This document shows positions 1-64,000 of a DNA stretch of 64,000 bases, one piece after another. This stretch comes from an uncultured delta proteobacterium (GTDB lineage: Bacteria > Desulfobacterota > Binatia > UBA9968), in NCBI GenBank assembly GCA_963840855.1, contig CAWJBB010000074.1, positions 9,214 through 73,213 on the forward strand, written 5' to 3'. The position numbers and the translations under genes are program-made. The notes under the pieces are model-generated. The model did not search any database. It was not told where the DNA came from and was given only the letters and a program-made list of their open reading frames with translations. How positions within the stretch are numbered: the first letter of the stretch is position 1; the number at the start of each line of letters is the position of its first letter.

Positions 1-715
1 CGGCAACCGTGATCATAAAACCTATCCCGGCGGTGGCGGCATAGAGTTCGCCGACCATGACACCGACAATGGCCCGCCCAAGCCCGAGCCTCAAACCGCT
101 AAGGATGAAGGGGACTGTCGAAGGGAACACAACGGTTTTGAAGATCAGCCACTCCGATGCGCCAAAACTCCTGGCGGCGGTGAGAAGATTCATAGGGGTC
201 GTTTTCACCCCATCGCGCGCATTGATCAGTATAGGAAAGACCGCGCCCAAAAAGATAATGCCGACCTTCGAAAGGATGCCGATTCCCAGCCATATGATCA
301 CCAAAGGCAGAAGCGCGACGCGGGGCGTCGCGTTCATTGCGTTGACAAAGGGATCAAAGATGTAGGCCACTTTCTTGTACCAGCCGATCATGATTCCAAA
401 AGGGACTGCGAACAAGGCCGAAAGGAAATAGCCGCCGAAGAGCTCTATGCCGCTTACATAGAGGTCGTTGAATATTTCGCCCGAGGCAAACAGCTGAACC
501 GCAGCGTTGAAAACAAGCGAAGGCGCGCTCATGAACATTGGATTGATTAACTGAAAGGTGTTGCCCACCAGCTCCCATACAATGAGAAACAGGGCGACGC
601 TTACCGTGCCGAGAATTTTCTTCTCATGAATCAGATAGAATTTGTATAAGCGCGAGGCTTCGGCGACTTTTACGTCGAGTAACAGTTCGTCCGCGGCATT
701 TTCTGGATTAGCCAT
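1..715 (-). CDS. ABC transporter permease, SsuC/TauC (nitrate/sulfonate) type; runs off the window edge
   Basis: Manual translation MANPENAADELL...NATPRVALLPLVIIWLGIG...AARSFGAS...LRLGLGRAIVGVMVGE gives hydrophobic helices and an EAA-loop region. ATG at 715 overlaps the MarR stop (ATGGCTAA). Confidence 0.9.
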   Translation of the reverse strand, partial: MANPENAADELLLDVKVAEASRLYKFYLIHEKKILGTVSVALFLIVWELVGNTFQLINPMFMSAPSLVFNAAVQLFASGEIFNDLYVSGIELFGGYFLSALFAVPFGIMIGWYKKVAYIFDPFVNAMNATPRVALLPLVIIWLGIGILSKVGIIFLGAVFPILINARDGVKTTPMNLLTAARSFGASEWLIFKTVVFPSTVPFILSGLRLGLGRAIVGVMVGELYAATAGIGFMITVA

Positions 716-1208
716 GGTGAGTTTCCTTTCGCGATTTATTCGGCACTGTTGGAAGGCCGGCGTTGGGATTCTCCACCGCCGCGGCAGTCAAGCCGGCGTT
801 GTCAATCAGAGTCTGCAGGATCTGTACAAACTTCGGCCCGGCGGACTGCAGTTCTTGGAGGTGGTGGAGTGAGAGCGTCTTGAGGAACTTTTCGCCGTCG
901 TGAGTCAGCTTGACCAGAACTTGCCGTCGATCATCGATCGCCCGCAAGCGGCAAAGGAAACCTCGATCGACCAGCCGATCAATGAGCTCAACGGTGCTGT
1001 GATGCTGCAATTGCATCCTTTCGGCTAACACACCGACGGTCGGTTTGAGGTTGTCGGGTAGACCTCTTACGGCCAGCAAAAGTTGGTGTTGTTGGGGCTC
1101 GATGCCTGCTTGTCGCGCGGCGTTTTCACTGAAACGCAGGAAGCGGCGGATTTGATAACGAAGTTCCGCCATCGATTTGAAGTCGGGGAGATGTGCTGCT
1201 TTAGACAT
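708..1208 (-). CDS. MarR-family transcriptional regulator
   Basis: wHTH pattern LAERMQLQHHSTVELIDRLVDRGFL..DDRRQVLVKLT. Confidence 0.9.
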   Translation of the reverse strand: MSKAAHLPDFKSMAELRYQIRRFLRFSENAARQAGIEPQQHQLLLAVRGLPDNLKPTVGVLAERMQLQHHSTVELIDRLVDRGFLCRLRAIDDRRQVLVKLTHDGEKFLKTLSLHHLQELQSAGPKFVQILQTLIDNAGLTAAAVENPNAGLPTVPNKSRKETHHG

Positions 1209-1213
1209 TCTTA

Positions 1214-1269
1214 TATCGTATAACGATAATATCGTTTTACGATATATTTGAACTCGGACAGCTTGTCAA
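1214..1269 (-). promoter_or_regulatory. Tandem TATCGT-N3-ACGATA palindromes (putative MarR operators) overlapping a sigma70-like promoter
   Basis: Perfect palindromes at 1214-1228 and 1230-1244. Minus-strand TTGACA (1269-1264), 17-nt spacer, then TATATC (1246-1241). Confidence 0.75.
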
Positions 1270-1465
1270 CTCCCCCGTGCTTCCGTTAATTCGCTGAACA
1301 TTGAACGAGCTGAGAATTGACAGGAGGCAATTGTAATCGCGACGTAAGATCTTTGGCTGGCCGTGCTGACCGAAGCATCGTGCTGGCGTATTCCTTTCGT
1401 ATTCCTTAACTGTATATTGACTTTGTGCGGGTTTTCCTTTAAAAAAATTGTTTCAAGAAATTCTC

Positions 1466-1780
1466 ATGAAATACGCGGTAATTAGAACTGGTGGCAAACA
1501 GTATCGGGTGTCCGAAGGGCAGCTCGTTAAGATCGAGAAGCTCGGTGGAGAAGTCGGCGACAAGGTCACTTTGGGTGACGTTTTGTTCGTTGGCGGCAAC
1601 GGTGAAGTGAAGATCGGAGCGCCATTGGTGGCCGATGCCAAGGTCACCGGCGAGATCGTCGGCCAGGGCAAGGCAAAAAAGGTTCTGGTATTCAAGAAGA
1701 AACGGCGTAAAAGCTATAGCCGGCAGCGAGGCCACCGCCAGCACCAGACCACCCTGAAGATCACCGCGATTGAAGCGTAA
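1466..1780 (+). CDS. rplU: 50S ribosomal protein L21
   Basis: [15 protein letters not shown]...GHRQ signature. Confidence 0.98.
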
Positions 1781-1794
1781 CCAAGGAGCAAGAG

Positions 1795-2055
1795 ATGGCG
1801 CATAAAAAAGCCGGTGGCAGCTCGCGTAACGGCAGAGACAGCCAAGGGCAACGGCGCGGCGTGAAAGTTTTTGGCGGTGAGACCGTGCGCGCGGGCAATA
1901 TTCTGGTCCGGCAACTGGGCACGAGGATTCACCCTGGAAAGAACGTCGGCATGGGACGGGACTATACTTTGTTCGCGTTGACCGATGGCATCGTCAAGTA
2001 TGGGCGCTACGATAAGACTCGAAAGAAAGTCGAAGTGCTGCCGGCTGTGCAATGA
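1795..2055 (+). CDS. rpmA: 50S ribosomal protein L27
   Basis: [16 protein letters not shown] signature; AAGGAG RBS. Confidence 0.98.
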
Positions 2056-2077
2056 TGGGAAGATCATTGCCGATCTG

Positions 2078-2104
2078 AAAAGCCCCGTTCGGGGCTTTTT
2101 TTTT
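2078..2104 (+). terminator. Intrinsic terminator after rpmA
   Basis: AAAAGCCCCG-TT-CGGGGC followed by T9. Confidence 0.85.
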
Positions 2105-2139
2105 ATCCGCGAGAAGGGGATGATAGGACAAAAGGATGA

Positions 2140-4405
<2,266 letters not shown>

Positions 4406-4451
4406 CGGGCGGCAGAAATAGACTCATATGCTCTCGCTTCGACGTATAACA

Positions 4452-4480
4452 GTAGGGGACGGTCGCGACCGTCCCCGTAC
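4452..4480 (+). repeat. GTAG-tagged REP palindrome
   Basis: GTAG followed by perfect 22-bp palindrome GGGGACGGTCGCGACCGTCCCC. Confidence 0.75.
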
Positions 4481-4510
4481 GCTTTTTGAAGTTCCACCAA
4501 GGATTTCGAA

Positions 4511-5776
4511 GTGAATAAAACTTCATTGAAAGAGGAAGCGATCCTTTTGGGCCAGCAGGCCAAGGCGGCTGCGCGGAAGCTCGCGCCGCTTTCCTCCGCA
4601 GAGAAAAATGGCGCCTTGCTGCTGATGGCGGAGAAACTTGAAGCCCGAACGGCGTTTCTACTTAAGGAGAACGAGAAGGACCTTGAATTCGCCAAGCAGA
4701 CCAGTGTGTCCGGCGCGGTGCTAGACCGCATCGCTCTCAATCCCGATCGCGTTCAAACGATGGCCAAGGGTTTACGCGAAGTCGTGGCGCTGCCGGACCC
4801 CGTGCGAGAAATCGTCAAGATGTGGCGGCGCCCCAATGGCCTTCAAGTCGGCAAGATGCGCATTCCCCTGGGAGTTATCGGCATGATCTATGAAGCGCGG
4901 CCCAACGTCACGGCGGATGCCGCGGCGCTCTGTCTCAAGTCTGGAAATGCCGTGATTTTGCGCGGCGGCAGCGAGGCGCATTTCTCGAACCAAGCCATTG
5001 GCGAGGTGTTGCGTCAAGCCCTAGCGGAAACAAGCGTGCCCCCGGCGGCGATTCAGGTCGTGGAGAACAAGGACCGCGCGCTGGTGCGGGAGCTGCTGCA
5101 ATTGGAAGAGTACATCGATCTGATCATTCCGCGCGGCGGCGAGGAGCTGATCCGCGCCGTGGCGGCGAGTTCAAAAGTGCCCGTCATCAAGCACTTCAAA
5201 GGCGTGTGCCATGTTTACGTGGACAATGAAGCGCCTCTCGAGATGGCAGAGCGCATCTGCATGAACGCCAAGGTGCAGCGCCCGTCCGTGTGTAACGCCA
5301 TGGAGACGCTGCTTGTGCACGAAGCTATTGCCGGCAGGTTTCTTCCATCCATAGCAGTGAAATATCAGGCCGCGGGGGTGGAGATTCGCGGATGCGAAAA
5401 GACCCGCGCTCTCGTGCCTGCGGCGAAAGAAGCCACGGAAGCCGACTGGACAACGGAGTATCTCGACTTGATTCTCTCGGTTCGCGTTGTGAAAGACATA
5501 GACGAAGCCATCGATCACATCGAGCGCTATGGCTCCGAACACACGGAAACCATTGTGACCACGAACTATCAAAGGTCGCGGGAGTTCATCGACCGCGTCA
5601 ATTCTTCGGCGGTGATGGTCAATGCGTCCACCCGCTTCAACGATGGCGGCGAGCTAGGGCTGGGCGCGGAAATCGGCATCAGCACGAGCAAAATTCACGC
5701 CTTCGGCCCGATGGGATTGGAAGAGCTAACGACGACTAAGTTCGTCGTGTTGGGGGATGGGCAGATTCGGGAATGA
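4511..5776 (+). CDS. proA: Gamma-glutamyl phosphate reductase
   Basis: PLGVIGMIYEARPNVT, RPSVCNAMETLL, NASTRFNDG, GPMGL. Confidence 0.98.
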   Translation: MNKTSLKEEAILLGQQAKAAARKLAPLSSAEKNGALLLMAEKLEARTAFLLKENEKDLEFAKQTSVSGAVLDRIALNPDRVQTMAKGLREVVALPDPVREIVKMWRRPNGLQVGKMRIPLGVIGMIYEARPNVTADAAALCLKSGNAVILRGGSEAHFSNQAIGEVLRQALAETSVPPAAIQVVENKDRALVRELLQLEEYIDLIIPRGGEELIRAVAASSKVPVIKHFKGVCHVYVDNEAPLEMAERICMNAKVQRPSVCNAMETLLVHEAIAGRFLPSIAVKYQAAGVEIRGCEKTRALVPAAKEATEADWTTEYLDLILSVRVVKDIDEAIDHIERYGSEHTETIVTTNYQRSREFIDRVNSSAVMVNASTRFNDGGELGLGAEIGISTSKIHAFGPMGLEELTTTKFVVLGDGQIRE

Positions 5777-5812
5777 TCACGCCACCCCAAATTACCCCTC
5801 CACCCAGCGCCT

Positions 5813-5874
5813 GTCTCGGGTCTCGGGTCTTGGGTCTCGGGTTGACGCGAGACGCTGTACTCGAGACTCGAGAC
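5813..5874. repeat. 7-mer tandem array (GTCTCGG)x4 with inverted (ACTCGAG)x2-3
   Basis: Directly visible between proA and nadD. Confidence 0.8.
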
Positions 5875-5954
5875 AAATTGCGAAGTCATTTCACGCGATG
5901 GACATGGCCGCTCGCAGCTTGTAAATTTTCTCGGGAAGGTCATCTCGGTCGCCC

Positions 5955-6617
5955 ATGAGGATCGGTCTGTTCGGCGGCACCTTCGATCCGATCCATTGGG
6001 GCCACCTGCGTAGCGCCGAAGAGGTGCGCGAGGCCTTCGCCCTGGACCGGATTTTTTTCATTCCCACCGCTAAGCCGCCGCACAAACGTGGCCAGACCAA
6101 AACGTCAGCGCGTGACCGTCTGGCGATGGTGCGCTTGGCGCTGGCGAGCAATCCAAACTTCGGAGTTTCCACCGTCGAAATCAACCGGCCGGGGGTGTCC
6201 TATTCCGTCGACACGCTGCGCTATTTCGCCGCGCGCAAGCGGAGCAATGACACTTATTATTTCATCCTGGGCCTCGACGCATTTCGGGAGATCGAATCCT
6301 GGAAGAATTTCAAGCAAGTGTTTCCGCTTTGTAATTTTATCGTTACATCGCGTCCGGGGAGCCGAAAGTCGAATCTATTGAGTGGCATCTCCATTGCCGT
6401 GCGGAAACTGTTTTGTTATGATCCAAAAGAGAAAAATTATCGCCATCGGAGTGGCAGTACGCTGCATTTCTTGCAACTCACCGACTTCGCCGTTTCGGCG
6501 TCTGACATTCGCGCCAGAGTTCGGCTGGGCAAATCGATCCGTTACCTGGTGCCCCATGCAGTCGAAGAGTATATCGGCAATCGGCGTCTTTACCGGGGGC
6601 CGGCAGGGGAGAACTAG
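5955..6617 (+). CDS. nadD: Nicotinate-nucleotide adenylyltransferase
   Basis: GGTFDPIHWGH, PPHK, SYSVDTL, SASDIR. Confidence 0.97.
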   Translation: MRIGLFGGTFDPIHWGHLRSAEEVREAFALDRIFFIPTAKPPHKRGQTKTSARDRLAMVRLALASNPNFGVSTVEINRPGVSYSVDTLRYFAARKRSNDTYYFILGLDAFREIESWKNFKQVFPLCNFIVTSRPGSRKSNLLSGISIAVRKLFCYDPKEKNYRHRSGSTLHFLQLTDFAVSASDIRARVRLGKSIRYLVPHAVEEYIGNRRLYRGPAGEN

Positions 6618-6622
6618 CGCCA

Positions 6623-7003
6623 TTGGCTGAGAAAAACTCGTGGGAAAGGACCTTAACACTCGTGGCCGCCGCGTTGGAGAAGAAGGCCTGCAATCTCAAC
6701 GTGCTTTGTGTAAAGGAAATAACGTCCATCGCGGATTATTTTATTATCTGTTCGGGACGTTCCGACCGGCAGGTACAGAGCATTGCCCAGGGGATCGAAG
6801 AGACGGCGCTGACGCTGGGTATCAGGCCCTTTGCGGTCGAAGGCGCCGGCCGCGGCCATTGGGTGCTCATGGATTTTTCTGACGTCATCGTGCACATCTT
6901 TTACGAACCCGTCCGTGAGTTCTACGATCTCGATGGGCTGTGGGGCGACGCTCCGCGGGCCGAATTGCCGGAACACTATGCGAAACTTGCCGGCCAGTTT
7001 TGA
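6623..7003 (+). CDS. rsfS: Ribosome silencing factor (Iojap family)
   Basis: ADYFIICSGRSDRQV, WVLMDFSDVIVHIF, REFYDLDGLW; TTG start. Confidence 0.95.
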   Translation: MAEKNSWERTLTLVAAALEKKACNLNVLCVKEITSIADYFIICSGRSDRQVQSIAQGIEETALTLGIRPFAVEGAGRGHWVLMDFSDVIVHIFYEPVREFYDLDGLWGDAPRAELPEHYAKLAGQF

Positions 7004-7006
7004 ATC

Positions 7007-7090
7007 GTTCAAAGTTCCGATGTTCGAGGTTCAAAGTTTGGGAACTTAAAGCTCCAGCGCAAATTCGACCTTGAACATTAAACGTTGAAC
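7007..7090. repeat. GTTCAAR 7-mer array with inverted TTGAAC array
   Basis: gttcaaa-gttccga-t-gttcgag-gttcaaa ... ccttgaa-cattaaa-cgttgaac. Confidence 0.7.
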
Positions 7091-7122
7091 CCAATATTGC
7101 CCATCCAGGAAAGGAAGTTTTC

Positions 7123-8667
7123 GTGAGCATAGCGCGCCCGCTAATTCTCGTGATTTTGGATGGATTCGGCATCAACCCGCGAAAAGACGGCAACGCAATC
7201 GCCCATGCATCGATGCGTAATCTAGACGCGCTGTTGCGGAACTATCCAAATTCGCGTCTCTCCATGTCCGGCGCCGATGTCGGTTTGCCCGAGGGGCAGA
7301 TGGGCAACTCAGAAGTGGGCCACATGATTCTCGGCGCGGGGCGCATCGTGTACCAAGACCTCACGTTGATTCACAAGGACATCGACGAGGGGAGCTTCTA
7401 CAAAAATCCGGTTCTGCTCGATGCGTTGAGGAAAACCAAAGAGCGGAGCGGCCGGCTCCATTTGATGGGCCTTTTAGGCGACGGCGGCGTTCATAGCCAT
7501 CAGCGGCATCTGGAGGCGTTGATCGAGATGGCGCGCCGCGAGAATGTGAATCGCATATATCTCCATCTTTTTCTCGACGGCCGCGACACCCCGCCCAACA
7601 GCGCCGAGCAGTTCGTGCTCGACTTAGACGAGAAGCTCAAGGCGTATCCCGAAACCAAAATTGCTACCGTTATGGGGCGCTACTACGCCATGGACCGCGA
7701 CAAACGCTGGGAACGTGTTGAAAAGGCCTATCGTTGTCTCACCGAAGGAGCCGGGAAAAAAGCGCCGTCGGCGCTGGATGCGATCCGCCAAAGCTACGCG
7801 GAAAAAGTTACCGACGAATTTCTACTGCCCGCGCTTATGGAAGACCCCGGCCACGAAGGGCTCATTCGCGACGGCGATGGGGCGATCTTTTTTAACTTCC
7901 GGGCGGACCGAGCGCGGGAGCTGACGCGGGCGTTTACGGAGGAAAACTTTAAAGAGTTTCCGCGCCCGCGCCGCATCGACCTCGCGGCTTTTGCGACCCT
8001 GACGCAGTACGATGAAAAGTTCAAACTGCCAGCGGCGTATCAGCCGAGAGAACTGAGGCAAATCCTGGGGCAAGTGGCGAGCGATCATGGCATTCGCCAA
8101 CTGCGCATCGCCGAGACTGAAAAGTACGCCCACGTGACCTATTTCTTCAACGGCGGGGAAGAAAAGGAGTTTTCCGGTGAACAGCGTATTATGATCCCTT
8201 CGCCGAGAGACGTCGCCACCTACGATCTGAAGCCCGAAATGAGCGCGCGGCAAGTCACCGAGGCACTGGTAAAAAAATTCCGTGCGGAAGACATCGGCCT
8301 GGTGATCGCCAACTATGCCAACGCCGACATGGTCGGTCATACGGGAAACTTTGAGGCATCGGTGAAAGCTTGCGAGGTGATCGACGAGTGCCTCGGCAAA
8401 GTGGTGGACGCCGCGCTGGGTAAAAAAGGCCGCGTGGTTATTACTGCGGATCACGGCAATATCGAACAGCTCATCGATTACGACACCGGCATGCCCCACA
8501 CTGCGCATACAACCAATCTCGTGCCGTTGATCCTTGTGGATGAGGAGCGCAAGAACGTCGAGCTCAAGCAAGGCGCGGCCAGCGACGTCGCGCCGACGGT
8601 TTTGAAGCTCCTCGAAGTTCCCCAGCCGAAAGAAATGACGGGCCGGTCGCTCGTCGTTGAATCCTAG
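7123..8667 (+). CDS. gpmI: 2,3-bisphosphoglycerate-independent phosphoglycerate mutase
   Basis: ILDGFG, MGNSEVGH, DGRDT, AETEKYAHVT, NADMVGHTG, TADHGN. Confidence 0.98.
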   Translation: MSIARPLILVILDGFGINPRKDGNAIAHASMRNLDALLRNYPNSRLSMSGADVGLPEGQMGNSEVGHMILGAGRIVYQDLTLIHKDIDEGSFYKNPVLLDALRKTKERSGRLHLMGLLGDGGVHSHQRHLEALIEMARRENVNRIYLHLFLDGRDTPPNSAEQFVLDLDEKLKAYPETKIATVMGRYYAMDRDKRWERVEKAYRCLTEGAGKKAPSALDAIRQSYAEKVTDEFLLPALMEDPGHEGLIRDGDGAIFFNFRADRARELTRAFTEENFKEFPRPRRIDLAAFATLTQYDEKFKLPAAYQPRELRQILGQVASDHGIRQLRIAETEKYAHVTYFFNGGEEKEFSGEQRIMIPSPRDVATYDLKPEMSARQVTEALVKKFRAEDIGLVIANYANADMVGHTGNFEASVKACEVIDECLGKVVDAALGKKGRVVITADHGNIEQLIDYDTGMPHTAHTTNLVPLILVDEERKNVELKQGAASDVAPTVLKLLEVPQPKEMTGRSLVVES

Positions 8668-8775
8668 CAGCCTGCTGAAAAATTAATCTCGTACTTCGAG
8701 AGCATCGCACGAGCGGAAAATCTCCAATGATCTTAATCGTTCCTCCGTTCGCCCTGAGGATTCTCGAAGGGTGAA
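8665..8775. mobile_element. Partial MITE-like element; left TIR provides the gpmI stop codon
   Basis: TAGCAGCCTGCTGAAAAA matches the TIR at 9579; internal CCCTGAG..TCGAAGGG module. Confidence 0.55.
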
Positions 8776-8816
8776 CTCGCGAGGCCGCTAATTTCCTGCT
8801 AAGGTCACTACGCGAT

Positions 8817-9581
8817 ATGCAGCTTACCGCCTCACACGAACTTGCGGATCGTTTCGACTGGATCGTGGACTGGCTTTTCCCGCCCCGCTGCCGTGCGTGC
8901 GCAGGCTGGATTCACGGCAGGGACGCGGAATACTTTTGTTCATCTTGTGGGCCGAGCATAGAGCTCGTAAGGCATCCGCTGTGCACCGTGTGTGGCCGGC
9001 CGTTTCTCGAAGCCAGCGGGGACGATCATCCCTGTGGCGCTTGTATAAAGCGGGCTCCCCATTTTGTCCAGGCGCGGGCCTGGGCTTGCTATCCGCGTGA
9101 AGAACTGGACGAACAACCGCTCAGGAGCGTGGTGCAAAAATTCAAGTACGGCGGCAAAGTGTCTCTCGGAAAACCGTTGGGCCGACTCATGGCACGCGGC
9201 TGCGAAGGGTTTTTGCGCGAGTGCGACGCCGATCTGATCGTGCCGGTGCCGCTTCATCCCAAGCGGCTGCGCTGGCGCGGCTTTAACCAATCCGTCTTGC
9301 TGGCGCGCCAGGTGAGCCGCGCCTACGATACGCCGATGGATCCGTTTGTCCTCTTACGTCGCCGGGAAACGCCGCCACAAACCCAACTAACGGAAGAAGA
9401 GCGGCGCAAAAATATGCGCGGCGCTTTCTCGTTGAATCCAGATAAACCCATCGAGGATAAGAGAATACTGTTGATTGACGATGTTTACACGTCCGGGGCC
9501 ACGGTCAACGAGTGTAGTCGAGCGCTGCGGCGGGGCGGCGCCCGAGAGGTCTATGTCCTGACACTGGCGCGAGCAGTTTAG
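8817..9581 (+). CDS. comF: ComF-family protein (double Zn ribbon plus PRT domain)
   Basis: FPPRCRAC, CSSC, CTVCG, CGAC, VPVPLH..RGFNQS, LLIDDVYTSGAT. Confidence 0.92.
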   Translation: MQLTASHELADRFDWIVDWLFPPRCRACAGWIHGRDAEYFCSSCGPSIELVRHPLCTVCGRPFLEASGDDHPCGACIKRAPHFVQARAWACYPREELDEQPLRSVVQKFKYGGKVSLGKPLGRLMARGCEGFLRECDADLIVPVPLHPKRLRWRGFNQSVLLARQVSRAYDTPMDPFVLLRRRETPPQTQLTEEERRKNMRGAFSLNPDKPIEDKRILLIDDVYTSGATVNECSRALRRGGAREVYVLTLARAV

Positions 9582-9711
9582 CAGACTGCTGAAAAAGACC
9601 CATATGCTTCGTTGCGCTCGATCGATTTCGCGTCAACGTACTACGGATGTACGCCTCCGCTCGTCAATTTTTCGCGCGCCTCGCCTCTGAATCCTTTTGA
9701 GCAGCCTGCTA
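9579..9711. mobile_element. 133-bp MITE-like element with 18-bp imperfect terminal inverted repeats
   Basis: Left TAGCAGACTGCTGAAAAA and right CTTTTGAGCAGCCTGCTA (15/18 complementary); no transposase. Confidence 0.7.
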
Positions 9712-9843
9712 GGGCTAAAAAGCTTGCGCGTGTGGCCGGTATCGCGACGCACTCTCATGGCGCGGGTGAGAAGACAGGAAGGGTATTGAACCGCTGGAAC
9801 GATTGAACTTTTGGAACCATTTGGAACGAAAGTGCAGCGACTT

Positions 9844-10425
9844 ATGGCGCGGGACGATCAAGAAAAATGGGATCGGCGATACGCCGATGCGCAGGGGCCG
9901 GACGGTCCGTCGAATTTCCTCGCCGAGATTCTTTCAGCTGAAGCGTGGTCCATACCGCCGGGTCGAGCGCTCGATGTCGCGTGCGGCATGGGGCGAAACG
10001 CACTGTTCCTCGCGGCCCGAGGTTTTGAGGTTACTGCCCTGGATATTTCGATCGTCGCTTTGGCAGAAGCGCGCCGCCGGGCGCTGGCGAGGTCTCTGGC
10101 GGTATCTTGGCAACAGGCCGATTTAGAACAAATCCAGCTTCCCCAGGCCCGCTACGACCTCATTGTTAATTTCAACTATTTGCAGAGATCGTTAATCCCG
10201 CAAATCCATTCGGCCCTCACGGTTGGCGGCCATGTGATATTTGAAACCTACCTGATCGATCAGAAGGAGATCGGCGATCCGAAAAATCCTCAATACCTAC
10301 TTGCCCATAACGAGCTATTGGATCTTTTTCGCGGCTGTCGCGTTCTTTACTACCGCGAAGGAAAGTTAGCCGATGGCGGTGCGAGCTCTTTTCGGGCGGG
10401 AATCTTGGCGCAGAAAGTCATTTAA
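9844..10425 (+). CDS. Class I SAM-dependent methyltransferase (TehB-like)
   Basis: ALDVACGMGRNALFLA..GFEVTALDIS. Confidence 0.85.
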   Translation: MARDDQEKWDRRYADAQGPDGPSNFLAEILSAEAWSIPPGRALDVACGMGRNALFLAARGFEVTALDISIVALAEARRRALARSLAVSWQQADLEQIQLPQARYDLIVNFNYLQRSLIPQIHSALTVGGHVIFETYLIDQKEIGDPKNPQYLLAHNELLDLFRGCRVLYYREGKLADGGASSFRAGILAQKVI

Positions 10426-10444
10426 CTTCCACATTCGGCGCCCT

Positions 10445-10638
10445 TAACACAGGCTGTAAAAAATCTCTCGGAGTCCTTCGACCCTTCGAGGGGCCTCAGG
10501 GCAGGCCCCCTCGACAGCCTTTAGTCCCGAGCCTGTCGACGGGTCAGGACGAACGGGGATAGATTTGAAACGATCAAGAAAAGTCGTTCATGCTGAGGCA
10601 CTCGAAGCATTCCGTATGTTTTTTCTGCGACCTGCTAG
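10445..10638. mobile_element. MITE-like element containing several nested CCTTCGAC/CTGAGCCTGTCGA palindromic modules
   Basis: Ends CAGGCTGTAAAAAA and TTTTTCTGCGACCTGCTAG resemble the 9579 TIRs. Confidence 0.6.
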
Positions 10639-10661
10639 TTAATGTGCCCGCATCTGTTGTA

Positions 10662-10681
10662 ATATCGCAATATTTAAATAT
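10662..10681. promoter_or_regulatory. Putative SahR operator (20-bp ATAT..ATAT imperfect palindrome)
   Basis: ATATCGCAATATTTAAATAT, 14/20 self-complementary, 23 nt upstream of the ArsR-methyltransferase start. Confidence 0.5.
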
Positions 10682-10704
10682 AATGATAATGAATTGGTCG
10701 GCCT

Positions 10705-11673
10705 ATGGAATTTGTTCGCGCCCTCAAAGCTTTAGCGGACCCTTTGCGTTTGCGCATCCTCGCGGCGGTTTCCGAAGAGGAACTCACGGTCGGGGAGGTG
10801 CAGGAGATCGTTGAGTCGCGGCAGTCGTCGGTCTCACGCAACCTCGCTATTCTGCGCGAGGCCGGCTTCGTCCAGGATCGCAAGGAAGGGACGAGCGTGT
10901 ATTTTTCCGGGCGCCCAATCATGCCCGAGCCGGCGCGGGAACTCTTCAAGTCGCTGCATTCTCGGCTCTCCGATATCCCCGAGGTCAAACGCGATCAGGC
11001 TCGACTGGAAGAGTGCCGGCGCCGGCGTCAGCTGCGTTCCCGGGGCTATTTTGAAGCGATGGCGGGGGATTGGGAACGCATTCGCAAGAGCTATTTCGAC
11101 GACCGGGTGACTTCACTGGCGATCGAGAAATTGCTGCCGCGCGACCTTACGCTCGCCGATATCGGTTGCGGCACGGGCAGCTTGACCTTTGAGCTGGCCC
11201 GTTTTGCCGGCAAGGTCATCGGCGTCGATCTTTCCCATGAGATGTTGCGGCGCGCTCGCGCCGTCGCTAAGGAACGGGAGTTTCGCAACGTCGAATTTCG
11301 CCAGGGCGACGCCCTCAAGCCGCCCTTGGATTCCCGCAGCGTCGACGCGGCCTTTTGCGTCATGGTGCTGCATTTTCTCGCCGACCCAGAGCGCGCCATC
11401 GCCGGCCTGTGCCGCATCGCCCGGCGCGGCGGCACGGTGATCCTGGTCGATTTGGTAGAGCACAAACAGGATTGGATGCGCGAGCAAATGGCGCACCGCT
11501 GGCTCGGATTCGACCGCGGATCGATTGAGCGATGGTTTCACGAAGCCGGGGCCGAATCGGTAGATTACGATTTAACCGGATCTTACGCCGGCGAGAAAAT
11601 GGCGCGCAATGGCAATCGGCCGGTGGAAATTTTCGTCGCGCGTGCGCGCTTGCCGGTAAAAGCCAGCGGGTAA
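10705..11673 (+). CDS. sahR: ArsR-HTH plus SAM-methyltransferase-fold regulator (SahR-like methionine/SAM-cycle regulator)
   Basis: N-terminal LKALADPLRLRIL..QSSVSRNLAILREAG; C-terminal ADIGCGTG; directly upstream of metH. Confidence 0.8.
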   Translation: MEFVRALKALADPLRLRILAAVSEEELTVGEVQEIVESRQSSVSRNLAILREAGFVQDRKEGTSVYFSGRPIMPEPARELFKSLHSRLSDIPEVKRDQARLEECRRRRQLRSRGYFEAMAGDWERIRKSYFDDRVTSLAIEKLLPRDLTLADIGCGTGSLTFELARFAGKVIGVDLSHEMLRRARAVAKEREFRNVEFRQGDALKPPLDSRSVDAAFCVMVLHFLADPERAIAGLCRIARRGGTVILVDLVEHKQDWMREQMAHRWLGFDRGSIERWFHEAGAESVDYDLTGSYAGEKMARNGNRPVEIFVARARLPVKASG

Positions 11674-11694
11674 ATCATCCAAGAAGACAAAGTC

Positions 11695-14600
11695 ATGAAT
11701 CAGATTGAACGCGACGCTTTTACAACTATTGAAGGAGAGAATTCTCATTCTCGATGGCGCGATGGGGACGATGATCCAGACCCACAAGCTTGGCGAAAAG
11801 GAATTTCGCGGCGCGCGATTCGCGAATCATGCCAAAGATCTGAAGGGCTGCAACGATTTGTTGTGCATCACGCAGCCGGACTTGATTACGGACATTCACG
11901 TTCAGTATCTCGAAGCCGGCGCCGATATTGTAGAGACCAACACCTTCAACTCGACATCGATCTCGATGGCCGATTACCACTTGGAGTCGCACGCCTACGA
12001 GTTGAATCTTGCCGGCGCGCGGGCAGCGAAGAGAGCAGTGGAACTGGTGACGACAAAAGACCCCTTGCGGCGGTGTTTTGTCGCCGGCGCCATCGGTCCT
12101 ACCAATCGCACCTGCTCGATCTCCACCGACGTATCCAGCGCGGCGACCCGTGGCGTGACCTACGACGAACTGGTCGACGCCTATTACGAGCAGGCGCGCG
12201 GTTTGATCGACGGCGGCGCCGATCTTTTGCTCGTCGAAACCATCTTCGACACGCTCAACTCGAAAGCGGCGTTCTTTGCGATCTTGAAACTGTTCGACGA
12301 ACGCCAAATCAATTTGCCGCTGATGGCATCGGTCACATTCATTCAACCGGGCAGCAACCGCGGCGTGACTGGCCAGACCGTCGAAGCGTTTTGGAATTCG
12401 ATTTCCCATGTACCGCTGTTGAGCGTCGGCATGAACTGCGCTTTGGGCCCCAAGGAAATGCGCCCGCTGATTGAAGAATTGGCACGGATCGCGCCGATCT
12501 ACGTCAGCACCCATCCCAACGCCGGACTGCCCGATCCGCTTCTGCCGACCGGATTCCCGGAAACTCCCGAGTCTTTGGCGCCGCAGTTGCGCGACTGGGT
12601 GGACAACGGCTGGCTCAACATCGTCGGCGGCTGCTGTGGCACGACGCCGGCGCATATCGCGGCGCTCGCGGCCGCCGTCAGAGGAGAGCCTCCGCGCGCT
12701 GTTCCCGAAGTCGACTCCTACTTGCGCTTGAGCGGTCTTGAAAGCGTGACCGTCCGGCCTGAGTCCAATTTTGTCAACATCGGCGAACGAACCAATGTGA
12801 CGGGCTCGCCGGTGTTCGCGAAGCTGATTCTCGCCGACGACTACGAAAAAGCCGTGAGCGTGGCGCGCCAGCAAGTCGAAGGCGGTGCGCAGATCATCGA
12901 CGTGAATATGGACGAGGGCATGCTCGATTCCAAAGCAGCGATGGAAAAATTCCTGCGGCTCATCGCCGGCGAATCCGAAATTGCGCGAGTGCCGGTGATG
13001 GTCGATAGCTCCAAGTGGGAAGTGATCGAAGCGGGGCTCAAGTGCCTGCAAGGCAAAGGCATCGTCAACTCGATCAGCCTCAAGGAAGGGGAGGATAAAT
13101 TCATCGCGCAAGCCCGGCTGGTTCGCCGCTATGGCGCGGCGGTGATCGTGATGGCTTTCGACGAACGGGGCCAGGCCGACACGTTCGAGCGAAAGATCGA
13201 AGTCTGCGCGCGAGCGTACAAGATTTTGACGGAGCAAATAGGCTTTCCGCCGCAGGAAATTATTTTTGATCCGAACATTCTCACCGTCGGCACGGGCATT
13301 GAAGAGCACAACAACTACGCCGTCAATTTCATCGAAGCGACGCGTTGGATCAAGCAGAACCTGCCGCGAGCAAAAGTCAGCGGCGGCGTGAGCAACATTT
13401 CTTTTTCGTTTCGCGGCAACAATCCTGTGCGCGAAGCGATGCATTCGGCCTTTTTATATCACGCTATCAAGGCCGGCATGGATATGGGCATCGTCAATCC
13501 CGGCATGCTCGCGGTATATGAAGAGATTCCCAAAGATTTGCTCGAACTCGTGGAAGACGTGCTGCTCAATCGTCGGCCCGATGCGACGGAGCGGCTGGTT
13601 GGCTTTGCGGAGACGGTCAAGAAGACCGACAAAACCGTCATCAAGGACGATAACTGGCGTGATGGCACGGTTGAAGAGCGTTTGTCCCACGCGCTCGTCA
13701 AGGGCATCACGGATTTCATCGATCGAGACGTCGAAGAGGCACGGAAACAAATACGGCAAACCGTTGGCGGTCATCGAAGGGCCGCTGATGGACGGCATGA
13801 ACGTCGTCGGCGATCTCTTCGGCTCGGGCAAGATGTTTTTGCCTCAAGTGGTCAAAAGCGCGCGCGTCATGAAAAAAGCCGTGGCCTATTTGACGCCATT
13901 TCTCGAGGCGGAGAAAAAAGCGACGCAGAACGTCGACCGGCGCACCAAGTTAGTGTTCGCCACGGTCAAAGGCGACGTGCACGATATAGGTAAAAACATC
14001 GTCGGCGTGGTCTTGAGCTGCAACAATTACGACGTGATCGATCTCGGCGTCATGGTGCCGGCGGACAAAATCATCGACACGGCGATTGAAGAGAAAGCCG
14101 ACATCATCGGTTTGAGCGGGCTTATTACGCCGTCACTGGACGAGATGGCCCATGTCGCCACCGAGATGACCCGGCGCGGTTTGAATGTCCCGCTGCTCAT
14201 CGGTGGCGCAACGACGAGCAAGCGCCACACGGCGGTCAAGATCGCGCCGGCGTATAAGCATGAAACGATTCACGTGATCGACGCTTCCCGCGCCGTGCCG
14301 GTGGTCGGCGCATTGATGAGGCCCGACACACGCAAGGCGCTGGATACGCAAAATCGTAAAGATCAGGAGGAGGCCCGCGAACAGTTCGAAAACCGCGTCG
14401 GTACACAATTGCTGACCTACGAAGAGGCATTGCGCCACAAACTGCACACGGAATGGGACGATCAGCATATCGCCGTGCCGGAATTTACGGGGCGGAAAGT
14501 CTTGAAAGATTTTCCTCTCGACGCGCTGGTGCCGTTTATCGACTGGTCACCGTTTTTTCACACCTGGGAAATTCGCGGCCGTTATCCGGATTTGCTAAGC

Positions 14601-15392
14601 GATCCGACCCGGGGCCCGGCAGCTCGCGAGTTGTTCGCCAACGCGCAGGAGCTACTCAATGAAATCGTCGAAAAGAGATTATTCACGGCCCACGGCGTCT
14701 ACGGCTTTTTCCCGGCGAACAGCGACGGCGACGATATTATCGTTTATGCCGATGCGACGCGCGCGAACGAGCAGGCGCGCTTGCACACGCTGCGCCAGCA
14801 GAAGGACAACCAGCGCGGCAAGCCGCAATTGGCGCTTGCCGACTTTATTGCGCCGCGCGAGAGCAGGCGGGTCGATTACATCGGCGCATTTGCCGTTACG
14901 ACAGGCCATGCTTGCCAGGATCTGGCGGAGCGCTTCGAAAAAGACCACGACCAATACAATTCCATCATGGCCAAGGCGCTGGCGGACCGGCTCGCCGAAG
15001 CTTTTGCGGAGTGTCTGCACAAGCGCGCGCGCGCCGAGTGGGGCTACGGCAAAGAAGAGAAATTCAGCATAGAAGATCTGATCGCCGAGAAATATCGCGG
15101 CATTCGCCCGGCACCGGGTTATCCTGCCCAGCCCGACCACACGGAAAAGCCGATCATCTTCGACTTGCTGAACGTCGGCGAAGCCGCCGGCATAACGCTC
15201 ACGGAAAGTTTCGCCATGTATCCGGCGGCGTCAGTGTGCGGGCTCTACTTCGCGCATTCTGAAGCACATTACTTTGCGGTGAATTCCATCGGCAAGGACC
15301 AGGCGGAGTCCTACGCCGCCCGCAAGGGCATGACCGTGGCGGAAGTGGAACGCTGGCTGTCGCCGATCCTCGGCTACGATCCAGCTAAGTAG
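11695..15392 (+). CDS. metH: Cobalamin-dependent methionine synthase (apparent frameshifts near 11712 and 13750)
   Basis: [24 protein letters not shown], then in a second frame [18 protein letters not shown] and [15 protein letters not shown]. The two ORFs join to a full-length MetH. Confidence 0.95.
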
Positions 15393-15425
15393 TCCTAGTG
15401 GGTCGGCATTGTAGCGATTAGCAGG

Positions 15426-15569
15426 TCATCGTCTCACTTGGGATAGGGCCCCCCGGAGGACGCTGGAGTACATCGCGTAGAAGTTGCCGGCTTTGGCGTG
15501 CACCGTCTGGCGCAGGCGACGGATCGAATCGTCCGCGCTGAATAGGGGTGTTCTTATTGGGTTTGTCAT
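15426..15569 (-). pseudogene. 5' remnant of an aminotransferase class IV (D-amino-acid transaminase/ADC lyase-like) gene
   Basis: Translates MTNPIRTPLFSADDSIRRLRQTVHAKAGNFYAMYSSVL(RG); FxAMYSSV is the N-terminal motif of this subfamily. Stops after 47 aa. Confidence 0.55.
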
Positions 15570-15579
15570 ACGAGCTTCG

Positions 15580-16527
15580 CTACGGCAGAAAACTTAGATC
15601 GATTAGCTGCTGTGGGCTGAGCGTCTTAGCCTTGGGGTCATCTTCAACCGCGGCGTCGAGAACTAGTTGCATGCCTTTAACCGTCGGCTTCCCGTCGGTG
15701 GGCAGGGTTTTTTGCCGCAATGCGAAACCGATTTCCCCGACCTGGCGGTCGTCAACCTTCAAGAGTTGCATCGATTTCTTGATGGCCTCGTCCTTGTGGG
15801 AAAAATAGTATCGAATGGATTCAAGATATGCGCGCATGAAACGCCTTGCAGTGTCGCCCTGGGACTTGAGATAATCGGTGCGCGAGCCGATCCCAACATG
15901 CTGGTATTCGATGCCTTTCTCGACGAAATCCAGCAGTGCATTAAAACCCAGCTTTCGGCCGATGAAGGCGACATCCGGCGTTAACACGGTGGCGTCAACG
16001 GCGCCGCTCTTCAGTGCGACCACGCGCGCGTCCTGGCCGCCCGTCTGAATTATTTGAATATCGCTCTTTGGATTGAGTCCCAGTTGTGTCGCGGCAAGTT
16101 TGACGACAAAATCCGTGTTGCTGCCAAAGCGGCTAATGCCGACTTTCTTGCCCTTGAGTTGTTCCGCGCGGGTGATGTTCTCCCGCGCCACGAGAACATA
16201 GGGCAAAAGGTTGTTCACGCCGCCGATCATTCTCAAATCGGCGCCTTTCAATTGCGCATAGACCAGGGGCGTTCCGCCGGCCAGTAAAAGATCCAAGCTT
16301 TTGCCGATGAGCGCCTGCATCGAAAGGGAACCACCGGGAATGTAAATCAGTTCCAGGTCAATACCGTGTTTCTTGAAAATCCCAACGTCTCGGGCAAGAT
16401 AGAATACGGTCTCGTCCGAGAACCCATTATGACCGACTTTGACCGGAGTCAGTTGAGCCAAGGCACTGTTCGCGATGTTAATTAGCGGTACCAAAAACGA
16501 GAGAAATAAGAGCGAACGCAATCGCAT
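15580..16527 (-). CDS. ABC substrate-binding protein, NMT1/THI5/SsuA-like
   Basis: Signal peptide, GIFKKHGIDLELIYI, LKGKKVGISRFGS; AAGGAGG RBS before ATG 16527. Confidence 0.88.
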   Translation of the reverse strand: MRLRSLLFLSFLVPLINIANSALAQLTPVKVGHNGFSDETVFYLARDVGIFKKHGIDLELIYIPGGSLSMQALIGKSLDLLLAGGTPLVYAQLKGADLRMIGGVNNLLPYVLVARENITRAEQLKGKKVGISRFGSNTDFVVKLAATQLGLNPKSDIQIIQTGGQDARVVALKSGAVDATVLTPDVAFIGRKLGFNALLDFVEKGIEYQHVGIGSRTDYLKSQGDTARRFMRAYLESIRYYFSHKDEAIKKSMQLLKVDDRQVGEIGFALRQKTLPTDGKPTVKGMQLVLDAAVEDDPKAKTLSPQQLIDLSFLP

Positions 16528-16593
16528 AATTCCCTCCTTTAAGTTCACGGTTCCAGAGACCGATTCCGCTGAGTGCCCGCCGGCATTTATCAT

Positions 16594-17676
16594 CTAATCT
16601 CGTATATCCTGTAGGAACCACCCGGTCGGGATCTCTTCACCCAAGCCGCGCCGTTTAGCCTCGCGGAAGACGAAGCCGGCGGTAGAAGCGAATTGCAAAC
16701 CCTGCGTGCCGCTGTTGGCGAAGAAGGTTACCTGGTTTCGATCCGTACGGCCTTTGAGCTTGCCCGACATAACATCCGTCAATAGCGGGAAGTCCTGGGA
16801 AAAGATATCGACCTTCGGATTGGCTATGCGTTTGATTTCTTCCGCATTGCCGGCGACGACTGCGGCTTCGGCGCCGATCCGTATCTGGCCCTCGTCCAGA
16901 TTCTTCGTCGCCCGGCCCATCTTGATCACCAAATCGGATTTCTTGACGATTTCGGGATTCCATTCATTCGCCTTCACGCAGGTCAGGTGCATGCCCGGCT
17001 CGATTAACCCTGGGTCGTTGACGACGACTTGAATAGAGTCGGTGCAGGTGGCCACGATGTCACAGCCGCGCACGGCGTCTTCTGATCGCTGCACCGGAGT
17101 AATCTTGATTCCGAGCTTTTGGCTCATCTCAGTGGCATAGGTTTCCCGGTTCGTTGTTGTCGGGCTGTAGATTTTTACTTCGCGGATCTTTCTTACCTCG
17201 TTGAAAGCGAGCAGGTAGGCGCGCGCCATGCCGCCGGCGCCGAAGATACCGATGACTGCGGAGTCTTCACGTGATAAATACTTCGCGCCCAGCCCGGCGC
17301 AGCCGCCGACACGCATATGCTGGATGATACCGTCGTTGATAATGGCGAGAGGTTCGCCGTTGCGCGTGGAGAAAACCATGATAATGCCGCAAAAGGTGCC
17401 GGGCTCGACGCAATACTTTTCCACCGTCTTGCCTTCCGGCCATTCGAGCATGTCTGATTTCATGCGGATGGCGAAGGTTTCGAAGGTGCGCGACGCGCCT
17501 TCCATGGTACCCCAACGGTACATCAGTTTGGGATCGTCGTTGGGGACAAATAAATCGTAACGGCCGCGGTAGGCGGCGCGCTCATGGATGAGATCGCGGT
17601 AGCCGATTTCGAGGGCCTCGATGCAGCCCTTCATGTCGAGGATGTTTGCCGCGGTTTGGTTGTTGATGAGTAACAT
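16594..17676 (-). CDS. Ornithine cyclodeaminase/mu-crystallin family protein
   Basis: RVGGCAGLGAKYLSR, GIFGAGGMAR, DIVATCTDS. Confidence 0.88.
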   Translation of the reverse strand: MLLINNQTAANILDMKGCIEALEIGYRDLIHERAAYRGRYDLFVPNDDPKLMYRWGTMEGASRTFETFAIRMKSDMLEWPEGKTVEKYCVEPGTFCGIIMVFSTRNGEPLAIINDGIIQHMRVGGCAGLGAKYLSREDSAVIGIFGAGGMARAYLLAFNEVRKIREVKIYSPTTTNRETYATEMSQKLGIKITPVQRSEDAVRGCDIVATCTDSIQVVVNDPGLIEPGMHLTCVKANEWNPEIVKKSDLVIKMGRATKNLDEGQIRIGAEAAVVAGNAEEIKRIANPKVDIFSQDFPLLTDVMSGKLKGRTDRNQVTFFANSGTQGLQFASTAGFVFREAKRRGLGEEIPTGWFLQDIRD

Positions 17677-17745
17677 CGGATCTCCGATCGCGCTGGCACG
17701 ATTCTATTTCGTAGTAAGGAGCTAAATGCAAGGGCACGAATAAGC

Positions 17746-17768
17746 AAAAACGCCGCCTCGCGGCGGCG
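17746..17768 (-). terminator. Intrinsic terminator after DUF1178 gene
   Basis: CGCCGCC-4nt-GGCGGCG followed by T5 on the minus strand. Confidence 0.65.
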
Positions 17769-17809
17769 CTCATGATACAACTTTATCGATTGCGGTTGAC
17801 GAGCGGATA

Positions 17810-18271
17810 TTAACTATCGAGTTCCGGTTTCGGCAGCGCGACGACGGGTATTCCCTCCGCCGCCAGTTCCTTGGTTTCTTCTACGGTGGCGGTGCCGTGG
17901 ATGGGGCGTTCGTCTGCCTTGCCGTTGTGGATCTGCCGGGCTTCCTCGGCGAAGCGCGGGCCCACGTCCTCAAAGTTTTCATTGACGTAGTGATGCACCC
18001 GGATCAACATCTCCTTGAATTCGGCGGGTGACAACGCCGCGGCCGGCGCGGTGGTCTCGGCCTCTGATCGCTCTTTTTTGTTTTTGGGCGGCGCTAGCTC
18101 TTGCTTTTTTACGTGCACGGCGCAGGCGTGCGGCACTTTTTCGACTTTCTTGCTCCCACAGGTGGGGCAGGATATCTGTTTTTTGTCGGCCTGCTTCTGA
18201 TACTCCTCGAAGTTCGGAAACCAACCTTCAAAGCTATGTTTCTTGCGGCAAACGAGATTGTAAATTACCAT
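17810..18271 (-). CDS. DUF1178 family Zn-ribbon protein
   Basis: MVIYNLVC..HSFEGWF, CPTCGS, FEDVGPRFAEEARQIH..RPIHG. Confidence 0.88.
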   Translation of the reverse strand: MVIYNLVCRKKHSFEGWFPNFEEYQKQADKKQISCPTCGSKKVEKVPHACAVHVKKQELAPPKNKKERSEAETTAPAAALSPAEFKEMLIRVHHYVNENFEDVGPRFAEEARQIHNGKADERPIHGTATVEETKELAAEGIPVVALPKPELDS

Positions 18272-18374
18272 AGAATACTTAACCGTAACGTAATGATTAA
18301 GGTCCTTCAGGCGGCTTGTCAAGGGCGCCCGGCCTTGGTTCTTTTTCGTTCGTGGTTCAGTTTCGCAAACATTT

Positions 18375-18476
18375 GCAGGAGCGATCCCCTGTGGTCGCCC
18401 GTCCCGCCCTTCGACAGTCTCAGGGCGTGGTGAGCCCGTCGAACCACGGAGGGCAGACACAGGGGTCTGCCCCTAC
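18375..18476. repeat. REPIN-like pair of inverted REPs enclosing a CCCTTCGACAG.CTCAGG module
   Basis: GCAGGAGCGATCCCCTGTGGTCGCCC ... GGGCAGACACAGGGGTCTGCCCCTAC; insert at 18407-18445. Confidence 0.75.
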
Positions 18477-18563
18477 ATCGACGAATCGTTAATCAAATTG
18501 AACCCCTAGTTCTTGTGCTGGCAAGTTTGATGACGCAAAAACTCATGATAAGATCGGCGCTTG

Positions 18564-19725
18564 ATGGCGGAACACCTGGAGCTCAGAATCGTACGCAAGA
18601 TCGCCGAGGTCCCGCGTGATCGCTGGGATGATCTCGCCCGCGCCTGCTCGCCATTTCTACGCTGGGATTGGCTGGACTGCTTCGAGCAGACCGGCTGCGT
18701 CACCGAAGAAACCGGATGGCTGCCGCATCATCTGGTCGTTGAGCGGGGTAAGAATATTATCGCCGCGTGTCCCATGTACTTGAAGCTCCATAGCATGGGC
18801 GAATTCGTTTTCGACTGGGAGTGGGCCGACGCGGCCCAGCGCGCCGGCATTCAGTACTATCCCAAAATGCTGGTTGGCGTACCTTTTACTCCCGTCACCG
18901 GACAGCGGTTTTTAACGGCGGCAGGTGAAGATCGGCGCCAAGCTGATTCAGTACTTGGGACAAGCCCTGGGCAAAATCGCCGCCGACAACAAAATCTCAT
19001 CGGTGCACGTAAATTTTTGCGTGGCGGACGAGCGTGAAGCCTTGGAAGAAGTAGGATTTGTCCCTCGTTCGGGTATTCAATACCACTGGCAAAACCACAA
19101 TTTCAGCTCCTTCGACGACTACCTTGGAAGCTTTCGCAGCGAGCGCCGCAACAAGGTCAAGCGCGAGCGGCGCGAAGTGGCGCAACGCGGGATCGCCATT
19201 CGGGCATTTGAAGGTCCGGAATTGACTCAGGCCCATCTGCGATCAATGTTCCACCTGTATAAAGGTCATGTCGACCGGCACTATTACGGTCGCCAATATC
19301 TCACAGAAGAGTTTTTCGACGAGATTCATCGCCGGTTCGCCGAAAATACTTGCCTCATGCTGGCGCAGCGTGATGGTAAAATCATCGCTGGCACGTTCAA
19401 TATCCGCGATCACGTCGCCATGTACGGCCGTTACTGGGGCGCCTTCGAAGAGGTTCCCTTCCTTCACTTCAACGTCTGCTACTACTCTGCTATCGAACAT
19501 TCCATTCAAATGGGGCTCAAGCGCTTTGAGGCCGGCGCCGGGGGCAGCTTCAAGCAGTTGCGCGGGCTCGACCCGGAGCACACGACAAGCGTTCATTTCA
19601 TTGTCAACGGTAGCTTTCGCCGCGCGGTGGAGCGCTTTTTGACACAGGAACGCGAAATGATCCGGCACAAACGCGAGCTGTTGCTCGATCAAAGTCAGCT
19701 CAAGCGCGATCCGCGCCAGCCGTAG
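18564..19725 (+). CDS. GNAT/FemAB-like DUF482 family protein (apparent frameshift near 18936)
   Basis: PMYLKLHSMGEFVFDWEWA, YYPKMLVGVPFTPVTG, then YGRYWG, LHFNVCYY, FEAGAGG. Confidence 0.88.
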
Positions 19726-19795
19726 GTTTGGCGGATTGCGGCGCTTTTCTTGACAGACTGGGTTCTTTCCATTAACGTCGGCGCGGAGTGTACCC

Positions 19796-20572
19796 GTGAA
19801 ATTTTCTTGGAAGGACGCCGCTGAGCCGATCGTATTTTTCCTCGCCCTGCTGGTGCTCTGGGAAATTCTCGTCGAAGTGATCAAGGTGCCGGCCTTCATC
19901 TTGCCGCCGCCGCGGGATCTCTGGACGGCGTTCATGAAAAAACTGCCGATTTTGGGCCACCATGCGGTGATCACTTTTATCGAAGCGTTCGGTGGCTTTG
20001 CTCTGTCGCTGGTGCTGGGAGTGGGTTTCGCCATTTCCGTGGTTTACTCGCGCCATCTGCAGAATACGATCTATCCATTGATCGTCATTCTCTATGCCAT
20101 GCCCAAAAGCGCGTTCGCGCCGCTGATGGTGATATGGGTTGGCTACGGTCTATTTTCCAAGATTGCGATTGCCTTTCTCGTCGCGTTTTTTCCCATCGTC
20201 GTGAACACCGTCGTTGGCCTCAAGGAAGTTGAGCCAGAGCTATTAGAACTGGCGCGCGTTAACCGCGGCTCAGCGTACGATATCTTTAAGAAGATTCGCC
20301 TGCCCAATTCATTGCCTTATATGTTTGCCGGCATCAAAGTTGCCATCGTGCTTTCGGTCACCGGCGCGATCGTGGCGGAGTTCGTCGCGGCGAACGAGGG
20401 ACTTGGTTATCTGGTTTTACAAGCCAACTACAGTTTGGACACGGCGTTCGCGTTGGTGATCCTGCTCATTTTGGCGGTGTTGTCGTTGGGGCTTTTCTGG
20501 CTGGCGGAGATTTGTCAGAGAAAGTTAGCCCCCTGGAGCGCGGCGGTTCGGGAAGTCGAAGGCTCGTTTTGA
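19796..20572 (+). CDS. ABC transporter permease (SsuC/TauC type)
   Basis: FILPPP, PKSAFAPL, KIRLPNSLPYMFAG, GAIVAEF. Confidence 0.92.
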   Translation: MKFSWKDAAEPIVFFLALLVLWEILVEVIKVPAFILPPPRDLWTAFMKKLPILGHHAVITFIEAFGGFALSLVLGVGFAISVVYSRHLQNTIYPLIVILYAMPKSAFAPLMVIWVGYGLFSKIAIAFLVAFFPIVVNTVVGLKEVEPELLELARVNRGSAYDIFKKIRLPNSLPYMFAGIKVAIVLSVTGAIVAEFVAANEGLGYLVLQANYSLDTAFALVILLILAVLSLGLFWLAEICQRKLAPWSAAVREVEGSF

Positions 20573-20597
20573 TTCTTTGTTTGTGGAGGTTTCAACG

Positions 20598-21604
20598 ATG
20601 CTTAAGTTCCATCGGTTGATGGGGCAAGTCGGCGCATTGGCGCTCGTCGTTCTTGGCGTGGGTGCCGTGGCGCGGGCTGCCGAGCTTACGCCAGCGAACA
20701 TTCGCATGGATTTTATTATCGGCGGGAAGCATGCGCCATGGTATGTGGCGTTAGAAAAAGGTTTTTACGCCAAGCGCGGATTGGCGGCGACGATTCAGTC
20801 GAGCACGGGTTCGGCGGATACGCTGCGAACGATAGGCGCCGGCGGCGCCGACTTCGGTTTTGCCGATATTTCAACGACCCTCGTCGCCGCTCCCGTGGCA
20901 CACCAGTGCAGACGGTCGCGCAGTTCGGCTACGTTCCCGCGACCATTTTGTGGCGTGAAGATACGAACATAAAGCAACTCAAAGATCTGGAAGGCAAGAC
21001 CTATGCGATCAGTCCCGGCCAAGCCCAATGGTATTTGATGCCCGCCTATTGCCGCATCAATAAGATCGACTACAAAGCCATTCAGCATTCAAGAGACGGC
21101 GGCGCCGCTCCAGCCTGCGGCGTTGGCGACGAAGAAGGCAGATTTTATCGTCATGTACCGCGCCTCAAACGACGAGATCGCCGAACTGGCGGCAAGCAAG
21201 GTGGGAGTTAAGCTTTCAACCGGATTTTCATGAAAGATACCGGACTCGATATCTACGGCACGGGTCTGCTCGTGAAGGAAGATGACGCGAAGAAGCGCCC
21301 GGAGTTCGTGCGCGCCTATGTCGAGGGGACTCTGGAGGGTTTGCGCTATGCGCGGGATAATCAAGAAGAGGCACTCCAAATACTGCTCAAACACAAACCG
21401 GAGCTGGACCAATATTTAGTGACCTTGCAATTGAAGAATGCCCTGACCGAGGTCTTTCTCCCGCCGGAGTCGATTCAGTCGGGCTTGGGTTACATGAGGC
21501 CCGACATCACGGAAAAAACCGTGAAGATCGTCAACGAGTTTTTCGATATGGGTCGGAAAGTGACAGCCAAGGAAGTCTTCAGCAACCAGTTTATCAAGCG
21601 ATAA
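20598..21604 (+). CDS. ABC substrate-binding protein, NMT1/THI5-like (about 3 apparent frameshifts near 20890, 21085, 21220)
   Basis: Signal peptide, HAPWYVALEKGFY, DLEGK and GLDIYG in successive frames; lies between permease and ATPase. Confidence 0.8.
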
Positions 21605-21629
21605 CTCATCGAAGGCTATAACCCACGCC

Positions 21630-22424
21630 GTGCCGCCTCTGATCGCCATCGAAGAAGTCTCACGCGTCTTTACCGGCGGCGCTCGAACGGTGACGGCGCT
21701 GGAAAACGTTTCTTTTGAAATTCAAGCTGGAAATTTCGTCTCCATCGTCGGACCGAGCGGTTGCGGCAAGAGCACGTTACTGAAGATCATTTGCGGACTC
21801 TTGCCGGCTTCCTCGGGCGCGGTCTCTGTTAGCGGGCGGCGGGTCGACCAGCCTTTAGAAAACGTCGGCATGGTGTTTCAAGCGCCCGTGCTGCTCAAGT
21901 GGCGCTCGGTGCTCGGCAACGTTCTTTTGCCCGTGGAGTTCGCCAAACTTGATATTGCGGGCTATGCCGACAAGGCCCGCGGTTTGATCAAGCTAGTGGG
22001 TTTAGGGGGGTTTGAGGAGATGTATCCGCACGAGCTTTCCGGCGGCATGCAGCAACGCGCTTCTCTCTGCCGCGCTCTAGTGACGGACCCGCAACTTTTG
22101 CTGATGGACGAGCCCTTTGGCGCGCTGGATGCGATGACGCGCGATGAGCTTGACATGGAGCTTCTGCGGATCTGGGAAGAGCGCAAGAAGACCGTTTTGT
22201 TTGTCACCCACAGCATTCAAGAAGCGGTATTTCTTTCCGATCAGGTCTTTGTCATGTCGGCGCGTCCGGGCAGGCTGTTGGAGACTATTCCTATAGAGCT
22301 GCCGCGACCCCGGACAATGGAAATGATGAGCGCGGTAAGATTCGGCGAGTACACACTTAAAATCCGCGCGCTGCTTGCCGCGGCCGGCGGCGCCGCGGGG
22401 CCGGTGGTTGGCTCCACCATGTGA
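21630..22424 (+). CDS. ABC transporter ATP-binding protein (SsuB/TauB type)
   Basis: GPSGCGKST, LSGGMQQR, LLMDEPFGALD, VTHS. Confidence 0.95.
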   Translation: MPPLIAIEEVSRVFTGGARTVTALENVSFEIQAGNFVSIVGPSGCGKSTLLKIICGLLPASSGAVSVSGRRVDQPLENVGMVFQAPVLLKWRSVLGNVLLPVEFAKLDIAGYADKARGLIKLVGLGGFEEMYPHELSGGMQQRASLCRALVTDPQLLLMDEPFGALDAMTRDELDMELLRIWEERKKTVLFVTHSIQEAVFLSDQVFVMSARPGRLLETIPIELPRPRTMEMMSAVRFGEYTLKIRALLAAAGGAAGPVVGSTM

Positions 22425-22455
22425 AATTCGCTCAACCCTGCGCTATGATGCGACG

Positions 22456-22484
22456 GTAGGGGGCGTATGGCGATACGCCCGTAC
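22456..22484 (+). repeat. GTAG-tagged REP palindrome
   Basis: GTAGG-GGGCGTAT-GGCG-ATACGCCC-GTAC. Confidence 0.7.
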
Positions 22485-22528
22485 TCACCTGAAATCATCG
22501 CGGCAAAGACAACCCCAAAAATAACCCA

Positions 22529-23571
22529 ATGGCCACTGCTCAAGGACTCACATACGCCAAAGCCGGCGTCAGTATTGACGCCGGCGATGAGCTGGTGCGC
22601 CGTATCCGTCCCATCGCCCGCAAAACCATTGTTCCCGGCGTTTTGGCGGGCGTGGGTGGGTTCGGCGCCCTGTTTGAACTCGAAGGCCGCGGCTACAGCG
22701 AGCCCGTTCTGGTGTCGTCCACCGATGGTGTCGGCACCAAGCTCAAAATCGCTTTCATGACCGGAATCCATGACACGGTGGGCATCGATCTGGTCGCCAT
22801 GAGCGTTAACGACATTCTCACCCAGGGCGCCGAGCCGCTCTTCTTCCTCGACTATTTCGTGTGCGGCAAGCTAAATGTGAAAATCGCCGAGGCGGTAGTG
22901 CACGGCATCGCCGACGGGTGCCGCCAGGCCGGTTGTGTCTTGATTGGCGGCGAGACCGCCGAGCATCCGGGAGACTACCCCAGGGGTGAATATGATCTCG
23001 CCGGCTTTGCCGTCGGCGTCGTGGAAAAAAAAAGATGATTGACCCGCGGGCTATCGTTGCCGGCGATATACTGATCGGCCTGCCGTCGAGCGGCCTTCAT
23101 AGCAACGGTTATTCACTGGCGCGCAAGGTGTTACTCGATATCGGCGGCATGAAATTAGGCAGGCGCGTGCACGAGCTGGGCCGAAGCTTGGGCGAGGAAT
23201 TGCTGGAGCCGACGCGCATCTACGCCAACACCATGCGCAAGCTGCTGCGCCGTTTTCCGGTCAAAGGCGCGGCGCATATCACCGGCGGCGGCATTACAGG
23301 CAATCTGCCGCGGGTACTGCCGCGCGGCGCCCGGGCGCACATCGAACGCCGTAGCTGGCCGGTGCCGCCCATCTTCGATTTGATTCAAAAGACCGGGAGT
23401 GTTTCCCAGGCTGAGATGGACCGCACGTTTAACAATGGCCTCGGCATGATTCTTGTGGTCGCGCAGCGAGAGGCCGATAACATACTCGGAGCGCTCAAAA
23501 AAATGGGCGAGCGATGTTTCGTGATCGGTGCGATCCACAGAGGTGTAAAAGGCGCGAGCATTAGCGTATAG
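22529..23571 (+). CDS. purM: Phosphoribosylformylglycinamidine cyclo-ligase (frameshift in A9 run at 23025-23033)
   Basis: [22 protein letters not shown], then [23 protein letters not shown]. Confidence 0.95.
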
Positions 23572-23580
23572 GATCATCCT

Positions 23581-24243
23581 ATGGCGCGACAACTTCCCAT
23601 TGGCGTGCTGATTTCCGGCGGCGGCACCAATTTGCAAGCGATCATCGATGCCATCGAAGCAAAGCGCTTGGACGCGGCGATCAAGCTCGTGCTCAGCAAC
23701 AAAGTGGACGCCTATGGACTCGTGCGGGCCAAGAACCACGGGATTGCGACGGAAATTCTCGACCACAGGAAATATTCCAGCCGCGAAACCTACGACGAGG
23801 CCGTCGTTGATTTACTCCGCGCGCATGGTGTCGAACTGGTCGTCCTGGCCGGCTTCATGCGCCTGCTCTCGCCGGTCTTTGTCAAGGCTTACTCCAACCG
23901 CATCATGAACATTCATCCGGCGCTCTTGCCGTCGTTTCCCGGCCTCCACGTGCAAAAGAAAGCCGTGGAGTATGGCGTGCGCTTTTCCGGCTGCACGGTG
24001 CATTTCGTCAACGATGAATGCGACGAAGGGCCGATCATCATTCAAGCCGTCGTGCCGGTTTTTGCCGATGACACCGAGGCGAAACTGGCGGCGCGCATTC
24101 TCAAAGAGGAACATCGGATCTACCCCCGCGCGATCCAGCTTTACGCCGAAGGAAGGCTGCGGGTTGACGGCCGCAGGGTGATCGTCGCCGGCACCGCCAA
24201 CGACGAAAACGCAGCTCTCATCGAACCCCCGCTGGACGGATGA
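23581..24243 (+). CDS. purN: Phosphoribosylglycinamide formyltransferase
   Basis: ISGGGTNLQAI, LAGFMR, NIHPALLP, GCTVHFV. Confidence 0.97.
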   Translation: MARQLPIGVLISGGGTNLQAIIDAIEAKRLDAAIKLVLSNKVDAYGLVRAKNHGIATEILDHRKYSSRETYDEAVVDLLRAHGVELVVLAGFMRLLSPVFVKAYSNRIMNIHPALLPSFPGLHVQKKAVEYGVRFSGCTVHFVNDECDEGPIIIQAVVPVFADDTEAKLAARILKEEHRIYPRAIQLYAEGRLRVDGRRVIVAGTANDENAALIEPPLDG

Positions 24244-25214
24244 AGAAATTCAAGCCTGCCGTCATTTTATTGATTAAGCTCCTGGTGAGCGGGGGGCTGA
24301 TCGCCTATATTCTCACGCGTATTCATATCGAGCGGTCGTTACACACACTGGTCTCGGCAAAATTGTCTTTTATTGTATTGGCGCTGGTCGTTTATCTATT
24401 CGCGCAGGCGTTAAGTGCCGTTAGATGGACGGTTCTGGTTCGTCCCTTGGGAATCAAGACCCCTTTTAGAGACCTGGTCAGTTACTATATGATCGGGATG
24501 TTTTTCAACCTGTTCGCGCCTGGTACGGTTGGCGGTGATGTAAGCCGCGTCTATTACCTGGTAAAAGACCAGCAACGAGATGATCAGGGCGGGACCGTGC
24601 CCACGGTTCGCGCCGCGATGTCCGTTCTCATGGATCGTGCAATCGGTATGGCGGTGTTGATTTGGATGGGGGCCGCGGGACTCATACTATTTCCCGGCTA
24701 CCCGGTGCCTGCTGCTATTCGATCTTTGACTTTGATGCTTGCCCTTGGTTTCGCCATCTGCACAGTGCTGATTCCCGTGTTGCGGCGCGTGCTGCCCGAG
24801 GATGGGAATTCGCTCATCGTCAAGTTACGACTGGTCTTGCGAGGCTACAGGGCTCATTGGCACGCCATCGCCGTGGGGATTCTGCTTTCGTTGATTGTTC
24901 ATTTGATCCAAGCCTGGATGCATCTCGTAATGGGGCGTGCGTTGAATCTGGCGATTCCGTTTTCATTCTGTCTCATCGTCTATCCACTGGTAGGAACATT
25001 CGCCGCGATCCCCATCAGCCTGAATGGCCTCGGTCTGCGTGAGGGAGGGTATATCTTTCTGCTGGGGCTCATCGGTATCGATTCCGAGAACGGTATCGCT
25101 TTTGCTTTGCTGCTCTTTCTGATCGTCGCGACGGACAGTTTGATCGGCGGAATAATTTTCCTCCTAAAGAAGACTCCGAGACCATCGGCCAACGCCGCTG
25201 CAGCGCGGCTCTAA
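24240..25214 (+). CDS. Lysylphosphatidylglycerol synthase TM-like (flippase-like) membrane protein
   Basis: GMFFNLFAPGTVGGD, PISLNGLGLREG; multiple TM segments. Confidence 0.85.
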   Translation: MKKFKPAVILLIKLLVSGGLIAYILTRIHIERSLHTLVSAKLSFIVLALVVYLFAQALSAVRWTVLVRPLGIKTPFRDLVSYYMIGMFFNLFAPGTVGGDVSRVYYLVKDQQRDDQGGTVPTVRAAMSVLMDRAIGMAVLIWMGAAGLILFPGYPVPAAIRSLTLMLALGFAICTVLIPVLRRVLPEDGNSLIVKLRLVLRGYRAHWHAIAVGILLSLIVHLIQAWMHLVMGRALNLAIPFSFCLIVYPLVGTFAAIPISLNGLGLREGGYIFLLGLIGIDSENGIAFALLLFLIVATDSLIGGIIFLLKKTPRPSANAAAARL

Positions 25215-26563
25215 GTCAGGTAACGAATAAATATCGTTGCCAGACCGAGAAACGACAGGAAGCCAAACGCATCGGTCAAGCAGGTGACGACGATGCCGGA
25301 GCCCAGCGCTGGATCGAATTTCAACGCTTGTAACATCAAGGGAATCACGGCGCCCGATAAACCAGCCACAAGGCCGAGATTGATAATCATCGCGCAGGCG
25401 AGCACCAGTCCCAGGAACGGATTGCCTTTCCACAGGAGCGCTGCGGTGGCGATTACCGCGCCGGCGGCCAGCGCCAAGCAAATGTTGACCGATACCTGTT
25501 TGACGACGGCCTTCCATGCCGACGCGAACTCGAGCTCGCCCAAGGCGATGGCTCGAATAATGACCGTCGCCGTCTGGGTCGCGCCGTTGCCGCCGACGCC
25601 GGCGATTATTGGCATGAAAGTTACCAGCGCGATCAACTCATGAAGCGTGCCTTCGAAAAATCCCACCACCGAGGCCGCCAGAGTGGCCGTCAGCAAGTTC
25701 ACTATGGTCCACGGCAAGCGCATGCGCACCGAACGCGCCACGGGGGTAAAGACGCGGTCTTCTTCGGCTAGACCCGCCATCTTATACATGTCCTCGGTGC
25801 TCTCTTCGTTGATGATATCGATGACGTCATCGACGGTGATGATGCCCTCAAGGTGGCCGCCTTCATCGACGATGGGCAGAGCGAGAAGCTCGTATTTTGC
25901 CACCAGGCGCGCTGCCGCTTCCTGGTCCATGAAAACGTCGGCGTGGATCGGCTCGGCGATCATCATCTCGCTCAGCGTGCGGTCCGGCGGCGCGATGACG
26001 AGATTGCGGATGGGGACGACGCCCACCAGCTTGTTGGCGTCATCGACGACGTAGAGGTAGAAGAACGATTCGAGCTCGCCGCGTTCGCGAATCTTGTCGA
26101 TGGCTCCCTGGGCCGTGGTCGATGGCGACAGTGCCATGAAATCGGTGTTCATAATTCTGCCGACGGTGCCTTCAGGGTAGCTGATCAGTTCGCGCACTTC
26201 GTCGCGCCGCTCGGGGTCGAGCAGCGACATCACGGCTTCGCGCCGTTGTTCCGGCAGGCTGTCGATGAAAGTCACGGCGTCGTCCGGATCGGCGCGCACG
26301 ATCAAACGCGCGACGCGCTCATCGTCGATCAGGGCCAAGATATCGGGCAACAGTTCGGGGGGGAGCTCCTTCAACGTCTTTTCCGCGCGCCGCGCCGAAA
26401 ACAGTATTTCAAAAAGCTTTCGCACTTCGGCGGGCTCCAGCCCTTTGAACAGCAAAGCGAGATCCGCGGGATGGGCTTTGCCGATGAATCTGAGCACGCG
26501 GTCCGGGGTGGCGGTGCGCAGCATCTCGCGTACGGTATCGTAATCGATGGACGAGGCTTTCAT
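25211..26563 (-). CDS. mgtE: Magnesium transporter
   Basis: HPADLA, YPEGTVGRIM, CBS pair, RLPW, GGNGATQ, DPALGSG..TD. Confidence 0.95.
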   Translation of the reverse strand: MKASSIDYDTVREMLRTATPDRVLRFIGKAHPADLALLFKGLEPAEVRKLFEILFSARRAEKTLKELPPELLPDILALIDDERVARLIVRADPDDAVTFIDSLPEQRREAVMSLLDPERRDEVRELISYPEGTVGRIMNTDFMALSPSTTAQGAIDKIRERGELESFFYLYVVDDANKLVGVVPIRNLVIAPPDRTLSEMMIAEPIHADVFMDQEAAARLVAKYELLALPIVDEGGHLEGIITVDDVIDIINEESTEDMYKMAGLAEEDRVFTPVARSVRMRLPWTIVNLLTATLAASVVGFFEGTLHELIALVTFMPIIAGVGGNGATQTATVIIRAIALGELEFASAWKAVVKQVSVNICLALAAGAVIATAALLWKGNPFLGLVLACAMIINLGLVAGLSGAVIPLMLQALKFDPALGSGIVVTCLTDAFGFLSFLGLATIFIRYLT

Positions 26564-26702
26564 GGCGTTTATCCGTGGCGCTTTGTCTTCTTAACCACTG
26601 CACCGTGGTTTTGCAAATGTTTTCGGCGGCTTTTAGCGGTCACTTAAACCACGCGCTGAAATTTGCTATGTTTCCGTTGTCCCGTCGGGACCCGAGGCGC
26701 GT

Positions 26703-28148
26703 ATGAAATTCACTCCATCGAGATTTTTGCTCGCGGCAATGTTTAGCATGGCCGTCGCAGCGCCGCAGTCGCCTCTGTTGTTCTCAAACATCGGCGCGCC
26801 GCGGGCGATGGCGGCCAATCTCACCGCTCTGGAAAATCGACCGCCTTCCTTCGCCGCCATCGCCAAGCGGACAATGCCGGTGGTGGTCAATATTTTTACC
26901 ACGTCGCAACGGGCCGCCCGCGGCGGCTCGAGCGACCCCATCGATGACTTTTTCGGGCGCTTATTCGGCGAAGCAAATCCCCGGGAAAACAGCTCGCGTA
27001 GCCTCGGTTCCGGAATCCTCATCAGCAGGGACGGCGAGGTCCTGACCAGCTATCACGTCGTGCGCTACGCTGACATCATCAAAGTCCGCTTGTCCGATCA
27101 CAGCGAATATGAAGCCCGTCTTATCGGCAAAGACGTCAAGACCGATCTTGCGCTCATCAAGATGAGGAGATCCGGCGGAGTTTTGCCGTTCGCGCGCCTG
27201 GGAAGTTCCAGCCAGCTGGATGTCGGCGATTGGGTTATGGCCATCGGTAACCCCTTTGGCTTAGAGCACACGGTCACGGCCGGCATCGTCAGCGCCAAAG
27301 GACGGGTCATCGGCGCCGGACCCTATGACAGCTTCATTCAGACCGATGCCTCAATCAATCCCGGCAACAGCGGCGGCCCATTGATCAACGCCGTTGGCGA
27401 GGTCGTGGGCGTCAATAGTGCCATATTCAGCCAGAGCGGCGGCGGCAACATAGGCATCGGCTTCGCCATTCCCATCGACCTGGCGAAGAAAGTCGCCGAA
27501 CAGTTGCGCAAAAACGGCCGCGTTGTGCGCGGCTGGCTCGGTATCCGCGCCCAAGATGTCTCGCCGCAACTTGCCGCGTCGTTGGGAGTTGCGCGGCCTG
27601 GCGGGGATATGGCTCAGGTCACCGACGTGTCCGAGGGGAGCCCGGCAGCGGAAGCCGGAGTGAAGATGGGCGATTTGATCGTCGAATACAACGGCAAAAC
27701 CGTGCCGAAGAGCCTCGATTTTCCCGCCGTGATCGCGGACACGGCGCCGGGTCAGAAAGCGATTCTTAAGATTGTCCGCGATAAGAAAGAGATGACGATC
27801 TCAGTAAAGATCGGCGAGCTGGCGGAGGAGAGCGACGCAGCGCTGACGGCCGAGGCCAAGGACCCTGAGCTTGGCATCAAAGTTCAGCGGATTACCCCGG
27901 AAGCGGCGCGCCGCCTGGGTTTGAACTCCACCAAAGGCGTGTTGGTTTTGGAGGTCCAACCGGGAAGTCCCGCGGACTCGATTGGGTTGGAGCCTGCCGA
28001 CGTGATCCGCGAAGTCAACCAGCGCCCGGTCAATAACGTCAACGACTTCGAACGAGCCATGCGCCAGGGGCGGCGCGGCGAGCGTATCTTGCTGCTTGTG
28101 CAGAGGGGCGATAACGCGGTATTCTTCGCCTTGAAGCGCAAGGGCTAG
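26703..28148 (+). CDS. Do/DegP-family serine endoprotease with two PDZ domains
   Basis: SLGSG, TSYHVV, TDLAL, IQTDASINPGNSGGPL. Confidence 0.95.
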   Translation: MKFTPSRFLLAAMFSMAVAAPQSPLLFSNIGAPRAMAANLTALENRPPSFAAIAKRTMPVVVNIFTTSQRAARGGSSDPIDDFFGRLFGEANPRENSSRSLGSGILISRDGEVLTSYHVVRYADIIKVRLSDHSEYEARLIGKDVKTDLALIKMRRSGGVLPFARLGSSSQLDVGDWVMAIGNPFGLEHTVTAGIVSAKGRVIGAGPYDSFIQTDASINPGNSGGPLINAVGEVVGVNSAIFSQSGGGNIGIGFAIPIDLAKKVAEQLRKNGRVVRGWLGIRAQDVSPQLAASLGVARPGGDMAQVTDVSEGSPAAEAGVKMGDLIVEYNGKTVPKSLDFPAVIADTAPGQKAILKIVRDKKEMTISVKIGELAEESDAALTAEAKDPELGIKVQRITPEAARRLGLNSTKGVLVLEVQPGSPADSIGLEPADVIREVNQRPVNNVNDFERAMRQGRRGERILLLVQRGDNAVFFALKRKG

Positions 28149-28169
28149 CGCGTTACTGTAAGCTACGTC

Positions 28170-28288
28170 CTGGTTGCTCAAAAAGATCTCAGAAGCGAGG
28201 CGGGTAACGAGTGCGCTTGCAACAGTCGAAGATTAAGAATCGAGGATTGAACATCGCTTTCTTCCATCCTCTATCGTCGATCCTCAAT
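28170..28288. repeat. MITE-end remnant plus 7-mer array with inverted counterpart
   Basis: GGTTGCTCAAAAAGATCTCAGAAGCGAGGCG resembles the reverse complement of 9677-9705; then gattaag-aatcgag-gattgaa ... tccatcc-tctatcg-tcgatcc. Confidence 0.55.
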
Positions 28289-28329
28289 TGTCATAATAGG
28301 GCTTTATTAGGAGCCCACTAGGAGGATTC

Positions 28330-28530
28330 ATGTTTGGACTCGGCATGCAGGAACTCTTGATCATTCTCGCCATCGCTCTCGTCGTCTTCGGCCCCAGCAA
28401 GCTGCCGCAGATCGGCGCCGGTCTGGGTAAAGCGATCCGCGACTTCAAAAAAGGCGTGAGCAGCAACGACGAAAATGAAGAAGCGGAAAAAGACGCTAAA
28501 AAAGCAGCCGGCAAAGACCTGCCCAATTAG
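28330..28530 (+). CDS. tatA: Twin-arginine translocase subunit TatA/E
   Basis: [38 protein letters not shown]; AGGAGG RBS. Confidence 0.95.
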
Positions 28531-28769
28531 TTTTGTCGATCGGACCAGCTTTGCCTCAATTGGCCATCACAGGATTCGCCTCGGACCCCCCACGTCAGCC
28601 AGTTTCGTTTTAAGAGGCACGTCATAGTTCTGCCCTAACCCAGAGGGCGGGGGAACGCGAGAACGCAAACTGATTTTTGAAGTATCTCACTATTGACTTG
28701 TCGGAAATCAAGGACGACGGCAATTTTTCTGGTTAGGATTTACGTTATGTTCTCGAGTCTTGTAGAGTG

Positions 28770-29260
28770 TATTCCAACGCTTCGAGCTCGTCGGCCAAGT
28801 AACTTGCGTCCTCGCGCGGCCGGCGCAGTTTGTTCCGTAATCAAGTGTTCTCTGGAGAGCACAGCGACCGGTTGATCGGCGAGATTTCGAAATCATCCGG
28901 TCTGCCCAAGCTTCTTCGAACTGGACCCCGTCGATCATGGTCAAGACATCGACTTAGCCGGCTATGGGTTCTCGCCCCGATCTGGAAAATGAGGCCGGAT
29001 AGTCGAACAGGTCTTTCTCGCGTTAGAGTCATGCAACGCAGGCCACGCCATGTAGAAGGTGTAGGCGTGAGGGCTTCAATGACTCGTGCTTGCGCAGTTG
29101 TGTCTCGCTTAGGCAAGGCACGGGCGACCCAGACGTCGCAGGTCTTGGGTCGCCCTGCAGGATGCCATGAAATCGCCGCTCCGCGCGCTGCCGAAGCGGC
29201 TAACCAGTAAGCGGCGCTCTTGAGACCACGCAATGAAATTGAACTTGCTCGCCGGCGTTG
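28770..29260 (-). pseudogene. Heavily decayed nucleotidyltransferase-family gene (boundaries approximate)
   Basis: Motifs in correct order across frames: FHG, DVWV, RVIEAL, GLIFQIG, DVLTMIDGVQFEEAW, PVAVLSREHLI, LADELEALE; with stops and several shifts. Confidence 0.65.
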
Positions 29261-29273
29261 CAACTCCGTCTGC

Positions 29274-29474
29274 CTAATCATGCCATCCTCCAGAGTCTTG
29301 CACGTACGGATGGGCTTGGTTCGGTTGCCAAACTAGGCAGAGCAGGGTCAATTCCCATACAGCGTTCATCCGCTCTTCGGGCGTAGCGTTGTCCCAATAT
29401 TGCCCATCGGGAACGGGGTCTCCGGGGCGGATGATGCGGCTAGTGATCTTCTTGCGTTTGGTCGGATGGTTCAT
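29274..29474 (-). CDS. Small protein of the type found upstream of such nucleotidyltransferases (possible TA-like partner)
   Basis: YWDNATPEERMNAVWELT motif; immediately upstream of the decayed NTase. Confidence 0.55.
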   Translation of the reverse strand: MNHPTKRKKITSRIIRPGDPVPDGQYWDNATPEERMNAVWELTLLCLVWQPNQAHPYVQDSGGWHD

Positions 29475-29559
29475 ACAATGACTTTATAACACATTCCAAA
29501 GAACACTTCTGCTCATCGTTTTGGCACCGGTCTTCTTACTCGCGCTTCCGCCTCACCAC

Positions 29560-29655
29560 CCTGACCTTTTTGGATCCCAGAGAATGGCCACGCGAGAGGC
29601 CTTGGGAACAGCCTCCTTGAATAGCTGCAGCCGCTTGCCGCTAATTTCCGCCCGG
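29560..29655 (-). pseudogene. Internal fragment of an ABC substrate-binding protein (ABC_sub_bind type)
   Basis: AEISGKRLQLFKEAVPKASRVAILWDP without start or flanking domains. Confidence 0.6.
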
Positions 29656-29846
29656 GTTCGGAGGTCAAAATCACGGAAAACAGGGATATCTCAGGAGATT
29701 TTGGAGAACGTAGATTGAGTGCGGCGCAACGGGAAGGTCAGGGTGTAGTCGATTTGATACTGCGTGTATCAAAACTGCTACAGCTCGACGCACCTTTGCC
29801 GAGGATTTCATCATGAACAAACTCTTTGCGAATGATGGCGCGAAGC

Positions 29847-30497
29847 TCAGTGCTCACGCAGTGAATGATGGTTGTTACTCGTCTTGGTGCCGACCAATAC
29901 CGTATAAAGCGAGGTCTTGGAAGTTTTGTAGATACGCTCGACGGTCAGATTGGTGGTTTCGATAAAAGCTTTCAATTTGAGATCAGTGCGCCAGCCCAAC
30001 CAGCGAGTGAGCGGGTCCAGTGAGCGCGTCACCGATCCGAGTACAGGAACATCGCTGGTGAAGTGATTGACAATCACGATTTTGCCGCCGGGCTTACAGA
30101 CGCGCTGAGCCTCGTTGATCATCGCCACTGGATCGGGAACCACGGTGACGACATGAAACGCCATCACGAAATCGAACGAGTTGTCCGGAAAGTTCAAGGC
30201 CAAAGCGTTCATTTCCAAGACCTTGATGTGGGTCCATCCGTTTTCGGCAATTTTTTGCCGGGCCCGCGTTAGCATGTCGGGCGCTAGATCAATACCGGTT
30301 ACCTGGCAATGAGTGGGATAGGCCGGAAAAGAAGTTCCGGTGCCGGCGCCGACTTCGAGAACTTTGGCGCCGCGCGGAATGTGCGAATCTTCGATGACGC
30401 GCTCCAGGCGAGAGTAAAAAATCTTTCCGAAGACTCTGTCGTAGAGCGGAGCGAATTCGGAATAGAGCTTGCTTTCGTGCGCCTCAATTTCACCCAT
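29847..30497 (-). CDS. Class I SAM methyltransferase, PmtA (phospholipid N-methyltransferase)-like
   Basis: YSEFAPLYDRVFG, VLEVGAGTG, VVTVVPDP, IVIVNHF. Confidence 0.8.
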   Translation of the reverse strand: MGEIEAHESKLYSEFAPLYDRVFGKIFYSRLERVIEDSHIPRGAKVLEVGAGTGTSFPAYPTHCQVTGIDLAPDMLTRARQKIAENGWTHIKVLEMNALALNFPDNSFDFVMAFHVVTVVPDPVAMINEAQRVCKPGGKIVIVNHFTSDVPVLGSVTRSLDPLTRWLGWRTDLKLKAFIETTNLTVERIYKTSKTSLYTVLVGTKTSNNHHSLREH

Positions 30498-30526
30498 GAA
30501 CCTCACCCCTCGCGTGAAAAGTTGCT

Positions 30527-30721
30527 TCAGGCATCACGTATATCCCGGCTCTGCTTTCTGAAAAAAACCGAGATATCTCTTTTGCGGAATCTCCATTGTT
30601 TGCCTTTTTTGAAGGCGGGCAAAATATTTTTACGGGCAAACTCGTTCACGGTGTCCGGGCTCATGTCCAGAATCACGGCGACCTGTTTGCTGTTCAACAG
30701 CTCCTCTTCTCGTTCCAACAT
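30527..30721 (-). CDS. Small helix-turn-helix DNA-binding protein (excisionase/HTH_17-like)
   Basis: ELLNSKQVAVILDMSPDTV..LPAFKKGKQWRF. Confidence 0.85.
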   Translation of the reverse strand: MLEREEELLNSKQVAVILDMSPDTVNEFARKNILPAFKKGKQWRFRKRDISVFFRKQSRDIRDA

Positions 30722-30973
30722 GGTTTCCCTCGAAGGACTAGACTTCGTTGCAAGTAGGCAAAAAGTTTTCTGGTTCTAACAAGTTCACTTCGGGCTGTCA
30801 AGGAAATTGGCTGGAAATATTATCCGCTCGAATTGATGCGGCGGAACAATTCCTTGGCTTTTCCGCCCCTTGCGCGATATATAATGTTTCTTTAGCATAA
30901 TAGCGGCCTAACTGTTAGACTAACTCTCCCTGAGCCTGGTGATAGCCCATCGACACGCACCGCGATTCATCTC

Positions 30974-33900
30974 ATGAGAATGCTCCTCAAGCTTACCGCA
31001 TTCCTCACCGCCGCGGTTTTGCTTTTTTTCGTGGTCGTTAGCCTGGCTTTTTTCCATCTGGTGCGGACCGGCGAGTTTCGCCGTTACCTGATCACTGAGA
31101 TTGAGCAACAGACCGAGTTGAAACTTCAGCTTGGCGAAGCCGATCTAGAGATCGGACGGATTCTCGGGATTTCTTTTCACAATGTTGCGGTGGCGGAATC
31201 CGATCTTGCGGCGCCAGCGCTCAGCGCGGAACTGGTTACCGCGCGGGTGGCCCTCTGGCCGCTCCTCGACCGCCGGCTAGTCTTCTACGAGGTGCGCTTG
31301 AAAAAACCGGACGCCCGCCTGGCGCGAGACAGTGAAGGCAAAATACCGCTGCTCGAGCGGCTTCTCAATTTGCCGTTTCTCAAACAAGGTAACGCCCAAT
31401 TTACTTTTGACTTGCGCACCGTGAACATCGCCGATGGCGAAATTGAATTCACTGACCACTACTCTGAAACGGCGCCAGCCACCACGCGCCTCCACCAGGT
31501 TGCGCTGGTACTGGAACGCGTGCAAGGCCAAGCGCTGCGCGAGTTTCTGGCAAATTGGCTAGTCCTGAAGCCGAAACAACCGCAAGGCGCGGCGCTCAAA
31601 TTTGCAATTGCCGCCGGCGTCGAGCGGGACGGCCAGCAGGCGAAGTTGCACGCGCAAGGAAAGCTGGTGTTCCCCGACGACAGGTTGGACCTCACGCGGG
31701 CATGGCACGATGTCGATGCGCGTATTGATAAAATGCCGGCCGCCATGGCGCAGGTTTACGGCGGAAAGCTATTGACCGTCAAATCTCTCCGCGGCACGCT
31801 GGATTCACGATTACATTTCGAGGGCAATCTGCATCAGCGCGCACGAGTGAGTGGCAAGGTCGGCTTTGAGCGTCTGTCCGTGGATGCGCCTGAACTGTTC
31901 GCGACGCCTTTAGATGCCGGCGACGGCCAATTGCAGATCGAAATCGATTGGCGGCCGGGGCAATGGGAAGTTTCGCGCATGGATTACCGGTCCAAGGACC
32001 TCGCTCTGGGAGTGAAAGGCCAGGCGCGGCGCGTGGCGGATGGCGACACGCACCTGCGGTTGGATCTTGGCGCCAAGCCGCTATCCGTGGCCCTGCTCAA
32101 GAAATATTTCCCGGCGCGGTGGCTGGCGTCATCCAAAATCGAACAGGTGGTGAGTGCTGCTACCGAGGGCGAGCTACAAATTCATAAGGCTGGCGTCAAT
32201 GCCAAGGTCGCGGAAATTCGCCGCGTGCTGGAATCGGGGTTTGGGGAAGGGCTTTGGTTCGACGTCGAAGTTCGAAACGTTAGCGGTAATTTCCCCGGCG
32301 GCTATCCGCCGCTGCGCGCCGTTAATGGCAGGATCGCTTTGGAAAATGGTCGGTTCGCTTTCAGTAACCTGCGCGGCGTTTCCGGCCGAATCCACCTCAC
32401 GGATGTGGATGGCAGCCTCGACTACTCGCCGGCGAGCCCAGGCGTGTTGCAACTGCGCGCGCGGGGCGAAGCGGACTTGGGCGAGCTGCGCGAGCAGGCG
32501 CAACGCGGTCTCATGCCGGCGGAATTTGCAAATTTGGTACTACCGGTTCAGGCTTTGGGGGGAATGGGCAAGTTCGACATAACCCTCACCCGGCCCGCCG
32601 ACAGCAAGCCGCGCGCAGAGGGTAAAGTGGCGTTGGAGAGTGCGCGGCTGCAATGGGACAAATATGTGCTCACGGATATCAACGGCGATTTCGCGTTTAC
32701 CCCCACGGAGATCAAGACGGACAAAGTGCGCGCGCTGATTTCCGGAGCGCCGGTGGAGGCGCGCCTGGCACTGAAAAACTACGCGGCCGACGACGGCGTG
32801 TTTGATCTTGCGGTGGACTCCCCCGGCGTCAAAGCGGGAATCGTCAGCCGGCTGCTCCTGGAAACAGGTTCGATACAAGATCCAGGCATCGTGCGCGGTT
32901 CGGTTCGCTATCAGGGTTCATTCAATGACAAACAAGACCGCAAGTTTACCGGCAACCTGGAGTTGTTCAATGTCCAACTGGCAACGCACCCGTTACTCCA
33001 GCCGCTGCGCCAGCTTAACGGCAAAATTTCCATTGACGAGAGCGGTATCGAATTCCAAGACATGAAAGGATTGCTAGTGGGTTTTGCGGCGAGCGCCAGC
33101 GGGCGCTGGCGCTACGCGCAAAGACCACAACTTATTTTCGACTTCACGGCGCCCAATCTGGATATCACCTATCTGATCTCGCAGATCGACCCCGAGCCCG
33201 GGGATTTCTACGCCAACTTGCAAGCGGAAGGGCGCCTTGCTCTTGGTCAGGGGCGCATCAACAATTTTGAATTCACCGATTCAAAAAGCAATCTGATCCT
33301 GGACCGCCGGATATGGCGATTCTCTAATCTTACGTTGCGCGCCGGCGGCGGCACGGGGAGCGGTCCATTGACCGTTGTCCATAAGCTCGATACTCTCGAA
33401 ATCATCGCTGAACCGAGGGCGAAAAATGTCCCGATAGCGGTGTTTCTCCGCTGGTTTGACCTCTCGAACGCCGAGATTTCCGGCACGGTGGATCTCACGG
33501 GCAAATTCGACACCGCCGGCAAGGGTAACGCCGAGCGCAAGCGCAATCTCAACGGCGCTTTTAACTTGAAAATCGCCGACGGTACGATCTACCGTATGCG
33601 GATTCTCGTACAGCTCTTGAATGTCCTGGATTTGTCCCGCTGGTTTACCTTTCAGTTGCCCGATCTTCGTAAACAAGGGATCCGTTTCCGTGCCATTACG
33701 GGCGATTTCAAGGTTGCAAGCGGAGTTTATTCCACCGACAATTTGCTAGTGGATAGCGACGATTTGCGGATGACGGGCGCCGGCAAAATCGACGCGTCGA
33801 GGGATGAAATCGATTTCATCGTCGCCGTCCGGCCGTTCGCGGGCATCGATGCGGCGATCACCCATATCCCGTTGCTCGGCCGCGGCATAGCGGCGATCAA

Positions 33901-34099
33901 AAACTCCTTTCTGGTCGCGAGCTTCAATATCAGAGGCCGTATCGACGACCCGACGATCACGCCGGCGCCGTTGGGCACGCTTTCGGAAATGTTTTGGGGA
34001 GTGCTGGGAATTCCCAAGAGCTTGATTCCCTTCGCCGGCGACGCGAATGATGCCCAAAAGGAAGTGCCGCAAGACCAACTGCCCGCGCCAAGTCGATGA
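30974..34099 (+). CDS. AsmA-like/YhdP-type envelope-spanning protein
   Basis: N-terminal TM anchor, long beta-rich body, C-terminal AsmA_2-like GVYSTDNL..GAGKID..IRGRIDDPTI. Confidence 0.82.
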   Translation: MRMLLKLTAFLTAAVLLFFVVVSLAFFHLVRTGEFRRYLITEIEQQTELKLQLGEADLEIGRILGISFHNVAVAESDLAAPALSAELVTARVALWPLLDRRLVFYEVRLKKPDARLARDSEGKIPLLERLLNLPFLKQGNAQFTFDLRTVNIADGEIEFTDHYSETAPATTRLHQVALVLERVQGQALREFLANWLVLKPKQPQGAALKFAIAAGVERDGQQAKLHAQGKLVFPDDRLDLTRAWHDVDARIDKMPAAMAQVYGGKLLTVKSLRGTLDSRLHFEGNLHQRARVSGKVGFERLSVDAPELFATPLDAGDGQLQIEIDWRPGQWEVSRMDYRSKDLALGVKGQARRVADGDTHLRLDLGAKPLSVALLKKYFPARWLASSKIEQVVSAATEGELQIHKAGVNAKVAEIRRVLESGFGEGLWFDVEVRNVSGNFPGGYPPLRAVNGRIALENGRFAFSNLRGVSGRIHLTDVDGSLDYSPASPGVLQLRARGEADLGELREQAQRGLMPAEFANLVLPVQALGGMGKFDITLTRPADSKPRAEGKVALESARLQWDKYVLTDINGDFAFTPTEIKTDKVRALISGAPVEARLALKNYAADDGVFDLAVDSPGVKAGIVSRLLLETGSIQDPGIVRGSVRYQGSFNDKQDRKFTGNLELFNVQLATHPLLQPLRQLNGKISIDESGIEFQDMKGLLVGFAASASGRWRYAQRPQLIFDFTAPNLDITYLISQIDPEPGDFYANLQAEGRLALGQGRINNFEFTDSKSNLILDRRIWRFSNLTLRAGGGTGSGPLTVVHKLDTLEIIAEPRAKNVPIAVFLRWFDLSNAEISGTVDLTGKFDTAGKGNAERKRNLNGAFNLKIADGTIYRMRILVQLLNVLDLSRWFTFQLPDLRKQGIRFRAITGDFKVASGVYSTDNLLVDSDDLRMTGAGKIDASRDEIDFIVAVRPFAGIDAAITHIPLLGRGIAAIKNSFLVASFNIRGRIDDPTITPAPLGTLSEMFWGVLGIPKSLIPFAGDANDAQKEVPQDQLPAPSR

Positions 34100-34383
34100 A
34101 GCCGCAACTGTTGCTCTATTCGCGAAAGGATTGCTGTCTCTGCGACGAGATGAAGAAAGTCATTCGCCGGGTCGCGGATAACATGCCGCTGGCGCTCGAA
34201 GAGATCGACGTTGACAGCGCTCCTGAATCGCGCGACCAATACGGTGACGAAATTCCAGTGCTGTTTATAAACGGCAGAAAAGCGTTTAAGTACCAGGTCA
34301 CGGCGCGGCAGCTGGAAGCAAGAATTGGCGGAAAAGTCCCTTTCATGAAGACTTTCACGAAGAGGATATTTAACCGCTCGTGA
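34096..34383 (+). CDS. Glutaredoxin-like protein (DUF836)
   Basis: LYSRKDCCLCDEM..IDVD..YGDEIPVLFING. Confidence 0.88.
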   Translation: MKPQLLLYSRKDCCLCDEMKKVIRRVADNMPLALEEIDVDSAPESRDQYGDEIPVLFINGRKAFKYQVTARQLEARIGGKVPFMKTFTKRIFNRS

Positions 34384-34420
34384 CTTTATGATGCCAATCA
34401 TACCATAGGAAGGCATTGCA

Positions 34421-34528
34421 ATGGCGAATCAAATTGTCTGGTGTGATATCCCGGTGCTTGATTTAGACGGGGCGATCCGTTCAGTGGTGCTGGGCGCAGT
34501 GGCACAAAACCGGAATTTCCCGGAATGA
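34421..34528 (+). pseudogene. 5' remnant of a VOC/glyoxalase family gene
   Basis: MANQIVWCDIPVLDLDGAI followed by an early stop; AGGAAGG RBS. Confidence 0.55.
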
Positions 34529-34554
34529 ATCTAAGAACTTGCGAGAGTTATACA

Positions 34555-34959
34555 ATGATCAAGACCATAGCGCGTCGGTGCCTGCCTTTGGTTCCTGTGC
34601 TCCTTGCGGTCGCTTGTCTGACGCTGCCGGCGGGTGCGGCACAACCCGTCAAGACAAAGTCCCCGCCCGCCAAAGAGGGGCCGGCAACTTGGTTGCTCGC
34701 CGGGCGCGAAGGCGAATGCGCGCCGCTTTCACTGCTGGAGAAAAAAGGGACCGAGTTCCGTGGTATCGACAGCCCCGAACTTCTGGCCAAGAAAATGCGC
34801 GCGGCCGGCCATAAAGTTGAGATTAAAGAGCATACTCTGGCCAGCCGCCCGGCAGTGGAAGTCCGAGTTCCCGAGCGCGGACTTTACGTGATGTTCGTTA
34901 AAGCCGAGTTGTGCCCGAAGATCGAAGGGACGGACGACACGAAGACGCCAAAACGTTAA
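34555..34959 (+). CDS. Hypothetical exported protein
   Basis: Signal-peptide-like N-terminus ending in AGA-A; two Cys in the mature part. Confidence 0.65.
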   Translation: MIKTIARRCLPLVPVLLAVACLTLPAGAAQPVKTKSPPAKEGPATWLLAGREGECAPLSLLEKKGTEFRGIDSPELLAKKMRAAGHKVEIKEHTLASRPAVEVRVPERGLYVMFVKAELCPKIEGTDDTKTPKR

Positions 34960-35012
34960 CCTGATTGCTCTTGTGCGGAGGAGAAATTATATCGCACCAG
35001 GAGCTGATCGTC

Positions 35013-35094
35013 GTTCAAGGTTCAAGTCTGCCCTGAGCTTGCCGAACGGGTTCAATCTTCAACGTCCCCTCCCCATCTTGAACGCGGAACTTTG
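35013..35094. repeat. GTTCAAG array with CCCTGAGCTTGCCGAACGG module
   Basis: Shares modules with 39670-39798. Confidence 0.75.
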
Positions 35095-35111
35095 ATCTCA
35101 TTCGTCTCCGA

Positions 35112-36947
<1,836 letters not shown>

Positions 36948-37031
36948 TCTATAATATTCGGGAGCACGGCGTCATTGTCAAGCGGCGCCCCGGCCGAGTT
37001 TTCGTTTGACGCCGACCGGCATGTGAGTACA

Positions 37032-37265
37032 ATGGCCGGCAGATTGCCGCGGGCGGTGCTGGCGAAATTAACCGTTGGCGCAGTCAGCCAGTCGAAGTTA
37101 ACGCTGCGCACCGGCTTTAGCGACGATAAAACCTTGCAAGCGATGATCAATGACATGATAAAAATCACCAAAGTCCAACGCGACATCAAAGTTGGCGATG
37201 TCTTCGAGTTGGCTTTCGTGAAAAAGGTCAACGACGAACTAAAGGGAGCGGGTTGGAAATCGTAG
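37032..37265 (+). pseudogene. C-terminal remnant of an NMT1-like substrate-binding protein
   Basis: Ends DVFELAFVKKVNDELKGAGWKS, typical of SBP C-termini; only 77 aa. Confidence 0.45.
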
Positions 37266-37270
37266 AAACG

Positions 37271-37370
37271 GGTTCAATGTTCAAAGTAACGCGCCTGTGG
37301 CGCTCGGTTCAAAGTTCAATGTTCAAGGTTCAAGGTGGACGGAGGTTGAACCTTGACTGTTGAACCGGAA
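37271..37370. repeat. GTTCAAR array with ACGCGCC..GGCGC module and inverted TTGAAC array
   Basis: Six GTTCAA units; module shared with 39670-39798. Confidence 0.8.
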
Positions 37371-37459
37371 TCTCGACTGCCAGCTCATTGTTCTATTTGC
37401 TTCGCCCGCACAATGTGTTAACGACCTTACAAAATGCACAAATTCCGCGGAGGTCTCCC

Positions 37460-37894
37460 ATGGATTGGATTTTGGAAACATCACCGACTTTTTCTTATGT
37501 GTTCCTGCGCCTGGGTCTTGCGGTCACGTTCTTTGCCCACTCGACACAACAAATTTTTGGCTGGAATGGCGGCCGAGGATGGAAGGGCATGCTCGACAAC
37601 TGGAATGAAAAATATCATATACCCGTCGCATTCGGCGTACTCGGCATGGCGATCGAGTTCTTGGGCGCCTTCGCCATGTTGTTGGGTTTTTTAACGCGGC
37701 CCTTCGCCCTCGGTTTGGCGCTTTTTATAGCTATGGCTATCCTGAAATCTCATTGGGGGCATGGCTTCTTCCTGGCGCGCCGGCCGGGCGAGGCCAGCGG
37801 CGTCGAGTACACCCTGGCGCTATTCCTCATGGCCATGGCGCTGGTTTTTGGCGGTGGCGGCGCGCTATCCATCGATGCGCTTCTCAGCCGGTGA
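37460..37894 (+). CDS. DoxX family membrane protein
   Basis: FLRLGLAVTFFAHSTQQIFGW, EFLG..LLGFLTR, GVEY, GGGALSID; GGAGG RBS. Confidence 0.9.
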   Translation: MDWILETSPTFSYVFLRLGLAVTFFAHSTQQIFGWNGGRGWKGMLDNWNEKYHIPVAFGVLGMAIEFLGAFAMLLGFLTRPFALGLALFIAMAILKSHWGHGFFLARRPGEASGVEYTLALFLMAMALVFGGGGALSIDALLSR

Positions 37895-37907
37895 GATCGG
37901 CGCAAAT

Positions 37908-37955
37908 ATCGTGCTCGTTTTGCGAGCACGAGCTACGAACACGAACAACGAATAC
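37908..37955. repeat. 6-mer (CGAGCA/CGAACA) array with inverted TCGTGC units
   Basis: tcgtgctcgt ... cgagcacgagctacgaacacgaacaacga. Confidence 0.6.
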
Positions 37956-37971
37956 CGCGCGGAGTGAAACT

Positions 37972-38853
37972 TCAAATTCCTATATTGTCTTCGGGTTTAC
38001 GCTTATGCTTGTCCTTCACCCGCGGAATACCGCTCCAGTCACCCTTCATCCAATACTCCGTCAGGCTACCAAACGCACCGAGGAGCATGCCCAGGGCGAG
38101 GATAAAATACCAGAGAGCGTCGCCGAAAGGGCTGATCATGCCCATGAGCGTGGCCACCAGTTGCGCCGTGCCGGTACCGAAGACGATTCCTAGGAACAGA
38201 CGAGTTTCGCGCTGAAACCCGGTGTGAGTCGAATAGATTCCCAAGAACATACTCACGAAAAAGGCCAAAAACGGCGCCAGCACGAGGGCGAAAATCGCGC
38301 CGGCGCCACCACCGCGGGTTGATGCGTTTTCGAGAGCTTCTTCATCGGTGATGGCCGCGGAGCGAAACTCGCCCGAGATGACGCCAAAGATGAAATGCAC
38401 GCCGCCATAAATACCCAAGTCGGGACGGAGGCCGTTGATATAGAGGTCGAGAGAGGATTGCAGTTTTTGCGTGGCCTCTGTTTTCGGGAAGCGCGGTTCA
38501 AGTTCCGCGCCGACGTGAATGCCGACGAGATGTTCTTTGCGCGCGACCACCACAAGCACGGCCCTATTTAGCTCTTTTTCATCAAGCGGCAGGCCCCGAA
38601 ACGCCTTGCCCGCGAGCGCTTCGATGTTTTCATTTTCTTCCAGACTCGGCACCGTCAGCACGGCGACCGTGTGGCTGCTCTGGATTTTGAAGCGTTTCAG
38701 ACGCTGCGTAAGATCGTCGTAACTCGCAGGCGGGATCATGCCGGCGAAGTCGTTTACGGTTGCCTGGAGCGGCGGCAATTCGCGGCATAGAGCCGGACCG
38801 CCGCCGTACAGGAGGCTGGTGAGAATAACGGCGCGCAATAGGGCTGCGAACAT
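37972..38853 (-). CDS. TPM domain (DUF477) membrane protein
   Basis: VNDFAGMI, VAVLTVPSL, VLVVVARKE..IHVG, C-terminal TM helices. Confidence 0.8.
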   Translation of the reverse strand: MFAALLRAVILTSLLYGGGPALCRELPPLQATVNDFAGMIPPASYDDLTQRLKRFKIQSSHTVAVLTVPSLEENENIEALAGKAFRGLPLDEKELNRAVLVVVARKEHLVGIHVGAELEPRFPKTEATQKLQSSLDLYINGLRPDLGIYGGVHFIFGVISGEFRSAAITDEEALENASTRGGGAGAIFALVLAPFLAFFVSMFLGIYSTHTGFQRETRLFLGIVFGTGTAQLVATLMGMISPFGDALWYFILALGMLLGAFGSLTEYWMKGDWSGIPRVKDKHKRKPEDNIGI

Positions 38854-38863
38854 CGAAATACTC

Positions 38864-39649
38864 TTAGGCCTTAAATGTCTTTGCCGCCGCGAGCCGTATA
38901 TTTTGGTCCAGCGCCGCCATCCGCGCTTCGGACAGGGGAAAACCGAACTGTTCGTTACGCATGCGCAAGCGCTGGCTGGAGACTTCGGTGATAATGCGCG
39001 CCGCGCGCAGGTACGTGGCCCGGGTTTTGATCAACGCATCCAAAGAACGGCCGCCGGCGTTCTTGTGTTCCGTTTCATCCAACAGGATTTGCTTGAACGC
39101 GCGGGCGATTTTTCTCTCGAAGCCGTTTCTCTTGAGCTTGCTGCAAACCAGGTACAGCGCGCCGCCGCCCCCCTCGGTGATCGTGATGGCGGCCCGCTCC
39201 AGCGCTTCGTCCTGGCGGCGGATTTCCTTTGTCTTGATCAATCCCGTGCCGTGCAGCAGCGTCGCGTAACTCGGCGAATAGCGCGCGCGGATCCGGGCGA
39301 GTTTTTTGTCCTCGGGCAGCCACAGCAAGTCGGCAAAGGTGGTTTTTTTGCGTCTGATCTCTTCCAGGAGATCCATGATCAGCCGCGCATGCTTGGTTTC
39401 GTCGGCGAGTTTTTCCGTCAGCGCCGCGAAATCATGGCGGTGGATACCGCGGTCCACCTCAGGGTAGAGTTTGGCAAGCGCGGTGAAGATGGGCTTGATG
39501 GCGGAGTATTCTTTATACGCCTGAGCGCTTAGCCACCTGAGGTGGTCTTTTTTTCTGCGCGGTTTTCTAAAAAAGGCCGCAATGATCGCCACTTCGGCGG
39601 CGCGATAAGCCGCGGCAAGTTTGCGCAATCGTTGGACGTAACGATTCAC
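38864..39649 (-). CDS. Ferritin-like (diiron-carboxylate) protein
   Basis: E..(KEYSA), DETKH, EGGGG, DETEH ligand pattern; GTG start after AAGGAAG. Confidence 0.7.
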   Translation of the reverse strand: MNRYVQRLRKLAAAYRAAEVAIIAAFFRKPRRKKDHLRWLSAQAYKEYSAIKPIFTALAKLYPEVDRGIHRHDFAALTEKLADETKHARLIMDLLEEIRRKKTTFADLLWLPEDKKLARIRARYSPSYATLLHGTGLIKTKEIRRQDEALERAAITITEGGGGALYLVCSKLKRNGFERKIARAFKQILLDETEHKNAGGRSLDALIKTRATYLRAARIITEVSSQRLRMRNEQFGFPLSEARMAALDQNIRLAAAKTFKA

Positions 39650-39669
39650 GTCTCTTCCTTTGGTCGAGA

Positions 39670-39798
39670 GTTCAAGGTTCAAAGTGACGCGCCTTTGGCG
39701 CGCGGTTCAAAGCCTACCCTGAGCTTGCCGAACGGGTTCAATGTTTAAGGTTCAAGGTGGGGAGGGGACGTTGAACATTGAACCTTGAACTTTGAACG
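39670..39798. repeat. Composite GTTCAAG/TTGAAC array carrying three shared modules
   Basis: Contains the 37271 module, the 35013 module and the reverse complement of the 35013 core. Confidence 0.85.
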
Positions 39799-39856
39799 GA
39801 CATGGATCTCAATTGTCCAGCCATTCTCAATTTGTTCACGTTGGTGGAGCCCCGGG

Positions 39857-40372
39857 TCATTTCGGCGGCAGCGGTACGACCCATCCGCATTTGCGGCAGG
39901 TTCTCAGGGACTCGTCGTGGTAAAACGTCTGATGCACCTGGGAGACTGGATCCTGGCGGTAATCGCCGACTTCGGCTGTGACCTCGTAGATCTTTTCGCC
40001 GCACTGGTCACAAAACCAGATGAACCGATCTATTTCTCCGGGTCTACGCTTGCGCTCGAAGACAATGAACCAGGAGTTTTCTTCGACCCTCGGCGAATGC
40101 GGCACGCCGCCGGGACAGAGCAGCATCTGGCCCGCTTTGATAACAGCCGTGTGCTCGCGGCCATCCGGCGCGCGATGAACCAAATTCTGCATCCCGCTCA
40201 ATTGCAGCGTGACCTCGTCGGCCGGGTCGATGTGAAAGTCCCTGCGCTCTTTGCGCCCGCTACTCAAGAACGCGATGGACTCGGAGTCCTGCCAGAGCAC
40301 ACGGCGACCCTTACCTTCCGCTTTGACGTTCTCGACAATCTCTTTGAGGTCGATGGGGATGAGTTCCTTCAT
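39857..40372 (-). CDS. nbaC: 3-hydroxyanthranilate 3,4-dioxygenase-like cupin
   Basis: RRDFHIDPADE, VPHSPR, and rubredoxin-like CDQC / CRKC. Confidence 0.8.
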   Translation of the reverse strand: MKELIPIDLKEIVENVKAEGKGRRVLWQDSESIAFLSSGRKERRDFHIDPADEVTLQLSGMQNLVHRAPDGREHTAVIKAGQMLLCPGGVPHSPRVEENSWFIVFERKRRPGEIDRFIWFCDQCGEKIYEVTAEVGDYRQDPVSQVHQTFYHDESLRTCRKCGWVVPLPPK

Positions 40373-40418
40373 GGGCTGAATATAGCGCTTTCGAAACCGT
40401 TTGGGCAATAGAGTTGAA

Positions 40419-40470
40419 TAACAAGCTGTTGAAGAACTCCTCCGGAGTCCCTTCGAGGGGCTCAGGATAA
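40419..40470. mobile_element. MITE left-end remnant
   Basis: TAACAAGCTGTTGAAGAA..CGGAGTCCCTTCGAGGGGCTCAGG resembles 10445-10500. Confidence 0.5.
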
Positions 40471-40556
40471 AATTCGCGACCGGGTAGCGTGTAGTCTTGA
40501 CGGTGGAAGCAACGGGGTGATAGGTTTTTTTCGAGAATAATTCTCGGAGGTGTTTC

Positions 40557-41348
40557 ATGGCTGAACGAGTTTGGGATCGTTTTTTGACGGACCAGGACAA
40601 GGCTACATTGGTCGGAAAGCCACACCGCTCCGTCGGTTTCGGCGAGCGGCCGGCGTTGTTGTTGATCGATCTTTATCGTTGGGTTTTCGGCGACAAGCCG
40701 GAGCCGGTGACTGAAGCGATCAAGACCTGGCCGGGGAGCTGCGGGCTGGCGGGCTGGAACGCGCTGCCTCATATTCAGAAACTCATCGCCAAGGCGCGCG
40801 AGGTGGGGATTCCCGTCATTCACATCACCGGCTTGGACGGCGTTGCCGTCGAGCCTTGGTCTTTTCGGCGCGACGGTAAAAAACGCGCCACCATGGGCGC
40901 CGAAGATCTCGATCGTTTTCGCCGGCGCTTCGACATCGTCGATCAAGTAAAACCGATTCCCGGCGAAACCGTACTCAGAAAAACTTCGCCGAGCGCGTTT
41001 TGGGGCACGCCGCTCATCGGCCATCTCAATTTTCTCGGCGTCGATACGATCATCACCTGCGGAGAGAGCACCAGTGGCTGCGTGCGCGCTAGCGTGGTCG
41101 ATGGCACGACCAACCGGCTGCGCATGGTCGTCGCCGAAGAGTGTGTCTTCGACCGGCACGAAGCCTGCCACGCGATCAATCTATTCGACATGAACCAGAA
41201 GTACGCCGACGTGTTGCCGCTCGACGAGATTCTTAAATATCTCGACGCCTGGCGCGCCGAAAAGGCTGGGCAAGTGGGCTACGCCAACGACAGCATCGCC
41301 TATTTAAAAGATCTCGGGATCGGCGAGGAGTATAAGGGGCTGCGCTAA
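40557..41348 (+). CDS. Isochorismatase-family cysteine hydrolase (maleamate/N-carbamoylsarcosine amidase-like)
   Basis: GFGERPALLLID, K..PSAFWGT, GESTSGCVRASVVD. Confidence 0.88.
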   Translation: MAERVWDRFLTDQDKATLVGKPHRSVGFGERPALLLIDLYRWVFGDKPEPVTEAIKTWPGSCGLAGWNALPHIQKLIAKAREVGIPVIHITGLDGVAVEPWSFRRDGKKRATMGAEDLDRFRRRFDIVDQVKPIPGETVLRKTSPSAFWGTPLIGHLNFLGVDTIITCGESTSGCVRASVVDGTTNRLRMVVAEECVFDRHEACHAINLFDMNQKYADVLPLDEILKYLDAWRAEKAGQVGYANDSIAYLKDLGIGEEYKGLR

Positions 41349-41379
41349 CGCGCTTCGCGCGGCAGCGAGGGTAACTCGA

Positions 41380-41694
41380 ATGGACATACCCCAGATTCAA
41401 ATTCACGAAGCCAAGAAAAAGTTCGACCTGAAGCAGTGCCTGTTCGTCGATATCCGCGATCCGAGCTCGTACGGCGCGGCGCATATTCCCGGCGCGCTCC
41501 ATTTGCACGATGGCAACGTGCAAGAGTTCGTTCAGAATACCGACAAAAATGCCGAGGTGGTGGTCTATTGCTACCACGGCAATAGCAGTTTGGGCGCTGC
41601 CGCGTACTTCATTGAAAATGGCTTCAAGAACGTCGCGAGCATGAGTGGCGGCTTCGAAGCGTGGCGCCAGGTGTACGAGCATGATTCCGGATAA
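41380..41694 (+). CDS. glpE: Single-domain rhodanese, GlpE-like
   Basis: VDIRD, HIPGA, active-site loop CYHGNSS, GGFEAW. Confidence 0.88.
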   Translation: MDIPQIQIHEAKKKFDLKQCLFVDIRDPSSYGAAHIPGALHLHDGNVQEFVQNTDKNAEVVVYCYHGNSSLGAAAYFIENGFKNVASMSGGFEAWRQVYEHDSG

Positions 41695-41699
41695 AAAAG

Positions 41700-41769
41700 T
41701 TTCAAGTTTCTTGTTTCTGGTTTTGGGACGGCAAACAACTAGAAACTTGAGACCAGGAACTAGGAACTA
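41700..41769. repeat. 7-mer array (GTTTCNN) with inverted (AACTAGG) array
   Basis: gtttcaa-gtttctt-gtttctg-gttttgg ... aactaga-aacttga-gaccagg-aactagg-aact. Confidence 0.75.
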
Positions 41770-41779
41770 AGGAGATCAT

Positions 41780-42733
41780 ATGGGTGCAATCGTTGGCAGC
41801 GGTGAATACCGCTACGAGGTCATCGAAGGGTGGGGAAAGCTGCCGGACGGATGGACGTTTCGGGAAGTGGCCGCGGTAGGTGTCGACAAAAACGATAACG
41901 TTTATTGTTTCACCCGCGGCGACCATCCGGTAATCGTCTTCGACCGCGACGGTAACTTTTTGCGGTCGTGGGGCGAAGGCGTCTTCAAGCGCGCCCACGG
42001 CGCCACTATCGGTGCCGATGACACCATCTATCTCACCGATGACGGCGACCACACAGTGCGTAAATGTACTCTGGATGGCAAAGTTCTGTTGACGTTGGGC
42101 GTGCCTGGTCACGCTGCGCCGTACCAGGGCGGCGAGCCTTTCAACCGCTGCACCCACGTGGCGTTCTCGCCCGGGGGCGATATCTACGTTTCCGACGGCT
42201 ATGGCAACTCGCGCGTGCACAAGTATTCGCCCGATGGCAAGCTGCTCTTTTCCTGGGGCGAGCCGGGCTGCGATCCAGGGCAGTTCAATATCGTGCATAA
42301 TATCTGCACCGATAAGGAGGGATGGGTGTACGTCGCCGACCGGGAGAATCACCGCGTTCAAGTCTTCGCCGGCAATGGCAAATACGAGACGCAGTGGAAT
42401 AACATGCACCGGCCTTGCGCGCTCTACATGGATGTTACGAAAAAAGACCCCGTCTGTTACGTCGGCGAGTTGGGACCCGGCATGAGCGTGAACCAGCAGG
42501 CTCCCAACCTGGGCAATCGGCTCGATATTTACGATAAGACTGGCAAACGATTGGCGCGGCTGGGCGATATCTTTCCCGGCGAGAAGCCCGGGCAGTTTAT
42601 CGCGCCGCATGGTATCGCCCTGGACTCCCGCGGCGATGTGTACGTCGCCGAGGTGTCGTGGACGATCATGGGTCAGCGTTTGCAGCCGCCGCGGGAGCTA
42701 CGCAGTCTGCAGAAGCTGAAAAAGCTGAATTAA
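41780..42733 (+). CDS. NHL-repeat beta-propeller (peptidyl-alpha-hydroxyglycine lyase-like)
   Basis: YVSDGYGNSRV, VYVADRENHRVQVF, APHGIALDSRGDVYVAE. Confidence 0.88.
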   Translation: MGAIVGSGEYRYEVIEGWGKLPDGWTFREVAAVGVDKNDNVYCFTRGDHPVIVFDRDGNFLRSWGEGVFKRAHGATIGADDTIYLTDDGDHTVRKCTLDGKVLLTLGVPGHAAPYQGGEPFNRCTHVAFSPGGDIYVSDGYGNSRVHKYSPDGKLLFSWGEPGCDPGQFNIVHNICTDKEGWVYVADRENHRVQVFAGNGKYETQWNNMHRPCALYMDVTKKDPVCYVGELGPGMSVNQQAPNLGNRLDIYDKTGKRLARLGDIFPGEKPGQFIAPHGIALDSRGDVYVAEVSWTIMGQRLQPPRELRSLQKLKKLN

Positions 42734-42736
42734 TTT

Positions 42737-42895
42737 AACCGCAAAGAACCTAGCGCGGCAGAGCCGTAACCGAAACTCGGATTATCTCGCGCAAAGACGC
42801 AAAGGCCGCAAAGGTCGGAAAATAACGGTGAAAAATTCTCCAAGATAATTCATCTCTTCCCTCCGAACTTGGCGTGCTTTGCGCCTTGGCGGGAG
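42737..42895. repeat. 8/9-mer CGCAAAG array with inverted CTTTGCG/CTTGGCG units
   Basis: cgcaaagacgcaaaggccgcaaag ... cttggcgtgctttgcgccttggcg. Confidence 0.7.
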
Positions 42896-43006
42896 TCAAT
42901 TCCCTGTGTTCGAGTATTCCAGATCACCGGAAAATTTGCGCGAGCCGCGAAAAAAATGTGGGCATCGAGCACACAAAACGCAAAAAACAACGATTCGAGG
43001 TGAATC

Positions 43007-43819
43007 ATGCAGAGCAACGTCATTCAGCAGCGCGTGCCGGTCCACGGCGACCCGGGCCACTGGGTTCACGTCAGCGACAGTCCGCGCCACGTTCGGGTAT
43101 TCTTTGGTGGTGAAACGATTGCCAACAGCAAACGAGTCAAACTCGTTCGCGAACCTGAGGTTTTGCCGGCTTATTATTTCCCCAAGGAAGATGTCCGCAC
43201 GGAACTTTTCGTGCCGAGCCGGCACAACACGATTTGTCCGCAAAAGGGCGAAGCATCGTACTGGTCGATTCGATCCGGAAACAAATCGGCTGAGAACGCC
43301 GCATGGAGTTATTTGAACCCGTCGTCGCCGGCGGCTGGCATCAAGGACTATTTCGCCTTTGATTGGGCCCAGATGGACAAGTGGATGGAAGAGGATGAGG
43401 AGATATTCAAGCATGCGCGCGACCCGTTCAAACGGGTGGACGCGCTGCCGAGCAAACGTCACGTCCGCGTGGTCATCGATGGACAAACCGTCGCGGAGAC
43501 GCGCCGGCCCTGTCTGCTTTTCGAGACGAACCACCCCGTGCGCTACTACATCCCGCAAGACGACGTGCGCATGGATTTGCTCACGGCGAGCGCGACCACG
43601 TCGCGCTGCCCCTATAAAGGACCGGCGTCTTACTGGTCGGTGAATCTCGGCGGCGAGACGTTTGCCGACTTGGTCTGGGGCTACATGGAGCCGATTCCCG
43701 AATGTCCAAAAATCAAAGGCCTGCTCTGTTTCTTTCACGAGCGCGGCTGTGACATCTACGTCGATGGCGAGCTGATGGCGCGGCCACAAACGAAGTGGGC
43801 GCACGATTTGCGAGAGTAA
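43007..43819 (+). CDS. Tandem DUF427 domain protein
   Basis: Two repeats: YYFP..CPQKGEASYW and YYIP..CPYKGPASYW. Confidence 0.92.
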   Translation: MQSNVIQQRVPVHGDPGHWVHVSDSPRHVRVFFGGETIANSKRVKLVREPEVLPAYYFPKEDVRTELFVPSRHNTICPQKGEASYWSIRSGNKSAENAAWSYLNPSSPAAGIKDYFAFDWAQMDKWMEEDEEIFKHARDPFKRVDALPSKRHVRVVIDGQTVAETRRPCLLFETNHPVRYYIPQDDVRMDLLTASATTSRCPYKGPASYWSVNLGGETFADLVWGYMEPIPECPKIKGLLCFFHERGCDIYVDGELMARPQTKWAHDLRE

Positions 43820-43835
43820 ATCGCACTCCGAGGCC

Positions 43836-44787
43836 ATGCGCGCGCTCTACTGGAATGGTTGTAATCTAGAATTCGAATCCGCTTACCGCACGCCCGTGGC
43901 CGCCGGCCAAATCGCGCTAGTCAAGGTTCACCTCGCCGGCATCTGCTCCACCGATCTGCAAATCTTCAAGGGCTACATGGGGTTTACGGGCGTGCCCGGC
44001 CACGAATTCGTCGGCAGCGTTGTTGAAGGACCGCAAGAGCTCATCGGCAAGCGGGTTGTCGGAGAGATCAATTTTGGCTGCGGTCGCTGTGACTCTTGTG
44101 CCCGTGGCCTGAGCCGACATTGCCCGAACAGAACCGTAATGGGGATTCTCAACGCCGACGGCGCATTTGCGGAGTACGTTTCTGTACCGCCGGCGAATCT
44201 TCACGTCGTCCCCGATTCGGTGGGCGACGAAGAAGCGGTGTTCACCGAGCCGCTGGCGGCGGCGTTCGAGATCCTCGAGCAGGTTCAAGTGTGCCATGGC
44301 GACGAGGTTCTTGTTTTAGGCGACGGCAAGCTCGGTAATCTGTGCGCCCAGGTGATGCACCTTGCGAGCTCCCGGGTGACGGTACTGGGAAAACACGAAG
44401 ACAAACTCAACCTTCTTAAACGCCTCGGCCTGCGGACGATCCGATTGGACAATTGGCGGCCCAAGCAATTCGATGTCGTCGTCGAAGCGACGGGTTCGGC
44501 ATCAGGTCTGGAATTTGCGCTCAGCGCGATTCGCCCGCGCGGCACGCTGGTGCTCAAAAGCACCATCGCCGGCGATCATCAAGTGTCGCTGGCGCCGATC
44601 GTGATCAACGAAATCAACGTCATCGGCTCCCGCTGCGGCCCATTCGCGCCGGCCCTTGAAGCCTTAAAGGAAAGGCGCATCGCCGTGACGCCGTTGATCT
44701 GAGAAAATCTATCCATTGGCGGAGGGAACCGATGCCGTGGCCACGCGGCGCAGGCGCGGGGCGAAAAAGATTTTGTTGCAGCCGTGA
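43836..44787 (+). CDS. Zn-dependent medium-chain dehydrogenase (apparent frameshift at ~44700)
   Basis: GICSTD, GHEFVG, CGRCDSC..HC, GDGKLG; C-terminus EKIYPL..KKILLQP in the next frame. Confidence 0.88.
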
Positions 44788-44844
44788 TCTATGTGAGGGT
44801 GAATTCACTATAAAGGTGGAGGATGAAATGGTGCGAATTGTGGC

Positions 44845-45603
44845 TCATGCGTGGGAGATCTGCGAATTGAGCTTCTCAAAGAACTCGCCAATAGCGCCGT
44901 TGTAAACAAAGTCAGCGAGATCATCCAGCGGCGTCGCATCGCGGTTGATGATGGCCAGCAGCGCGCCGCTGCGTTTGGCGATCACGGGAAAAGAAGCGGC
45001 GGGCTGGACTTGGAGCGATGAGCCGATGACACTGAATATCTCTGCCCGCTCGCTCCACGCTTGCGCTCTTTGCATTGCTTCCACCGGCATCGATTGGCCG
45101 AAAGACACGTTGGCGGATTTCAAATAACCGCCACATTCGCCGCAAGTGGGAGCGGTGAATTCCTCGCCCAAGTGTTCATAAACGTCGACCGGCTCGTAGC
45201 GCTTGCCGCACTTGAGGCAGGTGACCAACCGGTCGGTGCCGTGAAGCTCGACTAACTTTTCATCCGATATACCGGCGAGTTTGTGCAGCCCGTCGATGTT
45301 TTGCGTGATCAGTCCGAGCAGCTGGCCGCGCTGCTCGAAATCGCGGATCGCATAGTGGCCGATGTTCGGCTCGACTGTTTTGAAAAGCTCGTAGGTCGCT
45401 TTCTTCAAGCGCCAATGCTGAACGCGCGCGGCTTCGCTGGCGAGAAAGTCCTGGAACAGCACGGGCTGATACTTGGTCCAGACTCCACCCGGGCTGCGAA
45501 AGTCGGGGACACCGGATTCCGTGCTGATGCCCGCGCCGGTGAAGAAGACAATGGCCCTGGAGTTTTTTACACGCGCGGCAAATTGAGCCAGGTCCATCGC
45601 CAT
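44845..45603 (-). CDS. cobB: NAD-dependent protein deacylase (sirtuin)
   Basis: GAGISTESGVPDFR, TQNIDGLH, ELHG, CxxC..CxxC, GSSLQV.PA. Confidence 0.92.
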   Translation of the reverse strand: MAMDLAQFAARVKNSRAIVFFTGAGISTESGVPDFRSPGGVWTKYQPVLFQDFLASEAARVQHWRLKKATYELFKTVEPNIGHYAIRDFEQRGQLLGLITQNIDGLHKLAGISDEKLVELHGTDRLVTCLKCGKRYEPVDVYEHLGEEFTAPTCGECGGYLKSANVSFGQSMPVEAMQRAQAWSERAEIFSVIGSSLQVQPAASFPVIAKRSGALLAIINRDATPLDDLADFVYNGAIGEFFEKLNSQISHA

Positions 45604-45611
45604 GACGCGCG

Positions 45612-46202
45612 CTATTTTTTCTGCGCGGGTTCGGCCGGCTTTGCCGGCGCGGCCGGAGCAGAGGGGCGCATCGGTTGCGGCGGCGGCGCAGCCTGTATGT
45701 CGACAACCTTTATATCGAAGACCAGCGTTTTGCCGGCCATCGGATGGTTCATGTCCATAACTACGGTTTTTTCTTTGATTTCATGGACGCGCATCGGAAC
45801 GACTTGGCCCTCCGGACTTTTGGCCGCCAGAATCGCGCCGACCTTGAGGCCATTAGGAGGCAGTTTTTCTTTGGGGACCTCCTGAAAGGCGTTCTTGTTA
45901 ACAGGCCCGTAGGCGTCCTCAGGTTTGACGGTCACATGTTTTTCGCCGCCGACTTTCATGCCGGTGAGCTCCTTTTCGAGCCCGGGGATCATCATCTTCT
46001 GGCCGTGGACGTACTTGATCGGCTCTTTCCCTTTGCTCGTTTCGATCACTTTGCCGTCCGTCCCTTTGAGCGTGTATTCCACGCTGACCATCATGCCGTC
46101 TTTGACGGTCCGGTCATCTTTGGTTTTCTCCGCGGCTGGCGCGGCGGTCGCTAGCACGCAGCACGCCATCAGCGCGGCGAGAGACAAAACTTTTTTGTGC
46201 AT
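45612..46202 (-). CDS. FKBP-type PPIase, SlyD-like, with signal peptide
   Basis: VSVEYTL, YVHG..MIPGLE, PEDAYG, DMNHPMAGKTL; N-terminal signal peptide. Confidence 0.9.
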   Translation of the reverse strand: MHKKVLSLAALMACCVLATAAPAAEKTKDDRTVKDGMMVSVEYTLKGTDGKVIETSKGKEPIKYVHGQKMMIPGLEKELTGMKVGGEKHVTVKPEDAYGPVNKNAFQEVPKEKLPPNGLKVGAILAAKSPEGQVVPMRVHEIKEKTVVMDMNHPMAGKTLVFDIKVVDIQAAPPPQPMRPSAPAAPAKPAEPAQKK

Positions 46203-46296
46203 CAAGTTCTCCTTTAGATTCTTTTGCAGCAGCAACGCGATGTAGCAAGTTTATACGCTGGAACGCGCGAACACAACGAAGTTTGATCGACCTTAG

Positions 46297-47295
46297 TTAG
46301 TATTTGGCAATCACGCGCCGGCCCCAAGCCTCCATGACTTCGTCATAGATTGCGTTGGGCGGTGTTAATAAAACGCGCCGGATGCCGTTGGCTTCCAACC
46401 GTTTGACTTTGGCGATGCATTCGTCCGGCGTGCCGGCGATGGTAAAGCGCTCCAGAAGATAGCCGGTTACCAGCTCGGGGTCGACCCGCTCTTCAATTGA
46501 TCTCGAGATGTCGAAACCGTCCATGAATTTTTGCACGCCTGCGACTTCCTTTTCGGGCACGGTTTCCATAGTGAAGCGAAAATTGTGGTGCGCGCGATTG
46601 GCCATGCGCGAGCGCACGCGCTTGCGCGCGAAATCGCCGTCGTCATCCACCACGATCATACCGGCGGGCATGATGTCTATGTCCGACGGCGAGCGGCCGG
46701 CTTCCCTGGCTCCTGCGGCTATGCGCGCTTCGGCCCACTCCAGAACGTCCCGGTCGAAACCGGTGCCGAGTATGACTCCGTCAGAGATACGCCCGGCGAC
46801 GCGCAGAGTCTTCGGCCCTTCGGCGGAGATGTAAACCGGCACGGGACCCCTGCCGGCCTTGAGCTTGACGTTGCCGCCGGCCCGCTCTTTGCCCGTCGGT
46901 ACATCAACGCCGCGGCCGTGCAAGAGATCGCGGATGAGGCGCAGCCCCTTTTCGAAATCTACGAGTTTGGTCGCCGTTCGTCCGAGGCTATACACCGGTC
47001 CGTCGCCGGTGCCCATGCCAACGATGGCGCGGCCGTCGGATATTTCGTTCAGCGTGGCGAAAGAATTGGCGACAATAGAGGGGTCGCGATAGACAATGTT
47101 GGTCACCGCAGTGCCGAAGAGGATCCTTTTCGTATTGACCGCGCACATCGCCATGGCCTGAAAAGGATCGACGTTGTTCATCTGGCTGTCGGCAAAAAAG
47201 ATCGCTTCGAAGCCAAGCTCTTCGGCGCGTTTGGCGCGGGCCACCGCTTCCCGAACGGTGCGCGCGGAACCATGTAAGCAGAAATTCATCGCCAT
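46297..47295 (-). CDS. LLM-class flavin/F420-dependent oxidoreductase
   Basis: AEELGFEAIFFAD, GTAVTN..RDP, GRAIVGMGTGD, AGTPDEC. Confidence 0.9.
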   Translation of the reverse strand: MAMNFCLHGSARTVREAVARAKRAEELGFEAIFFADSQMNNVDPFQAMAMCAVNTKRILFGTAVTNIVYRDPSIVANSFATLNEISDGRAIVGMGTGDGPVYSLGRTATKLVDFEKGLRLIRDLLHGRGVDVPTGKERAGGNVKLKAGRGPVPVYISAEGPKTLRVAGRISDGVILGTGFDRDVLEWAEARIAAGAREAGRSPSDIDIMPAGMIVVDDDGDFARKRVRSRMANRAHHNFRFTMETVPEKEVAGVQKFMDGFDISRSIEERVDPELVTGYLLERFTIAGTPDECIAKVKRLEANGIRRVLLTPPNAIYDEVMEAWGRRVIAKY

Positions 47296-47324
47296 CGCTT
47301 CCTCCTCCACTGGATGGGGAAAGC

Positions 47325-48602
47325 CTATGGGGTAGCTCGCAGCGATGTCAACTGGCGCGCCTCCCAACGGGTGCATGCGTGAATTGCAAAACCGGAAATG
47401 ATGTAGCAGAGGAGACAACCCGTAAACGGCCAGGCGTAGGAGCCAGTGATATCGAAGACGTAGCCGCCCAACCACGACCCAAAGGCACTGCCAAAACCAA
47501 AACTGATTTCGAGAAAACCGAAGATGAGGCCGATTTTTCGGCCGGAGAAAATGTCGCCGATGACGGCGCCATACGTGGGACTGCCAGCGCTATGGCCGGT
47601 GCCGTAAAGCACCACTGCGAAATAGATCAACCAGGGCGGTGCGCCGGTGCTCATGGCAACCAAGCAAGCGACGCCTAGAGCGGTGACTGCGGTGGCGACG
47701 CCATAGGCGTTGTCGCGTCCAAGGCGGTCGGAGAGCGTTCCCCAGACTACAGTCGCGCCTATCCTGATGAAACCGATCAAACCTAAATAGAAGGATGCGG
47801 TCAGTTTTTCAATACCGACGGAAACGAAGTGCGCGATGGCGTGGGTATTGATCATGAACATCGCGCTGCCTAGGGCCAGGTGGCCGACCGTGACGCACCA
47901 GAATGGAAAGGACATGAGCGCTTCGCGCAAACTCCAATCGCGGGCGCCTTCTCGTTTATGGCCGTAATTGCCCTCGAAGGTGCTTGCCGATGGCGCGGCG
48001 TCGCCGTCGGGAAATTGCCCGACATCCTCCGGGCTGCGCCGCTGCAGCAGCGCGTTGGCGGGAACCAGGGCGAACAGTAATAAACCGCCCGTCACGATAT
48101 AGGTCCAGCGCCAGCCGACATGATCGATCAATAACTGTGTCAGCGGCACCATCACGAGCGCGCCTAAACCCTGACCCATGCTAGCGACGCCTATGGCGGT
48201 GGCGCGTTTGCGCACGAACCAAAAGGAGATGAGAGCGTTGTGGCCGACGAAGCTGAGCGCGCCTTGGCCCAGAGCGGTGATTAAACCGTAGGAGAAATAG
48301 AAGTCCCACAAAGAATTTGCAATAGATGACAAACCCAGACCGGCGCCGACGAGAAATGCGCCGATAGGCATGAGCAGGCGCGGACCGAAGCGATCGAAGG
48401 CGAGACCGACCAGCGGTGCGGCGAGCGCGTAGACGACGAAATTGACCGACGCAACGGTGGCGCCGTCACTGCGCGACCAAGAAAACTCTTCCAGTAGCGC
48501 GAGATAGTAAACGCCGAAGGAGCCGTTCACGCCGCGCATCGCGACCATATTGGCGAGGCAAAGCGCGAGAATGACGTAGCCGTAGAAAAACTTGGGACGC
48601 AT
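47325..48602 (-). CDS. MFS transporter (OFA/MCT-like)
   Basis: About 12 TM segments; GLAFDRFGPR and GTLSDRLGR motifs. Confidence 0.92.
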   Translation of the reverse strand: MRPKFFYGYVILALCLANMVAMRGVNGSFGVYYLALLEEFSWSRSDGATVASVNFVVYALAAPLVGLAFDRFGPRLLMPIGAFLVGAGLGLSSIANSLWDFYFSYGLITALGQGALSFVGHNALISFWFVRKRATAIGVASMGQGLGALVMVPLTQLLIDHVGWRWTYIVTGGLLLFALVPANALLQRRSPEDVGQFPDGDAAPSASTFEGNYGHKREGARDWSLREALMSFPFWCVTVGHLALGSAMFMINTHAIAHFVSVGIEKLTASFYLGLIGFIRIGATVVWGTLSDRLGRDNAYGVATAVTALGVACLVAMSTGAPPWLIYFAVVLYGTGHSAGSPTYGAVIGDIFSGRKIGLIFGFLEISFGFGSAFGSWLGGYVFDITGSYAWPFTGCLLCYIISGFAIHACTRWEARQLTSLRATP

Positions 48603-48610
48603 GAAGAGAA

Positions 48611-48672
48611 TTGGAGTGTGGCGTGTTGGAGTATTGGGTCTTATTGCATTACTCCATCATGCCATTACTCCA
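48611..48672. repeat. 8-mer TGGAGTAT array with inverted TACTCCA units
   Basis: ttggagtgtggcgtgttggagtattgg ... attactccatcatgccattactcca. Confidence 0.65.
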
Positions 48673-48693
48673 GATCTTAAGGATTCCGTGCGG

Positions 48694-49254
48694 CTATCGC
48701 GTCTCCGCGGCTTTGATGTCTTTGACCTTGACGTCGAAGTTGAGAGTTTTACCCGCCAGCGGATGATTGAAATCCACGACCACGGTGGTGCCGGTTATTT
48801 TGTGAACCCGGATGGGTATCATGCGCCCGTCTGGACTCTTAGTCATGAGCATGGCGCCGACCTTTTGCGCGTCCGGTGGAATGTTATCCTTGGGGAGTTC
48901 TCGAAATGCTTTTTCATCCGGCAGCCCGTAGCCCTCTTCGGGCCTCACCTGGACTTTCTTTTGGTCGCCGACTTTGAGACCGTTCAGTGCTTGCTCCAGT
49001 CCCGGCACGATCTGGCCGGCGCCATGAATATAGGTCATGGGTTCCTTGCCCGCGCTGGCATCGATAACCGCACCCGTATTGTCCGTAAGAGTATATTCGA
49101 TGGTAACGATGGCGCCTTCTTGAATCTCGGTGGCTGGCTTCAAACTGAAACGGGGAGTCGCCTGACCCGTAATGGGGACGGAAAGTTGGGTAAGAAAAAA
49201 CAGCGCGCCCAAGACCGCGCCGCTGATGACCAGCAGTCCCAAGAGTTTTTTCAT
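48694..49254 (-). CDS. FKBP-type PPIase, SlyD-like, with N-terminal membrane anchor/signal
   Basis: VTIEYTL, YIHG..IVPGLE, PEEGYG, DFNHPLAGKTL. Confidence 0.9.
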   Translation of the reverse strand: MKKLLGLLVISGAVLGALFFLTQLSVPITGQATPRFSLKPATEIQEGAIVTIEYTLTDNTGAVIDASAGKEPMTYIHGAGQIVPGLEQALNGLKVGDQKKVQVRPEEGYGLPDEKAFRELPKDNIPPDAQKVGAMLMTKSPDGRMIPIRVHKITGTTVVVDFNHPLAGKTLNFDVKVKDIKAAETR

Positions 49255-49470
49255 TGAGTCCTTTCGACTCAAGACTGCGTTGCCGGGACCAATGTAACCC
49301 GGTTTGCCCTTCTCAATTTACATATCTTGGGAATGCGTCGAATTCAAATGATACGGCATTGTGGCCACAGGTGAGAAAAGGATTTGACCACAAGGAATAC
49401 TGCTCGCAGCCGGTGCCGCCGCACTAGCCCGAGATTCGAGCACGATTAGGCTTCTTCAGCGCAGCCTGCG

Positions 49471-50394
49471 CTACAGCAACCGTTCCTGCACGGCCGCGCC
49501 GTTCCACAGGATGCCGTTGTCGAAGGGGCGGTACAGCTTATTTTCTATCTCGGACACCAGTTGATCCTTTTCACGTAGCTCGGCGATGATTGTTTGCGAT
49601 TCGGCGGCGAGCTGCTGCATCATTTGAGCCACGGTGTGCTCGCAAGATGCGGCAGCTTGCAACGCGGCCTCTTTTTCGCGAAGTTCGGCTTCTTTAGCCT
49701 CCAGATTGTTATTGGCGGTTTGCAATCGTCTTTCCAGGGCGCCGATGGTCATGCGCGATTCTTCGTCCAGCTGTCTCAGCGCGGCATCTTTGCCCTGAAG
49801 TAAATCCTCCATGGCTGTGAGCTCGTCGCGCAGTTCAATCATTTTGCCTTGCTGATGCTCGGCGAAGTCGCGAAAGCGCGTCTCGGCTTGCTTCATCGCC
49901 GTTGCCGCCTCATTGAGCCGCAGATTGAGGCCGTCGATTTCGCCGAGAAGCCCTCTTGAGCGCGTGTGGCAATTTTCCAATTGCGCGTCTTTGTCGCGCA
50001 AAATAATTTGCAACGATTCGATCTTCTCCATGGCGAGGGCCTCGCGTTCGCGCAGCGCCCGGTCGCGCGCGTCGAGGGCTTCGTTTTTTTCTTTGAGCTG
50101 AAGCCGCAAGTTGATCAGCTCGACTCCGGCCATCTCTTCGACCTGAGCGGAGTGTTGCGCTTCGCGCACGGCCGTATCGCAGGCGCGGTCAGTCAGCGAT
50201 TTGATTTCGTGGAGCAGTCCGCGAAGCAAATTTGCCTGGGTATCCAATTCCCGGGGAGGCGCCAAGCCAAGCTCTGGTTGGGTACTCTCGCCCCGAGCCT
50301 TTGCTTTCTCGGCTTCGGTGTAAACGAATTTGATCTCGGCGTCGTTGAAATAGAGTAACTCTGTAACGTCAATGTGAATGCTTTCGTCAAACAT
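49471..50394 (-). CDS. Hypothetical long coiled-coil protein
   Basis: E/L/R/A-rich heptads; AAAGGAG RBS before ATG 50394. Confidence 0.7.
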   Translation of the reverse strand: MFDESIHIDVTELLYFNDAEIKFVYTEAEKAKARGESTQPELGLAPPRELDTQANLLRGLLHEIKSLTDRACDTAVREAQHSAQVEEMAGVELINLRLQLKEKNEALDARDRALREREALAMEKIESLQIILRDKDAQLENCHTRSRGLLGEIDGLNLRLNEAATAMKQAETRFRDFAEHQQGKMIELRDELTAMEDLLQGKDAALRQLDEESRMTIGALERRLQTANNNLEAKEAELREKEAALQAAASCEHTVAQMMQQLAAESQTIIAELREKDQLVSEIENKLYRPFDNGILWNGAAVQERLL

Positions 50395-50455
50395 TGCGCC
50401 TTCTCCTTTTTGGCCGTGCAATTTACCGGCGTAGCGCCGAGTCAAAGCTTGCCGT

Positions 50456-50471
50456 AGCAAAGTGTATTCCA
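50456..50471 (-). promoter_or_regulatory. Putative sigma54 (-24/-12) promoter
   Basis: TGGAATACACTTTGCT = GG-N10-GC with TTGCT, ~60 nt upstream of the coiled-coil gene. Confidence 0.5.
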
Positions 50472-50679
50472 TCGAGGCCCCCTGCGAGGCTTTGCGATTC
50501 CACGAGGTAATTCAAGGGCGAACAGGGGCAGGTAGGGGTATTAGAAATGGAAAATAGGAATTTTCTTGACGGCGCTGCCAGTTGTTTGACACTCGGGCAA
50601 TGCGGCCGTGGAAAAAATTCCCTGCGGGACGTTGTAACGTATGCCGCCGTGTTGCGAAATTGAAATCGCCGTAATGCGT

Positions 50680-52395
50680 TTAAACGCGCTTCAGGGTTGC
50701 CACTTCGTGAGCCGTCAGGGGAACTCTGACCGCGAGGCGGTCGCCCCTTTGCTCCACCGTCACTTGTGATTGTGGATTTAGGAGGTTTTCCAGCTTGGCG
50801 CCGGCGGTATTGAGATTGAAGTCGATGGTGACAAAATCCTGTCTGGCGGCTGCCTGCAGGTTCATCGCGATCAGGACTTCCGTAGTATCCAGAATTCTTG
50901 AAAACGCGAGGGTGCAGTTCCCATCGACCGGATAACCGAAGTCACTGCCGTTGCCGGAGATCTCACGGAAGTACTGTCTGCCGTAACGGAGGGCAGGTTC
51001 CTGGCGCCGAATCGCCGCGATCTTGGCGATGCCTTTGTAGATCGGATGGGATGGCCGGAAAAAGTGGCGTTCTGTGCTGTCGAAGGCGCCCCAGCGGCCG
51101 CCGAACATACATTCGCGCACGAAGCTGTCGTGATGGCCGCCGCCGTCGAAGCCTTGCTCCGTTCCATAATAGATGCAGGGAACGCCCTGGCTGGTGAGCA
51201 GATAGGCGATGGCGAGAACCGCCTGGGCGGGAAAGGGATTATTATTCATGAACCGTCTATAAGGCCGGGACATCTGGTCGTGGTTGTCGACGAACGTGAC
51301 AAAATACTGGCCCGCCGCGCCATGATCCGAGTACATGGTTTTGAAGCGCTCGTAGCGGTCGCGCAAATGTCCCGCCGGGATAAAGCCTTTGATCACTTCT
51401 TCGAGGATGAAATAGAGCGGAAAATCCAGCGCCGCGTCGAGGGATGGAAAACGCTCGCTGGTGCCGTCGATGCGGCTGTTGCGTCCGATGTAGCGCTGCA
51501 GGGTCGCGTCGTCGGCGACGATCTCGCCGAAGATGAAAAAATTCTGCTTGCCGATCCGCTTGGCGTATTCACGCACCGCGTTGCAAAAAATCGCCGTGGC
51601 GCTGGATTCCATATGTTTTACCGTGTCGACGCGGAAGCCGTCGATGTCGGCGGCGGCGATCCAGTACTTGTAAGCCTGGATCAGCGTGTTGAGCACGTCC
51701 GGCCGAGCTATATCGAGTTCTTTGAGACTGAGAAAGTCGCCGTTGACCGCCTGCTCCGGGTCGTTCCAATCGGTGATTTGACCGCGCCGCTTGTAGCCGT
51801 CGACGCGCTGTAGTTCCTCCGGCCACACCGCGTCGTCCGCTTGAAAACCGGCTGCTCCTTCAACCTGGCGCCAGAAGCCAAAATCGAATGCTCCGGAGGC
51901 TTGCTTCGAGTAGTAATAAGGATGATCACCGGGATAGGCCCAGTTATCGCCCGTGTGATTGAGAATGATATCCAGAATCACGTACAAGCCGCGGGCGTGG
52001 GCTTCTTTTACCAGCTTTTGTAAATCCTCCTTGGTGCCAAACCGCGCATCGATCTCGAGAAAATCTTGAATGCCATAGCCGTGGTAGCTGTCCGCCTTCT
52101 CCCGGCGGTTCTTAAATACCGGGCTGAGCCAGACCGCGCCGGCGCCGAGATCTTTGATGTAATTCAGGCGGCGCAGGATGCCCGTCAAATTGCCGCCTTG
52201 AAAAATCTTCCCTTGCTCGAGATCCCGTCCCTTCGGCGCCGACGTGGAATAGGGGCGCAGGCCGCGCTGGTTGTTGTCGAAACGGTCCACCAGCAAGAAA
52301 TAGATGAAAACATCGCGCCAATCGGGCGGCGAAGGGAATACATCGCCTTCAGGCGTAAAATCTATATCGACAATGGAACGAATGGGGTTCGGCAT
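50680..52395 (-). CDS. Alpha-amylase family (GH13) glycosidase
   Basis: YFLLVDRF, SYHGYG, DIILNH, DGFRVDTVKH, FGEI, FVDNHD. Confidence 0.93.
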   Translation of the reverse strand: MPNPIRSIVDIDFTPEGDVFPSPPDWRDVFIYFLLVDRFDNNQRGLRPYSTSAPKGRDLEQGKIFQGGNLTGILRRLNYIKDLGAGAVWLSPVFKNRREKADSYHGYGIQDFLEIDARFGTKEDLQKLVKEAHARGLYVILDIILNHTGDNWAYPGDHPYYYSKQASGAFDFGFWRQVEGAAGFQADDAVWPEELQRVDGYKRRGQITDWNDPEQAVNGDFLSLKELDIARPDVLNTLIQAYKYWIAAADIDGFRVDTVKHMESSATAIFCNAVREYAKRIGKQNFFIFGEIVADDATLQRYIGRNSRIDGTSERFPSLDAALDFPLYFILEEVIKGFIPAGHLRDRYERFKTMYSDHGAAGQYFVTFVDNHDQMSRPYRRFMNNNPFPAQAVLAIAYLLTSQGVPCIYYGTEQGFDGGGHHDSFVRECMFGGRWGAFDSTERHFFRPSHPIYKGIAKIAAIRRQEPALRYGRQYFREISGNGSDFGYPVDGNCTLAFSRILDTTEVLIAMNLQAAARQDFVTIDFNLNTAGAKLENLLNPQSQVTVEQRGDRLAVRVPLTAHEVATLKRV

Positions 52396-52629
52396 TGGAG
52401 GTCTCGCATAAACGAAGATTTCCGCTGGGATCGCATCAAACAATCCTTACGGCTTTGCGATGAAGCATCTGCCCGGATTATGCCGGTGTTGATTGTGTCA
52501 ATCAATAGAATTGTCGATGCGGGCGACGCGAGCAGGGCCGGAAGTTGATTTGACTTGTGACCTCTTTACCGCTGCCCGATGAACATGTTACTTTTCGAGG
52601 ACATAAAAAATCATGCGAGGGTAAAGCGA

Positions 52630-53382
52630 ATGCGAATCATTGAAAAATTATTTACCACAAAGGAGAACGGCGTCGCGGGTTTCTTGTCGTACCCCGAACG
52701 CGCCGAGCCGGGGCCGGCCCTATTTCTTATCCATCCCAAGGGCGGCCTTGGCGAATATATCAAGACCGAGACGCGAAAGTTCGCGAAGCTCGGCTACAGC
52801 ACCTTTGCGATCAACGTCTTCGAGCAACTCGGCTATCCGGAGCCAACCCATATCGTCACCGGATCGCAGATCCAGGCCAAGACACCGGACCCGGAATTCA
52901 CCCGCGTCCTCACCGAGGGGTGGCGTTTTTTGCTCAAGCAGCCGCATGTGAACAAAAGCCGAGTGGCTGTTTGCGGCTACTGCATGGGCGGGCGCATCGC
53001 CATTCATTTCGTCGCCGCCACGCCCGAGGTCCGCGCTTTTGTGGGTTACTATCCGACGGTACGCGACGAACCCGAGACGCCCCTGAGACCCGTGCATCCG
53101 TCGGTCGCAGCAAGGAAGATTCGCTGCCCTTCGATTAATCTATACGGCGCCGACGATGTCACCACCGTGCTGCCGGTGCAGGAACGGATGTGGCAAGCCT
53201 TCAAAGAGAACGGCCAGCCGCTGGAATGGCACTTCTTTCCGTTCGGCGGCCATGGTTACGTCGACCCCGGAGCGCCTGGATACAACGCTCATGTGGCTGA
53301 CTTGTCGTGGCCGCTGGTGGAGGACTTCATGGAGCGCCATCTCAAGTGGAGTTCGCCGGAAGTGCAAAATCCCAACGTTTAA
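52630..53382 (+). CDS. Dienelactone hydrolase family protein
   Basis: GYCMGG nucleophile, YGADD, GHGY. Confidence 0.9.
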   Translation: MRIIEKLFTTKENGVAGFLSYPERAEPGPALFLIHPKGGLGEYIKTETRKFAKLGYSTFAINVFEQLGYPEPTHIVTGSQIQAKTPDPEFTRVLTEGWRFLLKQPHVNKSRVAVCGYCMGGRIAIHFVAATPEVRAFVGYYPTVRDEPETPLRPVHPSVAARKIRCPSINLYGADDVTTVLPVQERMWQAFKENGQPLEWHFFPFGGHGYVDPGAPGYNAHVADLSWPLVEDFMERHLKWSSPEVQNPNV

Positions 53383-53463
53383 AACGAAGGTACGAGCTAG
53401 TCCGGATCATTCGTGAGATCAGTAAACAGGGTTCAAAACGACTGGAACGATTTGAACGACTCG

Positions 53464-53721
53464 TTATTCGCGGCCGCGAATCGTGCTTTTGAACCCTTCC
53501 AGCGTCATCTTGCCGCTCACCAGCCGTTCCATATCCGAAGCGCTCACCGGGTGACGCAGATCGCCCAGCCTTAAGTCCCAGTGAAATATCTCTCCCGGCC
53601 CCGGCAAGACATCCGGCAAACGCTGGTCGGCGTGTGAAATGGAAATATCTTTACCACGGTAAACGCCGCGTACGTCGGCGCGGTTAGCGCGGCACCAGAC
53701 AAGCACTTCTTCGAACGTCAT
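53464..53721 (-). CDS. Hypothetical protein
   Basis: 85-aa ORF starting 1 nt after the cupin stop (TAATATG coupling). Confidence 0.6.
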   Translation of the reverse strand: MTFEEVLVWCRANRADVRGVYRGKDISISHADQRLPDVLPGPGEIFHWDLRLGDLRHPVSASDMERLVSGKMTLEGFKSTIRGRE

Positions 53722-53722
53722 A

Positions 53723-54154
53723 TTAGCTCTGCGAATCTTCGACGGGATTGAGCAGGTGCTCTTTCAGGCCTGTATGATAGCCGTAGATGACCTTGCCGAT
53801 CTTCGGTCTTGGTTTGGGCTCGGTGCTTACCTGATAGAGGATGAGTCGCTCGGTGCCGGTGTTATTGAGCTGGTAAAAAAAACCGGCCGGCACATGCACC
53901 GCCTGGTGCTGCGTCAGATGATATTCTTCTCCATCCTTCAGGCCCTTCATCGTGCATTCGCCTTGCACCACGAGGAAAGTGTGGTCCGAACCAGGGTGGC
54001 AGTGCAACTCGTCGTTTACGCCTGGCTCGTAGCAATTGAGCGCGATGTGCGCGCGCTCGGTCTGCGTGGGGCGAACATAATTCCGGCCCGTCGGCCTGCC
54101 CCAGACGGCTTGCTTTTCCGTATCGACGATCGTGATCTTGGTAATTGCCTCCAT
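53723..54154 (-). CDS. Cupin domain protein
   Basis: LHCHPGSDHTFLVVQG..VHVPAGFFY; AGGAGGA RBS. Confidence 0.82.
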   Translation of the reverse strand: MEAITKITIVDTEKQAVWGRPTGRNYVRPTQTERAHIALNCYEPGVNDELHCHPGSDHTFLVVQGECTMKGLKDGEEYHLTQHQAVHVPAGFFYQLNNTGTERLILYQVSTEPKPRPKIGKVIYGYHTGLKEHLLNPVEDSQS

Positions 54155-54485
54155 TGTGCTCCTCCTGTTAGCTGCGGTTTTGCGCGTTATTCATATTATT
54201 GGGCGAATTTACAGGAGAAACCTACACCCGCGCAAGGGCTGGAATCGGCCCCAACTTCCCTTCCAGCGATTCCAGGCGCCTGACTTCAGCGGAGAAGGGG
54301 GGATTCAACGCTGATAGGGAGCCTTTAGGCGGCCATAAATGCCCCGCTATTTAAGCCCACGGAGCCAGGGCCGCTTGTAATAAACATTAGCGATTTCAAT
54401 AGCTTACCTATAGCTCCCAATCCCTCTCTTGGACCGCTATTGATAGGATGGTATGAGTAATCTCGTGATCTCCAAGGAGGTTAGC

Positions 54486-54551
54486 ATGTCCGCCAAAATC
54501 GAATTCCTAACCACGCCGAAGCGGCCGAAAAAGCGCCGCCAGTCAAAATAG
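54486..54551 (+). CDS. Putative 21-aa basic small protein MSAKIEFLTTPKRPKKRRQSK
   Basis: Perfect AAGGAGG 5 nt before the ATG, AT-rich promoter-like region upstream and terminator downstream. Confidence 0.5.
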   Translation: MSAKIEFLTTPKRPKKRRQSK

Positions 54552-54621
54552 CGATCGCGCGCATCATTCTGCGCCGTCATTTGACGGTATCCGCTGGCGT
54601 TTTGTGCCGGCGCTAAATTTC

Positions 54622-54656
54622 AAAAGGCCCGGGTCGAGTCGACCCAGGCCTTTTTT
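54622..54656. terminator. Bidirectional intrinsic terminator
   Basis: AAAAGGCCCGGGTCGA-G-TCGACCCAGGCCTTTTTT. Confidence 0.8.
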
Positions 54657-54693
54657 GTTTCTGGCAATGGGTGGGGATATCCTTGGTCGTCAC

Positions 54694-55761
54694 TCAAAAT
54701 CCGTAAAGCCGCTTCGGATTATCACCTAAAATCTTTTGCCCCAAGGTCGGGCTGATTCTGCCGCCACGGGCGAGTGTTTGGATGGCCTCAATATCGTTGG
54801 AGTAATCGGCGTGGCCGTAGTCGGTGCCGACCATGAGATTATCTTCCCCGGCGTACTCCACGACGTAGGAGAAATCATCCGTGGTCTGGCAGGCGACGTA
54901 GACGCGGTTGTCGCGCAGCAGGCTGGCGGCAACGAGATTGCGCTCTTTTGGGCGAACCTGGGACAGCACATGGCCGGCGTACTTACGCTGAAACTCCCGT
55001 TCGGCCTGCGTCCGAATGACCAGATCGTTGACCGCATAGGGAATCCACTGGGAGGTTGTCTCGACAAAAGACCAGCGCAGCTTTGGAAACTTGTCCGGCA
55101 CACCCTGATAGATCAAGTTATTGAAGGCGCCCACCGACGGCAGCTTGAAGCGTGAAAAGACATCCAATCCAAAGTGATCGTAGTAGCCAAAATTTCCCGT
55201 GCCGGCATGAACGCAAATGGGTAGATCAAGCCTTTGAGCCTCTTCGTAGAGCGGAAAAAGGGAGCTGTCCGAAAGCAGCCGCTCGCCCTCGAACCCACGC
55301 ATGAAAACACCGCATGCGCCGTTGGCTTTGCCGAAATTGATTTCCTCGATGGCGCGGTCCATGCGCCTAAGCGGCGGCAGCACCACCCAGCGAAGCCGGC
55401 CTTCCCCCAATCTCCAGATATGAGCCAGCCAGCGGTTGTATCCTCGACAAAGCGCCAGGTCCACTTCCGCCCGGGCCGTTAACGGCCGCAAGAAGAGCGA
55501 TGGGTAGAGAACCTGAATATCGATGCCCAGTGAATCCATATGAGCGAGCCGCGCGGCAACGTCCGTCAAGTCGCGGGACTCCGCGGGAACATTGAGGCCA
55601 AGATTGGAGTTTGGAAACACCCGGTCGTCGATGCGCCAAAACTCGATGCTGTTTTTCGTCGAAACTAAAAGCTCGGGCGCAAAGCGGCGGTCTTCCTCTA
55701 ACATGAAACTCCAGGTTTGCTCCGTTTCAATCACATGCGCGTCGGCATCGATGACACTCAT
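54694..55761 (-). CDS. Amidohydrolase_2 family protein
   Basis: IDADAHVIE, IQVLYPS, PICVH, GTDYGHAD. Confidence 0.9.
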   Translation of the reverse strand: MSVIDADAHVIETEQTWSFMLEEDRRFAPELLVSTKNSIEFWRIDDRVFPNSNLGLNVPAESRDLTDVAARLAHMDSLGIDIQVLYPSLFLRPLTARAEVDLALCRGYNRWLAHIWRLGEGRLRWVVLPPLRRMDRAIEEINFGKANGACGVFMRGFEGERLLSDSSLFPLYEEAQRLDLPICVHAGTGNFGYYDHFGLDVFSRFKLPSVGAFNNLIYQGVPDKFPKLRWSFVETTSQWIPYAVNDLVIRTQAEREFQRKYAGHVLSQVRPKERNLVAASLLRDNRVYVACQTTDDFSYVVEYAGEDNLMVGTDYGHADYSNDIEAIQTLARGGRISPTLGQKILGDNPKRLYGF

Positions 55762-55801
55762 CCTGGCTTCTCCTTTTAGACCAACCGAGCCGATGGCAGT
55801 T

Positions 55802-56230
55802 TCAACTACTGATGTAGCGTACTAACTGTTCGATAATAAATTGCTGATCGGCGATGATCGATTTCACGAGATCGCCGATGGAGATCAAGCCGACTAGCTT
55901 GCCTTCTTCCATGACGGGAAGATGGCGCACGCGCTTTTCAGTGACCAGCGCCATGCATTCTTCGATGGATTGCTCCGAGTGAGTATAAACCACGGGGCTG
56001 GTCATTATTTCTTTGACCGCCGTGGTGGGAGAGGCGCGGCCGAGTAGAATTACTTTACGCGCGTAGTCGCGCTCGGAGATGATGCCGACAACTCTACCGC
56101 CGTCCATGACCACGAGCGCGCCAATTTCTTTTTGAGCCATGAGTCCCAGCGCGTCGAATACCGTGGCTCCCGGGTCGACGCACCAAACTTCATGCCCTTT
56201 CACTGCTAGGATGTCTCGAACCTTCTTCAT
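55802..56230 (-). CDS. CBS domain pair protein
   Basis: GIISERDYARKV, RVRHLPV, ISIGDLVK. Confidence 0.93.
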   Translation of the reverse strand: MKKVRDILAVKGHEVWCVDPGATVFDALGLMAQKEIGALVVMDGGRVVGIISERDYARKVILLGRASPTTAVKEIMTSPVVYTHSEQSIEECMALVTEKRVRHLPVMEEGKLVGLISIGDLVKSIIADQQFIIEQLVRYISS

Positions 56231-56313
56231 GGGAGACCTCCTTTCAGAACTAACGCGGCTCGAAGGGCCCTATACGACTGAACGCGAAGATCGTTCCTGA
56301 TCGAGGGTAGAGA

Positions 56314-57291
56314 TCATTTTAGCAACTGGCGCGCCGCCGCAACGATGCGCTCGGCCGTGGGAGTCACATAGTCCTCTAGCGACACGGCAAAGGGCACGGG
56401 CACATGTGGGATCGTCACGCGCTTGATCGGCGCGCGCAGGCTCGCGAACCCTTCGTCTGCCATAATGGCGGCGAGCCCCGAAGCGACGCTGCAGTTGTCA
56501 TGGCTTTCATCCGTGACCACTAGCCGGCCGGTCTTTTTGACGGAGGCGAGCAAAGTCGCTTTATCGAGCGGTTCCAATGTCCGAGGGTCCACGACTTCGG
56601 CCGAGATTGCTTCTTTCGCCAGCGCTTCAGCGGCGGCCAGCGCTCGCGGCACTTGCACGCCGGTGGCGATTATAGTCAAGTCGCGGCCTTCGCGTCTTAC
56701 GGCCGCTTGACCGAAAGGAATGTCGTACTCGCCGTCCGGCACCGCGCCGCGCTCGTCCATGAGCCGCTCATGGGCGAAAAAGATCGTTGGGTCCTGGCTT
56801 TTCAAGAGCGCCGTGCGCAGCAGTCCTTTGGCATCCGCCGGACTGGCGGGCATCGCCACCTGCAAGCCCGGCGTGTTCCAATACCAGGGCTGCGGGCTTC
56901 CCGAGTGTTGCACACCACCGCCGCCGCGAATGCCGTAGCGCATGAAATAGGTCACGGGCACGTTGGTTTGCCCGCCGGAGTTCGAGTAGGCGATGGCCGC
57001 CTCGTTGATGATCTGCGGAATCGCTTCGTAGGAGAAAGTCGCGGTGCCGATATCGACCAGGGGTCTCAAACCGGCCATCGCCGCTCCCGCCGCTATGCCG
57101 CAAAAACCAAGCTCGGCAATGGGCGGGGATTTGATGCGGTTCGAAAATTTCTGCCGCAGGCGGGCGAATTCCGCTTGCCCCGGTCCGCTACCGACCAGGC
57201 CGCCGCCGATCAATACCACGCGCCGGTCTTGCGCGAAGATTTCGCCCAGCGCGCTGACGAGGGCCTCACCAATGGTCATTTCCCGCGGCAT
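56314..57291 (-). CDS. ThDP-dependent dehydrogenase E1 beta subunit (AcoB/PdhB-like)
   Basis: PPIAELGF.G.A.GAA..GLRP, QHS, VVDPRTLEPLD, SVKKTGR. Confidence 0.9.
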   Translation of the reverse strand: MPREMTIGEALVSALGEIFAQDRRVVLIGGGLVGSGPGQAEFARLRQKFSNRIKSPPIAELGFCGIAAGAAMAGLRPLVDIGTATFSYEAIPQIINEAAIAYSNSGGQTNVPVTYFMRYGIRGGGGVQHSGSPQPWYWNTPGLQVAMPASPADAKGLLRTALLKSQDPTIFFAHERLMDERGAVPDGEYDIPFGQAAVRREGRDLTIIATGVQVPRALAAAEALAKEAISAEVVDPRTLEPLDKATLLASVKKTGRLVVTDESHDNCSVASGLAAIMADEGFASLRAPIKRVTIPHVPVPFAVSLEDYVTPTAERIVAAARQLLK

Positions 57292-57294
57292 GGC

Positions 57295-58318
57295 TCAATT
57301 ACCCCTTCCCGCATAGGCGAAGTTGAGCGCGGCTTTCGGGTCGGGCAGCGGGACTTTCCACGGCAAACCGCGCTGCTTCGTCCGCATCCTTGCGAACCTC
57401 CGCGTCGAGCCGTTCAATTTCATCCCGGCTAAACCCTCCGCTGTTGACCAGCTCACGCGCATAGATGAGCACGGGGTCACCTTCCGCGTACCAGGAGCGC
57501 ACGCCGTCAGGCACCGCGCTGGCATCCCACGCCCATCCAATATTGGTCGTGCCCGCAACGAGCTTTGGGTGGGCGCCATCGTTGCCCGGCCATGGGTGGG
57601 TGCGGACCTCGACGAAAAACGGCCCCTCGCCGGCGCGGGTCCGCCGTACCAGCTCCGCTGTTGTCTTATGAACAAGACCGATATCGGCGCCGTCAACGAC
57701 CGTAGTTTCGACGTCGAGGGCGCGGGGAACGTTGGCGAGCTCTTTGGCGCTATGGCTTGAGCCGCTGCGGCCGGCGCGCCGGTAGTTGTTCTCCATCATG
57801 AAGATCAGCGGCAGCTGCCAAAGCTTCGCGATGTTCAATGACTCGTAGAACACTCCTTCTTCCATGGCGCCGTCGCCAAAGAAGACCAACGACACCGCCT
57901 TGGTTTCCTGTACCTGTGAAGCCAATGCCGTCCCGGCGGCAAGCGCGAGACAGCCCCCGACGATGGCCGAGGTGTGAACGATTTTGAGATCAGGCGCAGC
58001 CACGTGAAAGGTCCCGGCGCGCCCGCGGCAGTAGCCGGTTTCGCGTCCGATGATCTCGGCCAAGACCTTCTTCGGGTCGCCGCCTTTGGCGATCACATGG
58101 CCGTGATTTCGATGGGTGGTGAAAACATAGTCTTCCGGCGCCAAGGCCGCGCAGACCGCGACGCCGGTGCCCTCCTGCCCGATATAAACGTGGAAATGGC
58201 CGCGAATGAGCCCTTCATAGTCGTCATTGAACCGAATGACATGCTCTTCGGCGCGCCTGATCATCAGCATTTTGCGCAAGATGCCAAGCTGATCGTCTCG
58301 AGCCAGATCGGGTAGCAT
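57295..58318 (-). CDS. ThDP-dependent dehydrogenase E1 alpha subunit (AcoA/PdhA-like; apparent frameshift near 57350)
   Basis: HVYIGQEG, THRNHGH, GDGA..ENN ThDP motif; C-terminus PLPDP in the adjacent frame. Confidence 0.88.
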
Positions 58319-58410
58319 TGTTTTCCTCCAAACGTTTCTGTTATGTGGCCTTAAAAAAGGGCACGCTCGCCGGCTAGCGACGAGTCATGCCCTGTGTTTT
58401 TCAACGGCTG

Positions 58411-59248
58411 CTAGAAAAACGCCAAGGTGCGCATCTCGATGCTTTCGCGCGGCGGAGCGCCCGGCGGGCTGGTGGGATCGTCGAAAGCGCAGTGCGCGGT
58501 CCAGCGCGCGCGACCGTCTTTTTCCGAATCGAAGGTTTTGAACACCATCGCTTCGTGGCGCTGCATGTTGGGAAAGTAGTACCAGACATGATCGGGGTTG
58601 AAGGTCATGTGATAGGTTTCGCCGACCCGATTCGGGTAAATCCGCGCGCTGGGAACCAGTTCCGCCGTGCCGATGCTGCGCGCGTCGGCGATCGCCAGCG
58701 GCTCTCGTTGTACCGGATGTCGAATCGGCCGCCAGGTCTGGACGACGGCAAAGCGGCCCTTGAGCAGTTCTTCCGCTTCGTCGGGAAGCAGATCGCGCAC
58801 GCGCTGCGGCCCCGACCACTCGGTGTAGTCGTTATGGGCGTTGCGCACCGGGCCGCTGATCTGTTTTTCGTCCCGAGTCGCCTGGTCGGCGGAGCGCAAC
58901 GTATGGTCGAAGACGACCACGCGCTTGGCACCGGCAGAGCGTTTCACCAGCTCTTCGGTCTCTTTATAGTAAACCGAGCGGACCTCGGTCTTCGTCGTAG
59001 AAGTTTTTCATCTTGGTCTCATGATTGACGAAGATGAATCCTTCGCGCTCCAGGGAGAATTGATCGGCGATGGCGCGGCCGTTATGGATCGTCATTTTGT
59101 GTTCTTGGTAATTGCCCTTGCGTTTCTGGTCCGCCGCCGACTGTCTCAGGCCTCCGTAGGTGGCAGGTTTTTCGCCGCTATCGACGAGGTAGTTGAGCAG
59201 CGCTTCGATGGATTCTAACGGTTGTCCAATTCTTTCCGGTCGTGCCAT
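58411..59248 (-). CDS. CmcJ/NvfI (AsaB-like) oxidoreductase family (apparent frameshift near 58985)
   Basis: FSLEREGF; VVFDHTLR, AHNDYT, WRPI..PLAIADARS, HCAF, RESIEMR. Confidence 0.85.
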
Positions 59249-59299
59249 TCGTCTTATCCCTCTGAGTTTGGGTGAACGGCAATTTGTTCAGTATCCTAT

Positions 59300-59941
59300 T
59301 TAACCCCTCGGCAGCATCTCGCATACGGTTTGCCGCGGGCCCAGGCTTTCATAATAACGGTTTTCTTCCGGAACGTAGCGGCCCTGATTGAAGTCGCCGC
59401 CTCTTTGGCTGCGAATGATCACCGCGACGGTGCGCTCGCCGACGGTGAGCTCCGTGTGAATCTCATAGGGCTTCACGAGATCGATTTCCCCAGGGCCGAC
59501 GAGCACGTCGCATGACTCGCGAATTTCGGCGTAATCGGGCCGGGAACGGTCGTCGAGGCGGTCATAACGCACGACCCGTTCATGGCCGTCGAGCACGCCA
59601 TAAAGTGTGTAGATATGCGCATGATCGTGGATGCGCGCGCGCTGGCCCTGGCGCGCCTCGCCTTTGGTCAATCCGTTGATGGCGAAGCCATAGTCGGGAT
59701 CTTCGTAGAACAGCAAGTTTTCCGCCCGCCCGTTGGCGGGCACGCAGTCCGGCCAGTGTTTCGCCGCGGTAATTACTTCGGGGTCGGCCAAAAGCTCGGC
59801 GAGAACCGGGCGCAGGGAATTCCAGCGCTTGTCGAGGTCCGGTTCTTGAGCGAAGAGCGCCCGGGTTTTGCGCACGAAGCGCTCCATGGCGTTTTCACTT
59901 TGTGTTTCTCTCTGGGATTGAGTCGCTGTCTGAGGTTCCAT
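59300..59941 (-). CDS. Cysteine-dioxygenase-like 3-His cupin
   Basis: LLFYEDPDYGF, IHDH..YTLYGVLDG.E, EIHTE; GGAGG RBS. Confidence 0.78.
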   Translation of the reverse strand: MEPQTATQSQRETQSENAMERFVRKTRALFAQEPDLDKRWNSLRPVLAELLADPEVITAAKHWPDCVPANGRAENLLFYEDPDYGFAINGLTKGEARQGQRARIHDHAHIYTLYGVLDGHERVVRYDRLDDRSRPDYAEIRESCDVLVGPGEIDLVKPYEIHTELTVGERTVAVIIRSQRGGDFNQGRYVPEENRYYESLGPRQTVCEMLPRG

Positions 59942-59958
59942 TTTATTCCTCCGTATTA

Positions 59959-61128
59959 CTAGGGTTGGACAGTTTGACTGTGCTCTCCGGCTGGCATGAA
60001 TTCGGCCGCTTCGGCCCGCGCGTAGAAGCGCGCGCAGTTATCCCAAAGAATCTTCCGCTTGTCGTCGTCGGACAACTTGAGCTCGAGAAAGCTTTCGACG
60101 GCGTGGGGATATTTGGAATCGCCGTGGGGATAATCGGTGGAGAAGACGAGCTGGTCGCAACCGACTTCTTCGATGGTATAGCGCGCCGGTGCTTCATCCG
60201 GTTCGACGGAAATCCAGCACTGCCGCTTGAAATAGTCGCTGGGTTTCATGGCCAGCTCCGGCATGAAGATATCGCCTTCGCGCTCGTATCCTTCGTCAAG
60301 GCGCCACAATAGCCAGGGCAGCCACGAGCAGTTGGCTTCGAGAAAGGCTACTTTCATCTTCGGGTGACGTTCGAGAATGCCGCCGCCCAAGAAAGCGCCC
60401 ATGCCCATCATCTGTTCGAAGGGTTGAGCGTAAACGCGCCTGAGACCGAAGTTGGGCTCAAAGTGTTCCGCTGCCTGGCGCGATCGGGAGGCGGAGGCTT
60501 CGTGAAAACCCAGAGGGAGGTTTAAATCTTCGAGGGTGTTCCATAGCGGTTCGTAGTAAGGATCGTACCAGTTCTTGCCGTTAACCAAATTCGCGCGCAG
60601 AAAGACGGAGCGAAATCCGTAATCTTCCACGACCCGGCGGGTTTCTTCGACGGCGTCGTTAATATCGTAAATCGATATCATGCCCGCGCCGAGGAGCCGG
60701 CGCGGATTGGCGGAACAGAAATCATGCAGCCAGTCGTTGTAGGCGCGCGCCAGAGCCGCAGCGAAGCGCGGATCGTGATCGGGATAGGTCAGCACGCCCA
60801 AGCCGCGGGTTGGAAACAGCACGGCGACATCGATACCTTCGACATCCATCGCTTCGAGCTGAACCTCGCCGGTCCAACCGCGCTCCGAGTGATCGCGATA
60901 GATGCCCTGGTTCTTTTCGTAGTTGTGACCCTTGTGGGGGGTGCCCCGGGTGCGTAGAGTGGCCTGGGGCGCGTTCGGAAAGATCAGGCCGAGGTCGCGG
61001 ACGTTCTCGGATGTTCTGCCGCGCGGCGCGTTGGGGCGGAACTCCGGCGCGATGTAACGCTCCCAGAGATCGGGCGGCTCCATGATATGCATATCGCTGT
61101 CGAATACCTTGAAGCCATTTTTCGCCAT
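59959..61128 (-). CDS. Amidohydrolase_2 family protein
   Basis: DSDMHIMEP, AVLFPT, PLGFH, FLEANCSW, STDYPHGD. Confidence 0.92.
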   Translation of the reverse strand: MAKNGFKVFDSDMHIMEPPDLWERYIAPEFRPNAPRGRTSENVRDLGLIFPNAPQATLRTRGTPHKGHNYEKNQGIYRDHSERGWTGEVQLEAMDVEGIDVAVLFPTRGLGVLTYPDHDPRFAAALARAYNDWLHDFCSANPRRLLGAGMISIYDINDAVEETRRVVEDYGFRSVFLRANLVNGKNWYDPYYEPLWNTLEDLNLPLGFHEASASRSRQAAEHFEPNFGLRRVYAQPFEQMMGMGAFLGGGILERHPKMKVAFLEANCSWLPWLLWRLDEGYEREGDIFMPELAMKPSDYFKRQCWISVEPDEAPARYTIEEVGCDQLVFSTDYPHGDSKYPHAVESFLELKLSDDDKRKILWDNCARFYARAEAAEFMPAGEHSQTVQP

Positions 61129-61188
61129 GAGCTATTCCTTTCGATGGGTTTAAGAGCGCCGAGAAAACCGAATTATCCGCACAATCTC

Positions 61189-61266
61189 AGCCTAATGCTG
61201 GTAGTTGCCGCTTGTCAAGTTGCAACTACGGCATGATTGACAAGCTCGTTTCAGCGGCACTAGAGT
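61189..61266. promoter_or_regulatory. Back-to-back sigma70-like promoters with overlapping palindrome
   Basis: Plus: TTGACA(61237)-N18-TAGAGT. Minus: TTGACA(61218)-N18-TAGGCT. GTAGTTGC-N13-GCAACTAC at 61201-61229. Confidence 0.65.
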
Positions 61267-61303
61267 GGCGGCGAGGGGAATAATTTTTCAGAGCTTAAAC
61301 GCC

Positions 61304-62579
61304 ATGCAATTGAACCTCGCCATCCATCCCATCACTGAAATTCGCTTCGCCGAGCACGCGCCGGCTCGCCGGCGCTGTGCTCACCGTGAACCGGGAAGAA
61401 TTACTCCGGTTGGTGCTCGAGGATGCATCCTTCGAGAACGTCGATTTCGCCATCGCCCGCCCCGGCGAAAGTCTGCGCGCCGGGCCGGTCTTTGATATCG
61501 TGGAGCCGCGCGCAAAGGCGCCGGGATCGAGTCCTGATTGGCCCGGTATCTTGAACGCGCCGCAGACCGCCGGCGCCGGCACGACGCATGTTCTCGAAGG
61601 CGCGGCGGTAACGATGCTGCGGGAAGAGTCGCCCGGCGAATCGCGCGGCGCCACTGGTTATGTATTGGAAATGAGCGGGGAGCCGGCGACCCGCTCGCCC
61701 TATAGCTCCTTGCATCATTTGATTGTCATTCCCCGCGCGAAGGCCGGACTGCCCGGTCACGCCCGGCAAAAAGCCTATCGTTTGGCGCAACTAAAGATTG
61801 CCGTGCATTTGGCGCGGGCCGGCTTGAATCAAGCGCCGGCGCAAACGCAAGAACTCGCGATCTCAGCATCCGAAGACGGCGCCGTGCTGCCGCGAGTCGC
61901 CTATATCGGCCAGGTTTTTTCGCGCCAGCGCAAGCCGGAGCAGGGCGAACAGATTCTCTACGGGGCCAACACCGACGGCATGCTGCCGGTGGCGCTCCAT
62001 CCCAACGAATGGCTGGACGGCGCGCTGGTGACTTCCTATCACTGTTCCATCGGCGGCGCGGAAACGTATTTTTACCAGAACCATCCTGTCATAACTGAAC
62101 TTTACCGGCGCCACCAGGCGCGCGAATTGAACTTCGCCGGCACCGTGGCGACCATCGCATCGGCTGATAACTTCGATCGCGAGCGCAACTGCCGCTTTGC
62201 CGCGAATTTGGTCAAGTGGGCACTCAACGCCGACGCCGCGGTACTGACCAAGTTCGGCGGCGGCGTGCCGCACACCGATCTTTCTGAAACGGCCCGGCTG
62301 TTGGAGCGGATGGGAATCAAAACCGTCGTGCAAGTCACCGACCTCGCCCGCGACCGGCGCGTGGAATCGGCGTTGCTCTTCAATTTTCCCGAGGTCGACG
62401 CCATTGTCTGCATCGGCGGCAATGGCACGAAATGGCAGCTGCCGCGCGTCGAGCGAGTGATCGCGGCCAACGGCGGCATGGCGGAATTGCTCGCCGGTCC
62501 GTTTGAAATCGATGCGCTCAATGTCTCCGGTGTGGCCAATCAGCAAGGCGCCTCGAAACTAAGATCGATGATTTACTGA
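61304..62579 (+). CDS. Glycine/sarcosine/betaine reductase component B proprotein, GrdE-like (apparent frameshift near 61360)
   Basis: MQLNLAIHPITEIRF then IARPGES..FDIVEPRAK, G.THVLEG, LHPNEWLDGA, YQNHPVI, GGGVPHTD. Confidence 0.8.
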
Positions 62580-62588
62580 AATAGCCGA

Positions 62589-62662
62589 GAGGCGGAAGGC
62601 GCGAGGCGAGAGCCGGAAATTTTTCCGCATCTCTCGCGCCTGTTGCCTCAAGCCTCACGCCC
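62589..62662. repeat. 7-mer (AGGCGNG) array with inverted (GCCTCA) array
   Basis: gaggcggaaggcgcgaggcgagag ... ctctcgcgcctgttgcctcaagcctcacgcc. Confidence 0.65.
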
Positions 62663-62674
62663 AAGGAGTTTAAG

Positions 62675-63961
62675 ATGAGAATCGTTCATTACTTGAATCA
62701 ATTTTTCGGCGGGCTGGGCGGAGAAGAACGGGCGGGCGTGGGATTGGAAGCCCGCGACGGTGCCGTCGGACCCGGCAAACTCTTGGAGCAGCTTCTTGGC
62801 GGCGAAGCGAAGGTCGTGCTGACTCTCGTCTGCGGCGATAACTATGCCGTTGAAAATCAGCAGGCGATGCTCGCCGCTGCCGTCGAGAGAATCCGGGATG
62901 CCAAGCCGGATCTGTTTGTCGCCGGTCCCTGTTTCCAAGCGGGCCGCTACGGCATGGCCGCCGGCGCGCTCTCTGTCGCCGTGCAATCCCAACTGAATAT
63001 TCCCGTTGTCACCGGCATGGCCGAAGAAAATCCCGGCGCGGATCTCTATCGCGAGTTTTTGTATATCGTCGATTCCGGCGACAACGCCGCCAAGATGCGC
63101 GACATTCTGGCGACGATGGCGCGGCTGGCGGTGAAGTTGGTGAACCAGGACTCCATCGGATTGCCCCGCGAAGAGGGCTATCTACCGCGCGGGCTGATCC
63201 GCGACCGGTTCGTTGAGCGGACCGCCAGCGAACGGCTTGTAGACATGCTTTTAGCGAAGGTAAAAGGCGAGCCCTTCGAGTCCGAAATGGTACCGACGAC
63301 CTTCGCGCCTATACCGATGCCGCCTTCGATCAAAGATCTCAGCAGGGCCAAGGTGATGCTGATCACCGACGGCGGGCTGGTGCCGAAGGGCAATCCCGAC
63401 AAGATCCAAGGCTCGGCGGCCACCCGTTGGGGCTCCTACAGCATCGGTGGTTGCGACGATCTCAAGGGAGAAAATTACGAGATCTCGCATGGCGGTTATG
63501 ACGCGCAGTTCGTGCGCCAGGACCCCGACCGCCTTGTGCCTCTCGATGTCATGCGCGAGTTGGAGAGAGAAGGGGTCATCGGCAAACTCCACGATTCGTT
63601 CATCTCGACTTCGGGATTGGCCAACCCGCTTTCCAACACGCGGCGCATGGGACGAGAAATGGCCGAGCGGGCGAAAGCGCTCGGCATCGACGCAATTATT
63701 TTAACTTCCACTTGAGGCACCAGCACTCGCAGCGGCGCTGCGATTACCACCGAGTTGGAAAAAGCCGGCATCCCGACGGTACAGATCACCGCGGCGCTGC
63801 CGGTGGCGAAAATGGTCGGCGCAAACCGCACCGTGCTCGGCAACGGCATCGTCCACGTCGTCGGCGACGCCAGCATTTCGCCGGAGCAGGAAAAACAACT
63901 GCGGCGCAGGTTGATCGAGAAGGCTTTAGAGCAATTGCGCTCCGACGACAAGCAGGCGTAG
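62675..63961 (+). CDS. grdB: Glycine/betaine/sarcosine reductase selenoprotein B-like (428 aa, Sec at TGA 63713-63715)
   Basis: HYLNQFFGG, CGDNY, AGPCFQAGRYG, GGLVPKGNPD, HGGYD, LTST-TGA-GTSTRSG..EKAGIP; the frame continues through the TGA to TAG at 63961. Confidence 0.9.
63716..63743 (+). promoter_or_regulatory. Bacterial SECIS-like hairpin
   Basis: 11 nt after the UGA: stem TCGCAGC / loop GGC / GCTGCGA (63727-63743). Confidence 0.7.
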
Positions 63962-64000
63962 GGCGTTCCGTCTACGTCCACTTTAACAGGCCTCGAATTG

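Follow-up and report, generated by a model that had tools for sequence, protein, structure and literature searches.

The window, by which we mean the whole 64,000-nucleotide stretch of DNA analyzed, ends where its contig ends, and the readable sequence stops just past a grdB-like gene. All of the genes that the first-pass annotation had named between positions 54694 and 63961 are present and were correctly identified. The plus strand carries genes for a GrdE-like, protein-B-type reductase subunit (61304..62579, with an uninterrupted ORF at 61377-62579; PF09338, 245.9 bits) and for a GrdB-like selenoprotein (62675-63961; PF07355, 445 bits; TIGR01918, 480.5 bits). Back-to-back with this pair, the minus strand encodes, in order of reading, the Amidohydro_2 protein AH_B (59959-61128; PF04909, 98 bits), a 213-residue thiol-dioxygenase-like cupin, cup213 (59300-59941), a CmcJ/NvfI-family protein resembling Fe/2-oxoglutarate oxygenases (58411-59248; NF041278, 233.3 and 53.9 bits in two ORFs), the alpha (57299-58318; PF00676, 168.6 bits) and beta (56314-57291; Transket_pyr and Transketolase_C) subunits of a ThDP-dependent E1, a 142-residue CBS-pair protein (55802-56230; PF00571, 96.8 bits over two stretches) and a second Amidohydro_2 protein, AH_A (54694-55761; PF04909, 66 bits). 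These genes are indeed tightly packed, the successive gaps from AH_B to AH_A being 17, 51, 92, 7, 83 and 40 nt. Further out lie a small Cupin_2 protein of 143 residues (53723..54154, minus strand; PF07883, 38.7 bits), an 85-residue protein, orf85, that is always paired with it (53464..53721, minus strand), and, as the outer member of a conserved flank, a dienelactone-hydrolase family protein, DLH (52579..53382, plus strand; PF01738, 97 bits). As the first-pass annotation had stated, genes for E2, E3, GrdA, GrdC, GrdD or thioredoxin were absent from the window ORFs scanned. The window also contains a glutaredoxin-like ORF at 34096-34383.

The intergenic region separating AH_B from grdE (61129..61303) contains two back-to-back TTGACA boxes. 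The promoter-like site facing grdE (61237-61266; TTGACA-18-TAGAGT) matched at 10 of 12 positions, with 1 such site found against 0.2 expected. In the 16 intergenic regions compared, the two boxes are seen again, at very variable spacing.

Two of the genes are interrupted. Relative to L004, L062 and L065, three related loci, the CmcJ-like gene is split by one additional C near 58987, and relative to L004, L011 and L065, the grdE-like gene has one additional C at ~61356-61376 that cuts off its true start, the ATG at 61304. Two independent +1 insertions, each seen against three relatives and affecting 2 of the 11 genes that L004 also has, could be taken to mean that the locus is decaying, the CmcJ-like and grdE-like genes being true pseudogenes and the cluster having no current function in the organism. 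We regard this as improbable, because metH and purM, essential genes that also lie in the window, are likewise split across frames, pointing to assembly indel errors, because a contig of a close sister population (run X2) does not have the extra base at 58987, and because, the insertions aside, the CmcJ-like and grdE-like genes have their full length and are well conserved. The intact CmcJ-like ortholog of L004 scores 314.4 bits against NF041278 (cut-off 80). Judged from these comparisons, both frameshifts are most likely assembly errors.

Distribution of the E1, CBS and AH_A genes

Like the E1 of 2-oxoacid and acetoin dehydrogenase complexes, the alpha and beta subunits carry the domains of their family; unlike it, they score under the PDH equivalog cut-offs (E1 alpha, 236 bits against TIGR03182, cut-off 394; E1 beta, 267-269 bits against PDH E1 beta models, cut-offs 321 and 454) and are adjoined by neither E2 nor E3, here or in the ortholog loci checked. 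The first-pass annotation had suggested that this orphan enzyme cooperates with the Sec enzyme, the GrdB selenol accepting the transferred group instead of lipoyl-E2 or GrdA. In keeping with such a model, the E1 genes are co-directional within the minus-strand cluster, whose genes are spaced at 7-92 nt, and E2 is missing both from the window and beside the E1 orthologs in the four loci annotated. Synteny, however, contradicts it. Of 80 related GrdB loci, a single one has an E1 alpha with 60% identity or more, and the set of E1 alpha, E1 beta, CBS and AH_A accompanies grdEB in just 1/80. Orthologs of E1 alpha (68-81% identity) are present in ~39 of the order's 101 genomes, but in different surroundings: at eight such loci outside this genome, neither grdEB nor CmcJ nor cup213 lies nearby, those of G029, G065, G073, G137 and G169 lie at least 0.18 Mb from grdB, and others are found in G214 and G208, which are devoid of GrdA.

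The genome, moreover, encodes GrdA, with an in-frame TGA for Sec, and GrdC, which clears its equivalog cut-off (562 vs 450), both on another contig (C7). Within the order, GrdA was detected in 19 of the 20 genomes that have GrdB and in none of the 6 that lack it; G081 has a GrdB, yet was absent from the GrdA matches, and in G121, G047 and G105 GrdA adjoins grdB. No substitute acceptor is thus needed, and cooperation between the two enzymes is scarcely credible. Close counterparts of AH_A (94% identity) and of the CBS-pair protein in the same position were found only in L004, and Amidohydro_2-like places number ~126 across the genome. We propose that E1 alpha, E1 beta, CBS and AH_A were inserted recently at the tail end of an oxygenase module, an arrangement seen only in the window and its closest relative.

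The oxygenase genes and their neighborhood

The closest solved relative of AH_B is PtmU3 (PDB 6omp; E 3e-44), a non-heme diiron monooxygenase, followed by aromatic-acid decarboxylases (1e-12 to 1e-26) from the Amidohydro_2 group of decarboxylases and hydratases to which LigW, ACMSD and gamma-resorcylate decarboxylase belong; PtmU3-type monooxygenation and metal-dependent decarboxylation are accordingly both candidate chemistries. The CmcJ-like protein matched NvfI (PDB 7de2) at E 3.7e-32. For cup213, no Pfam or NCBIfam model matched, Pfam remaining empty even at E 10, and the protein aligned with mercaptosuccinate dioxygenase (PDB 8vni) at E 3.7e-7. Its AlphaFold model (pLDDT 87.8) retrieved thiol dioxygenases as all of its leading Foldseek matches (TM 0.68-0.77 for the top twelve), and H105, H107 and H162, located at cupin-motif positions, are invariant in 19 sequences. 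Thus, cup213 has the fold, the three histidines and a weak 8vni match in common with the mercaptosuccinate, 3-mercaptopropionate, cysteine and ADO thiol dioxygenases, but differs from the cysteine dioxygenase family in its identity of just 12-20% and in the missing Pfam match; the PDB alignment and the predicted fold together suggest a thiol-dioxygenase-like protein. Two of three cup213 paralogs lie beside sulfur amino-acid genes, one of them adjoining SAM synthetase and SAH hydrolase and another Cys/Met PLP enzymes.

The GrdB clade of the window comprises 23 rows (SH-aLRT 92), with enough upstream DNA for analysis at 20 loci. Upstream of grdE at these loci we found CmcJ in 19/20, cup213 in 18/20 and AH_B in 17/20. 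AH_B is directly divergent from grdE, at a spacing of 112-498 bp, in 15 of 22 loci, and inserts of 1.2-4.1 kb separate the two in 6. DLH has orthologs at the corresponding place in 20 related loci. The small Cupin_2 gene is conserved jointly with orf85, which matched no Pfam or NCBIfam model and has orthologs in 14 loci; its nearest Atlas clusters are Binatota hypotheticals (best 0.87, a lead only). At L013, L024 and L053, DLH, cupin2 and orf85 stand beside grdE in a second, same-strand arrangement, with orf85 directly upstream of grdE, and at L062 and L028 a paralogous grdEB pair is followed downstream by the oxygenase block or by the DLH end of it. These observations may stem from a genuine link in function within this sub-lineage.

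One form of this link would be that AH_B, cup213 and the CmcJ-like protein, perhaps with cupin2, orf85 and DLH, act on the same compound as GrdEB, for example an organosulfur carboxylate whose C-S bond next to the carboxylate would be reductively cleaved by GrdEB and whose thiol would be oxidized by the cupin. The retained neighborhood, the back-to-back promoters, the co-directional rearrangement of cupin2-orf85, the predicted thiol-dioxygenase fold of cup213, the sulfur amino-acid genes beside its paralogs and a GrdE lineage without a Schiff-base site, as would suit a leaving group other than an amine, are all compatible with it. Yet all of these loci belong to one clade of related genomes whose downstream flanks are syntenic too, so that inherited gene order explains the conservation, and the C-S chemistry itself is purely conjectural. 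Phyletic patterns are also unlinked, cup213 orthologs occurring in 12/20 GrdB-bearing vs 4/6 GrdB-lacking genomes. AH_B and cup213 are kept together in GrdA-less G113, G214, G038, G193 and G212, lie 1.8 Mb away from grdB in G047, and are separated from the grdE unit by the above inserts elsewhere; G280 harbors a 91%-identical AH_B block with no grdE on that side. Action on a common compound is therefore rather unlikely. Since AH_B, cup213 and CmcJ occur in Grd-less genomes, they do not depend on the reductase, and we favor the view that they form an independent module, reliant on O2 and equipped with a promoter of its own, which lies back-to-back with grdE in one sub-lineage only.

A non-canonical Grd-type pair

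Use of Sec by the GrdB-like gene is real. All 71 of the 71 sequences compared keep the in-frame TGA at 63713-63715 (U347 of a 428-residue read-through product), and the SECIS-like hairpin that follows (63728-63742) is invariant at synonymous sites across 23 orthologs. SelA was found in the genome; a search of the assembly for tRNA-Sec returned none. Full-length GrdB and GrdE family matches, Sec at the conserved site of the family and the downstream hairpin are shared with protein B (GrdB/GrdE, GrdF/GrdG, GrdH/GrdI) of the Peptoclostridium/Clostridium glycine, sarcosine and betaine reductases, which works with GrdA, GrdC/GrdD and thioredoxin. As in clostridia, GrdA and GrdC exist in the genome, and its five GrdE/GrdB pairs, with one GrdA in common and one GrdC, recall multi-substrate clostridial systems.

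The pair is nonetheless atypical, in support of this part of the first-pass reading. It scores far under the equivalog cut-offs of GrdB, GrdF and GrdH; neither grdA nor grdC is linked to it; the hosts are soil MAGs labeled Candidatus Binatia; and none of the order's 101 genomes yielded a GrdD in a search whose positive control gave 5/5. In line with the first-pass expectation, no standard grdACD/trx set lies directly downstream of grdB in relatives. In GrdE, S-Y-H stands opposite the canonical SGN-C site, with His at the position of the pyruvoyl Cys, which is not conserved. Betaine reductase GrdI is described as being without a pyruvoyl-forming Cys. Against NCBIfam, the GrdE-like protein scored best with GrdG (188 bits) and FarE of fluoroacetate reductase (143 bits), both far under the cut-offs, as is also the case for GrdI; no betaine, choline or halide context was seen at the window locus. 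A Grd-like system turning over fluoroacetate is reported in PMC10838667. Finally, the GrdB lineage has U-G-T-S-T-R-S where GrdB/F/H carry UxxCxxC, a motif called conserved and protective against oxidation in PMC6778437; we found no paper on this U-G-T-S-T-R-S lineage.

The first-pass view of one divergent catabolic system did not hold, given the rarity of the E1/CBS/AH_A set beside grdEB and the presence of the oxygenase genes in genomes without Grd. With a probability of roughly 60%, we read the region as a mosaic of three separable units rather than one pathway, in which grdEB encodes a GrdD-less Grd protein B and the frameshifts are errors. Because the units are found together only in close relatives, they probably do not form one new pathway.

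Of the three units, the grdEB pair deserves most attention. As one of five such pairs, it would encode a protein B module specific to one substrate, within a selenoenzyme system of a non-canonical Grd type. If it works as the reductases of glycine, sarcosine and betaine do, the GrdB selenol would attack the carbon next to the substrate carboxylate and displace a leaving group, the resulting carboxymethyl-type unit would be handed to the single Sec-GrdA, and GrdC may then take it over as a thioester. The absence of the UxxCxxC motif, of a conserved pyruvoyl Cys and of GrdD suggests a substrate for which no Schiff base is required, as for betaine or fluoroacetate, and a final product that is not acetyl phosphate.

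Gene content, reading frames and control region

All of the genes named in the first-pass annotation were found in the window. On the minus strand, an Amidohydro_2 protein (AH_A, 54694-55761), a CBS-pair protein (55802-56230), E1 beta (56314-57291), E1 alpha (57299-58318), a CmcJ/NvfI-family gene (58411-59248), a 213-aa cupin (cup213, 59300-59941) and a second Amidohydro_2 protein (AH_B, 59959-61128) were separated by intergenic gaps of 7-92 nt. On the plus strand lay a GrdE-like gene, whose true start is the ATG at 61304, and a GrdB-like gene with a TGA codon at 63713-63715, encoding 428 residues when this TGA is read as selenocysteine (Sec). The contig (C74, of which the window spans positions 9214-73213) stops at the end of the window, and readable sequence ends with grdB. 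The gap at 54155-54693 contained no minus-strand ORF of at least 60 aa and was dropped as a feature, its conservation not reaching past the closest relative. An Atlas search with an 85-aa ORF (orf85) retrieved Binatota hypothetical proteins only, all below a score of 0.9. The sole thiol-redox gene seen in the window was a glutaredoxin-like (DUF836) ORF at 34096-34383, directly after a 1041-aa AsmA/YhdP-like gene.

Each compared to three relatives, the CmcJ-like and GrdE-like genes both carry a surplus C, near 58987 in the former and at about 61356-61376 in the latter, where it cuts the ATG at 61304 off from the remainder of the gene. We think that both frameshifts are probably errors of the assembly (7.1 Mb in 93 contigs, 94% complete with 8% contamination), since metH and purM are also split and since a contig from a near-identical population (run X2) lacks the base at 58987. 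The metH gene is present as two overlapping ORFs in different frames (11705-13993 and 13518-15392), and purM as N-terminal and C-terminal ORFs in different frames (22529-23038 and 23035-23571); together with the two frameshifts, these splits suggest frequent single-base indel errors in the assembly. None of the listed run contig pieces spans the grdE frameshift site. Contigs of four runs, one of them a metatranscriptome (X15), match portions of this region with a likeness of 92-99%; as contigs, they do not report on expression or operon structure.

The divergent genes had been thought to share a control region. The spacer between grdE and AH_B measures 175 bp and harbors a strong promoter-like site for grdE (TTGACA-18 nt-TAGAGT, 61237-61266) and, on the opposite strand, another TTGACA box that points towards AH_B. 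The two boxes recur in the 16 intergenic regions compared, at a spacing that ranges between ~12 nt and ~4 kb. A candidate shared operator, G-C-T-T-G-T-C-A-A ... T-T-G-A-C-A-A-G-C, was rejected, this inverted repeat consisting of the two divergent -35 boxes at variable spacing. In our reading, the spacer would hold two promoters that stand back to back and act independently, and no operator common to both sides. In searches of the window against Rfam, no element passed the gathering thresholds, with no glycine riboswitch or other leader upstream of grdE, and only two chance-level matches in 53300-64000 at E<=1.

An atypical GrdB-like selenoprotein and its partners

Grd enzymes are the textbook anaerobic enzymes of Stickland metabolism. 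The GrdB-like protein of the window is a full-length match to the family (PF07355, 445.3 bits over 1-346) and passes the cut-off of TIGR01918 (480.5 bits versus 65.45). Its Sec is residue U347, and the in-frame TGA is present in 71 out of 71 aligned GrdB-like genes. A SECIS-like 6-bp hairpin (63728-63742) lies 16-30 nt downstream of the TGA; synonymous sites within it are invariant in 23 orthologues, while flanking third codon positions vary. Folding of the single sequence was discarded as support, the result (z -0.11) being no better than that of shuffled sequences, and the case for a SECIS element is thus drawn from conservation. The genome encodes SelA. ARAGORN found 39 tRNAs in the assembly but no tRNA-Sec; some standard tRNAs are missing too, so that the absence of tRNA-Sec is no evidence against the use of Sec. 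The GrdB-like selenoprotein is real, yet atypical. The motif that follows its Sec, U-G-T-S-T-R-S, is the same in 61 of 75 sequences, U-G-T-C-T-R-C being found in six, all of clostridial type. UxxCxxC, which an excerpt of PMC6778437 describes as conserved in grdB/F/H and as shielding Sec from oxidation, is absent after the Sec of the window protein. Scores also fell far below the equivalog cut-offs for GrdB (glycine; 438.6 versus 602.2), GrdF (sarcosine; 479.8 versus 800) and GrdH (betaine; 433 versus 775).

The GrdE-like protein matches PF09338 with 245.9 bits over profile positions 25-395, its N-terminus being absent from the match because it lies upstream of the frameshift. The site of the self-cleavage Cys, which in clostridial GrdE stands in S-G-N-C, aligns to S-Y-H in the window protein. 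A Cys is found one column past this site, a feature common to five of 63 sequences, and is followed by a conserved Ser.

No grdA, grdC, grdD, thioredoxin, E2 or E3 gene was detected among the window ORFs scanned, as had been noted from the sequence alone, and relatives carry no standard grdACD/trx set in the downstream flank of grdB. Elsewhere in the genome, however, a single grdC-grdA operon was located on contig C7 (L003, 8781-10681), in which grdA (PF04723, 178 bits, one in-frame TGA) is immediately preceded by grdC (477 aa; NF040746, 562.1 bits versus a cut-off of 450). Genes for a macro-domain protein and an NMT1-type binding protein adjoin the operon. No grdB, grdD or trx gene was found near it, and the scan for thioredoxin or thioredoxin reductase was likewise negative in the window ORFs, beside grdC-grdA and downstream of grdB in relatives. 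An E3-like gene near grdA was considered as a candidate GrdA reductase and dropped, NCBIfam assigning it to soluble transhydrogenase (650 bits versus a cut-off of 465). A thioredoxin-like DUF255 (Thioredox_DsbH) gene of ~500 aa (cluster c9) was observed in 16 of 80 GrdB loci (including L025, L030, L032, L033, L036, L037, L040 and L058), mostly by paralogous GrdE/GrdB pairs; it does not adjoin the window-type pair. As for GrdD, the best match in the genome scored 27.9 bits, and none of the 101 genomes of the order yielded a match at E<=1e-20, under which search all five genomes with clostridial-type grd loci used as positive controls were recovered.

GrdA was present in 74 of the 101 genomes of the order, a tally that, like those of E1 alpha and cup213 orthologues below, takes in genomes flagged as unpublished (G244, G267 and G249). 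Full-length GrdB is, within the class, almost confined to this order. Phyletic patterns were compared in 26 genomes, 20 bearing and six lacking GrdB: GrdA was among the matches for 19 of the 20 (the exception being G081) and absent from all six. In G121, G047 and G105, grdA adjoins grdB. With both GrdA and GrdC encoded and GrdA tracking GrdB across the sampled genomes, comparison of gene content indicates that GrdA and GrdC are most probably the working partners of the GrdB-like enzymes. The earlier proposal that the selenol stands in for GrdA or lipoate as group acceptor is therefore unnecessary.

The genome harbors five GrdE/GrdB pairs, the window pair on C74 and four others on C49 (L113), C61 (L115), C30 (L112) and C46 (L114). 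One of the four adjoins creatinase/prolidase-family (Peptidase_M24), class IV aminotransferase and MFS genes; another shares its operon with an Amidohydro_2 gene and has citrate-synthase-, PrpD- and PEP-mutase/ICL-family (methylcitrate-cycle-like) genes as neighbors; a third follows a family-5 solute-binding protein gene, and a fourth lies near a sigma-54 activator. These distinct contexts fit several substrate-specific modules.

The E1 genes and the oxygenase block beside grdE

The first-pass annotation had proposed, for the whole divergent cluster, a candidate catabolic system in which the Sec and ThDP enzymes cooperate. To examine the neighborhood, 80 loci around GrdB relatives (labelled, for example, Candidatus Binatia or 'delta proteobacterium' MAG) were fetched, window proteins were mapped onto them, their ORFs clustered and a GrdB tree built. 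E1 alpha was found at 60% identity or more in a single locus out of the 80, that of the closest relative (L004, 91% GrdB identity); in the next closest block (L062), only about 750 bp separate the small Cupin_2 gene (53723..54154 in the window, minus strand) from CmcJ. About 39 of the 101 genomes of the order carry E1 alpha orthologues of 68-81% identity, GrdA-less G214 and G208 among them. Neither grdE/grdB nor CmcJ nor cup213 was found within 8-10 kb of E1 orthologues in eight loci, no E2 or E3 gene was found beside them in four (L101-L104), and in G029, G065, G073, G137 and G169 the E1 genes lie at least 0.18 Mb from every grdB. Given its presence at one of 80 GrdB loci and the location of its orthologues away from grdE/grdB, the block comprising E1, CBS and AH_A is, on gene order, a lineage-specific insertion. 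The E1 part of the proposed system thus failed the synteny comparison, and comparison with relatives did not uphold a single joint pathway.

The remaining minus-strand genes, AH_B, cup213 and CmcJ, have recognizable relatives. The description of cup213 as a CDO-like cupin with three histidines was fair: the protein matches mercaptosuccinate dioxygenase (PDB 8vni, E 3.7e-7), its predicted model (pLDDT 87.8) superposes on thiol dioxygenases, which make up all listed Foldseek matches to rank 49 (best E 6.9e-13), and H105, H107 and H162, a putative three-histidine metal site, are invariant in 19 sequences. No Pfam match, CDO_I included, was obtained at E up to 10, nor any NCBIfam match; the cupin family counts more than 1500 database relatives. 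Two of three cup213 paralogues lie beside sulfur amino-acid genes, a hint that this thiol-dioxygenase-like family may serve in sulfur metabolism. Of the paralogues at L110 7176-7745 (C68) and L111 7332-7916 (C80), one adjoins SAM synthetase and SAH hydrolase genes and the other genes for a Cys/Met PLP enzyme and a PALP enzyme. AH_B best matches PtmU3 (E 3e-44), followed by aromatic-acid decarboxylases. The CmcJ-like protein matches NvfI, and its two pieces score 233.3 and 53.9 bits against NF041278 (cut-off 80), compared to 314.4 bits for the intact orthologue of L004. Judged by these similarities, the three proteins look like an O2-dependent module for small-molecule oxidation, possibly acting on a thiol.

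Association of this oxygenase block with grdE is conserved within the clade of the window GrdB (23 rows, SH-aLRT 92). Upstream sequence of 3.5 kb or more was available for 20 rows, of which 19 contained CmcJ, 18 cup213 and 17 AH_B. AH_B orthologues were found at 22 loci: 15 are directly divergent from grdE at 112-498 bp, six carry inserts of 1.2-4.1 kb before grdE, with ORFs for solute-binding proteins and a methyltransferase, and at one (L062) grdE is missing from that side, where additional sequence of the genome holding this locus (G280) showed other genes. L011, L009 and L035, which keep this gene order at 77-80% GrdB identity, bear names of other phyla in their titles (Verrucomicrobiia, Udaeobacter, Chloroflexota), and may represent mis-binned contigs or recent transfer.

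Such conservation could reflect a real functional link of the oxygenase block with grdE/grdB in the sub-lineage of the window. Loci L062 and L028, where a paralogous grdE/grdB pair has the block on its downstream side, speak for a link, as do L013, L024 and L053, where a dienelactone-hydrolase family gene (52579..53382 in the window, plus strand), the small cupin gene and orf85 stay by grdE in a second, co-directional arrangement. However, the downstream flank of the clade, with genes for a HAMP protein, solute-binding proteins, a flavin reductase, a PEP-mutase/ICL-family protein, a VOC dioxygenase and a GAF histidine kinase, is equally syntenic, so that gene order inherited within one clade is enough to explain the neighborhood as read from these loci. 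Orthologues of cup213 (70-89% identity) are, moreover, present in 68 of the 101 genomes of the order, and in 12 of the 20 GrdB-bearing genomes versus four of the six lacking both GrdB and GrdA. Inspection of ten further loci showed the AH_B and cup213 pair to be kept in GrdA-less G113, G214, G038, G193 and G212, and cup213 to stand alone in four sister-family genomes. In G047, AH_B, cup213 and CmcJ lie 1.8 Mb from grdB, and in the genome under study a paralogous AH_B and cup213 pair occurs on C41 without grdE/grdB. AH_A and AH_B match ~126 distinct Amidohydro_2-like places in this genome (tblastn E<=1e-8, query coverage of 50% or more), a very large expansion with which an amidohydrolase is to be expected beside any locus. 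We thus regard the functional link as unlikely and favor inherited synteny; nothing ties the substrate of the oxygenase module to the reductase.

Relation to known systems and significance

Among known systems, the window pair works most like the protein B of clostridial multi-substrate Grd systems. Compared to the canonical glycine reductase complex, UxxCxxC, the pyruvoyl Cys of GrdE and GrdD are all missing here, whereas GrdA and GrdC features are present in the genome. Unlike in 2-oxoacid dehydrogenase complexes, no lipoyl-domain E2 or E3 was found encoded with E1 among the window ORFs scanned. Literature searches on Grd in Binatia/Binatota, on GrdB with GrdE and an amidohydrolase, on UxxCxxC, and on Grd in SAR202, Nitrospinota and Dehalococcoidia found no account of the lineage or the neighborhood, and an excerpt of a 2026 selenoproteome review deals with the canonical complex only.

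A more far-reaching reading, to which we would give a probability of roughly 0.15, is that soil bacteria harbor an undescribed branch of Sec reductases in which up to six substrate modules per genome would operate on one GrdA and one GrdC, without GrdD, UxxCxxC or a conserved pyruvoyl Cys. Such enzymes would cleave bonds other than the glycine C-N bond and pass the acyl unit to a non-phosphate acceptor, the window module having been recruited, in its sub-lineage, beside a thiol-dioxygenase module for the breakdown of an organosulfur carboxylate.

A catabolic system in which a selenol replaces lipoate is not worth pursuing as first stated. Of use is the reductase pair itself, as a well-documented example of a Grd lineage that is poor in cysteine and lacks GrdD; here one soil genome combines five protein-B pairs with one GrdA and one GrdC. 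What is known of selenoenzyme chemistry would be broadened by a branch that is widespread in soil, has altered active-site motifs and lacks the subunit forming acetyl phosphate.

Follow-up and report, generated by a model that had tools for sequence, protein, structure and literature searches.

Among the described relatives of glycine reductase, betaine reductase acts together with GrdC and GrdD, and its GrdI subunit stays uncleaved and carries no pyruvoyl group, since a leaving group is already part of the substrate. In the GrdE subunit of glycine reductase, we take the GNC/SAC cysteine segment to be the pyruvoyl self-cleavage site and its cysteine to be the pyruvoyl precursor. D-proline reductase PrdB, which needs neither GrdA nor GrdC, has no N-terminal domain, and a direct attack of its selenocysteine (Sec) on the substrate carbon has been proposed. 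To our knowledge, the roles of the GrdB selenocysteine and of the CxxC cysteines have never been settled. The UxxCxxC motif is called required in GrdB in the available part of PMC6778437, where a GrdB without the motif is treated as a probable pseudogene and, with reference to Wagner et al. 1999, UxxCxxC is reported for GrdH. According to excerpts of PMC13188914, GrdA "likely interacts" with the CxxC motif. The fluoroacetate reductase was described as Grd-like in the accessible sections of PMC10838667, the leaving group of its substrate needing no Schiff base. In the literature searched, no paper was found on UxxSxxS, on a GrdD-less Grd system, or on Grd genes in SAR202/Binatia; clade members may be shown in the supplements of PMC9751293 (Fig. 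S6, Table S5) and PMC6778437 (Table S6, Fig. S4).

The gene studied here lies at 62675-63961 on the forward strand of the window, which is the whole 64,000-nucleotide stretch of DNA that was analysed. It forms a single frame of 428 codons with the sole in-frame TGA at 63713-63715 and the stop codon TAG at 63959-63961; a Shine-Dalgarno-like AAGGAG stands at 62663-62668 (+), with the ATG 6 nt further on. The sequence-only reading had treated two ORFs, 62675-63715 (346 aa) and 63755-63961 (68 aa), as one frame, and the two do share it. Translation with the TGA read as U gave 428 residues, of which U347 is the only recoded one (context ...AIILTST-U-GTSTRSGAAITTELEKAGIP...). The motif around U347 is LTST-U-GTSTRSGA, in which Ser350 and Ser353 are encoded by AGC at 63722-63724 and 63731-63733, respectively. 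The codons S350-T-R-S353 (AGC ACT CGC AGC, 63722-63733, +) are found in place of the C-T-R-C of the UxxCxxC type.

The protein matched TIGR01918 with 480.5 bits over residues 2-424 (cut-off 65.45) and PF07355 with 444.4 bits (cut-off 22; 4.2e-133). The full-length match, the UGA at T-S-T-U-G followed by a conserved frame and a SECIS hairpin, and the adjoining partner gene place it in the selenoprotein B family of the glycine, betaine, sarcosine and D-proline reductases. The scores with the more specific models were all under the respective cut-offs: 438.6 bits with GrdB (TIGR01917, cut-off 602.2), 479.8 bits with GrdF (NF040794, 800), 433 bits with GrdH (NF040795, 775), and 91 bits with PrdB over residues 204-421 (TIGR04483, 300). 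By inspection, the GrdB and GrdF motifs given in the available part of PMC9751293 failed as well; the window protein has GPCFQAGRYG, SHGGYDA and STSGLANPLS.

A TGA was present at the U347 codon in 80/80 related loci, and downstream of it an open frame of 66-90 codons was detected at the DNA level in 84/84 full-length rows of the comparison. Residues past the TGA were invariant even among paralogues of 38-45% identity. In-frame TGAs of this kind occur in seven genes of the source genome, namely five GrdB-like genes, GrdA and SelD. Independent DNA contigs span the U347 codon, and no difference was listed there. The contigs from RNA libraries cover the stretch incompletely, no such contig spans the UGA with 31 letters on either side, and they are not proof of transcription.

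The SECIS-type hairpin, to which SelB binding is predicted, was located at 63727-63743 (+), 11 nt past the UGA, with a stem of 6-7 bp. Its 5' arm is 63727-63733 (U CGC AGC), the loop GGC occupies 63734-63736, and the 3' arm is 63737-63743 (GCU GCG A). The 7-bp hairpin at this distance had been proposed before; the spacer was read from the sequence and the 7-bp stem was obtained in the centroid fold. The 63 nt after the UGA did not fold more stably than their shuffled versions (z = -0.11); as folding energy alone proves nothing, comparison was used instead. Across 83 homologous regions the stem was paired in 92.4% of cells, compared with 17-67% after the partner had been shifted by 1 to 3 columns. 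Two stem pairs vary on both sides (UA 46 / CG 34 and UA 50 / AU 28), where the cells counted are sequences, not events, and much of the signal tracks a single split between the UxxSxxS and UxxCxxC types. The AGC of Ser353 is paired with GCU, a synonymous Ala codon, and UGC is paired with GCA, with both reverted in one related locus (L063); this compensatory synonymous change bears out the earlier claim that the second AGC lies inside the SECIS stem. The hairpin is maintained at synonymous sites and, with its position near the UGA, a G in the apical loop and covariation, it has the features of a bacterial SECIS.

Judged by the family-model matches, the TGA in all related loci, the conserved extension and the covarying hairpin, 62675-63961 is a real selenocysteine gene of the GrdB ("protein B") family with predicted Sec insertion, as the sequence-only reading had claimed for a hidden selenoprotein of this family.

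When the motif types were tabulated, 44/84 rows had UxxCxxC and 29/84 fell in the UxxSxxS clade. The latter was recovered with an SH-aLRT of 100, and the 44 UxxCxxC rows formed one side of a branch with an SH-aLRT of 98. The TST-U-GTCTRCG that had been ascribed to clostridial-type genes was found in these 44 rows and is also in print (in the available part of PMC6778437). The clade members come from metagenome-assembled genomes labelled Binatia, "delta proteobacterium" and Chloroflexota (Dehalococcoidia/SAR202). The Ser/Ser state was seen in 28 rows of the genome set, and the exact Ser-coding pattern on at least 120 metagenome contigs; conserved in this way, it is not a sequencing error, which agrees with the earlier view.

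The differences between the two types were not limited to the motif. In the clade, C86 was found in 29/29, A96 in 28/29, S350 in 29/29, S353 in 28/29 and T372 in 29/29 rows, whereas the UxxCxxC rows had A86 in 43/44, C96 in 40/44, and C350, C353 and C372 each in 44/44. The metagenome rows had C86 in 55/55 of those covering position 86, and zero Cys at position 96. Subsets of the four cysteines were retained in intermediate rows. By alignment, all four UxxCxxC-type cysteines (96, 350, 353 and 372) are exchanged for A/S/S/T, and Cys86 is gained; its codon in the window is the TGT at 62930-62932 (+) within AGP-C-F. With 96, 350, 353 and 372 lost jointly, it seems that a four-cysteine site disappeared rather than two resolving thiols. 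The earlier statement that the Sec has no resolving cysteines was not borne out, given the gain of the invariant Cys86.

The AF2 model of the protein had a pLDDT of 90.3 and a pTM of 0.56, the latter leaving the orientation of the two domains uncertain. In the model, U347 is placed at the N-terminus of helix 348-363, behind strand 340-344, and C86 in the loop behind strand 80-83. Residue 372 is at the end of strand 368-372. Along the chain, this strand comes after the strand-Sec-helix unit, and on this topology position 372 may be near 350 and 353. Cys86 appears to be the best candidate for a thiol pairing with U347, because each of the two lies in the first loop after a central beta-strand of its own domain; their proximity is suggested by the topology of the model only. 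The sequence search against solved structures was without a match, and searching with a profile of the five paralogues yielded matches at chance level only (E 0.15 or worse). Foldseek found only generic two-domain alpha/beta proteins with a TM of about 0.2. VIA-align matched residues 1-174 only, to flavodoxin-, CheY- and binding-protein-like folds with Z of about 10-11, the C-terminal domain being barely covered by these searches; these likenesses were dropped as a functional lead, the arrangement being common.

A GrdE-like partner subunit of 400 aa, counted from the first start codon, is encoded directly upstream at 61377-62579 (+; PF09338 Gly_reductase, 7.3e-73). Its scores were under the cut-offs of GrdG (NF040793, 188.1 bits vs 780) and FarE (NF053623, 143 bits vs 675). 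The 95-nt intergenic spacer contains a long imperfect hairpin at 62589-62649 (+), which was seen with RNAfold and in other loci and is common to the C30 paralogue with compensatory changes. In the alignment with 78 partners, the GNC...SAC cysteine segment of UxxCxxC-type GrdE was absent from the window partner. The two Cys columns of this segment have Cys in 37 and 38 of the 39 UxxCxxC-type partners, whereas the commonest states in the 27 clade partners are H/Y/W and gap/M/I, respectively. The 11 clade rows displayed had no conserved Cys, Ser or Thr at the site. Ser is frequent two residues upstream of the site in clade partners and the window partner has a Cys next to it, and the clade partners may have an alternative self-processing site.

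A PF09338 gene is directly upstream in the window and at all five paralogues, and this GrdE-like gene is the sole constant neighbour of the GrdB-like genes. The variable neighbours include Amidohydro_2, solute-binding proteins, MFS, a creatinase/prolidase-like protein, PrpD and PEP mutase. The neighbourhood was considered as a clue to the substrate and set aside, as it differs from paralogue to paralogue and indicates no single substrate. A DUF255 thioredoxin-like gene adjoins the pair in 10 related loci; the only DUF255 relative in the source genome is 29% identical and located on another contig.

The source genome has five GrdE/GrdB-like pairs and one GrdC-GrdA(Sec) pair, in which GrdA, with CFVU and one TGA, is directly behind GrdC (562 bits). 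In the search for GrdA, GrdC and GrdD, only the first two were found: the best GrdD match in the 94%-complete assembly had 27.9 bits with a cut-off of 350 using one HMM. The same HMM detected GrdD in 0/5 complete UxxSxxS genomes, a non-homologous replacement being invisible to it, versus 5/5 UxxCxxC Bacillota genomes (582-621 bits). GrdC and GrdA were each present in 5/5 complete UxxSxxS genomes. The different partner supposed in the sequence-only reading therefore applies to the GrdE-like subunit, which differs, and to the missing GrdD, and not to GrdA (CFVU, Sec), which is canonical, or to GrdC, which is present.

Of the Sec machinery, selA (616 bits), selD (383 bits, with its own TGA) and selB were all present, selB being frameshifted and in two pieces in the assembly. 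The search for selC in the source genome did not give a tRNA-Sec. ARAGORN determined 39 tRNAs in the 94%-complete assembly, none of them Sec; the best match to Rfam RF01852, 43 bits with a cut-off of 47, was a tRNA-Ser; none was found near the sel genes, and the 64-kb window is without any tRNA. A tRNA-Sec was present in 5/5 complete relatives. A search of the source genome for heme-copper oxidase subunit I found none, and the organism is for this reason not called aerobic.

Of the readings that compete with a distinct selenoprotein B, the one in which the TGA is a true stop would make the 346-aa product either functional or the remnant of a decaying gene, with the 68-aa ORF incidental. It draws on the best 120 of 4119 database relatives, 344-368 aa long and called as ending at the TGA, as well as on the missing tRNA-Sec and the frameshifted selB of the source assembly. 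However, gene callers routinely end at TGA, and the in-frame continuation in 84/84 rows with residues invariant across paralogues, the covarying hairpin kept at synonymous sites, the seven in-frame-TGA genes and the independent DNA contigs bridging the codon make a true stop extremely improbable. It is also very unlikely that the protein is the B subunit of an ordinary glycine (or sarcosine) reductase of the Stickland type, with serines that are functionally neutral. The end-to-end alignment with the GrdB and GrdF models (438-480 bits), the canonical GrdA and GrdC, and the names 'glycine reductase' or 'betaine reductase' of near relatives in source databases would be expected from this reading, whereas scores under all three equivalog cut-offs, the GrdB and GrdF motifs of the accessible part of PMC9751293 that failed by inspection, the partner without the GNC cysteine, and GrdD absent from the source genome and 5/5 complete relatives while present in 5/5 UxxCxxC Bacillota would not. 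Of the features of GrdB proper, a TIGR01917 score over the cut-off, UxxCxxC and the GNC cysteine of the partner are all absent here, and the GrdA+GrdC+GrdD set is incomplete, GrdD not having been found. On the sequence comparison, the window protein is not the B subunit of a Stickland glycine reductase, because it scores under the GrdB, GrdF and GrdH cut-offs, its partner is without the GNC cysteine segment and the genome has no GrdD; the earlier claim to this effect held.

Some protein families swap zinc sites for hydrogen-bonding residues. By analogy, Cys96, 350, 353 and 372 of the UxxCxxC type may make up a structural metal site or two disulfides that the clade replaced by such residues while the Sec chemistry stayed unchanged, so that the serines would be uninformative on resolving thiols and Cys86 incidental. 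The loss of the four cysteines together (A/S/S/T in 28-29/29 rows vs Cys in 40-44/44), the subsets kept in intermediate rows and the possible closeness of 372 to 350 and 353 in the model are in line with this explanation. It was nevertheless considered rather unlikely: a gain of Cys86 that is invariant in 29/29 and 55/55 rows is hard to see as incidental, the exchange coincides with a GrdE subunit that has lost its cysteine segment and with the absence of GrdD, which points to a whole enzyme system that differs, and no metal in protein B is reported in the available portions of PMC10298544 or PMC13188914.

The best overall explanation, to which we assign a probability of roughly 0.6, is a selenoprotein B module of a distinct clade with a chemistry or substrate other than that of glycine reductase. 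The UxxSxxS clade is a widespread branch without several hallmarks of the textbook enzyme, and its substrate is probably a different one. The different chemistry proposed in the sequence-only reading was upheld in part, as the chemistry is probably different. Each GrdE/GrdB-like pair would be a substrate-specific 'protein B' module feeding the single shared GrdA/GrdC. Since the partner is without the cysteine that presumably becomes the pyruvoyl group, no Schiff-base binding of an amine would take place in such a module. The module could act in the manner of GrdH/GrdI, the betaine reductase, with a substrate X-CH2-COO- from which X leaves directly. Attack on the alpha-carbon would come from the selenolate of U347 and/or of the GrdA Sec, with the carboxymethyl group being handed on first to GrdA and from there to GrdC. 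As there is no GrdD, acetyl phosphate is probably not the form in which the acetyl unit leaves. In its fullest form the proposal is tentative: the clade may possess a distinct selenoenzyme system in which pyruvoyl-free modules (five here) with shared GrdA/GrdC reductively cleave carbon-heteroatom bonds of small carboxymethyl compounds, U347 pairs with Cys86 rather than with a CxxC, neither GrdD, acetyl phosphate nor substrate-level phosphorylation is involved, and the system occurs widely among bacteria of soil, sediment and sea that are not classical Stickland fermenters.

A large and conserved natural lineage that keeps the Sec, has four cysteines replaced and one gained, and has a partner without the self-cleavage cysteine and no GrdD, offers a ready-made comparison for the roles of the GrdB Sec and CxxC. 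The best 120 of 4119 database relatives ended at the TGA and were named "glycine reductase" or "betaine reductase", so that among these the annotation is wrong twice, in the truncation and in the enzyme name. Metabolic reconstructions of abundant soil, sediment and ocean bacteria may consequently assign unsupported Stickland-type glycine/betaine reduction and ATP gain.

In comparison with the known systems, the locus shares with clostridial GrdB/GrdE (TIGR01917) the family, the length, the Sec position TST-U-G, the homologous SECIS hairpin, the adjoining GrdE-family gene, and GrdA (CxxU, Sec) and GrdC in the genome. In contrast to clostridial GrdB, the window protein has UxxSxxS, is without Cys96 and Cys372 and has gained Cys86, its partner has no GNC, GrdD is absent, and the source genome contains five paralogous modules. 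The models of sarcosine reductase GrdF/GrdG (NF040794, NF040793) were the best-scoring named models for both subunits, far under the cut-offs (479.8/800 and 188.1/780, respectively), and the GrdF motif IHGGYDR ... TTGTGT, as given in the available part of PMC9751293, did not match the window protein by inspection. D-proline reductase PrdB (TIGR04483) is homologous to the C-terminal half (204-421) including the Sec. Fluoroacetate reductase FarE of Synergistota (NF053623) gave a weak 143-bit match to the window partner, far under the cut-off of 675, and the Synergistota rows of the tree are UxxCxxC, unlike the window protein. Betaine reductase GrdH/GrdI (NF040795) differs in that GrdD is absent from the source genome; belonging to the same family, it is the closest model for the way in which the window module may work.

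The ORFs at 62675-63715 (346 aa) and 63755-63961 (68 aa) on the forward strand share one frame. Reading the TGA at 63713-63715 as selenocysteine resulted in a 428-residue protein with U347 as the sole recoded codon, in the context AIILTST-U-GTSTRSGAAITTELEKAGIP. The codons of Ser350 (63722-63724, +) and Ser353 (63731-63733, +) are both AGC, and AAGGAG is located on the same strand 6 nt upstream of the ATG. Residues 1-346 matched Pfam GRDB at 4.2e-133, and the upstream ORF 61377-62579 was identified as a Gly_reductase (GrdE-family) protein at 7.3e-73. In NCBIfam, the window's protein was placed in the broad subfamily TIGR01918 (480.5 bits, cut-off 65.45) and did not reach the equivalogs GrdF (479.8 vs 800), GrdB (438.6 vs 602.2), GrdH (433 vs 775) or PrdB (91 vs 300). 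Its GrdE-like partner was under the cut-offs of GrdG (188 vs 780) and FarE (143 vs 675). By inspection, the window's protein lacks the GrdB and GrdF motifs published by Nobu et al. (PMC9751293), with GPCFQAGRYG, SHGGYDA and STSGLANPLS present. The gene is a real selenoprotein gene and a variant form of the known protein-B family.

The one-genome-per-species scan resulted in 580 relatives, and each of the best 80 loci, which were kept, had TGA at this codon. In all 84 full-length rows (79 loci and five genes of the source genome; L044, interrupted in its N-terminal part, was left out) the frame stayed open for 66-90 codons past the UGA. UxxCxxC was determined in 44 of the 84 rows, UxxSxxS in 28, UxxSxxC in nine, and UxxSxxG, UxxCxxS and UxxGxxS in one each. 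The Ser/Ser form is real and recurrent among the best 80 loci and the own genes. A protein collection held 4119 relatives at E <= 1e-20; the best 120 of them were 344-368 aa long, having been ended at the TGA by gene callers, and were named "glycine reductase", "betaine reductase" or "selenoprotein B family". The exact 32-nt pattern of the Ser-coding SECIS region was found in at least 120 metagenome contigs. The family occurred in 23 of 31 related genomes, a tally that takes in the unpublished genome G025, with 1 to 8 copies each and nearly all with one TGA.

In a quick maximum-likelihood tree (LG+G4, SH-aLRT support only), the 44 UxxCxxC rows fell on one side of a branch with a support of 98 and comprised Bacillota, Synergistota and one row without a phylum label. 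The 28 UxxSxxS rows formed a clade with one UxxSxxC row, L063 (support 100), labelled as Candidatus Binatia, Thermodesulfobacteriota, "delta proteobacterium" and Chloroflexota (Dehalococcoidia, SAR202). The source genome has four further GrdE/GrdB-like pairs with one TGA each (L033-L036), on contigs C30 (UxxSxxS), C46 (UxxCxxS), C49 (UxxSxxC) and C61 (UxxGxxS). The window's gene and the C30 paralogue are inside the clade; the other three are placed elsewhere in the tree, two on long branches. The C61 pair is flanked by an MFS transporter and a creatinase/prolidase-like M24 protein, and the C49 pair, like that of the window, adjoins an Amidohydro_2 gene.

The SECIS-type hairpin U CGC AGC / GGC / GCU GCG A is located at 63727-63743 (+), after an 11-nt spacer, and the single TGA splitting one frame with a hairpin 11 nt downstream, as described in the sequence-only reading, was borne out. 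The 7-bp stem was present in the centroid fold. The region folded no more stably than shuffled sequences (z = -0.11), so evidence for the stem must come from comparison. Clade members share the 17 nt CGCAGCGGNGCTGCGAT with almost no changes, synonymous sites included, with the third positions of the flanking codons free to vary. Over 83 aligned regions the stem (columns 15-21 with 25-31) was paired in 92.4% of cells vs 17-67% with the 3' partner slid, the cells being counts of sequences in which much of the signal tracks the single split between the two types. In the same regions, pair 18/28 was U-A in 46 rows and C-G in 34, and pair 19/27 was U-A in 50 and A-U in 28. In the latter, codon 353 (AGC Ser / UGC Cys) pairs through its first base with the third base of Ala355 (GCU / GCA), and L063 has UGC together with GCA at these codons. 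This change on both sides confirms that the second AGC base-pairs inside the SECIS stem, as had been proposed.

The source genome's assembly (7.1 Mb in 93 contigs; completeness 94%, contamination 8%), in which the window is at the end of contig C74, carries selA (616 bits), selB and selD (383 bits, with its own in-frame TGA) side by side on C1, selB being between the other two. The search for the sel genes was successful in this respect, and selC was not found. In this assembly a frameshift breaks the selB gene into two adjoining parts, which may reflect faulty assembly or a genuine lesion; the gene is located outside the window at about 38613-40500 (-), with the frame switch near the end of the GTPase domain. 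ARAGORN detected 39 tRNAs and no tRNA-Sec in the 94% complete genome, and the best RF01852 match (43 bits, cut-off 47) was rejected as a tRNA-Ser. Since all five single-chromosome relatives with the same gene type have a tRNA-Sec (65-77 bits), its lack is read as assembly incompleteness, although it is still a gap in the evidence for decoding. Further in-frame TGAs are found in the five GRDB genes of the genome, each behind a GrdE-like gene and with one TGA. These paralogues are 38-72% identical and share the post-UGA residues E362, P367, A378, V381, R385, G397, P403, R410, A417, L418 and L421. The UGA and both Ser codons were bridged by the public DNA contigs X1 (record 7) and X2 (record 30), with no differences listed over 63575-63820. 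Near-identical contigs from the RNA library X15 covered 63603-63739 and 63719-63959 with one other letter each; they show that the sequence is present and hint only weakly, if at all, at transcription, because they are contigs and RNA libraries can hold DNA. As a search of the genome for heme-copper oxidase subunit I (PF00115) was negative, the organism should not be called aerobic.

The cysteine columns, in the window's numbering, were compared between the UxxCxxC type (44 rows) and the clade (29 rows). Cys53 and U347 are common to both. Position 86 is Ala in 43/44 vs Cys in 29/29, position 96 Cys in 40/44 vs Ala in 28/29, position 350 Cys in 44/44 vs Ser in 29/29, position 353 Cys in 44/44 vs Ser in 28/29, and position 372 Cys in 44/44 vs Thr in 29/29. 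Among 79 metagenome rows picked by the Ser-coding pattern, Cys86 was present in all 55 covering that position, position 96 was never Cys, and Thr372 occurred in 78/78. These counts indicate that in the clade four cysteines were lost together and one, Cys86, was gained; intermediate rows retain subsets of the four. An AlphaFold2 model for which 23 of the 84 rows were used (mean pLDDT 90.3, pTM 0.56) has two alpha/beta domains. In it, strand 340-344 leads directly into U347 at the N-terminus of helix 348-363, the following strand, 368-372, closes with residue 372, Cys86 is in the loop after strand 80-83, and position 96 is in the helix that follows; any proximity of the cysteines to U347 is suggested by topology only. 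No solved structure was related by sequence to the window's protein, and fold searches gave generic alpha/beta matches only. The main rival explanation is that the four lost cysteines formed a structural site, so that their joint loss would have no catalytic meaning; the gain of Cys86 and the changes in the partner and in GrdD speak against it, though not decisively.

Partners of the UxxCxxC type carry DGAI-SGN-C-VSA-C-DKN, with Cys at the two columns in 37/39 and 38/39. In 27 clade partners the commonest residues there are H/Y/W and gap/M/I, and the nearest aligned place in the 11 clade partner rows listed holds C, T, N, S, S, T, A, V, N, W and W. The GNC cysteine, which reportedly becomes a pyruvoyl group, is missing in the partners of all five pairs of the source genome. 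This genome has GrdC (NF040746, 562 bits, cut-off 450) directly upstream of GrdA (CFVU, one in-frame TGA) at C7 57822-59678 (L032). GrdD (NF040747) was not found in the 94% complete genome (best 27.9 bits, cut-off 350), so the search for grdA, grdC and grdD succeeded for the first two. GrdD was also not found by this search in any of five complete UxxSxxS-carrying chromosomes, each with one GrdC and one GrdA(TGA), and the same search detected it in 5/5 UxxCxxC-type Bacillota genomes (582-621 bits).

The neighbours of the C7 GrdC-GrdA pair are genes for Macro, NUDIX and HAD proteins and for an NMT1-like binding protein; a 485-aa pyridine nucleotide-disulphide oxidoreductase with a dimerisation domain is nearby, and no small TrxB-type gene is adjacent. 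In a comparison of 29 sequences (the window, its C30 paralogue and 27 related loci), the GrdE/GrdB-like pair had GrdC beside it in 10 and, also in 10, a DUF255/Thioredox_DsbH protein of about 550 aa; GrdA was directly beside GrdC in the own genome and five complete relatives. The DUF255/Thioredox_DsbH protein (about 500-600 aa, N-terminal thioredoxin-like domain; L043, L046-L051, L053, L055, L056) could be the reductant-side partner of the lineage; its sole relative in the source genome is distant and on another contig. A long imperfect hairpin is located at 62589-62649, in the spacer that separates the GrdE-like from the GrdB-like gene (110-nt segment, about -41 kcal/mol); it recurs at the C30 paralogue with compensatory changes and in similar form in L042, and is missing from most other orthologous loci. 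At 58411-59248 (-), a CmcJ/NvfI-family oxidoreductase is apparently split into 94-aa and 178-aa ORFs; the 178-aa part covers only model positions 87-263 of 263, and the L039 counterpart is a single 299-aa ORF.

In the literature searched, UxxCxxC is treated as the GrdB/F/H signature, and PMC6778437 calls GrdB without it a likely pseudogene. PMC13188914 lists UxxC and states that GrdA likely interacts with UxxCxxC, and the Haft preprint (10.1101/2022.07.06.499078) states that GrdB functions only in anaerobic environments. The Ser variant is unmentioned in the available portions of the 2005-2007 selenoproteome surveys (PMC1088965, PMC1794560, PMC1976440). Full-text searches turned up no publication describing UxxSxxS, Grd systems that lack GrdD, or Grd genes of SAR202 or Binatia; supplementary trees may include the clade.

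The data show a Sec-containing protein-B module of a distinct clade, with a partner lacking the conserved self-cleavage cysteine, shared GrdA and GrdC, and no GrdD found in the genomes searched. The sequence-only reading, which expected different chemistry or a different partner, was thus partly right: the scores below the equivalogs, the partner without GNC and the missing GrdD agree with it, and its claim of no resolving cysteines is not supported, given the gained Cys86; GrdA and GrdC are present. The module would act on a carboxymethyl compound with a group that can leave without Schiff-base formation. The selenolate would attack the alpha-carbon, with the carboxymethyl group passing to GrdA and then GrdC, the product probably not being released as acetyl phosphate, and Cys86 is a candidate thiol partner of U347. 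In this the module may resemble the betaine reductase GrdH/GrdI, where the leaving group of betaine likewise needs no Schiff base.
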